Source: Takakia lepidozioides (taxonomy: Eukaryota > Plantae > Bryophyta). From it: 64,000 nucleotides of DNA. The stretch is taken from the NCBI GenBank assembly GCA_030704615.1, contig CM060734.1, positions 56,668,001 through 56,732,000 on the forward strand, read 5' to 3'. Below, one piece after another: positions 1 through 64,000 of this stretch (positions within the stretch are counted from its first letter, which is position 1; each line of letters starts with the position of its first letter). Under the pieces are notes generated by a model. The model worked only from the letters and a program-made list of their open reading frames with translations. It was not told the origin of the DNA and searched no databases. The position numbers were made by a program, and so were the translations under genes.

Positions 1-1
1 A

Positions 2-1378
2 GAGTATTGGTCACCTAACTATGTCTCAATCACTAGAGGCACAAGGGCAGCGGTGACACCAGCAGCTACACAAACATCTCCAACTACAAGCACTAGTAGT
101 GGAACAAGTAGTGTCGGCACTTCTGCAGGTGGTACCAGTTCAAAAGGTGCTACTACTCCTCCTGCCACAATTACAACACATGTGCCTAGATTCAACCCGG
201 TGGTGGAGTTCTTCCAGGAGTTGCGGAGGAACTACCAAGGTGTACGGACAGAGAAGCTGCGAAGTTTGCAAGACTTCCAGCGCAAATCCAGTGAGAGCTT
301 GCGAGAGGCCTACACTCGTATGAGGCGCTTGATAAGTGTGACCCAAGGGGTTACTGAAGCTCAGGCAGTCCAGTTCTGGTATGGAATTTTGGACAAGGAG
401 CTCAAGAGAAGGGTGCGGGATGCAACCCTGTTACAAGCGGCCCAACCCACATTAGCGGATGTGTTTCTGCTGGCTGAGCGGATTGAGCTCAACATGGTGG
501 AGGAGCGAGTTGTTACCATTGGATTTGGCAAGGACATGCCTGCACGAGGTGCAGCTGCCAGCCAACAGGTACAAAGGACTGCCCAACAGCGTGGTCAGGG
601 GGGCAAGGTTGCCCAACCCAAGTTCCATGGAGCTTACAAGGGACCTCAGGTGCGGCCCGTGGCATCTTTTGCAGGCCAACAGCAACCAGGGGTGATATGT
701 TGGACATGTGGAGGACCCCATGTCAAGAGAGATTGCCCAGAGAGTGGCAGAAGGCCGGCACAAGCACAGCCTGCACAGTTGCAGTGTGGGCATTGTGGCA
801 AGTATGGGCATGGAGATGCCCAGTGTTATGACTTGCACCCTGAGTTGCGCCCAGGCCAGTTCCAAGGGAACAATGGTGGCCGGGGGCGAGGTGGACCAGC
901 CCAGAGAGGACGAGGTGGTCGGGCACGAGGTGCAGGCCAAGGGCAAGCTCAACATGGCCAAGGACGCGGAGGTCAGGGTGTTGACCAAGACATGGCCAAC
1001 CGGCTTCAGCAGCTAGAGCAGAGGCTCGCTGCCATGGCTACAGCTCAGGTGGTACCGGCTCCCAGGCGGGATGGTCCACCTCCTGCTCCTGAGGGAGGAG
1101 ATATGGGAGGCATGGGATTCATGTGGAGCAGCACTACCACTAGTGCAGGTGGAGTCTGCTGCAGCCGTGACTCGAGGAGCACACGAGTTCCTGAGCCACG
1201 AGGTGCAGAGGTGGAATTGGATCCACAGCGTGGGGAGGCAAGCCGTCAGGCGAGGCTTCCTCAGTCATTCACATTGGCGGAGACAGTGTCGACGCCATCC
1301 ATGGCACCTAGTTCTCGCCCGACTGTTACCGAGGCGGAGGTTACTATGCCATTGGGAGAGCTACACGTGCAGCACTGA
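2..1378 (+). pseudogene. retrotransposon gag (5'-partial): capsid-like region, two zinc knuckles, RGG-rich nucleocapsid
   Basis: Frame is open from base 2. Gag-like QRKSSESLREAYTRMRRL; knuckles CWTCGGPHVKRDC and CGHCGKYGHGDAQC; GRGRGG repeats. Probable frameshifts near 1130-1180 and about 1355. Confidence 0.9.
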
Positions 1379-1407
1379 CACCTGCTACCAAGGCTAGTGC
1401 AGCCGGT

Positions 1408-2300
1408 GTGTTATTGGGGGCAGCCACCTCTGTGTGTCAAGCCCCACTGTTCTCGGCAACCATGATTGCGACGCCGGGGGTAAGACCAGTTGCAGTGTTC
1501 AGACTAGCAGCAACACTCTGCGAGAGTGGGGAGGTCACTTCATCTTCTGCGGAGTTACTGGAAGGTGTAGTGGCAGAGGGATCCTCGGATTTGAGGGTCA
1601 AGACTGCCACGGCTGCGCCATGGCAAGCTGCAGCTGCCAAGTTGACGGAGCTGTCAGCTAGGCCAGCCTTTGAGCGCGCCATGGTGACACCTGGAGTTGT
1701 CTTGTTAGACAACCAGGGAGGCATTTTCACTTTGAGTGGACCGGCAGGCAAGAAGTACCGGCCACTGCGGGTCTTGTTGGACTCAAGAGCTCAGCCACTG
1801 ATGTTGGGCAGAGCTGCTATTGCAGGTTTGGGCCTCATGGAGGCGGATATGGAGCCTTGTCCTTTCCAGATACTGACATCTCTGGGAGGATCAGAGCAGG
1901 CTCGGGGCATGACACGGCGTGAGTTGGCCATTGGACTACAACCAGATCATCCTGTAGATGGCTCAGTGATGCGAGCCAAGGCCATTGTGACAGACGCGAT
2001 CTCTTACAATGTCCTTGTTGGTGGGGCAGTGTTATATCCCATGGGCTTCACCCTGGACTTTTGGGAGGAGTCAGCATCCTACAGGCCTGGATGGCAGTCA
2101 GGGGATGGTCGTCGTGCACAGCTCCCTGTGACATTCATTGGGGGTATTGCGGCTGCCCAGCGGGGCAAGATGCCAACACTAGCCGCTTTTACAGCTGCAG
2201 TTAGTTGGCCTGGAGAGTTGCTGGAAGGCAATGCCCATGCAGAGGATGTGCCACCTCCAGCAGAGCAGGATGACATGCATGGTACGGCGGAGTTTCTGCC
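1408..2300 (+). pseudogene. retroviral-type aspartic protease region
   Basis: VLLDSRA at 1771-1791 is the LDSGA catalytic motif with G>R (gga>aga). The C-terminal YNVLVG motif corresponds to YDVLLG. Frameshift into the pol frame near 2300. Confidence 0.8.
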
Positions 2301-2492
2301 ATGGTTGCTCACACTCCATTATGGGGTACGAGCAAGGATTTGCAGCAGGCTGCTGATGGACGGGTACAACAAGCCTGGGTAGAGGCCTTCGTACCGTCAG
2401 GAGAAGAGGAAAGTGCGGTGATTGCACCAGGACCACCTCAGTTGTCGCCATTGGACACCACACCTCTTGTGTGGCAGTGCCCGGATGAAGGC

Positions 2493-3440
2493 ATATGCTT
2501 TCTGGACTTGTTTGGCGGGATCAGCACTGGATTGGCTGCAGTACTGCATGCAGGTGTACGAGTTCGACGTTACCTGTATGTGGAGAGGGATGAGATTGCA
2601 CGACGCGTCTCACTGCGCCATGTTGCTCAGTTGGTACAGCAGTACCCTGATTTGTTGCCAGTGTCTGCAGTTCGTGGATACCAACAAGCCTTGCCAGCAG
2701 ACATTTCGTTGCTGGGGGCGCAGGATTTGGAGCGGGTTGGCTCCATTGATCTGGTAGTGGCATGTTGGCCCTGCCAAGGGCATTCATCAGCCGGACATGG
2801 CAATGGATTGCAAGACTCGAGGACGGGTCTGTTTTGGGAGATGGTGCGGATTTTGCGCCACTTGCAGCTTCATCAAGCTGTATCTCCAGCATACATCTTG
2901 GAGAATGTGCCACTGATGGGTGATTCTCGGGCCAGGGTGATGGCCAGTATGCATCAAGTCCGGTCGTGGCTTGGGTCAGCAGTGTTGCTGGATGCAGCTG
3001 CAGTGGGGTCATGGGCTCATCGTCCACGGCTATGGTGGACTAACTTGATGCCACCCGCACTGCTCAAGCGTGCATTTGATGGGGTGCAGCGGCCAGCACA
3101 CCTCACAGTGGATAGCATTTTGGACACAGGGAGGTAGTCTCAACGTGTGAGACACGATGACCGTTCGCCTGGTGTCAATAGGGTGGATCAACCACGAGCA
3201 GCATTACCTACACTGCTCAGCTTCCCAGGATCCCATGCTTTTCAGGATGGTGGACCTGGCCTATTGTGGGATAGCCAGTTGCAACAATTAGTGGAGCCCA
3301 ATGCTGACGAGCGCGAGCGGGCGATGGGTTTTACCATAGGTACCACGGCGGTGCCATCTCTTTCTGAGGCATCGCGTTGTCAGGTGTTGGGGCAAGCAAT
3401 AGATCTCAATTGCTTGACCTGGATTATCAGCTTGGCTATG
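2493..3440 (+). pseudogene. cytosine-5 DNA methyltransferase domain (DNMT3-like) embedded in pol
   Basis: Motif I FLDLFGGISTG (2499), II YVE, III ADI, IV WPCQGHS (PC at 2769-2774), V DSRTGLF, VI ILENV (E at 2901), VII LLDAA, VIII AHRPRLWWTNL (3015), IX ERERAMGF (3309), X RCQVLGQA (3375). One internal TAG at 3135-3137. Confidence 0.95.
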
Positions 3441-3791
3441 GCTGAGCAGCGCAGAGTACGGAGTACACTTCCCTTCATGGTCTCCCTGCCTACCGAGACG
3501 GTACAGGCAGCAAGTGGGGGCGAACAGGTGAGGACCACGAGGTGCAAGCCGCATCCATGGCACACCTGGGAGGTTCTCGAGGTTCAGAAGGAGTTGGCAG
3601 CCAAGGCGGCGGTGATGGATCAGGTTGGGGATTTTTCTCGGATTGAGGAGGTCCTCAAGGATGGGATGATGGGGCAGGATGAGACATTGTCACTGACAGA
3701 GGAGGAAGTGGTCATTGCTCAAGAGGTTGCAGCATAGCAACCACGGGACGCGTCTTCTACCTCTAAGCCTGCTGGACTCAAGGTTGCAGTT

Positions 3792-5240
3792 ATGGAGGAT
3801 AACTGGGAGCCTGATGTTGGACCTATAGTCACCGGAGGAGAGAGACGACGTATACGACGGTTCTTGAGGGCTTACATGAACTGCTTTGCCTTCAGTTTGA
3901 AGGACTTAGGAGCATTGAAGGGTCAAGAGATTCGCATTGAATTGGCTACTGACACGCCAATCTTTCGGAGACCCTATAGATATAGTGACATGGAGAGGTC
4001 CTTGATTCAGATGAGAACTCAGGACCTTTGGGAGGCTGGTTTGGTGGAGCTATCTGGGGGAGAGTATGCTTCAGCTACAGTGATGCCAGCCAAGAAGGAT
4101 GTCTTTGGCAATTGGACGGAGAGACGTATGTGCGGTGATTACCAGCCTGTAAATCGTCAAACCAAGTCCGATAGGTATGCCATGCCAACACCAGAGGAGA
4201 TCTTTGATGCCATTGGGCATGCCAAGGTCTTTAGCACGTTGGATTTACGATCCGGATATCACCAGTTGCCGATCAAGGAGGAGGATAAGCAAAAGACGAC
4301 ATTCTTGGGGATTAATGAGCACGAGAAGGATTGCCTATACCAGTGGCGGTTCTTACCATTTGGGCTTAAGAACGCTCCGGCAGAGTTTCAGAGAGTCATG
4401 GACAGGATTCTAGCAGGGGTGGAGTTTGCTCGGTGCTACATAGATGACATCATCATCTTTAGTGCTACGGTGGAAGAGCATGAGAGACACCTTTAGGGGG
4501 TATTTGAGCGCTTGAGGGCGCACGGATTGAAGTTACATCCGGGAAAGTGCAAGTTTTTCCACAACCAGATTGAGTATCTGGGTCACATGATATATCCTGG
4601 AGGATTGGGGGTACAACAGACTAAGGTAGAGTCCATTGCACAGGTTCCACGCCCCACGGATATGAGCCGAATTCGAGCTTTCATGGGGTTAGCAAACTAT
4701 TATAGACGGTTTGTTAAGGGATTTAGTGCCATTGCAAAGGCTCTAACCAAGCTGACCAAGGTGGACCAGGAGTAGCAGTGGGAAGATGAGCAAGAACAAG
4801 CTTTTCAAGAGCTCAAGGCGAGGTTGACCTCGGCGCCCATCTTGAGACGACCTATCAGGGGGCGTCCTTTTCAGCTGCATACAGATTGGAGCGTGTTCGG
4901 GCTTGGAGCGGTGCTCACACAGGTGGACGATGAGGGAAGAGAGTTCGTAGTGGTTTATGCTAGCCGCTCGAACAACGTTGCAGAGTCTAAGTATAGCTCA
5001 TATGAGGGAGAATGCTTAGCTGCAGTGTGGGCCGTGGCACACTTCAGGTGCTATCTATACGGCAATCTCTTCACCCTCGTCACGGATTACCAACCACTCA
5101 AGTGGTTGATGGAGTCAGACAAGCTTACGGGGAAGCTTGCACGGTGGGCACTCATCCTTCAAGAGTATGACTTTCAGGTGGTGCATCGACCGGGTTTGGT
5201 CAATCACAATGCAGATGGATTGAGTCGCAATCCATGCACG
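3792..5240 (+). pseudogene. reverse transcriptase + RNase H of the gypsy element
   Basis: RMCGDY, LDLRSGYHQL, LPFGLKNAP, YIDD, YLGH. RNase H: HTDWS...GAVLTQ, YSSYEGECLA, TDYQPL, NADGLSR. TAG stops at 4494 and 4773. Confidence 0.96.
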
Positions 5241-5447
5241 AGCCAGCAGGATGACACTGGAGCTCGGTGGCATGGTGAGACGGACGAGGAGATGGTGCCC
5301 GGATGGCATGCATCTGCATTTCTGTGTATCTTGGCAGCGGAAGGCCAGGTTGGACCTGCAACAGGGATGACTATAGATCAAGTGTCTGAGGACCCTGAGG
5401 CTAGCAATGAGCAAGGTGGCGCCAAAGATATACATTAGGATTCAGTT

Positions 5448-6872
5448 GTGTTGGACTACCTCCGCACTGGAGACACTACAGCCACTGTGACTGCCAAGGA
5501 GAGGGATCGGATCCTACAACGAGCCAAGAGGTTCAAGTGGGAGAGGACACACCTGCTCCGAGTGTGGGAGGATGGTCAAGTGAGGATTGTGCCTCACCCA
5601 ACACAGCGGGCACGGTTAGTGCGGCATGCCCATGAGGAGTTGGGGCATTTTGGGGTGCGACGCACTCATAGTCTACTGCAGGGGCAGTATTGGTGGCATG
5701 GTATGCACACAGAAGTGCAACAATTTGTGGCTAGGTACATGGTGTGTGACAGGGTGCGTGCTTCATTCAACGCCCCTACTCCACAATTGCACCCTCTTCC
5801 GATCATGGGATTGGGCTACAGGTGGAGTCTTGACTTCGCAGGGTCGTTGCCACTGATCATGCGCCACAACAAGTACGTGTTGGTGATGGTGGAACACTTC
5901 TCCAAGTGGATTGAATTGGTTCCATTGCATGATAAGGCTAGTGAGGGAGCTGCGTATGCATTCTTGGATTGTGTGCTTAGCCGATTCGGTGCTCCAGCTG
6001 AGGTACTCACGGACCAAGGGAGAGAGTTCTTGGGGGAGTTTTAGGCTTTGTGTGACAAGGCCTTGATAGACCACCGCACCACTTCTCGGGATCATCCTGA
6101 GGCCGATGGCTTGGCAGAGAGAGTTGTTCAGATAGTAAAGAGGGTTTTGCGCAAGTATGGCTTGCAGAAGGGACACCTAGGAGATTGGGACCTTCAGTTA
6201 CCCTAGTTAGCCATGGGCTACAGGTTCAGCAAACAAGCATCACTTGCCTCCTTCTCACCATACTTTCTTCTCTTTGGCCGAGAGCCAGATTTGCCTACAT
6301 CCATTCGCAGAGAAGCTGCTACAGTTCTTAACCTTGACGATCCAAACGTGTGGGCACGTGCATGTGAGCAGCGTGCAGAGTTGTTCAAGAAAGTCATGCC
6401 CATGGCTTTCGAGAACCTTGCCATTGCACAACATCGTGATATGTTGAGGTATGCGACCATACGTGGTGGGGGCTATCGTCCTGGGGTTCGGAGATTCAAC
6501 CCTGGTGACTATGTTTATCTGCAGCAGACTGCTCCTACGACCTTGGATGTGACTACAGGACGTACTATTTTGATGGTTCGAGAGGTGTTGCCCTCAGGAG
6601 TCCTGATCTTGGAGGGTCGGGATGGCATGATTTGGAAGGACCATGTGCGTAATTGCGCGCCATGTCACCTTCCAAATGTTGATGGAAGGGTTGACCCAAA
6701 CCTGACAGTGGTACCTGCAAGTTTGAGGTGCATGTTGTGTGGGTCTGCTAGAGGGGCAGCCATCATGCTGGTGTGTGATCAATGCTCTAGAGGTTGGCAT
6801 ATGGGATGCTTGACTCCACCTCTTGAGATGGTTCTTGATGGGGATTGGTTATGTCCGCATTGCATTGGATAG
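5448..6872 (+). pseudogene. integrase (HHCC, DDE, SH3-like tail) with C-terminal PHD finger
   Basis: HEELGHFG...RYMVC (HHCC with C>Y); DDE residues in SLDF, TDQG and LAER; FNPGDYVYL. PHD C4HC3 CMLC...CDQC...HMGC...WLCPHC at 6729-6863. TAG stops at 6042 and 6204. Confidence 0.95.
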
Positions 6873-7118
6873 TAGGAGTGGATACAACCATGGAAGGCTA
6901 ACAAGAAATGCAAGGCCAAGCTACTAGGAGACCAACACACGAGATCCTGACTCAAGTTCACAGATTGCAAGACGGCAACTAACGATGGGGTTGCTCTTGT
7001 ACCCGGCCTCTTGGTCTATAGAGTTTGAGTACAATAGGGACAGTGATAGAGGACTTAGTATGGCTGAGGCTATTACATCTTGTAGCTATCTGGAGTTAGA
7101 GGGACCTAACCACCAGCT

Positions 7119-7128
7119 AGGGGGGCGA
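7119..7128 (+). other. polypurine tract
   Basis: aggggggcga, separated by one base from the TG start of the LTR. Confidence 0.75.
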
Positions 7129-7129
7129 T

Positions 7130-7723
7130 TGTGGTATAGCTTTCTAGGATTGTGTGCTTAGATTGTGAAGTGGACAGCGATGTATGTTGTGGCACGATGC
7201 TTAGGTGCACGACAGCTGTCATGGTTTTAGTCATGGTTATCTAGAATTACCTACTTCTAGTTAACTAGGACATTATAGATATTTATATTTATATTTTGTG
7301 TGTTGGGACTTCATTCGGTCTTACATGCCAAGTGAGGTGTCGAGCCTCACTTGAGACATGGAGATAAGTTTTCCCCTTGTGAGTGTTGAGGAGGCTCATC
7401 TTCTTGTAGTTGAGCCTCCATGAGCTTCTCTCACCTCCATAGCTCTAGGTATTGAGAGGGAGTGTGTTGAGGGCTTTGTAGGGTGGATTCCTTTAGCAAA
7501 GGTGCCCTTGGCTTGACTTAGTTTATGTGATAGAGTGGATTTCACTTGGAAGGACTAGGGCTTGTTATTCATGTGATTGCTTCATGCTTTGAGAGCTTTC
7601 ATTGTCTTCTACTTCTCTTATTTCTCATCTCTTATCATTGTGGTATAGCTTTCTAGGATTGTGTGCTTAGATTGTGTGGTGGACAGCGATGTATGTTGTG
7701 GCACGATGCTTAGGTGCACGACA
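7130..7723 (+). repeat. 3' LTR (about 594 bp) with an 85-bp direct repeat at both ends
   Basis: Starts TGTGGT and ends ACGACA (5/6 inverted). 7130-7214 and 7639-7723 differ at 2 positions. AT-rich TATA-like tract at about 7274-7298. Confidence 0.75.
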
Positions 7724-8585
7724 TCACACTTGAACTTACATAAAATATGTACGCAGTATGAACGAGTACCCATTACAAGAAATAAAAAGCTTATGCGCTC
7801 TCATGCACCTAGCATCCGCCATTTTTCTAATGCGAGGTCCCTAATAGCTGCTTCCATCTCGAACTCCAAACTTGCAACCTTCATGGCCTCTGCAACTTCC
7901 CTTGAAGCCTGACACATGTCCCATGTTTAACTAACTGTTTCTAGCTCTGCAGGTTACTGTGTAGTCAATAGGTGTGGACCATGACATTGAAATCTTAAGG
8001 TACAAGTGCAGCTATCGAAGCCCATAAGATTAACTTAGACACAATGATCTCAGACAATTGAGATCCAAATATTATGCAATAAATATAAAAGCTTCACAGA
8101 TTCGGAGGCATCTTTGTTTATATTTCTCTTTGATAAACCTTCATTGCAATTCATCAGGATTGGTGTAGAAGCTTGGTGCTTGAATATTGCACTTGAACAT
8201 AGCCGCCATCTACATTTTCGACATTTTTGTGTGTGTTTTGTATTGTGTTTTGTTTTTTTCACTACAACACACCCTATGTAATTTTGACGATTTAGTTTGA
8301 CACTAGCGTTGACTGTTGTCACTTTCGACTGTTCCAACCATTTTGCAGTCAAATTTTATATTAAATATTCGAGGTGCTAGACAACCGCGAAAATTTGACT
8401 ATAGTGAGAGACTTTGACTACCTAAAATGAGCTCACTGAGACAACCAGTTAAGCAATGGCACGTGTAATCACAATAAATAAATTATATAGCAATATATAT
8501 GTGGATAATAAGAAGTTAAAAAAATAACTATTTTTTCACTGACCCAACACATTAATAGTAAACTAATCGTGTGCTTGTTAAAGTT

Positions 8586-8840
8586 AGTGAAACAAAACAA
8601 CTGAATTATATGAACGAATGATAAACAAATGCCTTGCTGGCAGCTATTGGATGAACGTATGAAAGGTCAGTGAAACAAAACAACTGAATTACCTGAACGA
8701 GTGATAAACAAACGCCTTGCTGGCAGCTATTGGATGAGCGTATGAAATATAATTTTTGTGCACTAGATGAACGTATGAACGAACGATAAAGAAAATGCCT
8801 TGCTGGCAACTACTTGTATAAACGTATGAACGGATGATAA
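8586..8840. repeat. tandem repeat, about 83-bp unit, about 3 copies (third degenerate)
   Basis: Repeated tgaacga.tgataaacaaa.gccttgctggcagctattggatga.cgtatgaa. Confidence 0.85.
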
Positions 8841-9189
8841 TGCACTTGGCTCGAGTTTAGGATTGCTAGGTCGCAGTATGTAGCCTGGCTGGGACTTAGT
8901 GTTTTTTTGGGGTCGGCGTGGTTCGAGAGCTCCGCAGGCTTAGGGACTTAGTGTTTCTTTGTCTTTGTGCCACCATCTGTGTTTTCTTAAGGTTTGCAAA
9001 CCAGGATAAGCGGTTTCTAAAAGACTAGTATCTTGCTGTGTGCACATGAGAGAGCGGGTGGGTGGGGGGAGGAGAAAATAGAGAGAGAGAAGTGTCGCGC
9101 AACGAGTGTACTGTTTGTGGGATCGACCTGTATGTTTGCTCTTGTTGTGTCGGCCATTGTCACGACGTGTGCTATATGGGAGCGATGGT

Positions 9190-9790
9190 CAACTAAAGGC
9201 AGCAGCTGATAAAATCAGGCACCTCAACCATGACCACAGCTGTTGAAATTAGAGGATCAAGAGAGGGAGTCCACAATGCGTCTTCTGGCACTTCTGGGCA
9301 TGTGAAGATACTTTGTGCGGCAGGCAGACTGACAGAGGCTCTACAGACTCTAAGCCAAAGAGGCATTTCAGCAGATTCAGATATGTCTGTCTGGTGCTTA
9401 AGTGCATCAAGATGGATGGTCTGGAAGCTCGAAAGCAGGTGCACACTCACATTATCCAAAGTGGATTCACACCAAATGTTTTTCTACTCAACACCCTTGT
9501 CAACATGTATGTTAAGTGCGGAAGCATCATAGATGCTCACCAAGTGTTCAACAAAATGCCTCAATGATCTTTGATCACGTGGAATATTATGTTGGCAGGA
9601 TTTACCAAGCGTAGGTGTGGTAGGAATGCTTAGGAGACCTATGTGCAAATGTTGCGTGAAGGGGTGAAGCCCAACCACATCGCGTTTGTTTGTGTTTGCA
9701 ATGCGTGTGCAAGCCTGGGAGCTCTGGAAAAGAGGGAAGAGGTCCATAGTGACATTGTCAAAGCTGGAATTGTACCAGATGTCATCCTGG
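9190..9790 (+). pseudogene. PLS-class PPR protein pseudogene, copy 1
   Basis: QVHTHIIQSGFTPNVFLLNTLVNMYVKCGSIIDAHQVFNKMP and MLREGVKPNHIAFVCVCNACASLGALE. Frameshift near 9390, TGA at 9565, a further TAG near 9630. Confidence 0.9.
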
Positions 9791-10659
9791 AAATAGAAGC
9801 GGCAGCAGCCCAATTGATAGAACAATTCGTTGCTAATGAAGGTACCTTCTTCAATACATTTCACTCTGTTTTGCCATGTTATCAGAGTCGTCCCTAAATT
9901 TCATGTAGAATTCTGCAAGTTAGCTCGTTCATGACGTGAGCTGGCATGAGTTTTATAAAGATCCTTCACGATGGTGGGACAACCGCAATCACAAGGTGTG
10001 GCTTTTCTTAATGTACGATGTGAAGAAGTTTGTCCATCTTGCAAAGGTGGGCTCTTGGCTCCTGTTAGCACCATGATTTGGTGTTCTTCCTGATGTTTAC
10101 AAGGTTCTTGGGAGAGTCAGCTTGGTCTTAGCAGGCCGTGTTTCAAGAGTCTGCCTGCTCAGCTGCACCATGGTGGTTCTCACAGACCAATCCAACATTA
10201 CCTGACTACAGACACAAACATCACACACAAGAGGTCATTTTGGGTTGATGCTCGGTCAAATCCTCCATGGGTCAAGGACAATGTGGTGAGGGCACCTTCT
10301 TCTTTGACCTGTTGCAGCCTGTTTTGCCCCCTCATCAGACTGATGCATATTGAATTCTGTAAGTTAGCTCATTGGGTGGATCTGTGGTGGTTTGGAGTGA
10401 CTTTGAACTAGTGTGATAAGTAAAGTTGGGGTGTTTGTTGGAACAATTCTAGGCTATCATTGTCAGCTGCTAGCAGCAAGGCAAAGATGTATGCATGATT
10501 TGTGCAGAGGTATGGATAGCTGAAGGGGCAGGGATAGAGTGTGGGTGCAGATTCATCCAAGAGGGCTGGATTTCAAGCTCCAGATTACCTATGATTCCAT
10601 GTGGATCAATAGCTACAAGAAACTTGCTGCATGGGTAGATGGTCAAGTAAAGGTAGCAG

Positions 10660-12060
10660 CTGCAGCAGCACAGCTGATAAAATCAGGCACCTCAACCATG
10701 ACCATAGCTTCTGAAAGAGGATCAAGAGAGGGAGTCCACAATGCCTCTTCTGTTGGGCATGTGAAGATGCTTTGTGAGGTAGGCAGACTGACAGAGGCTC
10801 TACAACTTTAAACCAACAAGGCATTTCAGCGGATTCAGATACGTCTGTCTATCTCTTGCTTAAGTGCATCAAGATGAAAGGTCTGGAAGCTGGAAATAGG
10901 TGCACACTCACATTATCCAAAGTGGATTAACGCCAAATGTTTTTCTACTCAACACCCTTGCCAACATGTATGTTAAGTGTGGGAGCATCATGGATGCTCA
11001 CCAGGTTTTCCACAGAGTGCCTCAACGATCTTGATCACGTGGAATATAATGTTGGCAGGATTTACTAAAGATGGGTGTAGTAGGAGTGCTTTGGAAACCT
11101 ATGAGCAACTGTTGCGCGAAGGGTGAAAACCCAACCACATCACATTTGTTTGTGTTTGCCATGCGTGTGCAAGGCTGGGAGCTCTGGAAAAAGGGAAAGA
11201 GGTCCATGGTGACATCGTCAAAGCTGGATTTGTACGAGATGTCATTCTGAACACTGCCCTTATGGACATGTATGCCAAAATGTGTGTGCATTAAGGATGC
11301 AAAGGGAGTTTTCAACACTATGACTGAACGAGATGTGGTATCATGGAACATAGGGGGAATGTGATGTTTGCAGGGTATGCACAGCAGAGACATGGTATGG
11401 AGGCTTTGGAGACCTATGATCAAATATTGATGGGGGAAGGGGTGAAGCCCAACCACATCACGTTGCAGCATACTGGTACTTCACAGCCATGGCGGCTCCC
11501 TCAGCCCCTCCATTTTTTTTTTTCTTTTGGTTGTTTTGGCGCTGGGAGAGAGCAGCAGCTCTGCTGTCTCCTTCCCCTTGCTTATGCCGATCGTTAAAGG
11601 GGAAATTGTCATTCTGAACTCTGCCTTGGTGGACATGTATGCCAAATGTGGGTGCAGCAAAGCCTGATGTGAAGGGAGAGTTTGACAATATGGCTGAACG
11701 AGATGTGGTATTTTGGAGTGCCATGATTGCAAGGTACGTGCAGCATGGGTATGGGATTAAGGCTTTGGAAACATAAGAGCAAATGTTGTGGGAAGGGATG
11801 AAGCCAGACCAGGCCGTCATGTTCATTTGTTTTTGTAATAGGCATATGCGAGCCTAGCAGCCCTGGGAAGGGGCAAAGAGGTTTATGGTGACATTATCCA
11901 AGCTGGAATTGTACCAGATGTCATTCTGAACATTCCCCTGGTGTACATCTACGTCAAATGTGAGCCTGGTAGCCCTCAAAAGGGCAAAAGGTCCATGCTG
12001 ACATCGTCAAAGCTGGAGTTGTCACTCTAAACACTACCTTGGTGGATATGTATGTCAAGG
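10660..12060 (+). pseudogene. PLS-class PPR protein pseudogene, copy 2 (tandem paralog of 9190-9790)
   Basis: Nucleotide-similar to copy 1 over about 600 bp, then further decayed PPR motifs (ALVDMYAKCG, ERDVVSW) with many stops and frameshifts. Confidence 0.9.
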
Positions 12061-12749
12061 CAACCCTGGAAGTGGATGTCACTTTTGGTGACAAGGTAGC
12101 TGGCACCACCATTCTCTGGAACTACCTGAATTCATTCTCAAAATGATTTCTAATGTTCTCTTGACATGTCCACGATAGTGCTGGACCTAGTTGCACAACA
12201 TATTATCCTTACTCAATGACTTCAGTTGGGCAGTAATCTATGGATATGGCAACATGGCCCTCATGTTGGTCATTTGTAGAATGTGGCTAAAACTTGTTTT
12301 GCAAAACACTCTTGATATAAACCAGTTTTGAGCCATCCAAATGTTTTTGGTTCCGACCTGTATTTGTATTTTTTTTTGTTGTTGTATTTGTAATATATTT
12401 TCAATGCAGTGCAGTGAATCAAAAAATTTAAATACAATATCCACTAATTCAATACGTACAGATATAAACTAAAAGTAAATGAAAAAAACGCAATAACAGT
12501 AATAAAAAAAAACCAAATATTAAATAAAAAACCTTCCAATTCATATATTATATATATATATTGTATCTATTTTAATATTTTTTTATGTATATATGTACAT
12601 ACACCCCAGAGTGCAACATATTTACTAAAATGTGTCCTCTTTTACTGCTTCACAGTAGAATATTACACTATACAAAGTCAAGCAAACTCTCTATCACTGA
12701 TTCACAGTCAAACCGTATACTAAACATCATGGAACATAGTCAATATGTT

Positions 12750-13057
12750 CCACTTCAGTTAAACCACTTTACTACACGTCATGCATCCACGTCATGCATC
12801 CACCTTATAATTCAGTTAAACCACTTTACTACACGTCATAGCCACGTCATAGCCACGTCGCATCCACGTCATACTGTGCTGCCTACACGTCACCCCCTAG
12901 GTTTTACTGTCACATTTCACTGTCAGAACCTAGCATCTGGATTCAACTGCTTGACTGAAACGACTTGACCTTTGTCACGCATGTTCGACTATGGAGGCTG
13001 GGAGTAAAAATGTTGCAAACGACTAAAAAATGAGTCAAATACAGAGTCGAAAAGCCC
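12750..13057. mobile_element. probable end of a Mutator-like DNA transposon with CCACGTCA subterminal repeats
   Basis: Cluster of (c)cacgtcat repeats and a duplicated cagttaaaccactttactacacgtcat, ending in ...gtcgaaaagccc. No partner TIR found in the window. Confidence 0.4.
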
Positions 13058-16000
13058 AGCTTGTATTGTAGTGTTTTTTCCCCTCTACTATTTTTGTTTT
13101 CTTTTGATATCAAATTGTTTGAAAGGAAATCGCATTGATCTTCCAAAAGTTCATTAAACCAAGGACTTTTGTAAGTAATGTTGGAATGAAATGAACACAA
13201 AAACGACAAAAATATGAGGATGACTCAAGCAATATCATTAATCAAACACAATGCTCTTGCTATAAAGAACATTGAAGCAAGGAATACCTCGAGTTCTAAA
13301 ATGAGTTGAATGAATACCGACATGTTAATTTACATATATCTTTTCTAGGTTAGTTGGAACATCTAGCTATAACTGATCAGTATTTGCGTTAAAATATTGG
13401 TATTAAGACGATAAAGAAAAAATGTTTCACATAGAGTCTTTCCAACATAACTATGGATATCCGGTTTGTTGTTGGAAAAATGCGTGCGCAAGAAATAATG
13501 ACACAATAGTCATTTTTTGTCAACCAAGTTTCCAATGAGATTGTTGAAGTTGCACTCATTAAAGTTTTTGAAGTTTTTTTTTGTTTATAACTCAACAACA
13601 TCAAGTGGGAAGAATTTTCGAATTCATATGCATCATAGCGGTATTCCTCCCAACTTAAGGGAACGTTCATGAACACTAGACTCCTATATTTAAATCTTCG
13701 ATATTGTTATGAAAAGTATCTCAATGATACAATGACAAAAAGTAATTTAATGTTTGAGTTGCTGTAAATATTTAGCAAGCAGTCAAAACATGCCTAAAGC
13801 ACTCAATTGGGGCTTTCTTTTATGCTCGGAGGACATTTAATCTCTTAGGACAATTTTCAATCTCATGTTATTTTTATTGTAGAAGGGAGAACAATTGACT
13901 TATTAGGACAAAATATAGTGTCACCTAAACTTATGACTTACTTTGATGATTAGTGCACACCGAATTGATGCGAACTATCTAATTGATTAATGAATATGAA
14001 CATATTTGAATCTATCTTTTGTTGTAATTTGTTGGATTGAAAATGTCTAAATAAAAGTTAATAAATCATTTGAATTATTTAGCAATTCAAATGTATTGAA
14101 TAACACTGTTAAATAAAGCAATCTATAAATAAAGCTATTATAACAATACTCCAGAAGTGAAGATAAGATGCACACCACTATAATGCCAGTGCCACACGAA
14201 ATTAACATGTATTACGTAGTGACAACTATAATATCAATCTAGCACAAATACCATGAACACATTGGAAACAAATTTTCAACGATGTTGACGTATGAATATG
14301 CAAATCTAAACTGCACAAATGTGCCAACATAAAATCGTGCGTGAAAGACACAATTACAATATACACGTAAATTGCATTATTTGACATTTGTTAAAATCAT
14401 GATGATATCATGATTGTGTTGTTATAATGCATAACACTATGACACTAATATAGTTTGGATGTGCCACGGATCCATGAAAATCCGTGCTCTTTTTGTTGGG
14501 TATCCGTGGCATGACAACTTAGAGATGAGATGACAGGCCAAGACAAGTGGGACTGGGGAGACCGGGTTCTAAACCCTATGCTTTCAGCAGTGTTGATTGG
14601 GAACTCTATTGTAGCTCTTGCATTTGAAAAAACCGTCATGATTGTCAATGCTCTGCAAGTGGTAATTCCCTTGGTGGATTTTACGCATTCAATTTGTACC
14701 GAGTACACCTAAAAGAACTTCATGTGAACCTCATGTATTCATGTGTACCATGAGGTCATGGCAACACAAGCGGCAATGAAATGTATACAGCATAAACACC
14801 TATTAAAACTAAAGGTTAATGATTGGTTCTACATAGACAATGCTGATAGGTTTTGATATTTGACATTTATATCTATTGGAGAATTTATATGAGTTCCAAA
14901 ATTGATGTCACCTTGTAACATTAAAGTCACGTTGTTTTGAAACTATACATCTATTGAACTAAGAATAATTATTTATTATTATCTATGACAACAACATGAG
15001 AATCTAATTAAGAAAGATATTATATGGTGAGTACCAACAACATATATATACAATACTATTGTTGCAATCATTATCTACATAATCAAACATACCACAATAT
15101 GGTTATGATTATTTGATTGTCAACTAACTCCCAATAATCCAAATGAAGATAAATCAAAGATCCTTATTTTGATGTTGTTTACTTGCCTATGAGAAAATTC
15201 TTCAAATGTGTTGGATATTTTCCTATTAAGTTATTGCTCATGTCATCACACAGATGTAAGAGAATAAAATATATCGAGCTAAGCTTGTTCACAGATGGAA
15301 GGGAGGACCCCGTCACGCCACATGATAAACCAGGTCTCCTAAAGGTCGGTCAAGAGAGCCACTACACTAGTAGTTTGATACTTCTCGCTTGCTAACAAAA
15401 AAGTGAGAATCGCATGGCAACCAGATGCATAGTTTGTACCCTTTGCAGAATCAAGATTCGTCTTCACCTCAATAATACACCTCAAACCATCACCTGATCA
15501 TGGTAACCAAAGACCTACAAAGCTTTTAGATGAAATTGCGACATCAACTGTCCCCACGAACTCCAGACCAAATGTAGAGAAAAATCGAGAATGTGTTTGT
15601 TAGCAGCCACATCTGCAAACGCATTGTGGCTAGACTCAACGTCGACAAACTTAGACGAGTGTTCCATGTGGCGTGAGAACAAGTGAAGAATTGATGATCG
15701 ATACTTGGTGTGGAGTCGAGTTAATCTTGACCAACCGGTTTATTGATCTTCTAAAGTTGGAGCATCTACCAGGCCGTGACATTACACTAATAGGGGTCGG
15801 CAACATTGAAGTTCGAATGGATCTCAAGTCAAAGAGGTAAAGGTGACTACCCATCTTGTGAAGAAAGGGACAGATGAGGTCGTCCACACGATCTATAAAT
15901 ACCTATCACCACATCAATCAACTTAGGATGGCGTGTTTTGTGTTGAGAGTATCGTCAGGACCCCTTAGTCCCAAACTCAACGTGGGGGTTTTAAAAGTAT

Positions 16001-16237
16001 AGTCAATTATGTTGTGCTTTGTGGGTTCTTTCATATGATTACGCTAGTATTGAATGAGAATAATCACTCATTGACAAGACAATTCATCTTGGACGTATAT
16101 TGAGTTTGTAAATATACTTCAATGTCCTTGGTGCTAATCCTTGATCCCATGAAGAAATATATTCATGGCCTTTTGCCTGCATCCCCACTCATACCGCCTC
16201 TCCTTTTGGAATATCGTAGGTGCATATGTAAGAGAAG

Positions 16238-17691
16238 CTAGCGCGTGAGCAGGCTCATGCTTTGCACATTAAGCGTGAGTAGATTCCCTTAAGCGCGAGC
16301 AGATTCTAAGCGTGAGCACACCAGGGAAGCGGAGTCTATAACTGACGAAAAAGCAGGGCCTATTGCCGTTGACGTAAGCCTCGGCGAAATGGATGGCAAC
16401 ATACATTGCCTGGGACCAAAGACGCCGAGCTCCATGCATGCAATTTGTGATGGGAAATTTCTAGAATGAATGAAGCAGATATGGATGAAAAATGGGAAAT
16501 GATGAATGGTGGATGAATGTTGGATGAATGAACCATGGATGACTTAAATAAGATCGATTGGGAAAGAAGACTGATGTCATTCAAGAAAGTGTTGCCATTA
16601 ATCAGCACGAGGCCATCAACAAGTTTATCTTTGTCTTGTGGGTTGGATACACTTCACATCGGTGTTGACAACGGTGGGACATAAGATGTCCGGAATAAGA
16701 TTGATTGGAAAACACTAATTGAAATCATTGAAGAAAATGTTGCCATTAACCAACATGAAGCCATCCATAAGTATATAAGTGTATGCACATAAGGTCTATG
16801 TTAACGAGGATGAGACATAAGATGCTTGATAATATTGATTACAATACAAGTTTTAGCTCATGGAGGAAGGTACACTGATAAGAAACTGCAATGATAATCC
16901 CGGGAACACCTCAAATTCGACCTAAACTATCTTGCTGCAGACTACGTAGTTTGTCGTACAGACCCCCTATGAAACTTAATTCCAACCCCTGTTAATGAAA
17001 ACTAAGCCCCAGCTATCAATCTTCCCTGTTCGTGCAAGGATACAAGCATGAAATTGAACTTGCGTTGACACAAGCTTAATCCTAGCCCCTATTGGCACAT
17101 GAAAATTCAGAAAAAAAAAAAAAAAAAAAAAACTGAGCCCTAGCGACCTGCCCTGTTCGTGTAGGAAAACATGATGGGAATTAAGCTGGCGTGGACGCCA
17201 CCTTAATCCCAGCCTGTTTGGCACACGGGAAAAAAAATAAAAATAAAAATCCGGCAGTTATACGGAGTTTGCCGAGGAGCAATCCTCACCACGCCAGTCT
17301 GCAGACCAAACCCGTTTCCCATCGTAAACACAAAGCAGACTCGCACCATCTCTCCTCCAGTGCAACTCCTTCTCGTGTCAAGCCTTAGACCTTCATGTCG
17401 CCCTAACCAGAGTAGAATCACATTTTTTTCATTCATCCATTCTTACTTCATCCACCATTTTTTGATTACACATTCATCCAGCATTCATCCACCTAGAAAT
17501 CTATTTGCATACCCTAAGTCACACTCTGGGAATACTAGGCCCCCCATTCTGGGTAATCAACCTCGTGGTAATAGGACCTTTCAGAGTTGGCTCGGTTATA
17601 GGCCTTGTGAGCTAAATCGATTTCGCGGACCGTGAGCAGATTTGTGATCACAATTATTTCTGCTCACAAGAGCTGCTCACAATCTAGCGCG
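16238..17691. mobile_element. non-autonomous DNA transposon / foldback-like element
   Basis: Inverted gtgagcag / ctgctcac repeats at the ends; a 22/23 inverted match between 16508-16530 and 17471-17493; an identical 8-mer ctagcgcg at both boundaries. Confidence 0.5.
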
Positions 17692-18641
17692 CCCCGTGCA
17701 TATGCTTGAGCACTTAGATGGGTGTATATGGTAACGATTACAAAGGCATGAATTGAGCCCCACAACAACATGGACTTTAACTTTTCATGTACGCTAGTTG
17801 CATATGGTTGAAACTATTAGGTTGTTCATACTAGATGTACTTGAAGATTTGATTTTGGGACTTTGTTTCCACATTACTAGACAACTTGAGTAGTCAAGTT
17901 CTTGATTAGGTGTTGAGGTAATGATGATTGAAGTCCTTCAAACGAACGCTTAATTGAATGAACACGTGTTATAGATAGATAGAGCTCAACGAAATGTTGC
18001 TCGGCACCATGTCACCTCATTGTGTGTGCAATACTACCCATGGGCATTAAGGCAACAGTCTCATCAAGTACATTACCTTGTTTTTAAAAACCCTCATAAT
18101 GATTCCATGATATAAGATGGTGATCATAACTAACAAGCACATGAACATCATCTATTAAAGTGCTTTTCTTTTAAAGTATCATGTGTCACACAAATTTCTA
18201 TACATAATTTTTGCACATAAATTTACACACTCGTTATGAGAAATGACAATAGAACAATCATTACCTCTCAATTATCCCATACAAAGCAACCCATCTGAAA
18301 AAAAAAAGTTCATCTAGTCTTGCAATTAGGAAGGTGGTACTAATCAATCCACCAATGAATTGAAGAGAAATTACGGAAAACCATATATATATATATACAC
18401 ACACATATATAAATATATAAACATAAAATATAAATATAAATATATATAAAGAAAGGGGACAGAGGCCCTTGAACTTATATTAAATAAAATGTGATCTGGT
18501 GAAACCATAATTTTGTGGGACTTTTGAGTGAGAGCTCAAATTTTCTATTTCTAAGGTGGAATCCTCTCCACTTTGGAGGTGTAAGAGTGATGCCGCAAGA
18601 TACCAAAAATAAAACTAGAAGGAAAACACAGAATCTCCCTC

Positions 18642-19352
18642 TTTTTAATTTTTTTTTTTATAAAGGGAAACCTGGGAGCGACAGCCCACAATTCAGGCCC
18701 TTGAGGAGGGGGAAAAAATTAACCCCCTTTCATTTATGGGCCATGAGACCTATAGGACGATCAATGCCCATACATACCATCACGATCCAATCCCACACAC
18801 GGGGCAGGGCAGCGGGTTTGAACGTTTGAACCCCGAGCCACCTGGGCGACATACTGTGCACTTATCAGCTAAGGGCCGTACCACACTAGCGGCACACCAA
18901 CGGCACCAACGTGGGCGTTGCAGGCTAAGGATTGTTGGAGGTTATAGGTCCATGTCCCCAGGCGGCAATGAATGGGCTACCACACTATAGCAGAAGCCGA
19001 GCGGCAAAAAAAATCCCAACTATCTTATCTTTTCATTCTAAAAATAATCAGGTAGGAGAGACCATCGTACGATGGGGTCGGAGAGACGAGAGACCAGCTT
19101 CGCGATGGCGGGAGAATCGCGCCACGGCAAAATGTCTTCCTAAAATTGTGGATTTCCAGGGGACACAGCTTGGAAATCCGTATTTCGCGGGAATGTGACA
19201 TGTTGGCGCCAGGTCGGAGCCATGTCAACGACTCTCCGCCGGCAGCAGCGCAGTAGGGAGTGCGGCACACTGCCCTCCCTTAAACCAATAGGAGGGTCCG
19301 AAATTGAGTGCCGCTGCCCTCTTGCCGCTAGTGTGGTACGGCCCTGAGCTAC
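18642..19352 (-). mobile_element. tRNA-derived SINE interrupted by a MITE
   Basis: Minus-strand head gtagctca|gctgataagtgcacag with a B-box-like ggttcaaac; conserved family 3' end ctcccaggtttcccttt followed by an A-rich tail. Confidence 0.75.
18873..19344. mobile_element. PIF/Harbinger (Tourist-like) MITE, 472 bp
   Basis: Perfect 22-bp TIR gggccgtaccacactagcggca (18873-18894 / 19323-19344); 3-bp flanks taa / tga. Confidence 0.85.
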
Positions 19353-19353
19353 T

Positions 19354-19564
19354 ATTTATTTTTATTTCCGTGAAAAGGGAAACCTGGGAGTGACAGCTCA
19401 CAAATCGGAGAAAATAACCTCTTTCACAGCAACCATGCCATGGAGGCCGAGAAATGGGACTCCGCCCAGGGAAGGGGGGAAGAGTATACCACGCCCATCA
19501 AGTAGCAGGATTTGACCCCAGAATCATCTGGGTGGCACTCTGTGCACTAACCAACTGAGCTACT
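19354..19564 (-). mobile_element. tRNA-derived SINE
   Basis: A box tagctcagttgg, B-box-like gggtcaaatcc, family 3' end and A-rich tail. Confidence 0.8.
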
Positions 19565-19719
19565 GACTGTTGGTCCCCTTTTTCATTAGAAAGAAAAAAA
19601 AGAAAAAAAAGAAAAGTAATTCGGACATCTATTGGATTAAATGGATTCTTCATTCCGCATACCCTAGTTGTTTGGAGCTGTCGAGCACGCTCTGGAAAAC
19701 CTCTATGCAGGGTCAGCGA

Positions 19720-20150
19720 ATCAAGGTACCTGTCTTGCTTTCGTGACCCTTCATAGCTTGCGCCAGTTCCGAATCCTTTTCTTGCACACCTTGGATCCAT
19801 GGCCCTGCATAGACATTGCCATTTGCTCACATGGACCAGTTCGAAAGCCCCGTCTCCCCGCGCCCATTCTTCTACAATGACCCTTCATAGACATCACTCA
19901 AATCACTTGGCACTTTACCATCATGATCAATACTCCCTTACACAGCCGTCTTCCACATCACTCCAGGAATTACCTCCGACGTAGACATGACCGCCACACC
20001 TATCTTCCGAACCTTCCCGCACCCATTGTCCCATTGTACCTTCATAAACACCATCATTCCCCGGCACACATTACCATCCCAGATCATGAATGTCGCAATG
20101 ACATTCGCTTTTTGCAATGCGTTACATCATTTTTCCGCTCCTGCGTATGC
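19720..20150 (-). pseudogene. degenerate MORN-repeat coding relic
   Basis: Fragments DGVYEGT, DVYEGS..KNGRG, NGNVYAGPWIQGVQE and ASYEGSRKQD in shifting frames with stops. Confidence 0.5.
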
Positions 20151-20696
20151 TATCACGATAGCTGTGCATCTGCAAGCTCGCACCCTTGGGATCCCAGCGA
20201 CAAATTCCCTGAGCCTTGTGTCTGCGATCCGCATCCATCGTGGACAGACCTGCAAGGCCTTCCGATCACGAAGAGGTGCTAACTTATAATTTGCAGCAAA
20301 GAGGAAGCAAGTGAGAATCTGAGAGAGTGTGTCTGGACTAGATTGTGGTCTGCAGCTCGTGGGAAGAAGAAGAGGGTGGTAGTCCTTCAGACCTATTGTA
20401 ATAGACTCCATCACATCCAGCCGCTTGTTTTTTCGATCTCAACGTTTTGACGGCCCTGATAATACATCATCCAGTCTACTGATTGGCTAGTTACGAGTTC
20501 CGTGTGAAGTAGTAAGTTACTAGTGACTGGTTAGTTACGAGTAGTCACTAGTAAGTTACTAGTTACAAGCGTGCGGGCCAAGGTCGTCTCGCAGCCTTGC
20601 GATCCCTCGTGTGTTGTGTTGGGTTTGTATTTGCTCGCTGCGCGCTGTGCAGATCCGAAGAAGAGTTGAGATTGAGAGGAGAAAGTGGTGGAGATC

Positions 20697-22659
20697 ATGC
20701 CCACAGTGAGTGTGAAATGGCAGAAGCAGGTATTTCCTGCGGTGGAGATCGATACGGAGCAACCGCCGTTTGTTTTCAAGTGCCAGCTCTACGACCTAAC
20801 CGGCGTGCCCCCCGAGCGACAGAAGATTATGGTGAAGGGGGGGCTGCTGAAGGATGATGGAGACTGGGGCGTTATAGGGGTGAAGGATGGGCAGAGGTTG
20901 ATGCTTATGGGCACAGCCGATGAAGTTCCCAAGGCCCCAGAGAAAGGTCCCGTGTTTGTTGAGGATTTGCCGGAGGATGAACAAGGTACCGCCGCCCTAG
21001 GTCACACAGCGGGGTTGGTGAATCTGGGAAACACTTGCTACATGAACTCTACGGTTCAGTGTTTGCATTCTGTGCCAGAGCTTAGATCTGCCTTGGGGGG
21101 GTATTCTGTGGGAACTGCAACCGGGGTTGACCCTATGTCTCATACCCTAACTGTGGCGACGCGTGACCTGTTTAACGAGCTTGACCGCAGCCACCGACCT
21201 GTGGCTCCCATCCGGTTCCTGACGATGTTGCGAGACAAGTAAGTCTTATCTCTCACACACTTGGTACCCTCTCTCTCGTCCCTAAGGGAAAAAAGGTAGA
21301 AAGCTACCTACCCCAACTTATTTCGCATATCGCTTTTAGGGTTGGACATACCATGAAGATCTATTGCAAATAAATTTGTAGCTACGTCCTTGGTAAACTG
21401 TGGAATCCTATTTGGTAGGCCTAATTGGTATAAGTTATCTCACAGCCTTTAGGAGTTTTTATTTTTCCTCGCTTCTCAGCTTGTTTAAGTATGGATGTGA
21501 CACAAGAGAAGGTAGATCCGCTGCAGGTAGGCGAGGCCAATAGCTGCTACGTTTTAATAGAAACATCAAATGTTATGATTTGGAATTCACCTTTGGCAGC
21601 TTCTCTATCTGCGTATGTGCTTTTAGTAGAACATTGTGTAGGGTGATCTCAACAGTCCTTGTTCGTTCTTCACATTGGCATATGAAGTAGTCTAAGCAAG
21701 GGTATGAGGACAGGTACCCGCAATTTGCACAGCAGACAAATGCAGGTGTTTATATGCAGCAGGATGCGGAGGAGTGTTGGACGCAACTGGTGTATGTGCT
21801 TTCACAGCGTCTGCAGGCTTCGCCACCTGAGTTATCAGCCTCAGTTGTTAAACAGTTGTTTGGAATTGAGCTGAAGAGTGAAGTGAAATGTGCAGAAAGT
21901 GGCGAGGAAAGCTCAGAGTCAGAGACAGTCTTTACATTTAAGTGTCACATTTCGCAAGAAGTGAACCATTTGCACGAGGGTTTGAAGCAGGGCTTAAAAT
22001 CTGAGCTGGAGAAGACATCCCCAGTGCTTGGCCGAAGTGCTGTCTATTTGAAAGAGTCTCGCATCAACAAACTCCCCCCATATTTAACAGTGCAGTTTGT
22101 AAGATTCTTTTGGAAGAGGGAGTCAAAACAGAAGGCAAAGATTCTACGGAGGGTGGACTACCCTATGGTATTGGATGTGCTAGATTTTTGCACTGATGAG
22201 CTCAAGGAGAAGTTGAAAGACCCTCGCAAGGTTTTGCGTGATTTTGAAGATGCCCAGGCAGGCGTCAAGAAGAAAGAGAAAGAAGGTGCAGAGGGTGTGA
22301 AAGCTCTCCAGAATTCAGCCGTGGCAAGTAGGGATGAGAATGTCGAGATGGTGGATACTGCGCAGATTGACGGGGGAGTGGCTCCTTCTTCCTCACATAA
22401 AGGTGAGGGTGAAGAAGAAGCAGAATTGGAAGTCACTGGGCTTTATGATTTGGTTGCAGTTCTCACACACAAGGGCCGCAGTGCCGATTCAGGCCATTAT
22501 GTTGCTTGGGTCAAACAAGAGAATGGGAAATGGATAGAATTTGATGATGATCAACCTATCCTCCAAAGAGAGGATAATATCACCAAGCTTTCAGGGGGTG
22601 GTGACTGGCACATGGCATACATTTGTTTGTATAAAGCTCGTCTTGCCCCCCCTTCTTAA
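20697..22659 (+). CDS. UBP6: ubiquitin-specific protease UBP6/UBP7 (USP14 family); exons 20697-21238 and 21714-22659, 495 aa
   Basis: N-terminal UBL MPTVSVKWQK; Cys box GLVNLGNTCYMNS; QQDAEECW; His box THKGRSADSGHYVAW; GGGDWHMAY. The GT-AG intron gives an in-frame RDK-YPQFAQQ junction. Confidence 0.95.
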
Positions 22660-24228
22660 GATTAGGAAGCTTGTAAAAATGAGAGTCGAACTATTTCTTC
22701 TGAATCAGATGCGGTTTTGGTGGTTCAATAGCATTGTTGGTGTAAACCTTTACACTGCATGGTTTATCCATGAAGTAAGAGTAGCTTGCAGGGTCCTGTA
22801 GCTACTGGTGAGGCAGGGCAAGCTGGTACCAGGCCATGTGAATCATTCTCCTGGCCAGCTGCTATTATAATACTCTCCAGCCTTTTTGCTGGTCACAGAT
22901 TCCTTGTACATGGAAAATTGAGTAGTCTGATTTACCTGTTGGAAGACGGTTGCAAGTAGACAACATTTACTCTGATTCTTGTACTGGTTGTCAAGAAATC
23001 AAGTTGGAATGAACTTGGGAGTTTGGCTGGAAGCTGTCTTTCATTTTTATGATACCTGATATTGCCTTGTCCCACTTGTCTATGTGGTACATTTGATTAA
23101 AATGATTGCATCAAACACTGAAGAGAGTAGTTCAGCTTCAAGAACCTTTAAAACTCACAAGAACCAGAGATGCAATCATGCTACAAGTGGTACATCAATG
23201 AAAGCTCATTTCATGCTTGAAATCTGCAGTGGCGAAGGTTGTGCAAACTAAACTTTTGGTGAGGGAAGTGCTGCCTTGTCTGGAAGAAGAATTGCCACGA
23301 TGAGTAACATTAGTTCACTCTGAAAGAAGTGGTTTATCAAGCAAGACTGGTGGAAAGCATCACTTTTGGGCCAGGCAGGACATAGCATGTGTGTTTTGAA
23401 GCAACGGTCATATGGGAGGAAGCATGTGAAGAAAAGAATGCGAGTGTGAAAGAGTCCCAATGCTGTTTATGCAGGTGGAGTGTGAGTGCCATGCCTGCCA
23501 TACTTCTGACAGTTTCCATTCAAATACAAATCAAGAGTCAAGCTTTTGCATATTACTGGAAGCCTGTGCAAATGGCTATGCTCGTTCTACCAGTAACACT
23601 AGGCCTTGAGTTTCTTCTCTACCTTGTAAGACAGGCACTCTTATTCAACATACTCCCCTTAGCAAGCTGAGATTCCTGATTGGTGGGGCCGAGCCCCTCC
23701 ATCAACTCTATGGATCACACAAGCTGTTTTGATAGATTATACAAGAGGTGGGTGCATATGGATATTGCCAAAAAAAAAAATGACACACTTAACCCATGTG
23801 CGGCGCACACATTCTACAAGTTGAGACTCAGACACCATGCTTGAAGTATAGTAAATAAACCAGGGAGCAGGAAGAGAGGAACCCAATGATTGACGTTACA
23901 AATTACTAAGAAAATGATAGAGTAAGACTTTCTGTCTTCTGGAAGTACTTCCAAATTGTTGAATACCAATTCTCTCCTGCAAAAATCTGGACTAAAAGCC
24001 GCAATGGCACGCTGGAAACAAAATAATTGCACCTTGCACCCTCCAAAGCAAGCATGAAGTCATCAGTACAATCAAGGAGATCAATCAACACAGATTTTCA
24101 TGAACCGCCGTGCTGTGGATCAGAAAACGTGCATGTATGGCATAAATATCTACGCGTGGGAAAATTTGAGGCAGCTACCTTGCCTTGGCAACCTTCAAGA
24201 GTCCATTCACCATTGGCAGTCCTCAGCT

Positions 24229-27200
24229 CTAGTACTTGATAGACTTGACGGGCTTTGATCCACCATTCGCCAAAGCAAGTTTGGCGTCTCCTGACTTCAT
24301 CTCAGTCCAGGCCTCAATCCAGGTTACCATAGCCTCCGAGAGCTTTGTGAAGTAAGGGTCCACGCTGTTCAGCTTATCCTTTACCTGCTCCATTTGTACA
24401 CCATAGAAGCAGCTAACATCAAGGAAAACCCATGGCTGACTACATTAATTCACAGCTATCATCTACCTAGACTTGCAGGTATAACTGAAGAGTCTACATC
24501 ACAAAATCAACGTGGTGTGGGGATCTGTCGTGAGCTCTCTCTGTTTGCATCGTGCCTGACCTCTTAAGACACATGGCTGGGGAGGGTAAATGGGAATGTC
24601 AATGATCTGTGTCTTGTGCAGTGGAATCACTTTAGCCACTGATCTGCAGTCAAAGGGGAATGATTATGCCTCATTCTAACTCTATCCTCAAACCCCAACA
24701 TGCTTGGACATGCCCAGAGGGGTAAAGAACCTAATGGCCACCATGTGCCAGACACCACAGGAATCGACTTCAGACGATGAACTCTATATCCTGACGATAG
24801 GAGGAATAGGCCAAAAAGAAATTTTACAGAAGCATATTGGCGACAGACAGTGACTAGGTATGATGGACTGAACAGCTCTATGTTGCTTTACATTGGCCTT
24901 CTCTTTATCCTCGTCATGAAGACATTATGTTCATACAAAGGCTCTCCAGATCTGTCACCGAATTTCCAGTGTAAGACAAGCTTCAGAAAACTGTATTGCC
25001 AAGGGTTCAAGGGACATTAACATCACAGTTGTGAGACTGACCTGCTTGGACAATTCAATGTAGCATTGCTCCACGGTCACACAGTCCTTGGAGAGCTGCA
25101 CTGACTGGAAAAAGGGGATGATTTCTTCCTGCCAGAAGATGCCCTTGTACTCCTTCTTGAGGTTTACAAATGGATTGCTAGCCTTGCTGTGATGTATGTA
25201 GGGCAGCCCTGTCTTCACTCCATAGCCAAGGTGGTCGCAGATGACCTACAACAGAAAGCAAGACCTTTTCAACCTGAGTATGTCTATTGCAAGCTTCTAA
25301 CCCACCTACATCTACAGATAGACAACCATGCACTTTTCAGAGTTGTCCGGTTAGAAGCTGAGTTGGAGCCGCCACCATTGCAGAGGAAAGTCTGAAGTCT
25401 GTACATCCTCCAAATATACCATACCACTTCTTCCTGATTAATTTGTTTTGAAAGTAAGAATTTTCCATGTCATCAGCACTAGCTACTCAACATGAAAAAC
25501 TTTTCAAGGAAGAGACTCCAGGCAGTGGTCCAAGTCTCTTGTGTGGCAAACTATCCACATATGCAACGTTTTAGGATAGGTACTGATATAAACAGTTATT
25601 TCACGTCTCTGGAGAACCCGCTGTTCAGTGTCAAATCAGTGTGTGGTGACACACTGGGGAGAAGTTATTTGATGAGGGAAACCCAAGCAAGCTGCAGACC
25701 TTGGTTCATTCAAGTGATAACTGGCTATTGCTCAACACGTGGACAATCTGTAACCAACTCCAATCAGGACTACTGAAAATGTTTTTAGTGCGTATGAGGT
25801 AAAAAAGAACAGACAAGATTGGCCTCACCTTGCAACACCAGCCTGCCCACATATCGTCATATCGCCCAATAGGCTGGCCATCTCCCATGAGACCGAAGTA
25901 CATTGCTGGACCAATTAACTCTCTATCAAAACCCAAATTCATTCCACACATTGGGAACAATGTGCCCTTTGGGATTGTCAACACCGCATCCACATATCTG
26001 CACAATAATTCAGACAACATGAGTCCACACTCCTCAGACAACTTACAAGTTCCACAAACAAAGATCTCCACAGGGATGGTTTAGGAGTCCAATCAACCCA
26101 TCACTGAGAAAAGTGCCGCACAATGAGCACAAAACGAGCATTGCAGTGTGAGACGTTGTAACAGGTGCATTGCCTGAGTATTCGGGCTTTGACTTGCAAA
26201 ACCTTGGTCTCTGTAATACTTGGAAAATCATGTCCATTATTACAGGGTGGATTTTACTGGATTAACAGAGGCTACTCTACCCGCCAGACATTTCGCAGGC
26301 AGTGCTGTGCCCCTCTGTGCAGCAATCTGAGAACTGCAGCTGTCACCAGCAGAACAGCTCAGCTCAATGAAGGAGGGTAATAACATGGGTTATGTAACTG
26401 GGGTGGCAGTGCAATGGCTGTTTCATTGCTCACACAGGCCCTGAGGAAGATCCAGCGCCCAAACATTCTCTCATTTCTAGGTGGACTTCAATAACATCGG
26501 TAGGCTGTAGATCTGTTCAATCTCCATTGCAGACTGACATAGGAAAGGTAGACTCTTGTACTGGGAAATCACTTACCCACCAGTGGAAACCAAGGCAAAA
26601 TCAATGGAACCAAAGAGATTTCGTTGGATGGTAAGAGGCAGCTGGTGCTGGCAAGAGTGCAGTAAGGTAGATATAAATTTCAGAGTGGATGACTCTTGTG
26701 CTCCCAATCTGTGACTTGGGGGTGTGTGCGGACATGCAGTCAAACAGGCACCCGCAAGGACATCTTGAACACACGCATTCTTGTGGCAAATGGCTCAAAA
26801 TATTAGGAGTGAATACAGACTGAAAGCACTAACCTCTTGTTCTTTTCTGTTGGTTTGACCAACTGTGTAGGAGCATCGTAATCAGGGATGTTGAGCCACA
26901 GTCCGTGTGAGATGGCAGTCGGAACTCCTTCTCTCAGACTAAAAGGGTACCCACGGACAAAGTCAGCACCCTTGCGATATGGGTCGTACAGTGTGTTGAA
27001 GAAATAAGGCGTCGAATTTGAGGTCAGATTGGTGATATGCTGCTCCAAAGCGTTGATCTCCTTCCCTGACGGGTCCTTCGCAACCTGTCATCAAAACTCA
27101 CGACCAACGCTAAGTTTCAAAGTGTCAACTGGGTTTGACAGAAACCGTTGCCAGTGCCGTGAGTGCACAGATAAAATTGCAGCAATGCCAGTGCTCTGGA

Positions 27201-27597
27201 GCACAGACTCTGGCAAACAAACTGAAACAGACATTCTACAACACTCAAGGTCCAGGCTTGCGCGAGATGTGACAGACTTCCTCACCCAGCAGTCATCATC
27301 GATGGTAAAAATGTATTTCTTCTTGGACATGAGGAAACCAAAGCACCGGCAAGCGCTGTCTTTGAAGGAGATGCAGGAAGCCCTGGGACCCAGGATCCGG
27401 TTGATGTCATTGCGGTTGTACAGCTCGTAATCATAGCCCTCAGGCACCCTGATCACCTTGGACGGGTCCCCATCCTGCACAATGATGAGATGGTAGGGGC
27501 TCAAATACGGTCTCCACTGCTCAAGAAAATCCAGGTTCCGAATGGTGGGTATCACAATGTCGAGCTCGTCCGTGAGCAAGGGGACGGGAGTCGCCAT
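24229..27597 (-). CDS. RGP: UDP-arabinopyranose mutase / reversibly glycosylated polypeptide; exons 27597-27286, 27084-26834, 25997-25829, 25245-25042, 24384-24229, 363 aa
   Basis: [46 protein letters not shown]. All introns are GT-AG with consistent phases. Confidence 0.96.
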
Positions 27598-27961
27598 CCC
27601 TCTCTATAAACCCACCAACAATCTCTCACTCCCAACTCCCAACAAGAATAAAAAGCTTGCAGCTTGCAGAGCCCCGTGTGTTGTGGATCCCAGATCCAGA
27701 AATGCCGCTCTCTCTCCCGCTGCTGCTCGCTCACAAAAATCTGCGCTGACAGACGCGCACAATGATCTGGCTGCAGCTCTTGTTGCGATTAACACACGGC
27801 CGCTCCCCGAGTAGGCCCGTCCGCAGGCCGGGCGCATTTGCCTGCGGCCCGACATGGCCGCCGGCTTGCACGTCTCCACCGAGCACGCAGCACGACCGTT
27901 CTTCGTGCGCCACCGTGCCCATTCCGCCCAGAACCTCCCTCCCTCCTCCCCACCCCTTGAC

Positions 27962-28560
27962 AGTTCCAAATCTTTTCTTAACTTCTGCGAAAGACTTTTA
28001 AGTTTGATGGTTCCAAATCTTCCTCTCCTTACTTCAATTTACTTAACTTTTGCCAAAGACTTTTTTTAAAAAAATTATAAAGAAACAGGGACGGTGGCCT
28101 CAGAAATTTTTTGTAAATAAGGACATAAAAGTCTGAAAAAAATACATGCATGTAAGACTGTTAAGTTTGATGGTTCCAAATCTTCCTCTCCTTACTTCAA
28201 TTTACTTAACTTTTGCCAAAGACTTCAAAAAAAAGAGAAAAAGAAAGAAAGAGGGACTGTGGCCTCAGAAATTTTATAAATGAGGACATAAAAGTCCGAG
28301 AAAAATACCTGCATGTAAGACTTTTGATCCAAATCTTCCTCTCCCTTTTATTTTTTAAGAAAAAAGGGAAACACCTGGGAGCGATAGCTCACAAATCAGG
28401 CCCCTTGATAGAGAGAGGAGAAAATAACATCTCAGTAACCTCGCCGTAAGGCTTTCAGATGCCACACCGCGCATGGAAGGGGGAGAAGACTTTTGAGTTT
28501 GATGGTTCCAAATCTTCCTCTCCTTACTTCAATTCTCTTAACTTTTGCAAAAAGACTTTT
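27962..28560. repeat. imperfect tandem repeat (about 162-bp unit) upstream of RGP
   Basis: gatggttccaaatcttcctctccttacttcaatt at about 28006, 28169 and 28501, with partial copies at 27964 and 28328. Confidence 0.85.
28346..28488 (-). mobile_element. 5'-truncated SINE of the same family
   Basis: aaagggaaacacctgggagcgatagctcacaaatcaggcccctt matches the 3' ends of the other copies. Confidence 0.7.
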
Positions 28561-31500
28561 ATGGGAGTCATGGGAGGGTTGTCACTGATTCTACATGTTG
28601 TGTTCGGGTTGGAAGCAGCCGGTCACACCGACCTTGTAAATTTTGCCGGAAACGTTGGGTTTATATATATGTATTGGAAAAAGGGACAGAGCCCCCAGAA
28701 GATTAAAGAGGTGGAAAATTAGACCACCGTGGAGACGGTGAAGGCAGGCTTACAACTTGAAGACTGTGCAGTAACCAAAGAATCAACATAAAGAGTAAAG
28801 AGAGAGAGCAAGGCGGGATGCAGCGTAAGGTAGAAAAGGAAGAACTGAAAACGATCCACCGGGAATCCAATGTCCAAAGGAACGGCTTTAGTAAAATAAA
28901 ACGCAAACACTAGATACATGGCCTCTCTCCACTTTTTGATTAAAAAATAACTAATTTTGGGAAACACCAGTACGAGCCTAAAACATGTAACGTCAAAAAC
29001 ATGGACATGCCCCATGTCCGCGGCATCACAATTTCTCCCATTTTTCAAGTTTCCGGAGAGTACTTAGAAAGCAATGTAAGTTAGAGTGTGGAATGTTGGT
29101 GCAAAGGTGTGTAGGTAGTAGTAGGTAGGTGGCATGATGAGCGTCATGTGCTCTGCCATGCCCAGCAGTACCTACATGCATAGCTAATGCTTGCACCCAA
29201 TAATGCTGAGAGGGTTGGCTGGAGGGCGTGGAAAAAGCAGACTCACATTTCGTGCGGCCTTCAAATCTCCCTGTACCACACTCACACCTGTAGGCTTCCA
29301 ATGGAGCACAGTTATTGAGTTTGAAAACCGATAGCCTGGCATCTGACACTCACTCAAGTCCTCCAATTTTTTTTCGCCAACATGTGCAGGGCACGGATTG
29401 CGAATAACAAAACCCTTAAACTAACGGCCACTTCACCACTCGAGAAAGCACTGGTTTGAAGTGGCCAATTGCTGATTCACCGAATTCTTTAATTTCGGCC
29501 TCAGATCCTTTACACCAAGCTTCTCAATGGAGGGAAAACCAAGCCGGCTTGTCACCCTAATCCACTCGTCACCTTCAACTCTCCCTACTTCTGCAGAATT
29601 GGGAACCCAACTTTCTGAAATCTAGAACCGCACCGGAAAGTGGGGCCTAAGATTTTGGTTGCAAACTATACTGCTTACCAGTCCCCCACTCTGAATGCGA
29701 GGGTAGCTCGAGGAGCGTACTAAGTTACTTACTTCCAGGGAGAGGGCTTGCGTCTTCCATTCTTCTGCCCTTGGAAGAATCCTTGGAGACGCGTTGAAGC
29801 TATTGAGGCTACAGGAACACCTTGTCTGTTTTAAGAAACCCGAGTTAGAATAACCTATGCTAAGAAGGAGAACGTGGTGGCGCACAATTTTTGCTGTGGC
29901 TGCAGACGTTGCCTGCGGATTTTAAGACCAAGTCTAGGACACGTCCCTTCTTCGTTCCATGTTGCTACGGGATTACGACGCTGGATACCTACATACCTAC
30001 CTGTCATCATATCATCCCCTTTCCAACGATCAACCTCGCAACAGAAATCCAGAGAACTCTCAGCATTCGCCATTCACTGAGGGCTTCACCTTTTATCGCT
30101 AACATGACTTACAAGCGACTTCTTAGTCGGCCAGAAGGCGATGGTTTCGTGAAAATTCAGCACAAGAAATGTTCTTGGTTCTCATCGCATTGGATCTCGG
30201 TGCTGTTTCCCAGGGTAATACTTACGTTCATATGGTCTTTGCAGACTCGGCAAATCCTACCATATCCTTCCTCCACGTGCTAGACTTTCTGGTCCTCTCA
30301 CGTGCTTGGCTTGTTGGCTTTGCGGAGATAACATGAATGCAAACTATCTCACCCGACAGTGTGAGCCCTACCACCACCAGCTCCTCGGTCAGTGGCACAA
30401 ATCTCGAGGACAGGTCTCCTCATCTCAGATAACCCCTGCTGCCACAATCAACTCTACATACCTGCACCCAAGTACACGGCAAATGTGGGCATCGTCAGTC
30501 ACGCTTATCTCCACTGCTTTGTTTCTTTTTCTGTAAAACCCTGAATTAGCTGAATTAGGCCAGTGAATTCACCCAGTGACACAGACTAAGTTGTTATGAT
30601 GTCACACAGACTACCCCTGTCACCTCCATCAGAAAGGTAACATGTGCTAGTACTAAACCCTGGAAGGTCTCAAGTGATATCACAGGCCCACATTTCTTTG
30701 GCTGCTTATTCGGCGTGAATAAGCAGTTTCACCATGCCATCCATTTTGACATTTCCACAGCAGTCTGGAGTGATTGTTGTTCATACTGGGACCACTCTGC
30801 TCTTGCCCATTGATCACTTTTAAGTATCATACTACCAATTTTAGCAATTTTAGTGACACTTGGTTGCCACATCCCACAACTCAAATGCTCCATCAGTAGT
30901 ACAATCATGACACCTCTGCATTTTTTCAGGCGCAGATATTTCTGTGTTGAGATCAGATTCATATGCAAACCCAGTCCAACCATATATGCCACTGTCGCCA
31001 CCATTTTTTGGGCTGACTGAAACATAGATGTGAGTTGTTCTCTTGTCAAGAGCCCTTGCAAGGAACCTGCAAGTATACTTCTAAAGTTTCCGTCCTGCAT
31101 AGCATGAGCATGAGCATGAGCAAGAAATTCTGTTCCCCCAGAGAGAGACAAGAAATAATAGTGCACAATGCACCTATAAGACATTCAAGTTCCAGGGAAT
31201 AAAAATGCCCTACTCTTCGCTGGACTCCAGAAGGACCCAGGATGGCACCCAGGCTCTCATAACATGAGACCATTTCCAGGGTACTTCTACCTCAATTGCA
31301 GACCCATTTCACGATACTCTCATTCAGTCTTCAGAGTCAGAAGTCATTGCATCTTTGGTGAGGGCAGTCACTGAAAATAGCTTCGGTGTGCAATTTTGGC
31401 TCTAGTCTCTTTTTGTGGGAACAAGAAAATGAACAAATTCTGTTCCACCATATAGTCCCACAGTCGAGTGCAACTGGCAGCTGAGTGCTTTGCCAGGCTG

Positions 31501-33963
31501 AAGAACTAAGGCCAATTAACAGTTATGTTACACCAACAACTCACAAAAACCCAAGACACATCAATTTTGTACAACAAGCGTTGATCTGGCAAGGGGCCAA
31601 ATCACCCAATTACAATCTGGGCCTCTGCATATTTTAGTGCTGTTCATGAAAACAGCTCTCAGCGAGGAAATTTTTCCTCCAGCAGGAATTTGAACTCTTT
31701 GAACTTACAATATCTTCCTAGTATGGACATCACATATCAAATGGAAGGTAGGAATGGTGACCCCAACAGTCCTCTTACTCATCAAAGTCCAAACATGGGA
31801 GATATGAATGAAGCCTCTGCTCTTGAAGTTGTAACAATTACCAAGGTAAAGATCAAATAGAATTATTCAGTATATTCAAATCTGATATGTTGTCAGCCAA
31901 TGTTGGTACAAACTACAAATCTCCTCTACTTATTACACTACTCCAATTTCTACACAACTCACCTATATCAGTTAGTCAATGGCAGAGAAGTTCCTTACCA
32001 GGAAGGTTGCCAGTCACTTGGTATAGCCAAAACAACAAGCACAGGATTAGTCTGGCATTATAATCTCAACCACATTCCAAGCACAACAACTGAACCTCTC
32101 CTCAAGGAAGTTGTAATCGCACACACAAAATACAGTCCTGACCAAATTCTGCACCACTGTGCCTAAACACCCTTTCATCACCAAAATTCATGACAGCCGT
32201 TTAAGCATATGCTGTGCATCATATTTTAGTGTAAACATGAAGACCTATATGTGAGGGATCAGTACATCTACCTACCAAAAACTATGAACCAGAAACTCTA
32301 TGACGCTTGGCAGGGGATACTCTCCTTCTGCAACTAATAAACCATCGTGCAGATTTCTGTACAGACCACCACTGCTTACATGGAACCTCATCTAAAGGGA
32401 CTAGATACCTCATTACATGCAATTAGCAAAAGAGAAACAAAACAATCTCTTCATGACAATATCATCTACACTTGCATCCTCATTCAACCCTAGGATGCAT
32501 AAATGTCAAAAGGTAAGATGGTGTAGTCATCCAGCAAGGAGATGGACTTCCCATCTTGAAAGAATAATCTACATGAGAAACTGCATTTACGCTCCGACAG
32601 CTATTCTAGCCTCTTCCAGACTCCTCCCAACTACCCAAAGGCATTACCTCGTTCCAGCCTGCAGTTGAAGGGTGGCAAAGATCTTTCGTGCTGCAAGCTC
32701 AAAAGAAAAATACTCACATGAGGACACCCTCACCACTTCCAACTCCTAAGTACTTCAGCCAAAATGCCTCCGAGGCAGCTCGAGGATACACCCTTGCGAG
32801 TGAACCATTAAAAAAAAAATCGCAGGAATAAATTAGAAGTATAGACTTGGCATTCAGGAACTGTGGTAGAAGCTCTGACAACTATCAAACAGCCTCAAAA
32901 AATAGTTCCAAATCACCTTCTGCAATCAGCACTTCACAACGCATTTTTACCACTTCCACTCACACCTACCAACCACAAAGCAGATGCCTCTGGAAGGAGG
33001 TAAGTTTGTACACACAGGATCCAACTATTTCTGGCTCCCGAGTGAGCGACCAACAGCAACTTTGGGAAAAACCCCATGCCGTTAGCTGATTATTCCCACA
33101 GATGTCCTTACCATGTACTACCTCACACACTAATCTCAAATACAGGCAAACAAACACGGTTTACCAGAATACCACCTACTTGCAGAACGAAACACCCACA
33201 CCTCACACAATCGCTAGAAGAACAAACTGTGCATCGAGCCGGTTAGACAGATCTATTCTCTCTCCATGCTTGGTTCATACATACCCTTTTAGACATTATA
33301 AAAGGTACGCACATCCGTCAGCCATTTCAACCAGCTGATCAACTCAAAACGGCAACATCATCACTCGGACGAAATCCTCACCATCGCACCAGAACGTAGA
33401 GATAGGTCCTCTGTACAGGCATCTCTACCGCGGCTCCTAAACATGCTTCATCAGTGCAAGCGAGGACAAAACATGTAAGCTCACAAGTACAAATGTATCC
33501 ATGAGGGATTCACACATCAGGACATGCAAACAGACGTGGAAAACAGACAGAATGGGAGAGAGGAGGGGCACACAACAAAGCAGGAGAAAGGTGACATCTC
33601 CTGACAGGAGAAATCTTACCCGTCTTACCTCGAAGATGGTGGAAGGGAAAAAAAAAGTATCATACACAGAAGATGCGTACACACAGGCAGAGCTGAAAAG
33701 CGTGCCATTTGGTCTTTGATGCTGTACAAAGGCCCCCCCAAGAAATTTTTTGTTGATTATGGGTACTTAGACATAACAACTTCCAACTCATGTGAGTGTC
33801 ATGGTGCAAGATCAGAACATGAAAAAGAAAGCTACCATGGGAATAAATTCCATTCATGCTTAAACTGCGCATGGAGTGAGTATTCCTTCAAACCAAGAGC
33901 GCCGTCCACGACGCACCTGTTGCAAGCTATCCTAAATTGCAAGGAGCGCACTGATGTATATCA

Positions 33964-34527
33964 TCAAATCTTATCAATCTTATCGGCTTTAACTACGGGA
34001 TTCGCCTTGGCTATGGCGTCTCGGCCAGCAGTTTTATAATCAAACGAACAATTGTGCTTGTCTGAGTACCGATGCAAAGCGCAGTAAGAGTTGCCACAAC
34101 GGCACTTGAAGCCTGTCAAACCAATACGTTTCTTGCAAGAAAAACAGCGATTAGGAGTTTGCTGCCGCGGTTGTTCCAGTTCGGAAGCAGAAGGAGGCGC
34201 ATCCGAAGAACTGCTTCCTCCGTCCGTCTGTTCACCCGGCGATTGTGCAACCGCAACCAACCCCTCTGGCTGCATCTGTCTTTCGGCCAGATCTGCTCTT
34301 TCCAGCGGGAAATCATTTTGAGAGGAAGCACCAACGGCCTTTTCGGCTGCAGCCTTAGCTGACGAAGCCTTTGCTTGCTTTAAGACGAAGTCTCTGTAAC
34401 ATTTCGAACACAGGCCTGTGGTGGCTGCACTTCCAAAGAATCCGCAGTTATTCGTGCACAAAACCGGCCCTTCAGGAGGCTGGCAACCTGTCTCCTCCTT
34501 ATCGCGCTTCCAACTCTCCTGCGCCAT
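33964..34527 (-). CDS. A20/AN1 zinc-finger stress-associated protein (SAP), 187 aa, intronless CDS
   Basis: A20 LCTNNCGFFGSAATTGLCSKCY; AN1 RCFSCKKRIGLTGFKCRCGNSYCALHRYSDKHNC; terminal IAKANPVVKADK. Confidence 0.96.
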   Translation of the reverse strand: MAQESWKRDKEETGCQPPEGPVLCTNNCGFFGSAATTGLCSKCYRDFVLKQAKASSAKAAAEKAVGASSQNDFPLERADLAERQMQPEGLVAVAQSPGEQTDGGSSSSDAPPSASELEQPRQQTPNRCFSCKKRIGLTGFKCRCGNSYCALHRYSDKHNCSFDYKTAGRDAIAKANPVVKADKIDKI

Positions 34528-37500
34528 CCTTCCCAAGATAATAAGCCTTGCTAACAACCCGGTCGGATATGACCAAACCACCTGGCCAGAAGCCCAGTCT
34601 TTACTCCGCTCCTTCCCCTTCTGGTACCTCCAACTTACGCTTGTTGAACCGCGCACCCGGGCTTCCCTCACTCCCGAGTCATCTAGATACCTGCACAGAC
34701 GTCTTCATGCAGCATCATGTAAAGACCACCACCAATACTCCGCAGAAAGCCCGGACTCCCCTTGACAAAATGACCTTAACTTCCTTGCCAGGCCAAACGC
34801 TTACACATCAGGAACAGATCATACACCAAACCTTCAAAACCGTGAAGATCCTCCGCCAATATTCACACCACTCTCCCTCCCCCAGAGCTTTCTCAAACCA
34901 AAACCAAATTCCTTCTCAACACCTCCCGAACCCCCTCTGCGTGCAGACCTCTCTAAAGAAAGCAGATCTACTCAAAAAAGAGGTCACCAGATGTGCAACA
35001 AGAACGGCACACTACAAGAGACATCCGGCTATGTAAGTATCCCAGCGCAGAATCGAGATGCGAGAGAAGAGCAGAGCGCATTGATCTATAATGCTGTGGC
35101 AGGCCGCCCTAGCCTGGCCTCCCTCCTGCCTGCACCTTCGGGCAGCCTCGGGCAGGCCGCGCGCTCCCTACCCCGCCCCATGCCATCCATGCCTATGCCA
35201 TCCCACCGCTCCCCCACCCGCCGTTTCTCCCGGCCCCTCCCAAACGCTCCCCGGCCCTGCCCCTCGCGCCCCATCGCCCCTCCAATCCCGCGCGCCCCCT
35301 GCCTCCCCCGCTTTCCATTGGACCCGGCCCGACCGGCATCCCTCCCTGCGCCCTTTCCGGTCGCATGTGCACCGCCTCCCCCCCCGGGTCGCCGCCCCCG
35401 GTCCCTCCCAACTACCCCTCCTTTTAGGTTGACCCTGTCAAACCACCGGGGCACCCATCACTTTTTTCTTTCATTTTATTTCCATTTATTCTCCATTGGA
35501 GGCTCGTCTTTGTGACATAGCTGTGCAGGAAAACAAAAATAATAAAATCGTAAAAAAAAGGAAGATAAGAATTAAAGAAAGACTGGTGCAGAGCCTTCCA
35601 ACGGTCGCCACCCGCATCCATGTGGCGTGAGCGGGGCGAGCACGGCAATGACCACCCTCTACCTCGCGCAATCGGGTGCCACGGGAGCTTCGGTGCGGGC
35701 AAAACGAGAGCAAACATCCGCCGCACCGTATTCCAAAAGGGTGGCGCACGGCTCCGTCTCTCACGCCCATGGTGACCTCGCCCCACCTGCCCGCCTGCCC
35801 GCCTGTACTTGCCCCAACTTGTCCCCCTTTTGGGGATACCATCATCCTCTGTCACTCGGGCCGGGGCCGCAAAAAAAAAAAGCGGACGCCCAGAACGTGC
35901 GCATTCTGAGTATTTGCGTATTCCGAGTAAGTATTCGCTGGAGATGGCCGGTCGCTTCTCACATGACGTAACGTGGTTGGCAACAACAGAGACCGATGGG
36001 CAGACGGATAATCTCGCCGCCGGTAAGGCTCCGCACATGGCCTAATGCGGGCCAAAACAACGTTTTCACCCGGTCTGCCCGCTGACAGGGGTGACTGGCC
36101 GGGTCACCCGCTGAAAACGCGGGGCTAGTGGCCAAGGGGGGGCCGCCACTTTATCAGGTGGGACCGACTCTAGTTAGCTAGCTCGGCATGGTGACCACAT
36201 ACTCCGATCAATTGACTTGGTCGACTCTCCCCACTCCACTTCCAACTTGCTGCGTCTTATTTCCGTTCTAAGGAAATAAGTAAATTAGAGAAAAAGAAAA
36301 AGAATGTTCTAGGCCCTTTGGGTATAGGTCTATGAGCTGGCTCACGAGTGCTGGAAAAGGCAGCCACAGCCGTCCAGCATGGCCATCATGGGGCCCCCGT
36401 GTGACCTGGCATACATGCATCGCCCGATGCTTCTTTAGGGCACGTGTGACCGCGGAAGCCAGTGACGGCACCGCACGGGCGACCCAGCGCACCGTCGCAG
36501 CGTGGTTATGAATCTGAACTTTTCGTCCACGCGAATGGGCGCCCGCCACGTCAGGCCTATAGACATTGTTGCCGAACCGCGCAGCGCGCGGTTGCGGCAG
36601 CGGGTAGCGGCGGCCCGGCGGTGGCTAGAAAACAAAGGCCGGGCTTGGAATCGGGTTTTTGGAATTTACTGCTGTTGTTCTCGCTGGAACTTCTCCTTCT
36701 TTTCGCACATTTCCCACTGGAACACGCCCACTTGACTCATCGGGAACTCCAAATTTTGGTTTCTTCTCTCTATTTCTCTTTTATTTCTGTGACGCGGCCC
36801 GCAAACTGGGCTTCAGTTTCGCCAAGTTTCGCCGGGCATTTCTCCGACAAATTTGCCCTAAATGGCCAGTAATGAGGACCGTTATCCCGGGTGGCACAAG
36901 TCCCGCCACAAAAATCCCGCGCGCTATATTAGACACTCTCGCCACGGCCATCCCAGGCAGTCAACACGGTGGCGAAACTGCACGGCCGCGACGCCCTCGG
37001 GGCGCGGGCCGGGCCCAGCTGCCCGCATCTTCCCGCCAGACCCATCCCCGGTTCAACTCCGCATACTTCCAGTGCTCTCCTTCCCCAGCGCAAGATGCGT
37101 GTAAGTAGATGTCTTGACGATGGAGACGCTAACTATTATTATCGGGAGGCAAAGATGTAAGGAGGACAATGGTGGTTGGGCAGGAGTGACATCAGTTACA
37201 CAGGCTCCTGGTACATGACAGAAGTCATCCAGTAGGAGGATCACATCCCCGACTTTCATCTCTGGAGCAACCAAACTCCATTATTTTCAGCGTGTACCCG
37301 ACCACATACTAGGTTAGGGCTAGGCTGGCGAGCGGTAGGTGGCGAAACATGTCAGGAAAAGTGGTGGCGAAACAGGCGCCCATCTTATAGTGGCTGGGCC
37401 GGTCTGCAGCGGCAATAGTTATGGGATATATACGCGCGACTGGAATCCAGAGTGGGCCCATTTACGGGCACTCTCATTGGCCCCTTCAACCCCCTTTCGG

Positions 37501-39896
37501 CACCGGGAAAAATAACAATCCTCCACCTTTTGCCACCCGTAGGCCTACGAGGCCGCTTATTCGTATTAGTACGTTAGAGCAGTGTACGAGGTCGCCCACG
37601 CATCCCATTTATAGAGGTTATCAGAATAATAGTATGCAAAGGACAAGGCGGGACATGTGTTGTGCCCACAAAGCGCTTGCTCAGTCGTGACTGTCAGTCT
37701 GCTCCAGCTAACCAGGGATTCGAACACAAGATCGGCGGCCTCCTCTTTATATTTATTTATGTCATCTTCTTATCTCGAATATTCTGGTGGGTGAATAGAG
37801 AAATTAAGGACTTTATCTCTACGAAACAAAATCACCACGCTCTGAAGTAGAAAAAGAGAATTTCTGGTGTAAATTATAATATACGAAAAAGTTATGGACA
37901 ATATCCGAAAAATTCCCTGTAGGTGCGCCAGCTACGGTCTCAGACACGTGGCATACCCTTATTGATTACGACGATATAGCTTGGTCGCTGCGCACGCATT
38001 GGTGCTTTGTGGTTTCCAATAACTATAATAGAATAATATTTGTTTTTAATTATTGTATTTTAAGTTTTTATTATCCGCAAATTAAGGTTTGAGAAATTCC
38101 AGGTGTCAGCAGTGATCTGGTTTAGGGTTTCGTCGAGGGAGTTGAAGAGGAGAGAGAGGAGGGGGAGAGGTGGTGCGATGGTGGGAATGGAGGTGCAGGT
38201 GAAGTTGGAGATGGAAAGGGAGGAATCTGAAGAGACGAGCGAGTCTGTGCACGCTGAGGGAATGTTGGCTCTTAGCTTGCTTGTTAGGTATCAAGATTGC
38301 TGCGTCCCTTTGCATGCCACCTCTCCTTTGGTATGTTTCTGTTGACATGTACTTACCTCCTATGAAAATGGGATTGTGTGTACCGCCACGGGTGCAAGAG
38401 GTGAATTGAGGGAGTGAATGAGTTTTCCGCAGAGAGTGAGAGTGTTCCGAGGATGAAGTAGGGAACAGCGTATGCAGAGTATGAGTCGGGCTACTGACAG
38501 GAAGAATTGGAGGGAGAAAGGGCAATGTTCCGGCGCGAGTGATCTTCTTCCCTCGTGAGTTCGACACTTCTATTGCTTTTCCGAGACGATGTCATCAAAT
38601 TTTCAACTTTTTAGGTACTTGAGTGTGAATTCTTTTTCCTACCTCAGCATGTGGGCGCTCTGTTTTCAATAGAGCACACAGTATTTGCCAGCAAGAAAGA
38701 GAGATCAGCCTAGCAAAAAATAAATTTCAAATGTTTGTCTTTGCTTGGGAAGGTGGGAGCAGGAAACTGAGCGGATGCAAGATAAGACAAGTTTTTTAGG
38801 CAACTTTGCCAAGAGGTAAACATCTCTCTCTCTCTCTGGCTAGCAGCATCTCATGAGTTTCTTCTCTCACAACATTTGAGCTGTGAGCTGTGACCTGATC
38901 TGCTAACCTTTCCACCAACGTATCAAGGTTGTGGCCAAGGTAGTCTTCTATGAGAGGAAGGTTTCTGTAGAAGATTGTAGCCACTAGTGCAAATCAGTTT
39001 GCATATTACAAGTTGGCATCCAGGTGGTGCTTGGGTGTAGTGCATTCCATGTGGCATGGCCATCCGCCCAATATATAGGAAGTGCTCAATTTTGTGAGAG
39101 TGCATGAAGACCTGTGAGGCAGGTATTGAAGATGCTTAGTTTCCTTGTTACTACCGCAAAGAAGGTGTAATAAGAGAGGGAAAAGTGAATGGAAAGCAGC
39201 ATGTTTTAGTATCCGAGTAGAATTGTGCAGATTCTTTTTTTTGTTTTTTACTTAAAAGAAAGAGCAGATTCTACTAGCATCCGGGCCGGCAAAAAAGGAG
39301 AGGGTCACCCCACCCGCCCATGGGTCTGCGGGAGGGTCTGCAGCATGGAGGGTCTCCTCATCCCCACTGGCAGACCCGCGAGAGGGCCTCTCCTTAGGCC
39401 ACCTATCCCAAGGTGTAGCGTGCTATGCTATTCCAAGGTCCAAATGTAGAATAAAGTCATAAGATTTTGATTGTTACGAAGAAAGTGGTAGGTGTCCTAA
39501 TGGTCAGGTGCAATCTGCATGCGTGATGTGGCCTAGGGTTCAAATCTCGCATGATCGTATGATATACTGAAATGAAATTAAACAACATTGTTCTGAAGTT
39601 GAATGCACAAGAGTGAGACCTGTGGGCTGTGCCACGGCCAAAGAAAGGGTCACCCCACCATGGCCCGGGTCCACGCCCCTCTCTCTCGGTCTGCCACCTG
39701 ATGCCGGACTACGAATTTTTCTGAGAATTTTATGAGTTTGTCCGACTTCAAAAAAGTTTGTTTAATTCCATCTCAATATCGTGCCAACATGCAAGATTTG
39801 ATCCCTAAACTACCTCACGCCTGGGATTGCACCTAACAAGTGCAATACCTCCCACTTTTTTCTCACCCATCAAACTTCTATTAGTTTATTCTACAT

Positions 39897-40025
39897 TAGG
39901 CCTACGCGTTGCTCCGCACTACTAGTGACTACTTCTGAGAACAATGTTCTTTGTTATTGGAGATATATCTCATTCGAAAAATGATTGGAACAATGTAGCT
40001 TTGTGGAAAAAAGAGGGTACTGCAG
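39897..40025 (+). repeat. dispersed repeat of about 130 bp, second copy at about 46788-46915
   Basis: Both copies share cgcgttgctcc.cactactagtgac.acttct.agaacaatgttc...ggtactg. Confidence 0.8.
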
Positions 40026-40158
40026 TTTGGACCTTTTCACCTTCTCTTTGTATAGTTTTATGGGCGTCTGCTCCCCTTCTTTAAAAACAAATAAAAGTAA
40101 AAATAAAGAACAGTGTAAGAACTTAATGATTCGTCAGCGGTAAGTTCAGAGTTCACCC

Positions 40159-40438
40159 TTTTCTTTTCTTTTTCCTTAAAGGAAGCCTGGGAGCAACAGC
40201 CCACAATTCAGGCCCTTGAAGGAGGAGGAAAAATTAACCCCCTTTCATATGAGGCCTACAGAGCAACTGCATACTGTGTTGTTGCATGGGGATCATACAA
40301 TCGCGAGAAAAGGGTCAGCTTCATTCCAATGTTAGGGCGAACAGTGCCTAGGGAGACCGCCAAAAACAATCCACACATGGGGCAGGGCAGCGGGTTTGAA
40401 CCCGGAACCACCAAGGGGACACGCTGTGCACTTACCAT
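40159..40438 (-). mobile_element. tRNA-derived SINE (head slightly truncated)
   Basis: B box gggttcaaaccc; body and 3' end match the 18642 copy. Confidence 0.8.
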
Positions 40439-40722
40439 TTGCTTTCTGGTGGCACATGTATTTGCAAATCTAGATCCAGTCTGTTCAAGGTTCCTCTGTT
40501 AACAGGTCATGGTGGTTGTAAATGTGGACTGCCACAAGGTTTATAATTGTCTGTTGATTCTGTGCCTGCAGGCATTGTCATTTTCTCGTTAAGGAGTCTC
40601 TTGTGCTGTTTAGTATTGTAAAGCCTAGCATTATGAGCTGGTGTTTGTTCTGTCAGGAAATCAGCCTAGCACAGTCTTTTTTAACTCTATGTAGCCTGTT
40701 CTAAGCTACAGAGCTCTTGCAG

Positions 40723-42160
40723 GTGCTGCCTAATCCACTTCATCGAAAGTTAGAAACAGAGGATGGGTTTCCCTTTTTTTTGACGTGGTGTCAGGTGATC
40801 TGTCACCAGAGATGCCTTTCCCAGTACATGACTTTTGAGGGGGACTGTTTTGTGACGAACCAGGATGGGGCAGAACTGTCACTGCGTTGTCCCTTATTCT
40901 GAAGACTCAGGGTGCCATTTCTGAACCTCCTACTGGTTCGCAAGTGTGTTGGTGTGAAAGTTGGATATTATGAAGTCAGTGCAAAATTATCTCATATGAA
41001 GGGGTCAGTTTTGAAGAGATCTATGACTTTGAAGGCTCAAGAAACACGTGCCGGTGCCTGGGATTCCTACAGAGGGGCTCTGCAATATTAGCCAGACTGT
41101 AGGGATACAATTTCTTCAGAAGCTGCAGGGAATATATTTGCTTCCACATCCTTCCCACCTTTGCCAGATTTGCCAGCAACGGGTCTCACCTGCTACCTCG
41201 CTTGAAGATTTGTCGTCTCTCTTTCGACTGACAAGGTCATCAATGGCGGTTGGTTAGATTCCATTGGCAGCAGGGGAAAATTGTCGGGTAACCAGAAGCC
41301 CAGCTCGGGTGAAGTGTAAGTTGAGTGAAGAGGCTGAAAAACATATGGGTGAAGAGATGACAGTGTCAAGCCATGGGGATGGAAGGGCATCCAGCAGCCT
41401 TTTAGAAGACACAAAAAATAGAGGGACTAGGCTGGCTTCAAAGACCAATACATACGCATGTGGAACAGCAGGAGGTGCAAGCTATGATGGAGATTGTTGT
41501 CCTGTCGTAGGAAAGGGTGGGACTGAGGACAAACTCAAGAAACGTCACAGATACGGAATCCGTCATCTCCTTCAAAAGAAGATTATATCGAAAGACCAAA
41601 AAACTGCAGCAGACGTGCTTCTTTCTTTTCAAAACTCGCCTCACTCCAATGATTCTTCTATTTCCAAGACATCGGTGAAACCTCCAAAGGTAATATTTTC
41701 TTCTCGCCGTTGAATCCAGCATTCTTCACCGTTGCATGTCTTCTCCAAATGTTTGAAGTTCTACGAAATGAATATTAATACCACACATGTTCATCCAACA
41801 ACCGTCTTCTCTCTTGAATTTCGGACAAACGTAATCCATTCTGTCTTTGCATTCAAATCAGGCAGTGGAGAGCTCAAAAAGGATTAATGGTTTTCCACCT
41901 GCTTTTACCAATATTTCCTCTTCCACTTTCGACGGTTCATCAACCTTCTGTTCAAAGAAGGCTAGAAAGGTCTATTTCTCAACTTCTTTTCTTCCGATCC
42001 TCTTTTTCTGTCGTCCATTCTTTTTGTTCTTCAATAACTTTATCATTCTCGCGATCTGGTTGAATGAGTCTACAAACAGTGATGTTAGGAGATTGTCAGC
42101 GTTTTCTATGAAAGGGACTGCTTCTGGGCAGCAACAGAATGTGGCTTTCTGGAGGCCAAA
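40723..42160 (+). pseudogene. pseudogene of an SNF2-helicase/F-box/CW protein (At3g54460-like)
   Basis: PNPLH..LETEDGFPF, then a frameshift, then DF*GGLFCDEPGWGRTVTALSLILKTQG (TGA at 40836 in place of R; Walker A GKT>GRT). A later block reads KGTASGQQQNVAFW. The family assignment is from memory of the motif. Confidence 0.7.
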
Positions 42161-42924
42161 ACCTCTACATCTAAAGTAAGTTTGTCATGTGGTACTTGAT
42201 ATGCATTTCAATGTCAAACTAAAATGTCATTTCAAATTTCGGAATCCCTCTGTGGTCATCAGCTGATTCTAACTTAGATAAAGTTGGAGACAAGAAGTTA
42301 CCTTCATAATGTAGATAACTGTGTGATCACAAGGAAATGGCAGGAATGGCAGGGACTCTTGTGTTCATGCTGCTCGTAGTCTCCTCACTAGGGAAGGCAA
42401 ATGCCACAGTGACTGAGCCTGAAGCTTCCATGATTCACCTCTGGGATGCAGCTATAAGCAAGGATTCCTGACTGAGTACATCCCCAAGATGATCACAGGA
42501 CTTAAAATACTTTATTGTATGGTACAACCGAGCAGCACTGACCAAATGTTTCTGCAAGACAGGATCCGAGTAAGAAATCTGTGGCAGCAATCAAATTGCT
42601 CCAGCAAAGGAAACAAACACTGGCAGAACAGAGGAGGAGTACCTTAGTGGTCATACGATTAGAGGCCCTCCGACACTTGTGGATTGAGATGAAGAAGAGT
42701 ACTTATGCTGAGTAAACCATCACATGACAATCTTCATTAAGGCAGAATATAGATCATAGAGTAAGGATGCTACCCTTGCATACTGACCTGGCCATTTATT
42801 AAAGATTGTCGTGGATGGAAGGTAACTGAGCTGCTTCGACATCCTTCAGTGGCTTAACCACCTGTAGCATTGTAGGTCGCCTGACAGGATCCTCTGCTGT
42901 ACACATGTTAGCAATGTGCAGCAC

Positions 42925-43580
42925 TTAGAGCATCTTCATCTTCCATGGACCATTCAAATCCACAGGGTCAAGTGCCTCAGGGGACTGCCCCTTCTTTATC
43001 ATCTGCAGTTCCAGTTTCGGTATGGCAGCATGGACCTCTTTACCTGTTTCCAGGGCACCCAGGCTTGCACACGCATTGAGAGCACAATTGAATGTGACCT
43101 TGTCTGGCATCACCTTTCCCCCATCATTTCCCTGCCACAACCATGCTGAGCATATCCTGCAATTGAGGTGTTCTATGCCACCACATCTTGTTGAGTCATT
43201 TTGTCAAACACTTGACGTGCATCCTCCATGCTCCCTTATTTGGCAAACATTTCGACAAGAGAATTTTCCAACTTCATCCCTGCTGCGATTCCAGTCTTCT
43301 TGTCGGCATGGACCTTTTTGCCCGTCTCTAGGGGCTTTTAGGGTGGCACAAGCATTCAGGACACAGATGAATGTGAGCTTGGTGGGCATCACCCCTTCCA
43401 CTATCATTTGCTCATACATCTCCAGAGCCTCCCTACCATACCCACGCTGAGCATAACCCGTGATCGTGGTGTTCCAAGAGGCCACATCTGGTTGAGTCAT
43501 ATTGTTAAACACTTTGCGCACTTCCTTACTGCTTCTACATTCAGCATACTACAGCAAGGGCTGTCTCCAGAATGATATCT
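42925..43580 (-). pseudogene. PLS-class PPR pseudogene
   Basis: VFNNMTQPDVASWNTTITGYAQRGYGREALEMYEQM and PDKVTFNCALNACASLGALETGKEVH, frameshifted. Confidence 0.9.
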
Positions 43581-44066
43581 TTCTTTCTTTCTTTCTTTCT
43601 TTTTTTCTTTTTTTCTTTTTTTTGCAACAGGCGATTGTGGCCCTGACGAATTTTACTGATAAGGCAAGAAAGAGGAAGATATGCAAGGAAAAAATCACCT
43701 TGCGGGGAAGCCATAAGACCAACAGAGGAGACACTGCTCAGAAATCAGAGTTCACAAGACAGGTCCTAACCGAAAGCTACAGGAAAAACAGGACAGTAGA
43801 AGGAAGTCCATCACTTCCTTTTGCTAGGCTCCAAGGAGAGGTGAATTCTAGATCTTGCTTTCCTAAAGCTGCCCCTATGGCCCTATCTGACCCAATTCCA
43901 CCAAGGTAGTTGTTTTGTTTTGTTTGGTACGTCATGTTGAGATCTCCCAAACTGCAAGGCCTCCACTGGGCTTTTTAACATTGCTGGAAAGCCCCGGATG
44001 AGTAGGTGTGCATTAGTTTCATGATTTTCGGACCTATGGTGTGGGAGAATTTGAAATCGAAGGAAT

Positions 44067-44750
44067 TTTTTAAAAATTTAAAGAGAGGAAGTAGCCCTCA
44101 GTAAAACTTTATTGATAAGGGGGAAGAATGAAACCCTATGGGGCCATGAAGCAAACACACCAACTTGAATGGTGCGGGACGAACCCTAGAGGAATTTCGT
44201 CACTAGAAATCCATGAAAAATACCAAGTTGGGTTTTGGAATATTGGCCCTTCATTTGTCTTTCCTACACATGGTCATAGTATGTGCTCAACAGCATATAT
44301 ATATGACGCCAGCCGAAGCTAGCGTAAATAAGAGCCTCTTCCGTGTGTGGGTACTGCCCCCTTTCGGAGGTGGGCTCTATGGTAACAAGAACCAGTTACT
44401 AAGTGGCAAGCTGGCCACTTTCAATCTTTCTTTTGTTGAGGATAATGGCTATTAGTGAAGTGATGGCCGCGAGGTGTAATGTTTGTAATAGGTGGGTGGT
44501 ATATTTATGAGGTAGTTTAAGGTTTTCTCTTAGGATTAGACTGTTGTGATAGTGAGCTCCCCCTTTGACACCAGCGGTGATAATTGTCAGAGGGGCAGTG
44601 TTCCATCCATATTGACGGAGGGCTAGAACTAGGGGTTCGTATTTTTCACGTTTGAACATAATGGATTGGTCGGGATCTCTGTCATGACAGAAGGCAAATT
44701 CAATGATGTGAATAGTGAGGGAGGGGAGTGGACGATGGGGAGTCCTTGGA
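44067..44750 (-). mobile_element. 5'-truncated non-LTR retrotransposon with a restriction-like endonuclease (RLE) C-terminus
   Basis: TIHIIEFAFCHDRD....FKREKYEPLVLALRQYGW....IITAGVKG, stop at 44399, 3' UTR with aataaa (about 44107-44112) and an A-rich tail. Confidence 0.75.
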
Positions 44751-46970
44751 TCCTAGTGTTCATTGACTCTATACAATGGGTGTATGAAACTAATATAGCC
44801 TAAGCTCCTTCTAAGTACACACGCTTGTAGTTTATACCTTTGGAAACTACAATAATCCAAAATAGATTATTGTTTCTATTGGATTTGAGAGTCAATACAA
44901 GAAACAAGTGGTTTGTTTTGTTTTGTTTTGTGGTTGAGATCTCCCAAACCGCAAGGCCCTTGCCCGGGGTCATTTTTTTATTTTTTTATTTTTTAAATTA
45001 ACGGAACAGGGGACAAAGGCCCTGGAAACATATTAGAAGAAGTGGAAAAACTAACCACCGTAGGGCTGTGAAGGCTTACAGTGGGGATACCACCTCGTGA
45101 CCAAAAAATCCATAGCTAACATGAGCTAACGTCCGGGCCGCTAGAAAGCCCTCATTGAGGAGGGGTGCATCAAGGTGGTTTTGTAAAATTTTGGGCATGG
45201 GGAAATATTGAGTTTCAAGTTCCCTGAATAATCAAGAAAAAATAAAAATAAATTGGGTAGTTCTTTTCGGAATGTTGGTGTTTACAATATTTTTTTATAG
45301 ATGGAATACATATATATTTCCAATATGTGCTCCAACATTGAAGGCCACACTAGTGAACATCTATTTTCTTAATATATCAGAATATGAGAATTAATTTTGT
45401 GAAGTTTTGAGTTCATGATAGGTCACTCAAGCATGAATGCCAAATCCAAAGTGCAGAACTTATAAAAATGGAAGTGCAAGGCATAAGAAAAAGCTATTTT
45501 GAAGTACAAACAATGCACATCAAACAAAAGCCAAAGACAAATTCGACGTCATAGTACCTACTTCATCCGTAAAGAACTGGGGCTATGATGATGTAACCAA
45601 GATAGAATCTCAAAACAAAACTTTCTCTTATACAACGTAATAGCCAGCCACGAGTACCGTAATGGAATGGCAGATAAGGCACAAATTAAACTTTAAAAAA
45701 ATGCCTAAGCAAATCTGTGATTTTTTCAATACTTATGCCTAAAAGGCCGGAAAAATAACATGAAAGTGCCTAATTCAATAAAATACTCTAAACTCTATAT
45801 AATTTATATTGAAAGCAAAAAAACAATCTCCATAAATATTCAAAAAATATAGGCCAATTCCCTAGGTCTGTACAACATCCATAGGACCTTCCAACGAGTC
45901 CCGAACATACTGCAGATGTTCATCATTGAATTCTTGATCACCATTCAAGTTAGGTATATCTGAGTTTTCGATGTGCAAATTTCCAAGGCAACGATTCATG
46001 CTCTCCACCACCTCAACATCAAGATAGAAGTCTGGTATCTCTGAGCTGCAACTAGGAATCCCTTCCACTTCCACTTGAGAATCTGTGGCTGTAAACAAAG
46101 CCTCTGTAAAATTGGCTCTCATACCCTCACACTGAAATTGAAACTCAAAAGCTCGAAGAATGCCAGAGTGTCTCCACCTGAAACAATCATCTCTCTATGG
46201 AAAGAAGAGGGAGGGGATGAAAGGAGCGAGTTCCAAGTGATGAAAGGTGCCTAAACATGAGAAATCATGGATGACATGTGCCTAATCTATATACATTCTT
46301 TTTTAGAGTGCCTAAACAGAATATTCCAGATTTAATAATTATTAGGCACTAAAGTACCTAATCTGCCGTTCCACTACAGTGCGAGGGCAAGTCAGAAAAG
46401 TATAATGCACATTGCCCATTACACTATGTGTAATGCACATGTCCCACATTTCCTTTTTTGAGCATGTAGCCCAATGTTTGGGTATTTGTGCCTTGCCTAT
46501 GCATAACCTGAGTGATCTTTCAACATGTGCCTTCAACTGTCCATTGGCCCCTTGATGGGCTGTGTGTTGGCACTAGGCTCTGTAAATTCACTGGACATTA
46601 GGCAAAAAATAATTTTATGTTTACCTCCAAGATCTTTTCCTTCACTAGTCCCATTTCTTTTGCTCATAAAAAGAAACGATGAACGGAAAAAGAAATTATC
46701 AGTTCTTTACGCAGAGGAAGACCCTCACCCTCAGCCCTGGGCATAAAATTTAATGAGCGCCCTCCATTTGGGGCCTTCCTCTATGCACTAGGGCTTCGCG
46801 TTGCTCCACACTACTAGTGACGACTTCTAAGAACAATGTTCCTTTTTATTGGGAATATATCTCATTTGAAAAATAATAAGAACAATATAGCTTTGTAGAG
46901 AAAAAAGGGGTACTGAAGCAACCCACCCTAAATCATCCCACATTGCCTACAACAGTTAAAAGGTGTTTAC

Positions 46971-47690
46971 CATTGTTGGGAGGTTCTCTGGTTTTGGGTA
47001 GAACCTGCAGGGTAGGTTCTATCTTGTGGAAGGTAAATAGAGAACCTCTGGGGCGGGTACTTAAAAACATGGACAGTTAGAAAACCTGTTGTGCAGGGTA
47101 TATCTCTGAGTTACATTTTCACGGGTATGTTTTATACCGGTTCTTTAATGCAATTATCCGCCAAATCCGGTGCTCGGGTATATGGGTAGAGAACTGTATA
47201 GAGAACCAAGAGATGACCTGGTTCCGAGTCCTGTTCTGAGTTATTGGACAGAATAAATAAAAAATGTGCATGTATGAGATGGCCACAATTGTCAATAATT
47301 AAGCTCATTTTCTAACACAACTAACAGTGAACTTCCTCTAGATTGCACTCTTGGCCTATTGGCATTCAGTTCTAGCATTTTCACTACCCCTCTTCTTCCT
47401 CAAGGCTTCCACGCTAACCTTAGATAACCGCCCTTATACCCAGGGTATGTGTCGGGTGCAGTTACCCTTACCCTCCCCTCTCATTCCAACTCGTAGGTAA
47501 GGTTCTTATGGATACTAGCTATTAGAGAACCCCCGGTTCGGTGAAGTTACCGGGTAAATAGATTTTGGTATCCGCCGGTTCAATCTTGACTAGGGTATTT
47601 GAAATTTTAATACCCGAGGTTAAGGGGGCATATACCCAGGTCCGGAACCGGCGGTTCTTTCACCCAAAACCAGAGAACCGCCCAACATTG
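46971..47690. mobile_element. non-autonomous hAT element (MITE), 720 bp
   Basis: TIR of about 29 bp ca(t/a)tgttggg(a/c)ggttctctggttttgggt; perfect 8-bp TSD gtgtttac at 46963-46970 and 47691-47698; many internal ggttc / accc motifs. Confidence 0.92.
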
Positions 47691-48109
47691 GTGTTTACCT
47701 TCCATCGGAAAGGCAGTCGCAATTCAGGACGAAGTTACACCATAAAGTCACCAAATTGTACTAAGCAACCCTTAAGTAATATGTTGGATTCAGACTCGCT
47801 AATCCTTCTGAGTATAACTTTCAACCACTAAATATATTTCAACTTTCAAAATATAGTAAAGTTTGTTTAACATCCAGTGAATCATTTTAGATCCTCCTAT
47901 ACCTCTCTGAGGATGTCCTCGGGGTCCTCATTGAGGATTTCTTTTTTCTTTTTTTTTGGTTTCTTAATGGGAAGAGGATTGTTATCATAGAAAACTTTTC
48001 AGCATGTCATCAATAACCTCAATATGTCATCAATATATGGTTACTGATGACATGCTTAAGTTTTTCCATGGTAACTCCTGGTTTCCCAAGCACAATACAT
48101 CTGGCTTGG

Positions 48110-48890
48110 CTTCAAGCGAGGAGAGGAAAAATCCAGGACAAGAACTAGTTGACAAGTTGGACTGGACCTACAAGAAGATTCTTTTTGTACTGGCATACTA
48201 AGTATGCAGGGAGCATATAAGGTGACATTCTGTGCACTTTATCAGGGGAATGGGCTTGAATGGCTTGATCTTATGGAAATCACCCCTTATATGATCTGCC
48301 ATAGGGTTGAACTGGTAATTGCCTGTAGTAACGTGGCAAAGTTGCTCCGCACTATGGTGCAAGTTTGCGAAGGAGCGAATGAAGTGTCTGATATGCCTGC
48401 CGTAGAGAGGCCTAGTGGCAAGAGAATTCGAGCCTTTGGGAGAAAGGTAGAAAAGCATTTTCCTTATCAGGCTCTTTATGGCAAAGTTGCTTCCATCTAC
48501 AAGCTGCTTTACTCCTGTTGATATGTTGAACAGCTGCTTCATGTAGACACGCAGAGTGTTTTTGGTGATGCAAAGGGTTGTGGTTACTATGCCAGAAACC
48601 TGCGACGACCTTATGTTTTGCCTCGGCTGCATATGTTAAGCCTTAGTCTGGCTGCATCAACAGCTAATGCACAGGACGCACGATCGGAGAATGTGCTTCG
48701 GAGCAAGGAGAAATCTAATGAATGGGTGCTGGTGGATTTTGACGACGCAGCACAAAGCCCTTGCCATATTCGTCATAATGTGGATGCAAAGTTACATTCT
48801 CTTGAGATGTTGGCTGGGTACCATGATACAAAGGTCCATATCTGGAGCATTGGGTATCTCCTGGATACCATCAATTCTTCTCAATGATGG
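48110..48890 (+). pseudogene. Crinkler (CRN/CR)-type REase-kinase pseudogene
   Basis: PGQELVDKLDWTY..., VTFCAL, HR(fs)DARSENVL, WVLVDFDDAA, HSLEM..G.HDTKVHIWSIGYLL, with multiple stops and frameshifts. Confidence 0.65.
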
Positions 48891-49148
48891 ACTTTGTGCT
48901 CTTAAACTGTGATGCTTCTGCACTGCTGTTTGTGTGATATTCATGTGAAGAGTACAAGGATACTGTATTGAACAATTGTATGCAAAATCGTCGCTTTGTT
49001 GAGCAACCTTTATTTCTTGGATGCCTGCAAGGTAAGGCCAGATGATCTTTCTGTATGAAGATGGGAAGTTTCTCAAATGGCTACATCCTGAGTGGGGGAA
49101 GTACCATTGATGACCACAACAGCAACAATAACATCATGAATTTGTAAC

Positions 49149-52100
49149 TCATGCCACTTCTTTGGCCTTACTCCACTTTGTAACCAGGCCAAAGCCCATT
49201 AGAGACATGATAACCACCTGTACACAATCCAAGACTGCAGCACATGAGCACATTTACAAAAGGGGTGCAATTCCTTTGCGAATACCTTGGCGGTCCAAAT
49301 TCTTCACTCCAAGTTGAGATTTACATATGGTGGTACCTCTCATATTTTTCCTCCTTGCCAAAGAAAGTCTTTAGCCCATGGATTGTGAGGTTAACTTACA
49401 GAGAGTGCAGAAGGAAGCCCAACCAGTGGATCAGGAAAGAAGGTGCAGGCTAGAGCGAGCCCCAGTAAACTGCTCTGCATCCCTGCAATGAAGGCACAAT
49501 GTTTAAACTTCCAAAGAAGCCAAGAGACAGGGGAGAGCTTGGAGAGAATATAGCAGTGAATAAAAGCTGTTGTGTAAGATGAGAGAGCTTAACCTGCATA
49601 GGAACTGTCTCTCTGGTTAAGTTCTCCCAACTAATAGTTTACCATGACAATCACAGATCAAGGATAGGAGATTTGAAGAATGCAAAAACCACCAAGATCT
49701 CAATGGCAGATCCTCCTATCATCTTTCTCCTCTCCCTCGACACTTCGAACCTCGGAAAAACTTGACGCTTGACATGTTGTTAAACTCGAGACAGGTGTGA
49801 GACTCCTCAAGACATAGTCTAGTGCAAACGCAAAGCCAGCTAGTATGGACCTACTCATAGTCGTTCTGTATCAGGCCAAGTTATATTAGTGTCCATCTCT
49901 TCTGATTCTGTGGGGTTCCTGACACAGTTCACAGTTCAGTTCAGTACCTTGCTGGTTGGGAACCTTCAGCCCCGGGCATTGCCTGTGCATTATCCTTGGT
50001 TTGGAGAGCTCATCTACCTGGTAAAATGACTTAGCAGCATGAAGACAGTAGATTTTCTATATCAGTGCATACCTGTCTCAAGCGAGATGGTTCTTGCCAA
50101 TCCGCGCAAATCAGAGGCCGAAGAATATGTCAACTCTGTCATCTTGTAACCAACACCAAAGGCGGCAGTATGGAAACCCACAATGGGAACTAAAAGCTTG
50201 AGCCCAAATGGTGAGAGGATGGCGTCAACATTGAGAGCCAGGGGTGACCCTATGCAACAACAGGTCACTAGTACAGATAAAAATGGCAAGAAAGGCCGGA
50301 TTTGTATTGAAATAGGAGCTGCAAACCTGCAGAACATTTGGACCACTTTGTTGATGTCCAACTTTGGTATCAGAGAAACCAATGAATGCAGCAGAAAGGA
50401 AGACACCCCTCACAGTTTGGAATCTGGCAATGCCAACTCAAGATGGAAGGTGACAAGCAGACAACTTTGACCCTCCCTGCACTCACCCCCATGTGTTCAT
50501 CAACACTTGTTGAAAAGATCAATTATTTTTGTATAGGTGAAGAGAAACCTCCATATAGCCATCATTGCTCTCCGAGTGAGGTTTTACCGGTTAAGAAGAA
50601 GGCCAGCTACAATAGGAGCTACCACAATTTGAGTGATGTTAGCCACCATCCCTGGAACGTCAATCGGTAGGCGCCGACCCAACAATAACAATGTCAACAA
50701 TGGAATGACGAAAACTGCCGACGCCGTTGAGAGGGCAGTCATGACAATGCTGAGGGGTGCCATTGAAGGTTCTGCCAGGAAAGTTGCATAATTTGACAGC
50801 TGCGCTCCACTCACACATGATGTCAATAGCAGTCCCGACCCTGCATAAAGATTTCAATCTTTTATTCATCTCATAGAACTGTCAAAAGCGCCTTAATACA
50901 CCAGAATTACACATGAATGCAGAGATAGATAATAACTGAAACGGAGAAGTTCAACCGAATGCACCACAGATCTAGTAAGATTTCCGTGGTGTGTGGGCAC
51001 CACATGTCATGTGCTGGTGTTGTTACATAGTGAGAAGAATCTTCTCCTTCCTCCCTGCATTCTCTTTGTCTCCCTCTTAATTGCACTCACGAGTGCCCCT
51101 TAAAACCATGTTAAGATGATGGCGTCAGATGGGCACTGAATTCCATTATTATCGAACACACGAAATGGATTTGTGCAACAATACAGTGTGCTCTAAGGAA
51201 GTCCACGGTCAGTACCAATAGTCTCGGGAAGGTGCAGTATGGACACGGCAATTGCAGCAAACAGCAATCCAAGCAGCGGCTTCACAATGTACTGGCCAGC
51301 ATAACCCAGAGCTATGACCCCAGGACGCTCAACAGCATGTGCAAAGTCCTTGATACTCAAATTCAGCCCCACTGAGAACATGAGAAAACCCAGTGCCGGT
51401 GCATAGTACCTGCATTGTGAATGCCCTACCTTTATTTCTTCATCTAACATTCCAGCCCTCATTGAGTGTCTACGGTCGGCTAGGAGCACAATAGCTAACT
51501 CGGCACCATTTTGACCTTATGCTTCTGACTATTTTCTAAGATTTCAACCATGCAACCAAACTGAGATGTGTTGGGGCTCAGAATGTACAATCAACAACAG
51601 TTCTCTGCAGGCTATGCACTTGACAGTTCTCTGCCAGGCCATGCACTTGACAGCAAAGTTCCTCCCACCCAGCTCCAAAGACAGTCATGGGATTTCCACA
51701 GACGAAGGTATGAAAATTCAGCCTAAGAGTTCCAGAGCTGACAATGACAATGGATTCAAGAGAGTGGTGATAGCATGCAACATGCAGCGCTATACCTGAA
51801 AGCACTAACTGTTAAAGATTTACCCAGTCCGTCATAATTGATGCCTTCTCAAACTCTGAATTAGGTGAGAAACAGTCCAAGAAAGGGAGAGTATGTGACC
51901 TGGTTGTGAACCATGTAAAGGAGGAAGGGTATATAAGAGCCAGCCCCGTACTTGCCACAATGGCATGTGGCAGATATGCATTGGCATGCTTCAAAATTTC
52001 TTCCCACTTCTTTGGGCTTGTTGCTTGTGGAGATGCCTGCAACACCCAACATACTCAAGCTCCATATTTTGTTGATGCTTGCAGGTTTGGAATCTCAGCT

Positions 52101-53021
52101 AATGAGAAACATCGTTCTCACTTCATACAAACCTACCCTGACACATTCACATTGAGCACCAAAGACACCATAACAAGAACAAGATAACACAAGATAACAA
52201 GACAACGGTTTCATGAACATCCAGAAACACTTTCACATGTGCCAGGTCACTACTGAGCAATCTCTTTACATATTCTACAAAATCACACCCTATGTCGTTG
52301 GTCAGTATAAGAGCATCCCACTTTTGCTTATTTTCAATCTTGTGTCATGCAATGCTGCAATGGCTGGGGCTGCTCTAGACGCTTGTTCCTATGCCACCCG
52401 ATCCTCATCATAATTTGTGTTTATCTAAGTATCACCCACAGGACATCTTCTACTAACACTGATTAAATTGGAGTCTTTTATACCTGTTGTTTGATGTCAT
52501 CTTCTCTTGCAGAGCGGGGAAGCCCTTGTCTGGGCAGGGCATTGCTTCTTCCTCTTTTGGTTGCTGCTTTGCTGTGGCGGCCTACCTCCCAACGGACACT
52601 TTGCTTAAAGCCGGTCCGCTACTAGAGAGCCCACTCGCTGGAGGAATGAAATACAATCCAGAAAACATCAAAAATATTGTGAAGTAATCGGTTGAAAGAA
52701 ATCTACCAAGGAGGAGCTGCCGTTGTGACAACAAACTTGAGGAGACACACTGCGCTGCACGACAAGACCAAGCAGAATAAATTACAGTCAGTTTTTTGTT
52801 ACATGCCAGTGCAACGGCTGGTTAGGCGCATCTCCACATTAAGACCGTTCAGGTTGATCGATCTGCATGATGAGCATCCGGATCTTACCTATATGCCAAG
52901 AGCGAGGATTGTGTGAGCTGATAACATTCCACTGTCGCCCAGTTGCAATTGAATTTCGACGAGAATTTACCAGTGGCAATGGCTGTTGTCTGCCGACCAG
53001 CAAACCCCTGTATGCGCCCAT
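49149..53021 (-). CDS. bile acid:sodium symporter family plastid transporter, BASS5/BASS6-like; exons 53021-52889, 52581-52484 (tentative), 52036-51900, 51409-51216, 50840-50588, 50326-50073, 49482-49400, 49217-49149, about 406 aa
   Basis: YYAPALGFLMFSVG, SCVSGAQLSNYATFL, SLETGMQSSLLGLALA, VVIMSLMGF. GT-AG phases are consistent; the N-terminal exons are less certain. Confidence 0.92.
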
Positions 53022-54309
53022 TACGTCCCCAACTTCTGCAGAACAGCTCCCAAATCCCAAACCGAGAATTTTACTACCATATTCTACCCAACTTTGCAAA
53101 TGAAAGCATCAACCAGACCGCTCATTATTTTCCATGGCAACCAAAAACTGAGTGATCTGTCGTCCTCCATATATTCTGGATTACTGAGAGAAACTAAAAG
53201 TGAAGAAGACAAATCATAAAGCAACTAAAAAGACCTGAGGAAGGGGGGAAAAAGTTTTTGCAAGTGCACGGCCCCAATCCAGCTACAGGGTGGAGGGCGG
53301 GGGGGATGATAGGGAAAACTCCATAGCGAATTAACAAGTGTGAGAACTTCTGGCAAGCTGCATAGCCAGAGGGTGTCACCCCCGCACACCACTCTCCACC
53401 TCCTCCTCCTCTGGACCCGGGATTTCCCTGTACAGATGGCCTTTTTTTTTCCCAGACCGCGTGGGTGGGTCCAAAAGGACCCTTATTATTTTTTTGTTTT
53501 GCAAAGCCCTTTTCAGGGGTCGCGGGAGCAGGAGGTGGTGTTCAAGCACCCCTCCTGCCCCTTGTAGCCAAAGTCATCTTTCGTACAGGGAACGAGGGAC
53601 CCCTTGTGAGGCTCTCGCGAACCTGCAAAGATGCCACCATTTCCAACTCATCCGTTGCAACGTTAAAAGATGCCAAGGTGTGCGAGGCATTCGTCAGAGC
53701 CACGTCCATGGATGCCAACACATCGGAAGCCCGCTTCAGTAGGGCATCAAACCGTGCAAACAACTCCAACGCCCCTCTCAATGCAACATCAAGCGCGTCC
53801 TTGTGAGCAACACTTGAGGCCATTTCAAAAGAGAGCAAGAGATTAATGGGCCACCAAAGCCTCCCCTCTTTTGATATGGATGGATGGCCGGCCGGTTACT
53901 GTTGTTGTGCCTAGAACGACACATCACCAGAACAAATATGGCAAATCAATTGGAACACAAATGAACACTAAAAGTTATACGATGCATCTCAGCAATGTGC
54001 GTGATGTGGCGTGTACATGTCACCTTAGAATCACTCCATCAGTCATGATTCTGACATGCAATCAACAAGCAAATCGGATGCTTCAGCAGTTGCTGCACGC
54101 CTCTGGATATTCGTAATCTAGGATTAGCCCCACGACAGGCTTGTCCCTACAGGAAGCCACTCATTAATGGCCATAATAAGGCCTTCTGCCATTTAATGCA
54201 GTCAACCAGCCCCGCTATCGGGCCACATGTCCTCGCCATGCCCCCTTGCTCGCCATACTCCTCGCCATGCATGCGCCCCCATGCTCTATGAGCCTCCCCC
54301 CATGCCACA

Positions 54310-54814
54310 TGCTCCATAGCATGTTTGTTATCCATGGATGAATTAAGGGATGAATTTAGGATGAATGAGGTTAGGATCTCTTAGGGCGGCGGCTGGTCGA
54401 GGGTTTTGTTTGTTAGGGCTTAGTGAGTTCTTCGCAAACTAAGGAAACCTGGAATGCGCTTCCTCCAGACATATTAAGGTATACCATCATGTCAGGGAAA
54501 CCTCGATCGCAATTTCCACTATACATATCTTATATCACCCAAGTGATATGCCAGGGAACATCGACCGCGGTTTCCTGGAAGCTCTTGAACGCCCTGCACC
54601 ACCAAATCAAGTTTAGTGATCCACAAGCTCACCTCACTAATCTAATCTACTCATAATCGCGTCCACTAATCCACTCACTAATCCATAGAACGAGAGCGAA
54701 GAAATGTTAAAACAGTCGTGACCCTAACGAGCCTAAACCCACCTCTAACCTCATCCCTAACCTAGACTCATCCCACTAAAATCATCTATGGATAACAAAC
54801 ATGACCATGGAGCA
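54310..54814. mobile_element. MITE-like element with imperfect TIRs of about 32 bp
   Basis: tgctccatagcatgtttgttatccatggatga versus tcatctatggataacaaacatgaccatggagca, with further loose inverted similarity inside. Confidence 0.65.
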
Positions 54815-55590
54815 AGCGGGAGTCAGCTGAGTTTGCTTTGGAATATCTAAATGGCAGATTCTTTCTGCAGCTATTCGTCGCTATGGCCTATCCAGGACCT
54901 AGAAAAAGGGGACGAATGCATGCGTGATTATTTGTTCGGAGTTGGGAGAAGAGAAGCAGCGCTCCTCACGCCTGTCTGTTTCGTTCCAGACTCCATGCGG
55001 TTTTTTCAAACAGGTGAAGCTTTTCTTGCTTTCAAGTGCCATTTTAAAGAGACGGATAGACTCCTTAAGTGGCTAGTGTCCCTTGAACAATCGAATCTCT
55101 CCGTGTACACAATTCATTCAATGTCGACCAGGGTATAGCAATTTGCAGCTCAATATCTTGCTGTTTGAACCCAATTGCAGCTATGATATGATGCAGGATA
55201 CATTGACATTCTTACTCTCATTCATACTCAAGCAGCACCAAGGCTGTAAGTGGAGATATTGAGCTGGCAAGGGCGCTTTATTCCTACTTGGACTTTCTTT
55301 CTCTAAATATTAATCTTCATGATCGCAGGAATAGCAAATGCATCGCAATCAACTGATGACAGCCACAGTGATGAACACTCTTGCAAGTGGTGCTCCTACA
55401 CAGAGTGCTTGGTCAAGTGATGGAAGGCCTCTTTCGGTGTATTGTGATATCCCAGCAGTTACCGAGTTTCTTATTAGTCGGCCTGAGTTCATGTTCGGTG
55501 AGATGTAATCTCCTTACTGGCCTTCATGATTCTGTTTGTATGCATGCTCCTTATTATTGCTTGTCTTTATGTTTTCTGAGTGTCTGGCTA

Positions 55591-56669
55591 GGGAATTCCA
55601 AAAAGGCCTTGATGTGAAATGCATCGCAATTCACTTGATCACCCCCTAAAAGTGCGCAACTCAATTGAATTGCAAGGGCAATTCAATTGAACTAACCCTA
55701 ATTTGCAATTCAATTGAATTGTAATCTATAATTTTTAACTTATTTCTGTATATTATATATATATAATTATACATATATACATACACAGGTATAAGCTAAA
55801 AATACATGTTGCCCGTCTATTCTTGCTGTCCGTCTGTCAATCCTTTGCCCGTGGTAAGGCTTGAGCCCAAGATAAGCCTAAGGGAGAGCAAGAGAGGGAG
55901 AGAGAGAGAGAGGAAGTCACGGAGCGCTTGTAAAAGCGGGATTGTCTCTCTTTGTGGATGTTGGTGCCAATATATGGCTATGTACATATTTCAAACATGA
56001 TACCAATGTAAGAGTATCAACGTGTAAGAGTTTGATATATTAAACTTATATAGAACACACATCCCAACTTCAACATGATACCTTTGTAAGGGTATCGAAA
56101 TTTTTGATAATTCTCAAGATGAACATATTTTTTGTTTTCTTGTCCTGGCCAGATACTAGTGTTAGGGGACTACATGGTGATGCAGGGAAGCCTTTCATCA
56201 ATTGTCAGGTTTGATTTTGTCTAATTTTTTCGGAGCCATCCATGTTTCTTTTGCCAGTGAATCACAGGAAGCTGCTGATCTGTCTCCGTCTCTGGCTCTC
56301 CCTTTCTCACTGAGGCTGAGGGTGGCTTCACAACTCCACAATTTCCTCAAGGGCACAAGAAAGAGGGCCAGCAAGAATAGACGGGCAACATGTATTTTTA
56401 GCTTATACTCTCATATGTGTATAAATATAATTTGAATATATACATGTACATATATATTATATATTATATACAAAAAAATATAGATTACAATTGAATTGAA
56501 CTAACCCTAATTCGCAATTCAATTGAATCGTGTGCCGACAATTCAATTGAATTGCAAATTAGGGTTAGTTCAATTGAATTGCCCTTGCAATTCAATTGAA
56601 TTGCGCACTTTTAGGGGGTGATCAAGTGAAATGCGATGCATTTCACATCAAGGCCTTTTTTGAATTCCC
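55591..56669. mobile_element. foldback/MITE-like element with near-perfect TIRs of about 125 bp, flanked by TA
   Basis: 55591-~55720 is the reverse complement of ~56547-56669; the TIRs contain repeats of the palindrome caattcaattgaattg. Confidence 0.88.
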
Positions 56670-57599
56670 TATCTTCCTTCACGGTGCTGTTTGTCCGCAT
56701 GCTCCTCATTATTGCTTCAGTCTTTATGTTTTCTGAGTGTCGTAGGCTTGCTGTCAGGTTGAGAGATTAGGAAAAGTGCTGTATTTGTGGAGGGAGCGGA
56801 AAGGATGTGAATGAACTCTCTATTTCTTATTGAAGGAGTTCTTGTGGGCTGGTACAATCAGTTGAGGACCCAAGGAAAGCCGATATCATATGGACACACA
56901 TGCAAATAGACGATGAGTTGCAGAAAGCATGGGGGCTACACTCGCACCAGTATGTCAATCAGTTCCCAGTAGAGGCGTGCCTTGTGATGAAGCACCACTT
57001 AGCCTGCCCTGTCTGAAGGGGGAAATGGCCTTGCGGCACTTATTGCATTGCACAACAATGTTAGAAATTTGCCACATGAAGATACTAAAGTCGAAGTATA
57101 ATGGGAAGTTTGCAATAATTGTGTTAACTAAGGGTATGGCAGGATAGGCTGATGTGGGGTGTCACCCTGGGACTTTTCCCAGTTCATAGATTATCCAACA
57201 TGGAGGTTTTACCTATATTTAAAATGATATACCTGTCCCATTGTATGTATTCAGATGCAAAAGAACATTTCCACAGCCTTATTTGAGATATGTGAACCCC
57301 CAACAAAAACACCTGGAGCATTACAGAGTGTAGTGCCTTACATCATTTGTAGCCCCACACTGTGTTGCAGAAAGTATTGTCAGCTACAGTGTCAGGATCT
57401 AACATTGTGCAGCCGAGGTACTGGTACTCACTATTTATTGTGTTTGTAGTTGCATCACATGAGCAGCATGGAAGGAATGGCTGTTGCTGGATGGACCTGT
57501 ATTCAGGCAGGTTCCCAACAATTTCCCACCAAGTCAAATGTGACAAGCTCGCTAGCTAGTTTCTTAAGGCTCAAGAAATGACAGTAACAAGGTTGTAGA

Positions 57600-60500
57600 G
57601 CTTTTACTCCTCAGGTGAATCAGGCCTAGTAAGCTTTTCTCCGATGTGCTCAAGGTCTAGGAAGCTCTGGACCGAAACTTCTCCGCAACAACTTTGATTG
57701 TAACAACATTTGGCAAGGACCCAAGAGCTCGAGTTATGAAATGAACGGATGGTGCTTTGCACTCTGGCTACTCCTTGGTTTACAAGAGTACTCGTTGGAA
57801 ATCTGACTTGTGAAACTTGTAGTTGGAAGCAGACATAAGAATTAACATACTTTTTGGATGGGCTGCAGAGGTCAAAATGGAAAAATCGTTGATGTGTCAA
57901 GATTCACCCATTGAGCCTGAAGGTTGGATCCCTCTGCAAGCACCTGATGACACGTTGATTGTTGTAAAGAAGAGTGGATGTGGGATTGAGGGGAATCTCA
58001 AACTGGGTCACGAGCTGGGAAGAAGTTGGGAGAGAAGGAGAAAGAGCTTGAAGAGAATGAGAGGTTTTTGTCCCCCTACTGATGTTTAAGAGACACATGC
58101 CATATGACTAACATTCTTTCTGCATGATGCCCTTGATGAGAGAAGCCAGACAATTCGGCCGAAGAAATTGTTTGTGCAAAGTACTTAAGGATGCAGCATG
58201 AGGAGATATGAAAGAGTTGATTGGGATTGCCCCTTTGGAGATAGGCATTTTGGCGGAGGCAGACGGTGCAACATTGCTTATGAATAGCTTGCTGTAGTAC
58301 TATCCTCATATGCGACCGGGATGCACCCCAAACGACTTTGTCCATACACTCTCAAATGCGTTTTGTCGAGACAAGTTTTGGAAGTACACACTGCTCCACA
58401 GTTTTGGAAGCCCTCCAAGCTCAAAGGCAAGAGTGATACAAGCAAAGACAATACATAAGATTTGGTCCGTGTTTTAGATACCTCATTGACCCATCCTATA
58501 GACCAGATGAGGAGTGATTTGAAATTTATGAGATCTCAGACGAAAACGGTAAAATATGCACAGTGATGAATGACAATGTTTAGCATGCATCTTGGTATCG
58601 TCCATCCGCAGTCTTCTCCTTCACCAGCGGTTTGCCACAGGGGTGGAGATGAGAGAAGACACGTCTCTTGCCCTTCGCCCTCTTCGCATCAAGGGACACA
58701 CCTGCTGCAGGAAGCTCTCTAACCATTCTGGGCTTACCTGCCTGTCAAACTCTAGGCCTGGCAGGCATTCTCTCTCATTTGAGCAGCGGGAAGCGGAACT
58801 GCTTGACTCGTTTCTGTGCAAAAATCTCTGGCCTGCTGGTGAGCAAGATTCCCATCTCATGTGTCTTGTCCAACTGAATATTGATTCCACCTAGAGAGTA
58901 AGTTTTTACAATGTTCGACTGGATTGGTGGGGATTTACTCAATTTGTATGTAGGTGGTAGTCTGCTCATATGAATCTGGTTCATGGTCAAGCAAACTGCT
59001 CTAAGATCCAATATCATGTGTTGTGATTGGTCGTATATTTTTTTTATAGCCACAGACCACATGGCTGCATGAGGTTGTGCTTCTGGATTTTCGTCTGGGT
59101 GTAATTTGGTTGACAGAGCTCTGCCTCTTTGATGATTATCAACCCTTCCCAAATAAACTTGATGGAATTTCTCTTGAATGTCAATTACAACATTGTGTAA
59201 CAACAAAAAGGGCCTTTGATTGCTGCAAGTAAGGTTGATGTCCCCTTGAGAAATACCTGGAGCTGTAAATAGGCCATTTTGGTGTGAGGGATAGTCCACA
59301 GTCCAGCTATAGGGAAACCGCCAGCCTTGGTAAAATTCCCCTTGCAGACCTGTGATGGTTCTGCAGCAAATTGACCCTGAAAATTCATACTGGCTGTTGA
59401 TTCAATCATAGATCTTGCTACTGTGAGACGTCTTATAAGCTCAAGCCTGCCAAAAGATGCTAGAATTCACCAACATACAAATCCTGAGGCAACGTACATT
59501 TTGCTACCCCGGTTTCTATGTAAATTTTTCCTATACAGATCCTCGTTGTATGGGTGCCATTACATGTCCGCATGTGAACGTGAGAGCCAAAGCATTCATA
59601 GAAGCATTATCAGTCACTTTCATACTAATGTAAGGAGTCTTTAGGGCGAACCTCTCATTGAAGTGATTGTCTTTGATGACTCATTGCAGGGAAGAAACAT
59701 TCTCAAAATAAACAAAACACCGAACAAGCTGCAGCCTGCATAAAATGTCTTGCCCAATGGATTGCCCATCACATTCCATAGATAAAGAAGACATCTTAAG
59801 TGAAGTGAAGAAAGACCAAGACACCACGGAGAAAAAGGCATCCTGTCCCTACGCTTTGCCCCCTTACACATGCAAAGACCCGACTGAATGCCGAAAGCAA
59901 GAGACTCAAGATGACACAAGTTCCGGAGGAAAACGTGAAGAGAAAGAAGGCTGTGAAGAGACCCAAACAATTTCTGTGCTTCTGAAGAAATCAAGATCCC
60001 CAAGAGGGCTACCAAAAACCCCAAGAATGTCTGTAAATGATTCATCAAATCCCTCGACTCCTAGTAAGCCACACATATCCATGTATATCACATCCCTTGA
60101 ATAGTAGCAACATGGAAGTCCGTCTTTAACACCTAGTGTGATGTCAATGTCAGTCATTAAGGCAACACCCAACTCTTGCACCAATTGATGTGATTGACTT
60201 GTGCAAGCACAAGGGAATTGCTGGCCTGAGTTTCCGGAATCTGATTTCATGACTGGCCTCCACAAGAATCCTGTGGGATTATGTCCTCGAGGTTTTTGCT
60301 TTCAAGGATATGGGTTGAATTCACAGGGCTCGGTCAATGAGTATACATATTTCCTCAATCCATTCCCTCGACAGCCTCCAGTTCTTACTTATATGCAGTT
60401 ACTGTTAGAGGTTGTTCCAAATCAGGCACAGTTCACAGTGCCTAACTGTTCTCACATAGAGATGACTGCTTGGATTGCCTGGAATTTGCATGAAAAAGTC

Positions 60501-60750
60501 TTGATGTTAAGTTCATTTACTCATTGCCAAATGAAAGAGCTAGGCATCAATTGAAGGGACATGGTCCCATTGACCTTGATCGTTGTTTTCGCCACTGCAT
60601 ACGAGTCTCCCGTACTAAGCCATAGGAGAGATCACCATTCATCATAACAGTAAATAGGTAAGTCCATGACTGGTAGACCAGCATTGTTGGAAATCTGGAA
60701 ATACACCAACAGGCCTCAGGTTCACCTTCCACACACTACTAGCTGATGCA
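57600..60750 (-). mobile_element. highly decayed L1-like LINE relic
   Basis: Minus-strand remnants PIAGL.TIPHTK...QRPF...HNVVIDIQEKFH resemble RT domains 1-2. A plus-strand FTSGLPQG block lies at 58620. Boundaries are approximate. Confidence 0.4.
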
Positions 60751-60887
60751 ATGGGAGTTCAAAAAGTATTTGGTTATGGATGGTTGTTGGGACAGCGGCA
60801 GAGTTCATGAAGAGCACCCAGTCTGCAACTAGGCAAAAACAAAAATTGTGAAGTTTCCTTCTCCCCCCCCTCCCTCATCTGTTTCAG

Positions 60888-62907
60888 ATGGCAGTCTCGA
60901 GGGCTAGAACCAATTTCATAAGCTCTATTTCCTTTCTCATCATCCATAGACTGGCCACAAAGGGCTGCCTCCAAGCAAGTCAAGTCAGTACAGTTTCCTC
61001 TTTGTGTGACACTTTCACTGTTAACGTTCTACTAAAGGAATTTCAATGTGCAGAAAGTAAGAAGCTCCCAGCCATTCCACAGGGTGATAATCTGAAGGCT
61101 GTGTTGTTTGACATTGACGGGACTATTGCTGACTCCGACCCCATCCATTTCCAAGCATTTCAAGAAATTCTTGTTGAGGTTTGCTTTACCCACTTTTGAA
61201 ATAGCAAATTGATAAGAACTGTGTTATGTAATATGTCACGGACCCTACCTGCATACAAGGTATTTCTTTATTAGCTGTTGTCGTCTTCTACTTATAGCCC
61301 TCTAGTCTTCGAGTCTTTTAGCCCTCAAATTTGTTTGTACCAAGAGGGCCAGATTTCAAGCACAAGATTACCTATGATTCACTGTGGATCAATAGCTACA
61401 AGAAAGACCTTGAGTCCGGGCATGGTAACTGAAATTCAAAGTATTCTCATAGCCCTGTGAGCAATACACATTAGGGCAAGCGCTGAGAAGAAAGAAAGAA
61501 AGGAACTTAATCACTTCCATGGAAAGCCCAAAAGAGAGGGCAGAGAGATAGACTATATTTGCCAGGACGTACCCCTAATGCCATAGATCAATCACTCATA
61601 GTTTGAAACACAGTAGGAATTGGAAGGAAAAATTAGAAGTAAAAGGAGAAGATGAGGGGTTGAGAGAGAGAAAGAGGAGAGTGAAATTTAGAAAATCCAC
61701 TGTAAATGTACATTAGGCATCGCCATTGCGCTTTTTGGTTCATTTAGTCATACCTACTGCCTGCTTTTGTTTACCCTCGAAAGTGGGATTATGATAGGAT
61801 GGATACAGAGGTGTGAATGCAGGCAGGGTATAATAATGGGGTGCCTATTACCCATGACTTTTTCGTGCGCCAAATGAGTGGCAAACTCAACTATGTTATT
61901 GCTGGGGAGCTTATGCCTGAGATGGAAGAGGATAAGCGCATACAGTTCATGGATAAAAAGGAGGCTCGATTCCGCAGGTGCTTTCTTCCATCTAAAAAAC
62001 CTGTTGATGGAAAGTATACTGACTAGATATCAATAACTGCAGTGAGACAAGAACCCTCTTCATGAATGTCATCTCTACCTGAAGCTCTCTTCCATGGATG
62101 ATCATGCATGTGATGAGAATATTGATTTGACCCAAGGGATTGATGGCTACCAGCTTGGCAGCAACAGACGTAAAGCCCATTTCTGGATTTCACCAATTTG
62201 TTGAGTGGGTGAAGAAGCGGGGCTTGAGACGTGCTGCAGTGACCAATACCCCCCGTGAAAATGCGGAGCTAATTCTGAAGACCCTTGGCGTAGCTGATTT
62301 TTTTGAGATTCTAGTGGTGGGGAACGAGTGTGAACGTCCCAAACCCTTCCCTGATCCATATTTGCAGGCTATCAAGCACCTTGGCATCGAGCCCAACGAA
62401 GCTTTTGTCCTAGAGGTGAGTTTGCTTGGAATGTGACTACCTGAATTCATATGTTGCCAAGATTTACACGGTGCTACCATGCGGAGCCCCATCGCATAAA
62501 AATTCGTATCTGAGAGATAAAACATGATGATGATAATGTAAGCTCACGAGCATGTATTTTTTGGGGAGAAAGAGTAAGAGTAGAAGGAAGGACTTCAAAT
62601 CAGGGCTTCTCTGTACTTGAAAAGCTAAATCACAGGAAAACTACTCACAACGGGGCAATTCCTGCAGGACTCACCTTCAGGAGTTAAAGCAGGCGTGGCC
62701 GCAGGGTCAGCAGCTGTGGGTATGTTAACAGGGCATCCTGGGCCACTTCTGGTATCCTCCGTTTTGATCGACGACTACAACGACCCTGCTTTGTGGGATG
62801 CCTTGGGATATCCTTCCGATAAGCCCTCTCCACCAGCTCGCCCTCCAGCTCTGGACAACCCTCCAACTCCTGAAAACACCACTCCCTTGGTACAAGTAGT
62901 TGCGTGA
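60888..62907 (+). CDS. HAD-family sugar phosphatase (AtSGPP/At2g38740-like); exons 60888-61178 (start uncertain), 61823-61977, 62154-62415, 62668-62907
   Basis: LFDIDGTIADSDPIH, GYNNGVPI, AAVTNTPRENAE, KPFPDPY, EDSPSGVKAG. GT-AG phases are consistent. Confidence 0.9.
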
Positions 62908-63076
62908 GGCTCCCATGCTCCCCATCTCTGTATCATCACTCCATAGCCCACATCAACCTTTGCTTACATCTCTCATCTATGTCTGTGATGGTCAACACTA
63001 AAGTTACATTTAACTAACTCTCTTGCTATCCTTCCTACTCAAACCATATACTTATCAAACCTATCTTGACCTATCT

Positions 63077-63277
63077 ATTATTATTCTTATTCTTGTTATT
63101 GAAAGTGAAATACCAGGGAGTGACAGCTCACAAATCAGGCCCCTTAATGAGAGGAGAAAATAACTCTTTCAAAGTATCCTTCGCCGCGAGGCACCCACCC
63201 AAGATTAGACTATGCCTCACAAGGTAACACGAAGGACTCACCTGGGTGGCATCGGTGCTCTATCCAACTGAGCTACC
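63077..63277 (-). mobile_element. tRNA-derived SINE, followed by a degenerate 3' fragment at about 63296-63363
   Basis: Head ggtagctcagttggatagagcacc and the family 3' end. Confidence 0.75.
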
Positions 63278-64000
63278 AACGAATTTGCTTAAAACTTTTT
63301 TTTCCAAAGGAAACCCTAGCCACAGCCATTGGGCCTTGAGGTGGGAAATTAACCCTCCTTCGGAATCATAGAAGCAATTTGCTCTCAAAACATAACAAAC
63401 AATTGCTCTCTTGCTTCTAGACTTTGAGAAAGCCTGTGACAGAGTTGAAAGGTCCTTTCTGATACCAAAGTAGGCCTTCTTCCTGGCTTTTGCAAATGTG
63501 TTCAAATCCTTCTCTGCAATTCTACAAACAAGGTCATAGTCATTGGCCATCTTTCCGTAGTTTTCTCTTCACGATCGCTCAGATAGGGTTGCTCCTTGGC
63601 CCATTATTACTCATTGTTGCGGATTCCCTTGGCTACATGCTACACACCATCCCCCATATCCATGGCCTTTAGGTCACCAACTATATTACCCAACAAAACA
63701 CAACCAAAGAGTCCATGTTTCTGTACGATACTATCCTAACATTGCAAGCCTCACAACTAGAAAACCTAGACAGAGTTGTTACAACCCTAAATAGCTTATG
63801 TTGTCCCTTCGACTTCAAAGTCAACTGGGGGGGAGACCTATGCCATTCTGACAAGGGACCACAATAAATCAACTCTGGGTTTAAACCCCATCAGGGCTTA
63901 AGATGGCTGAAACCAGGTCAACAACAACACTTTTAGGTTACACCAAAGTTTTACTCCAACCTTTGCTAAACTCAAAAACAAGTTAGCATTTTGAGGTTTC

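Follow-up and report, generated by a model that had tools for sequence, protein, structure and literature searches.

The window, by which we mean the whole stretch of 64,000 nucleotides of Takakia lepidozioides DNA that was analysed, contains a dead copy of a very abundant Ty3/gypsy retrotransposon family that carries a DNMT3-like C5-cytosine methyltransferase (MTase). It is a land-plant variant of an element already known from algae, and it adds a conserved stop codon of the leaky type and a split long terminal repeat (LTR) combined with an integrase. The coding part of the window element comprises the following features:

2–1378, plus strand: gag region with zinc-knuckle-like motifs (ORF; Retrotrans_gag E 0.008, below the cut-off; matches the gag of relatives)
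1678–2112, plus strand: aspartic protease region (45% identical to the related locus L037; upstream of the MTase in relatives)
2493–3452, plus strand: DNMT3-like C5-cytosine MTase domain (motifs I–X in order, Pfam, PDB profile, fold)
3735–3743, plus strand: in-frame TAG stop, conserved among relatives, with CAA CCA directly after it; putative readthrough signal of the form UAG-CAR-YYA (aligned stops)
3954–4643, plus strand: reverse transcriptase, RT (RVT_1 E 3.1e-31; private stop at 4494–4496)
4779–5168, plus strand: RNase H, RH (RT_RNaseH E 4.4e-33; stop immediately 5' at 4773–4775)
5598–6098, plus strand: DDE integrase, INT, zinc-binding part and core (Integrase_H2C2 E 1.2e-13, rve E 3.3e-12; aligned with open relatives)
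6729–6863, plus strand: PHD finger at the integrase C-terminus (PF00628 E 4.4e-9; ORF end at 6870–6872)

The order of gag, protease, RT, RNase H and integrase, a polypurine tract (PPT), TG...CA ends and a short target duplication, the ends and the duplication being read in relatives, place the element in Ty3/gypsy. The 5' end of gag lies outside the window, and the gag frame breaks near 1120–1360 and shows indels relative to sister copies. The protease ORF extends from 1312 to 2382 and breaks from the MTase frame near 2290. No Pfam match was obtained for the window protease, which was assigned via its identity to L037; the protease region of L037 itself matches Asp_protease_2 weakly (E 2e-4, below the cut-off). 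In relatives gag, protease and MTase are in one frame, whereas in the window copy gag and protease sit in other frames than the MTase. Consequently, this copy is dead. A further private stop (3135–3137) and an indel (near 3171) lie inside the MTase domain, and the integrase region contains stops at 5436, 6042 and 6204. The PHD finger had gone unmentioned in a sequence-only reading of this DNA.

That reading had described a DNMT3-like MTase with its motifs in canonical order, lying between the protease and RT of a Ty3/gypsy element, and both statements were confirmed. The motifs, numbered I–X, appear as I (LDLFGG, from 2493), IV (PCQ), VI (ENV), VIII (RPR), IX and X. When the frame 2274–6872 was compared with Pfam, with X at its seven TAG codons, PF00145 was matched with an E value of 3.7e-12 and 46.8 bits (cut-off 22), followed in order by RVT_1, RT_RNaseH, Integrase_H2C2, rve and PHD. 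All 31 of 31 matches of the window MTase among PDB sequences were DNMT3A/B/C or DRM-type entries (best E 2.3e-9). A query profile made from 28 relatives ranked DNMT3A/B/C (E 1e-21 to 1e-16) before DRM2 (1e-10 to 1e-9) and bacterial enzymes (E at least 1e-6). The structure predicted for the domain had a pLDDT of 85.8, and among the Foldseek matches listed for this model all were DNMT3 structures (best E 5e-17). An Atlas search with the MTase returned only PF00145 clusters, with a streptophyte cluster first. Thus, by profile and fold the window domain is a C5-MTase nearer to DNMT3 than to DRM, DNMT2 or bacterial enzymes. DUF3444, the partner domain in host DNMT3, gave no Pfam match in the window element or in the scanned proteins of relatives. 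A recent prokaryotic donor of the domain was considered and rejected, since phage MTases were at most 24–31% identical (best 10 of 227).

All 58 loci that cover the site retain the catalytic Pro-Cys, and Glu-Asn is retained in 52/58 and 57/59; these counts are biased towards conservation, because the loci were picked by PCQ- or HRPR-based patterns. The arginines of motif VIII were retained in only 42/58 and 44/57 decayed copies. We consider it very probable that the MTase was catalytically active in live copies. A quite unlikely alternative is that the domain is kept for DNA or RNA binding or for RNA methylation, for example holding or marking the LTR junction for integration. It would be in line with the motif IV of the open relatives P0133, P0134 and P0298, which reads ECQ and not PCQ, and with the CG content of the window: the observed/expected ratio is 0.50 in the element and 0.51 elsewhere in the window, which leaves no methylation footprint specific to the element, and neither CG nor CWG depletion separated the element from host DNA within the window. 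It would also agree with the related MTase domain of the alga Klebsormidium nitens, which produced no methylation in yeast, a result that its authors call inconclusive (PMC5890265). The retained Pro-Cys and Glu-Asn, within the bias just given, and the complete predicted fold speak against such a role.

The family is represented by very many copies. In run X1 77,549 contigs were aligned on window positions 1–8500, and the summed contig depth was 0.71–1.25 million over the MTase compared to 0.88–1.12 million over RT, with 73.6, about four orders lower, for a flank contig; as summed contig depth is no copy number, it is taken here only as a sign of abundance. Named relatives were found in Calypogeia fissa, Marchantia polymorpha, M. 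paleacea, Riccia sorocarpa, four Sphagnum species and Closterium; the context of those from Marchantia, Calypogeia, Sphagnum and Closterium was derived from protein architecture. Several gene models of Marchantia polymorpha contain an open Gag-protease-MTase ORF, e.g., Mp4g09160, Mp5g06330 and MpVg00370. Among 80 metagenome loci picked by MTase motifs, with duplicates kept, those with enough flank showed RT downstream of the MTase in 42/46 cases and a protease upstream in 54/63. The MTase is thus present in most sister copies. Another retroelement domain was present in 101 of 145 further representatives, and the other 44 were all shorter than 900 amino acids. None of 37 pattern matches in viral contigs was a relative; in prokaryote genomes 1 of 48 pattern matches was one, and this was itself a whole Gypsy element. 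A 9.3-kb contig binned as an uncultured cyanobacterium (L081, positions 1–6206) contains a whole Gypsy-MTase element that is 74% like L037 and most likely represents misbinned plant DNA.

In principle, an MTase in this position could also stem from the single capture of a host gene, from a chimeric assembly or from contamination with algal DNA. We regard this as hardly credible. One-off capture is ruled out by the same domain order in tens of loci and in named bryophyte proteins, which also argues against contamination. Among the contigs listed, none bridges the right end of the element to the window flank, as a chimera would have it, but one contig of an independent study (X7) covers 2183–7157 and thus spans MTase to PHD. 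The flanking DNA points to a land plant. It contains the following genes:

20697–22659, plus strand: UBP6-like gene for a ubiquitin hydrolase, apparently with one intron
25700–27603, minus strand: reversibly glycosylated polypeptide (RGP) gene
33964–34704, minus strand: A20/AN1 zinc-finger protein gene
60852–61199, plus strand: HAD hydrolase gene

The UBP6-like exon shares 76% identity with Sphagnum fallax, 66% with a lycophyte and 65% each with Selaginella and a liverwort. In a tree of 19 sequences, which included no hornwort and no other named moss, it grouped with Sphagnum and unnamed sequences (support 73), away from the liverwort and outside the vascular-plant clade, and also outside the Sphagnum pair. 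By this gene a moss host is likely, and a tracheophyte host was considered and rejected. Together with the RGP, A20/AN1 and PPR genes nearby this speaks against contamination, and the earlier view of a land-plant element stands, also by its relatives in bryophytes. The PPR-like region is degraded (9200–12060) and duplicated at a spacing of about 1460 nt, with a further PPR piece at 43204–43548 on the minus strand. Elsewhere in the window we noted a MITE-like element of about 1.1 kb (55589–56671) with terminal inverted repeats of 134 nt (98%) and inner inverted arms, and a dispersed family of 50–90 nt repeats (at 18644, 19372, 28363, 40159 and 63086), possibly a SINE or the end of a MITE.

Pairwise dN/dS values among 60 distinct loci of the Sphagnum type were 0.47 for MTase, 0.32 for RT, 0.30 for INT and 0.56 for protease; decay that set in after insertion raises these values. 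That the MTase exceeds RT and INT here counts against the reading favoured below. Between the window and these 60 loci the MTase showed a dN of 0.27 and a pS of 0.73, with synonymous sites near saturation, like RT. Thus, the MTase domain is under purifying selection. In an MTase tree of 204 thinned sequences a group of 86 with the order protease-MTase-RT was recovered with a support of 1.0. It contains the window element, the liverworts, Sphagnum, Closterium and the K. nitens protein KFL_013780020, in which a protease is followed by an MTase 36% identical to that of the window over 343 amino acids; the previously suggested kinship with charophyte elements is thereby upheld. A second group has the order RT-RH-MTase-integrase and includes Scenedesmus. 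This sister group (P0140–P0151, P0381; about 90 representatives) is built as RT-RH-MTase-INT-PHD, and the chlorophyte Scenedesmus is the only organism named among the 10 of its clusters that were looked up. No description of the group was found in the papers seen. The same split into two groups appeared in a tree of RT and RH (55 proteins), where 13 of 16 well-supported MTase splits recurred. Hence the MTase is co-inherited with RT. Both trees are unrooted or midpoint-rooted and contain no host DNMT3 or outgroup sequence, so we claim the grouping and not its direction.

The sequence-only reading had regarded the MTase as part of Pol, in the frame of RT, RH and INT and separated from them only by TAG codons arising from decay. 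The common frame was confirmed; the remainder of this description is not supported. A stop at the codon aligned with TAG 3735 was present in 32 of 38 related loci, while the other six stops of the window had a counterpart in 0/57, 5/35, 1/32, 0/27, 2/20 and 0/20 loci. Six of the seven TAG codons are therefore private or nearly so, and TAG 3735–3737 is conserved and not a product of decay. Counting back from RT, a stop followed by CAR was found in 36 of 41 distinct loci, the window included; of the remaining five, three have it once frameshifts are disregarded, the fourth carries a double stop that lacks CAR, and the fifth has none. The exact CARYYA followed the stop in 6/41 loci (the window and five others) in four spellings that encode different residues. 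The background rates were 23/546 for CAR and 0/546 for CARYYA. L037 and L081 are open but for the conserved stop, and in both gag, protease and MTase share one frame. All six Marchantia proteins (6/6) end 122 amino acids past motif IX, and three ENA proteins end 140 residues past it, as in the window. In the window branch the stop thus ends a Gag-protease-MTase ORF and parts it from RT-RH-INT-PHD, although the frame continues. P0133, P0138 and P0139 have MTase, RT and RNase H together in one ORF. These three proteins, P0298 and P0329 are each a single unbroken ORF, of about 2,300 residues in several of the deeper relatives; the conserved stop is therefore not required family-wide.

UAG-CAR-YYA is the tobamovirus (type I) readthrough signal (PMC3542737, PMC2754532), and the window and five relatives match it exactly. 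Most loci of the Sphagnum-type family differ from it and carry stop-CAA-CCC-ATG, a context that also fits re-initiation. With good confidence RT-RH-INT-PHD is predicted to be produced by readthrough of the stop at 3735. The likely products would be a major Gag-protease-MTase protein and a rarer extended one with RT and integrase. The conserved stop alters the enzyme dose to be expected: since it is conserved and has a readthrough-type context, the MTase ends the Gag-protease-MTase ORF and is likely made at the level of Gag.

The 3' part of the element has an unusual arrangement of repeats:

7117–7128, plus strand: PPT-like motif, conserved among relatives
7129–7214, plus strand: repeat B1, which ends in GACA and is 98% identical to B2
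7211–7220, no strand: palindromic junction of B1, 2 nt and A2 (GACA-GC-TGTC); predicted integrase cut site when in the other LTR copy (layout of relatives)
7217–7637, plus strand: repeat A2, TGTC...CA (an X7 contig enters from other DNA at 7216)
7638–7723, plus strand: repeat B2, which forms the right end of the element and abuts A2 without a spacer (repeat comparison; contig exit)

Read depth drops past B2, and an X7 contig departs to other DNA at 7723. The partner A1 is expected upstream of the window and was seen at the 5' end of related loci. The layout GACA-nn-TGTC of the junction is the same in L003, L018, L051, L065, L072 and L037, and the whole arrangement A1...B1-A2-B2 is present in L051 and L065. 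Two identical full LTRs at the ends were not found in relatives, which start with A only and end with B or B-A-B. Among loci of the Sphagnum type all 17 readable 5' ends begin with A, and the 3' end is B-A-B in five loci and B alone in ten. Target duplications of 4 bp were exact in four of six two-ended loci, had one mismatch in one and were unreadable in one. Two deviating loci were observed: in L007 (6212–6849; L008 is the same) an inverted B repeat replaces A before the leader on the 5' side, which could be an autointegration product, and in L042 (13169–13450) a truncated element is closed by a short A-leader-B piece that has lost nearly all of its interior.

A tRNA primer-binding site was not recognised, since the leader does not begin with TGG and is complementary to A (judged without comparison to a tRNA library). 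The sequence that follows A1 is complementary to a stretch of A lying 160 nt upstream of its end; in 13 of 19 loci the best match fell there. Pairing of this putative self-primer reached at least 11 of 12 bases in nine of 19 loci, all of one family and with no compensatory change; in L037 no match beside a repeat end was found. Self-priming of reverse transcription is proposed as probable. By primer site and PPT the LTR is an ordinary one of the structure B-2nt-A, and the palindrome at which the integrated ends are found is internal to it. We slightly favour a route in which B-2nt-A is the true LTR, the cDNA circularises end to end and the integrase opens GACA-nn-TGTC inside the LTR, giving A...B-A-B. 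The A...B-A-B and A...B ends, the 4-bp duplications and the likely self-primer fit an integrase that cuts circular cDNA within the LTR.

Somewhat less probable is a route without a circle, in which linear cDNA would be trimmed inside both LTRs to A...B and B2 would be added by a template jump, or B1 and B2 would recombine later. A...B ends (10 loci) are indeed more frequent than B-A-B ends (5 loci and the window). Moreover, random cutting of a circle at either LTR should also give the mirror product A-B-A...B, at odds with its occurrence at 0 of 17 readable 5' ends. On the other side, the A2|B2 join of L018, L051, L065, L072 and the window exactly unites a primer-defined right end with a PPT-defined left end, as end-to-end closure of a circle would do. 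The B1/B2 identities, 0.88–0.94 within elements and 0.87–0.91 between elements, are barely apart, which the circle route does not explain, any more than the missing mirror product. Owing to the split repeats, finders of paired LTRs likely miss such elements, and an unusual path of integration is indicated.

Taken together, we favour, with some reserve, the reading that the MTase stands at the end of the Gag-protease frame before a conserved and probably leaky stop, is made and packaged at the Gag level and likely methylates the element's own cDNA. Through its position before the stop the MTase would be made in Gag-level amounts and, as part of the Gag fusion, would be packaged in the particle. 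There the protease would free it, and it would methylate the new cDNA of the element, so that a new copy would arrive already methylated. The methylated cDNA would then be inserted, probably from a circle, and the PHD finger may steer the new copy to a chosen chromatin state. We see an even chance that the protease frees the MTase in the particle and that cDNA is its main substrate. The sequence-only reading had proposed release by the protease and methylation of either the cDNA or the site of insertion.

Alternatively, the MTase might enter the nucleus after bulk production with Gag and act chiefly in trans, on the chromatin of the host or on genomic copies of the element, as self-restraint or remodelling of the methylome. 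In favour of this, an MTase placed before the stop should be made in large excess over the needs of a single cDNA per particle, the Gag-protease-MTase ORF is still open in several gene models of Marchantia, and self-restraint is raised in the Discussion of PMC5890265. We nevertheless consider action in trans unlikely: the methylome of K. nitens is plant-like despite its elements (PMC5890265), the domain is found without the DUF3444 partner that belongs to the layout of host DNMT3 (PMC6453930), and fusion to Gag favours packaging. More speculative, and in our estimate rather doubtful, is a combined picture of integrase retrotransposons spread through the green lineage and alive into mosses and liverworts. 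They would be self-primed, carry hundreds of DNMT3-like enzymes per particle through their position ahead of a leaky stop, methylate their cDNA and open a circle inside the LTR, with methylation possibly choosing the LTR copy that is cut. If true, retrotransposition would here follow a route of its own, intermediate between Gypsy and DIRS.

It is puzzling that a transposon should carry the very enzyme that silences it, and progress on this point halted when the algal enzyme showed no activity in yeast. Marchantia polymorpha is a genetic model with methylation mutants and annotated open Gag-protease-MTase ORFs, and the question is testable there. MTase-carrying Gypsy elements are in print from algae only; here they are abundant in a moss and also occur in Sphagnum and in four species of liverwort. 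An opinion paper denies that MTase-carrying transposons occur in land plants such as tracheophytes (PMC6338049). In agreement with the sequence-only reading, which knew of no characterised embryophyte example, we found no published report of a land-plant MTase-Gypsy in the largely open-access literature searched, though this kind of element was already known; the supplementary trees of PMC5890265, PMC12344493 and bioRxiv 10.64898/2026.05.21.726589, beyond the main texts available, may contain bryophyte copies.

Several known systems share single traits with the window element. Host plant DNMT3 has the canonical motif order and the DNMT3-type fold, but the host enzymes possess DUF3444 and introns, whereas the window MTase is fused to Gag and protease (PMC6453930, as far as its text was available). 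A PHD finger in a Gypsy polyprotein of the green lineage is described for Gypsy-7a_cRei of Chlamydomonas (PMC9940879), and Phygy/Selgy are compact non-chromovirus Gypsy elements of early plants (PMC6317226). Both are set apart by their descriptions, as the available texts mention neither an MTase nor split repeats.

In Tf1/Tj1 the sequence after the 5' repeat is likewise complementary to a site within the repeat, and in Tj1 gag and pol are separated by an in-frame stop (PMC4600332). According to the accessible part of that paper these elements have ordinary paired LTRs, whereas here the repeats are split and the stop follows protease and MTase. Elsewhere, split repeats are described for elements with a tyrosine recombinase: PAT, Ngaro and Viper have A1-B1-A2-B2 repeats, and PAT also has a methyltransferase domain (PMC4157794). 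In the text available these elements are described with a tyrosine recombinase and without an integrase. The window family, in contrast, has a DDE integrase, TG...CA ends and 4-bp target duplications; in five scanned ORFs of L037 the rve integrase was present and a tyrosine recombinase was not matched. In the literature seen, we found no published integrase-using element with split or permuted LTRs beyond a figure legend in PMC5890265.

The closest counterpart is KnitGypsy-Dnmt3 of K. nitens, with a DNMT3-like MTase, DIRS-like repeats and placement in the Pol ORF (de Mendoza et al. 2018, PMC5890265); KFL_013780020 is presumably one of the copies reported there. Both elements are Gypsy elements with an intronless, unpermuted DNMT3-like domain under purifying selection, and both have DIRS-like split repeats (in DIRS A1, ORFs, B-A2-B), of which the window shows the 3' half and L051 and L065 the whole. 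The protease-then-MTase protein of K. nitens also groups with the window element. The window element differs in its land-plant host and its very high copy number, and in the conserved stop that cuts the MTase from RT, whereas PMC5890265 places the MTase in the Pol ORF. Its integrase PHD finger and the model of self-priming and integration are without counterpart in the available text of PMC5890265, in which the word PHD is absent. Judged by sequence, the window element is the land-plant branch of KnitGypsy-Dnmt3.
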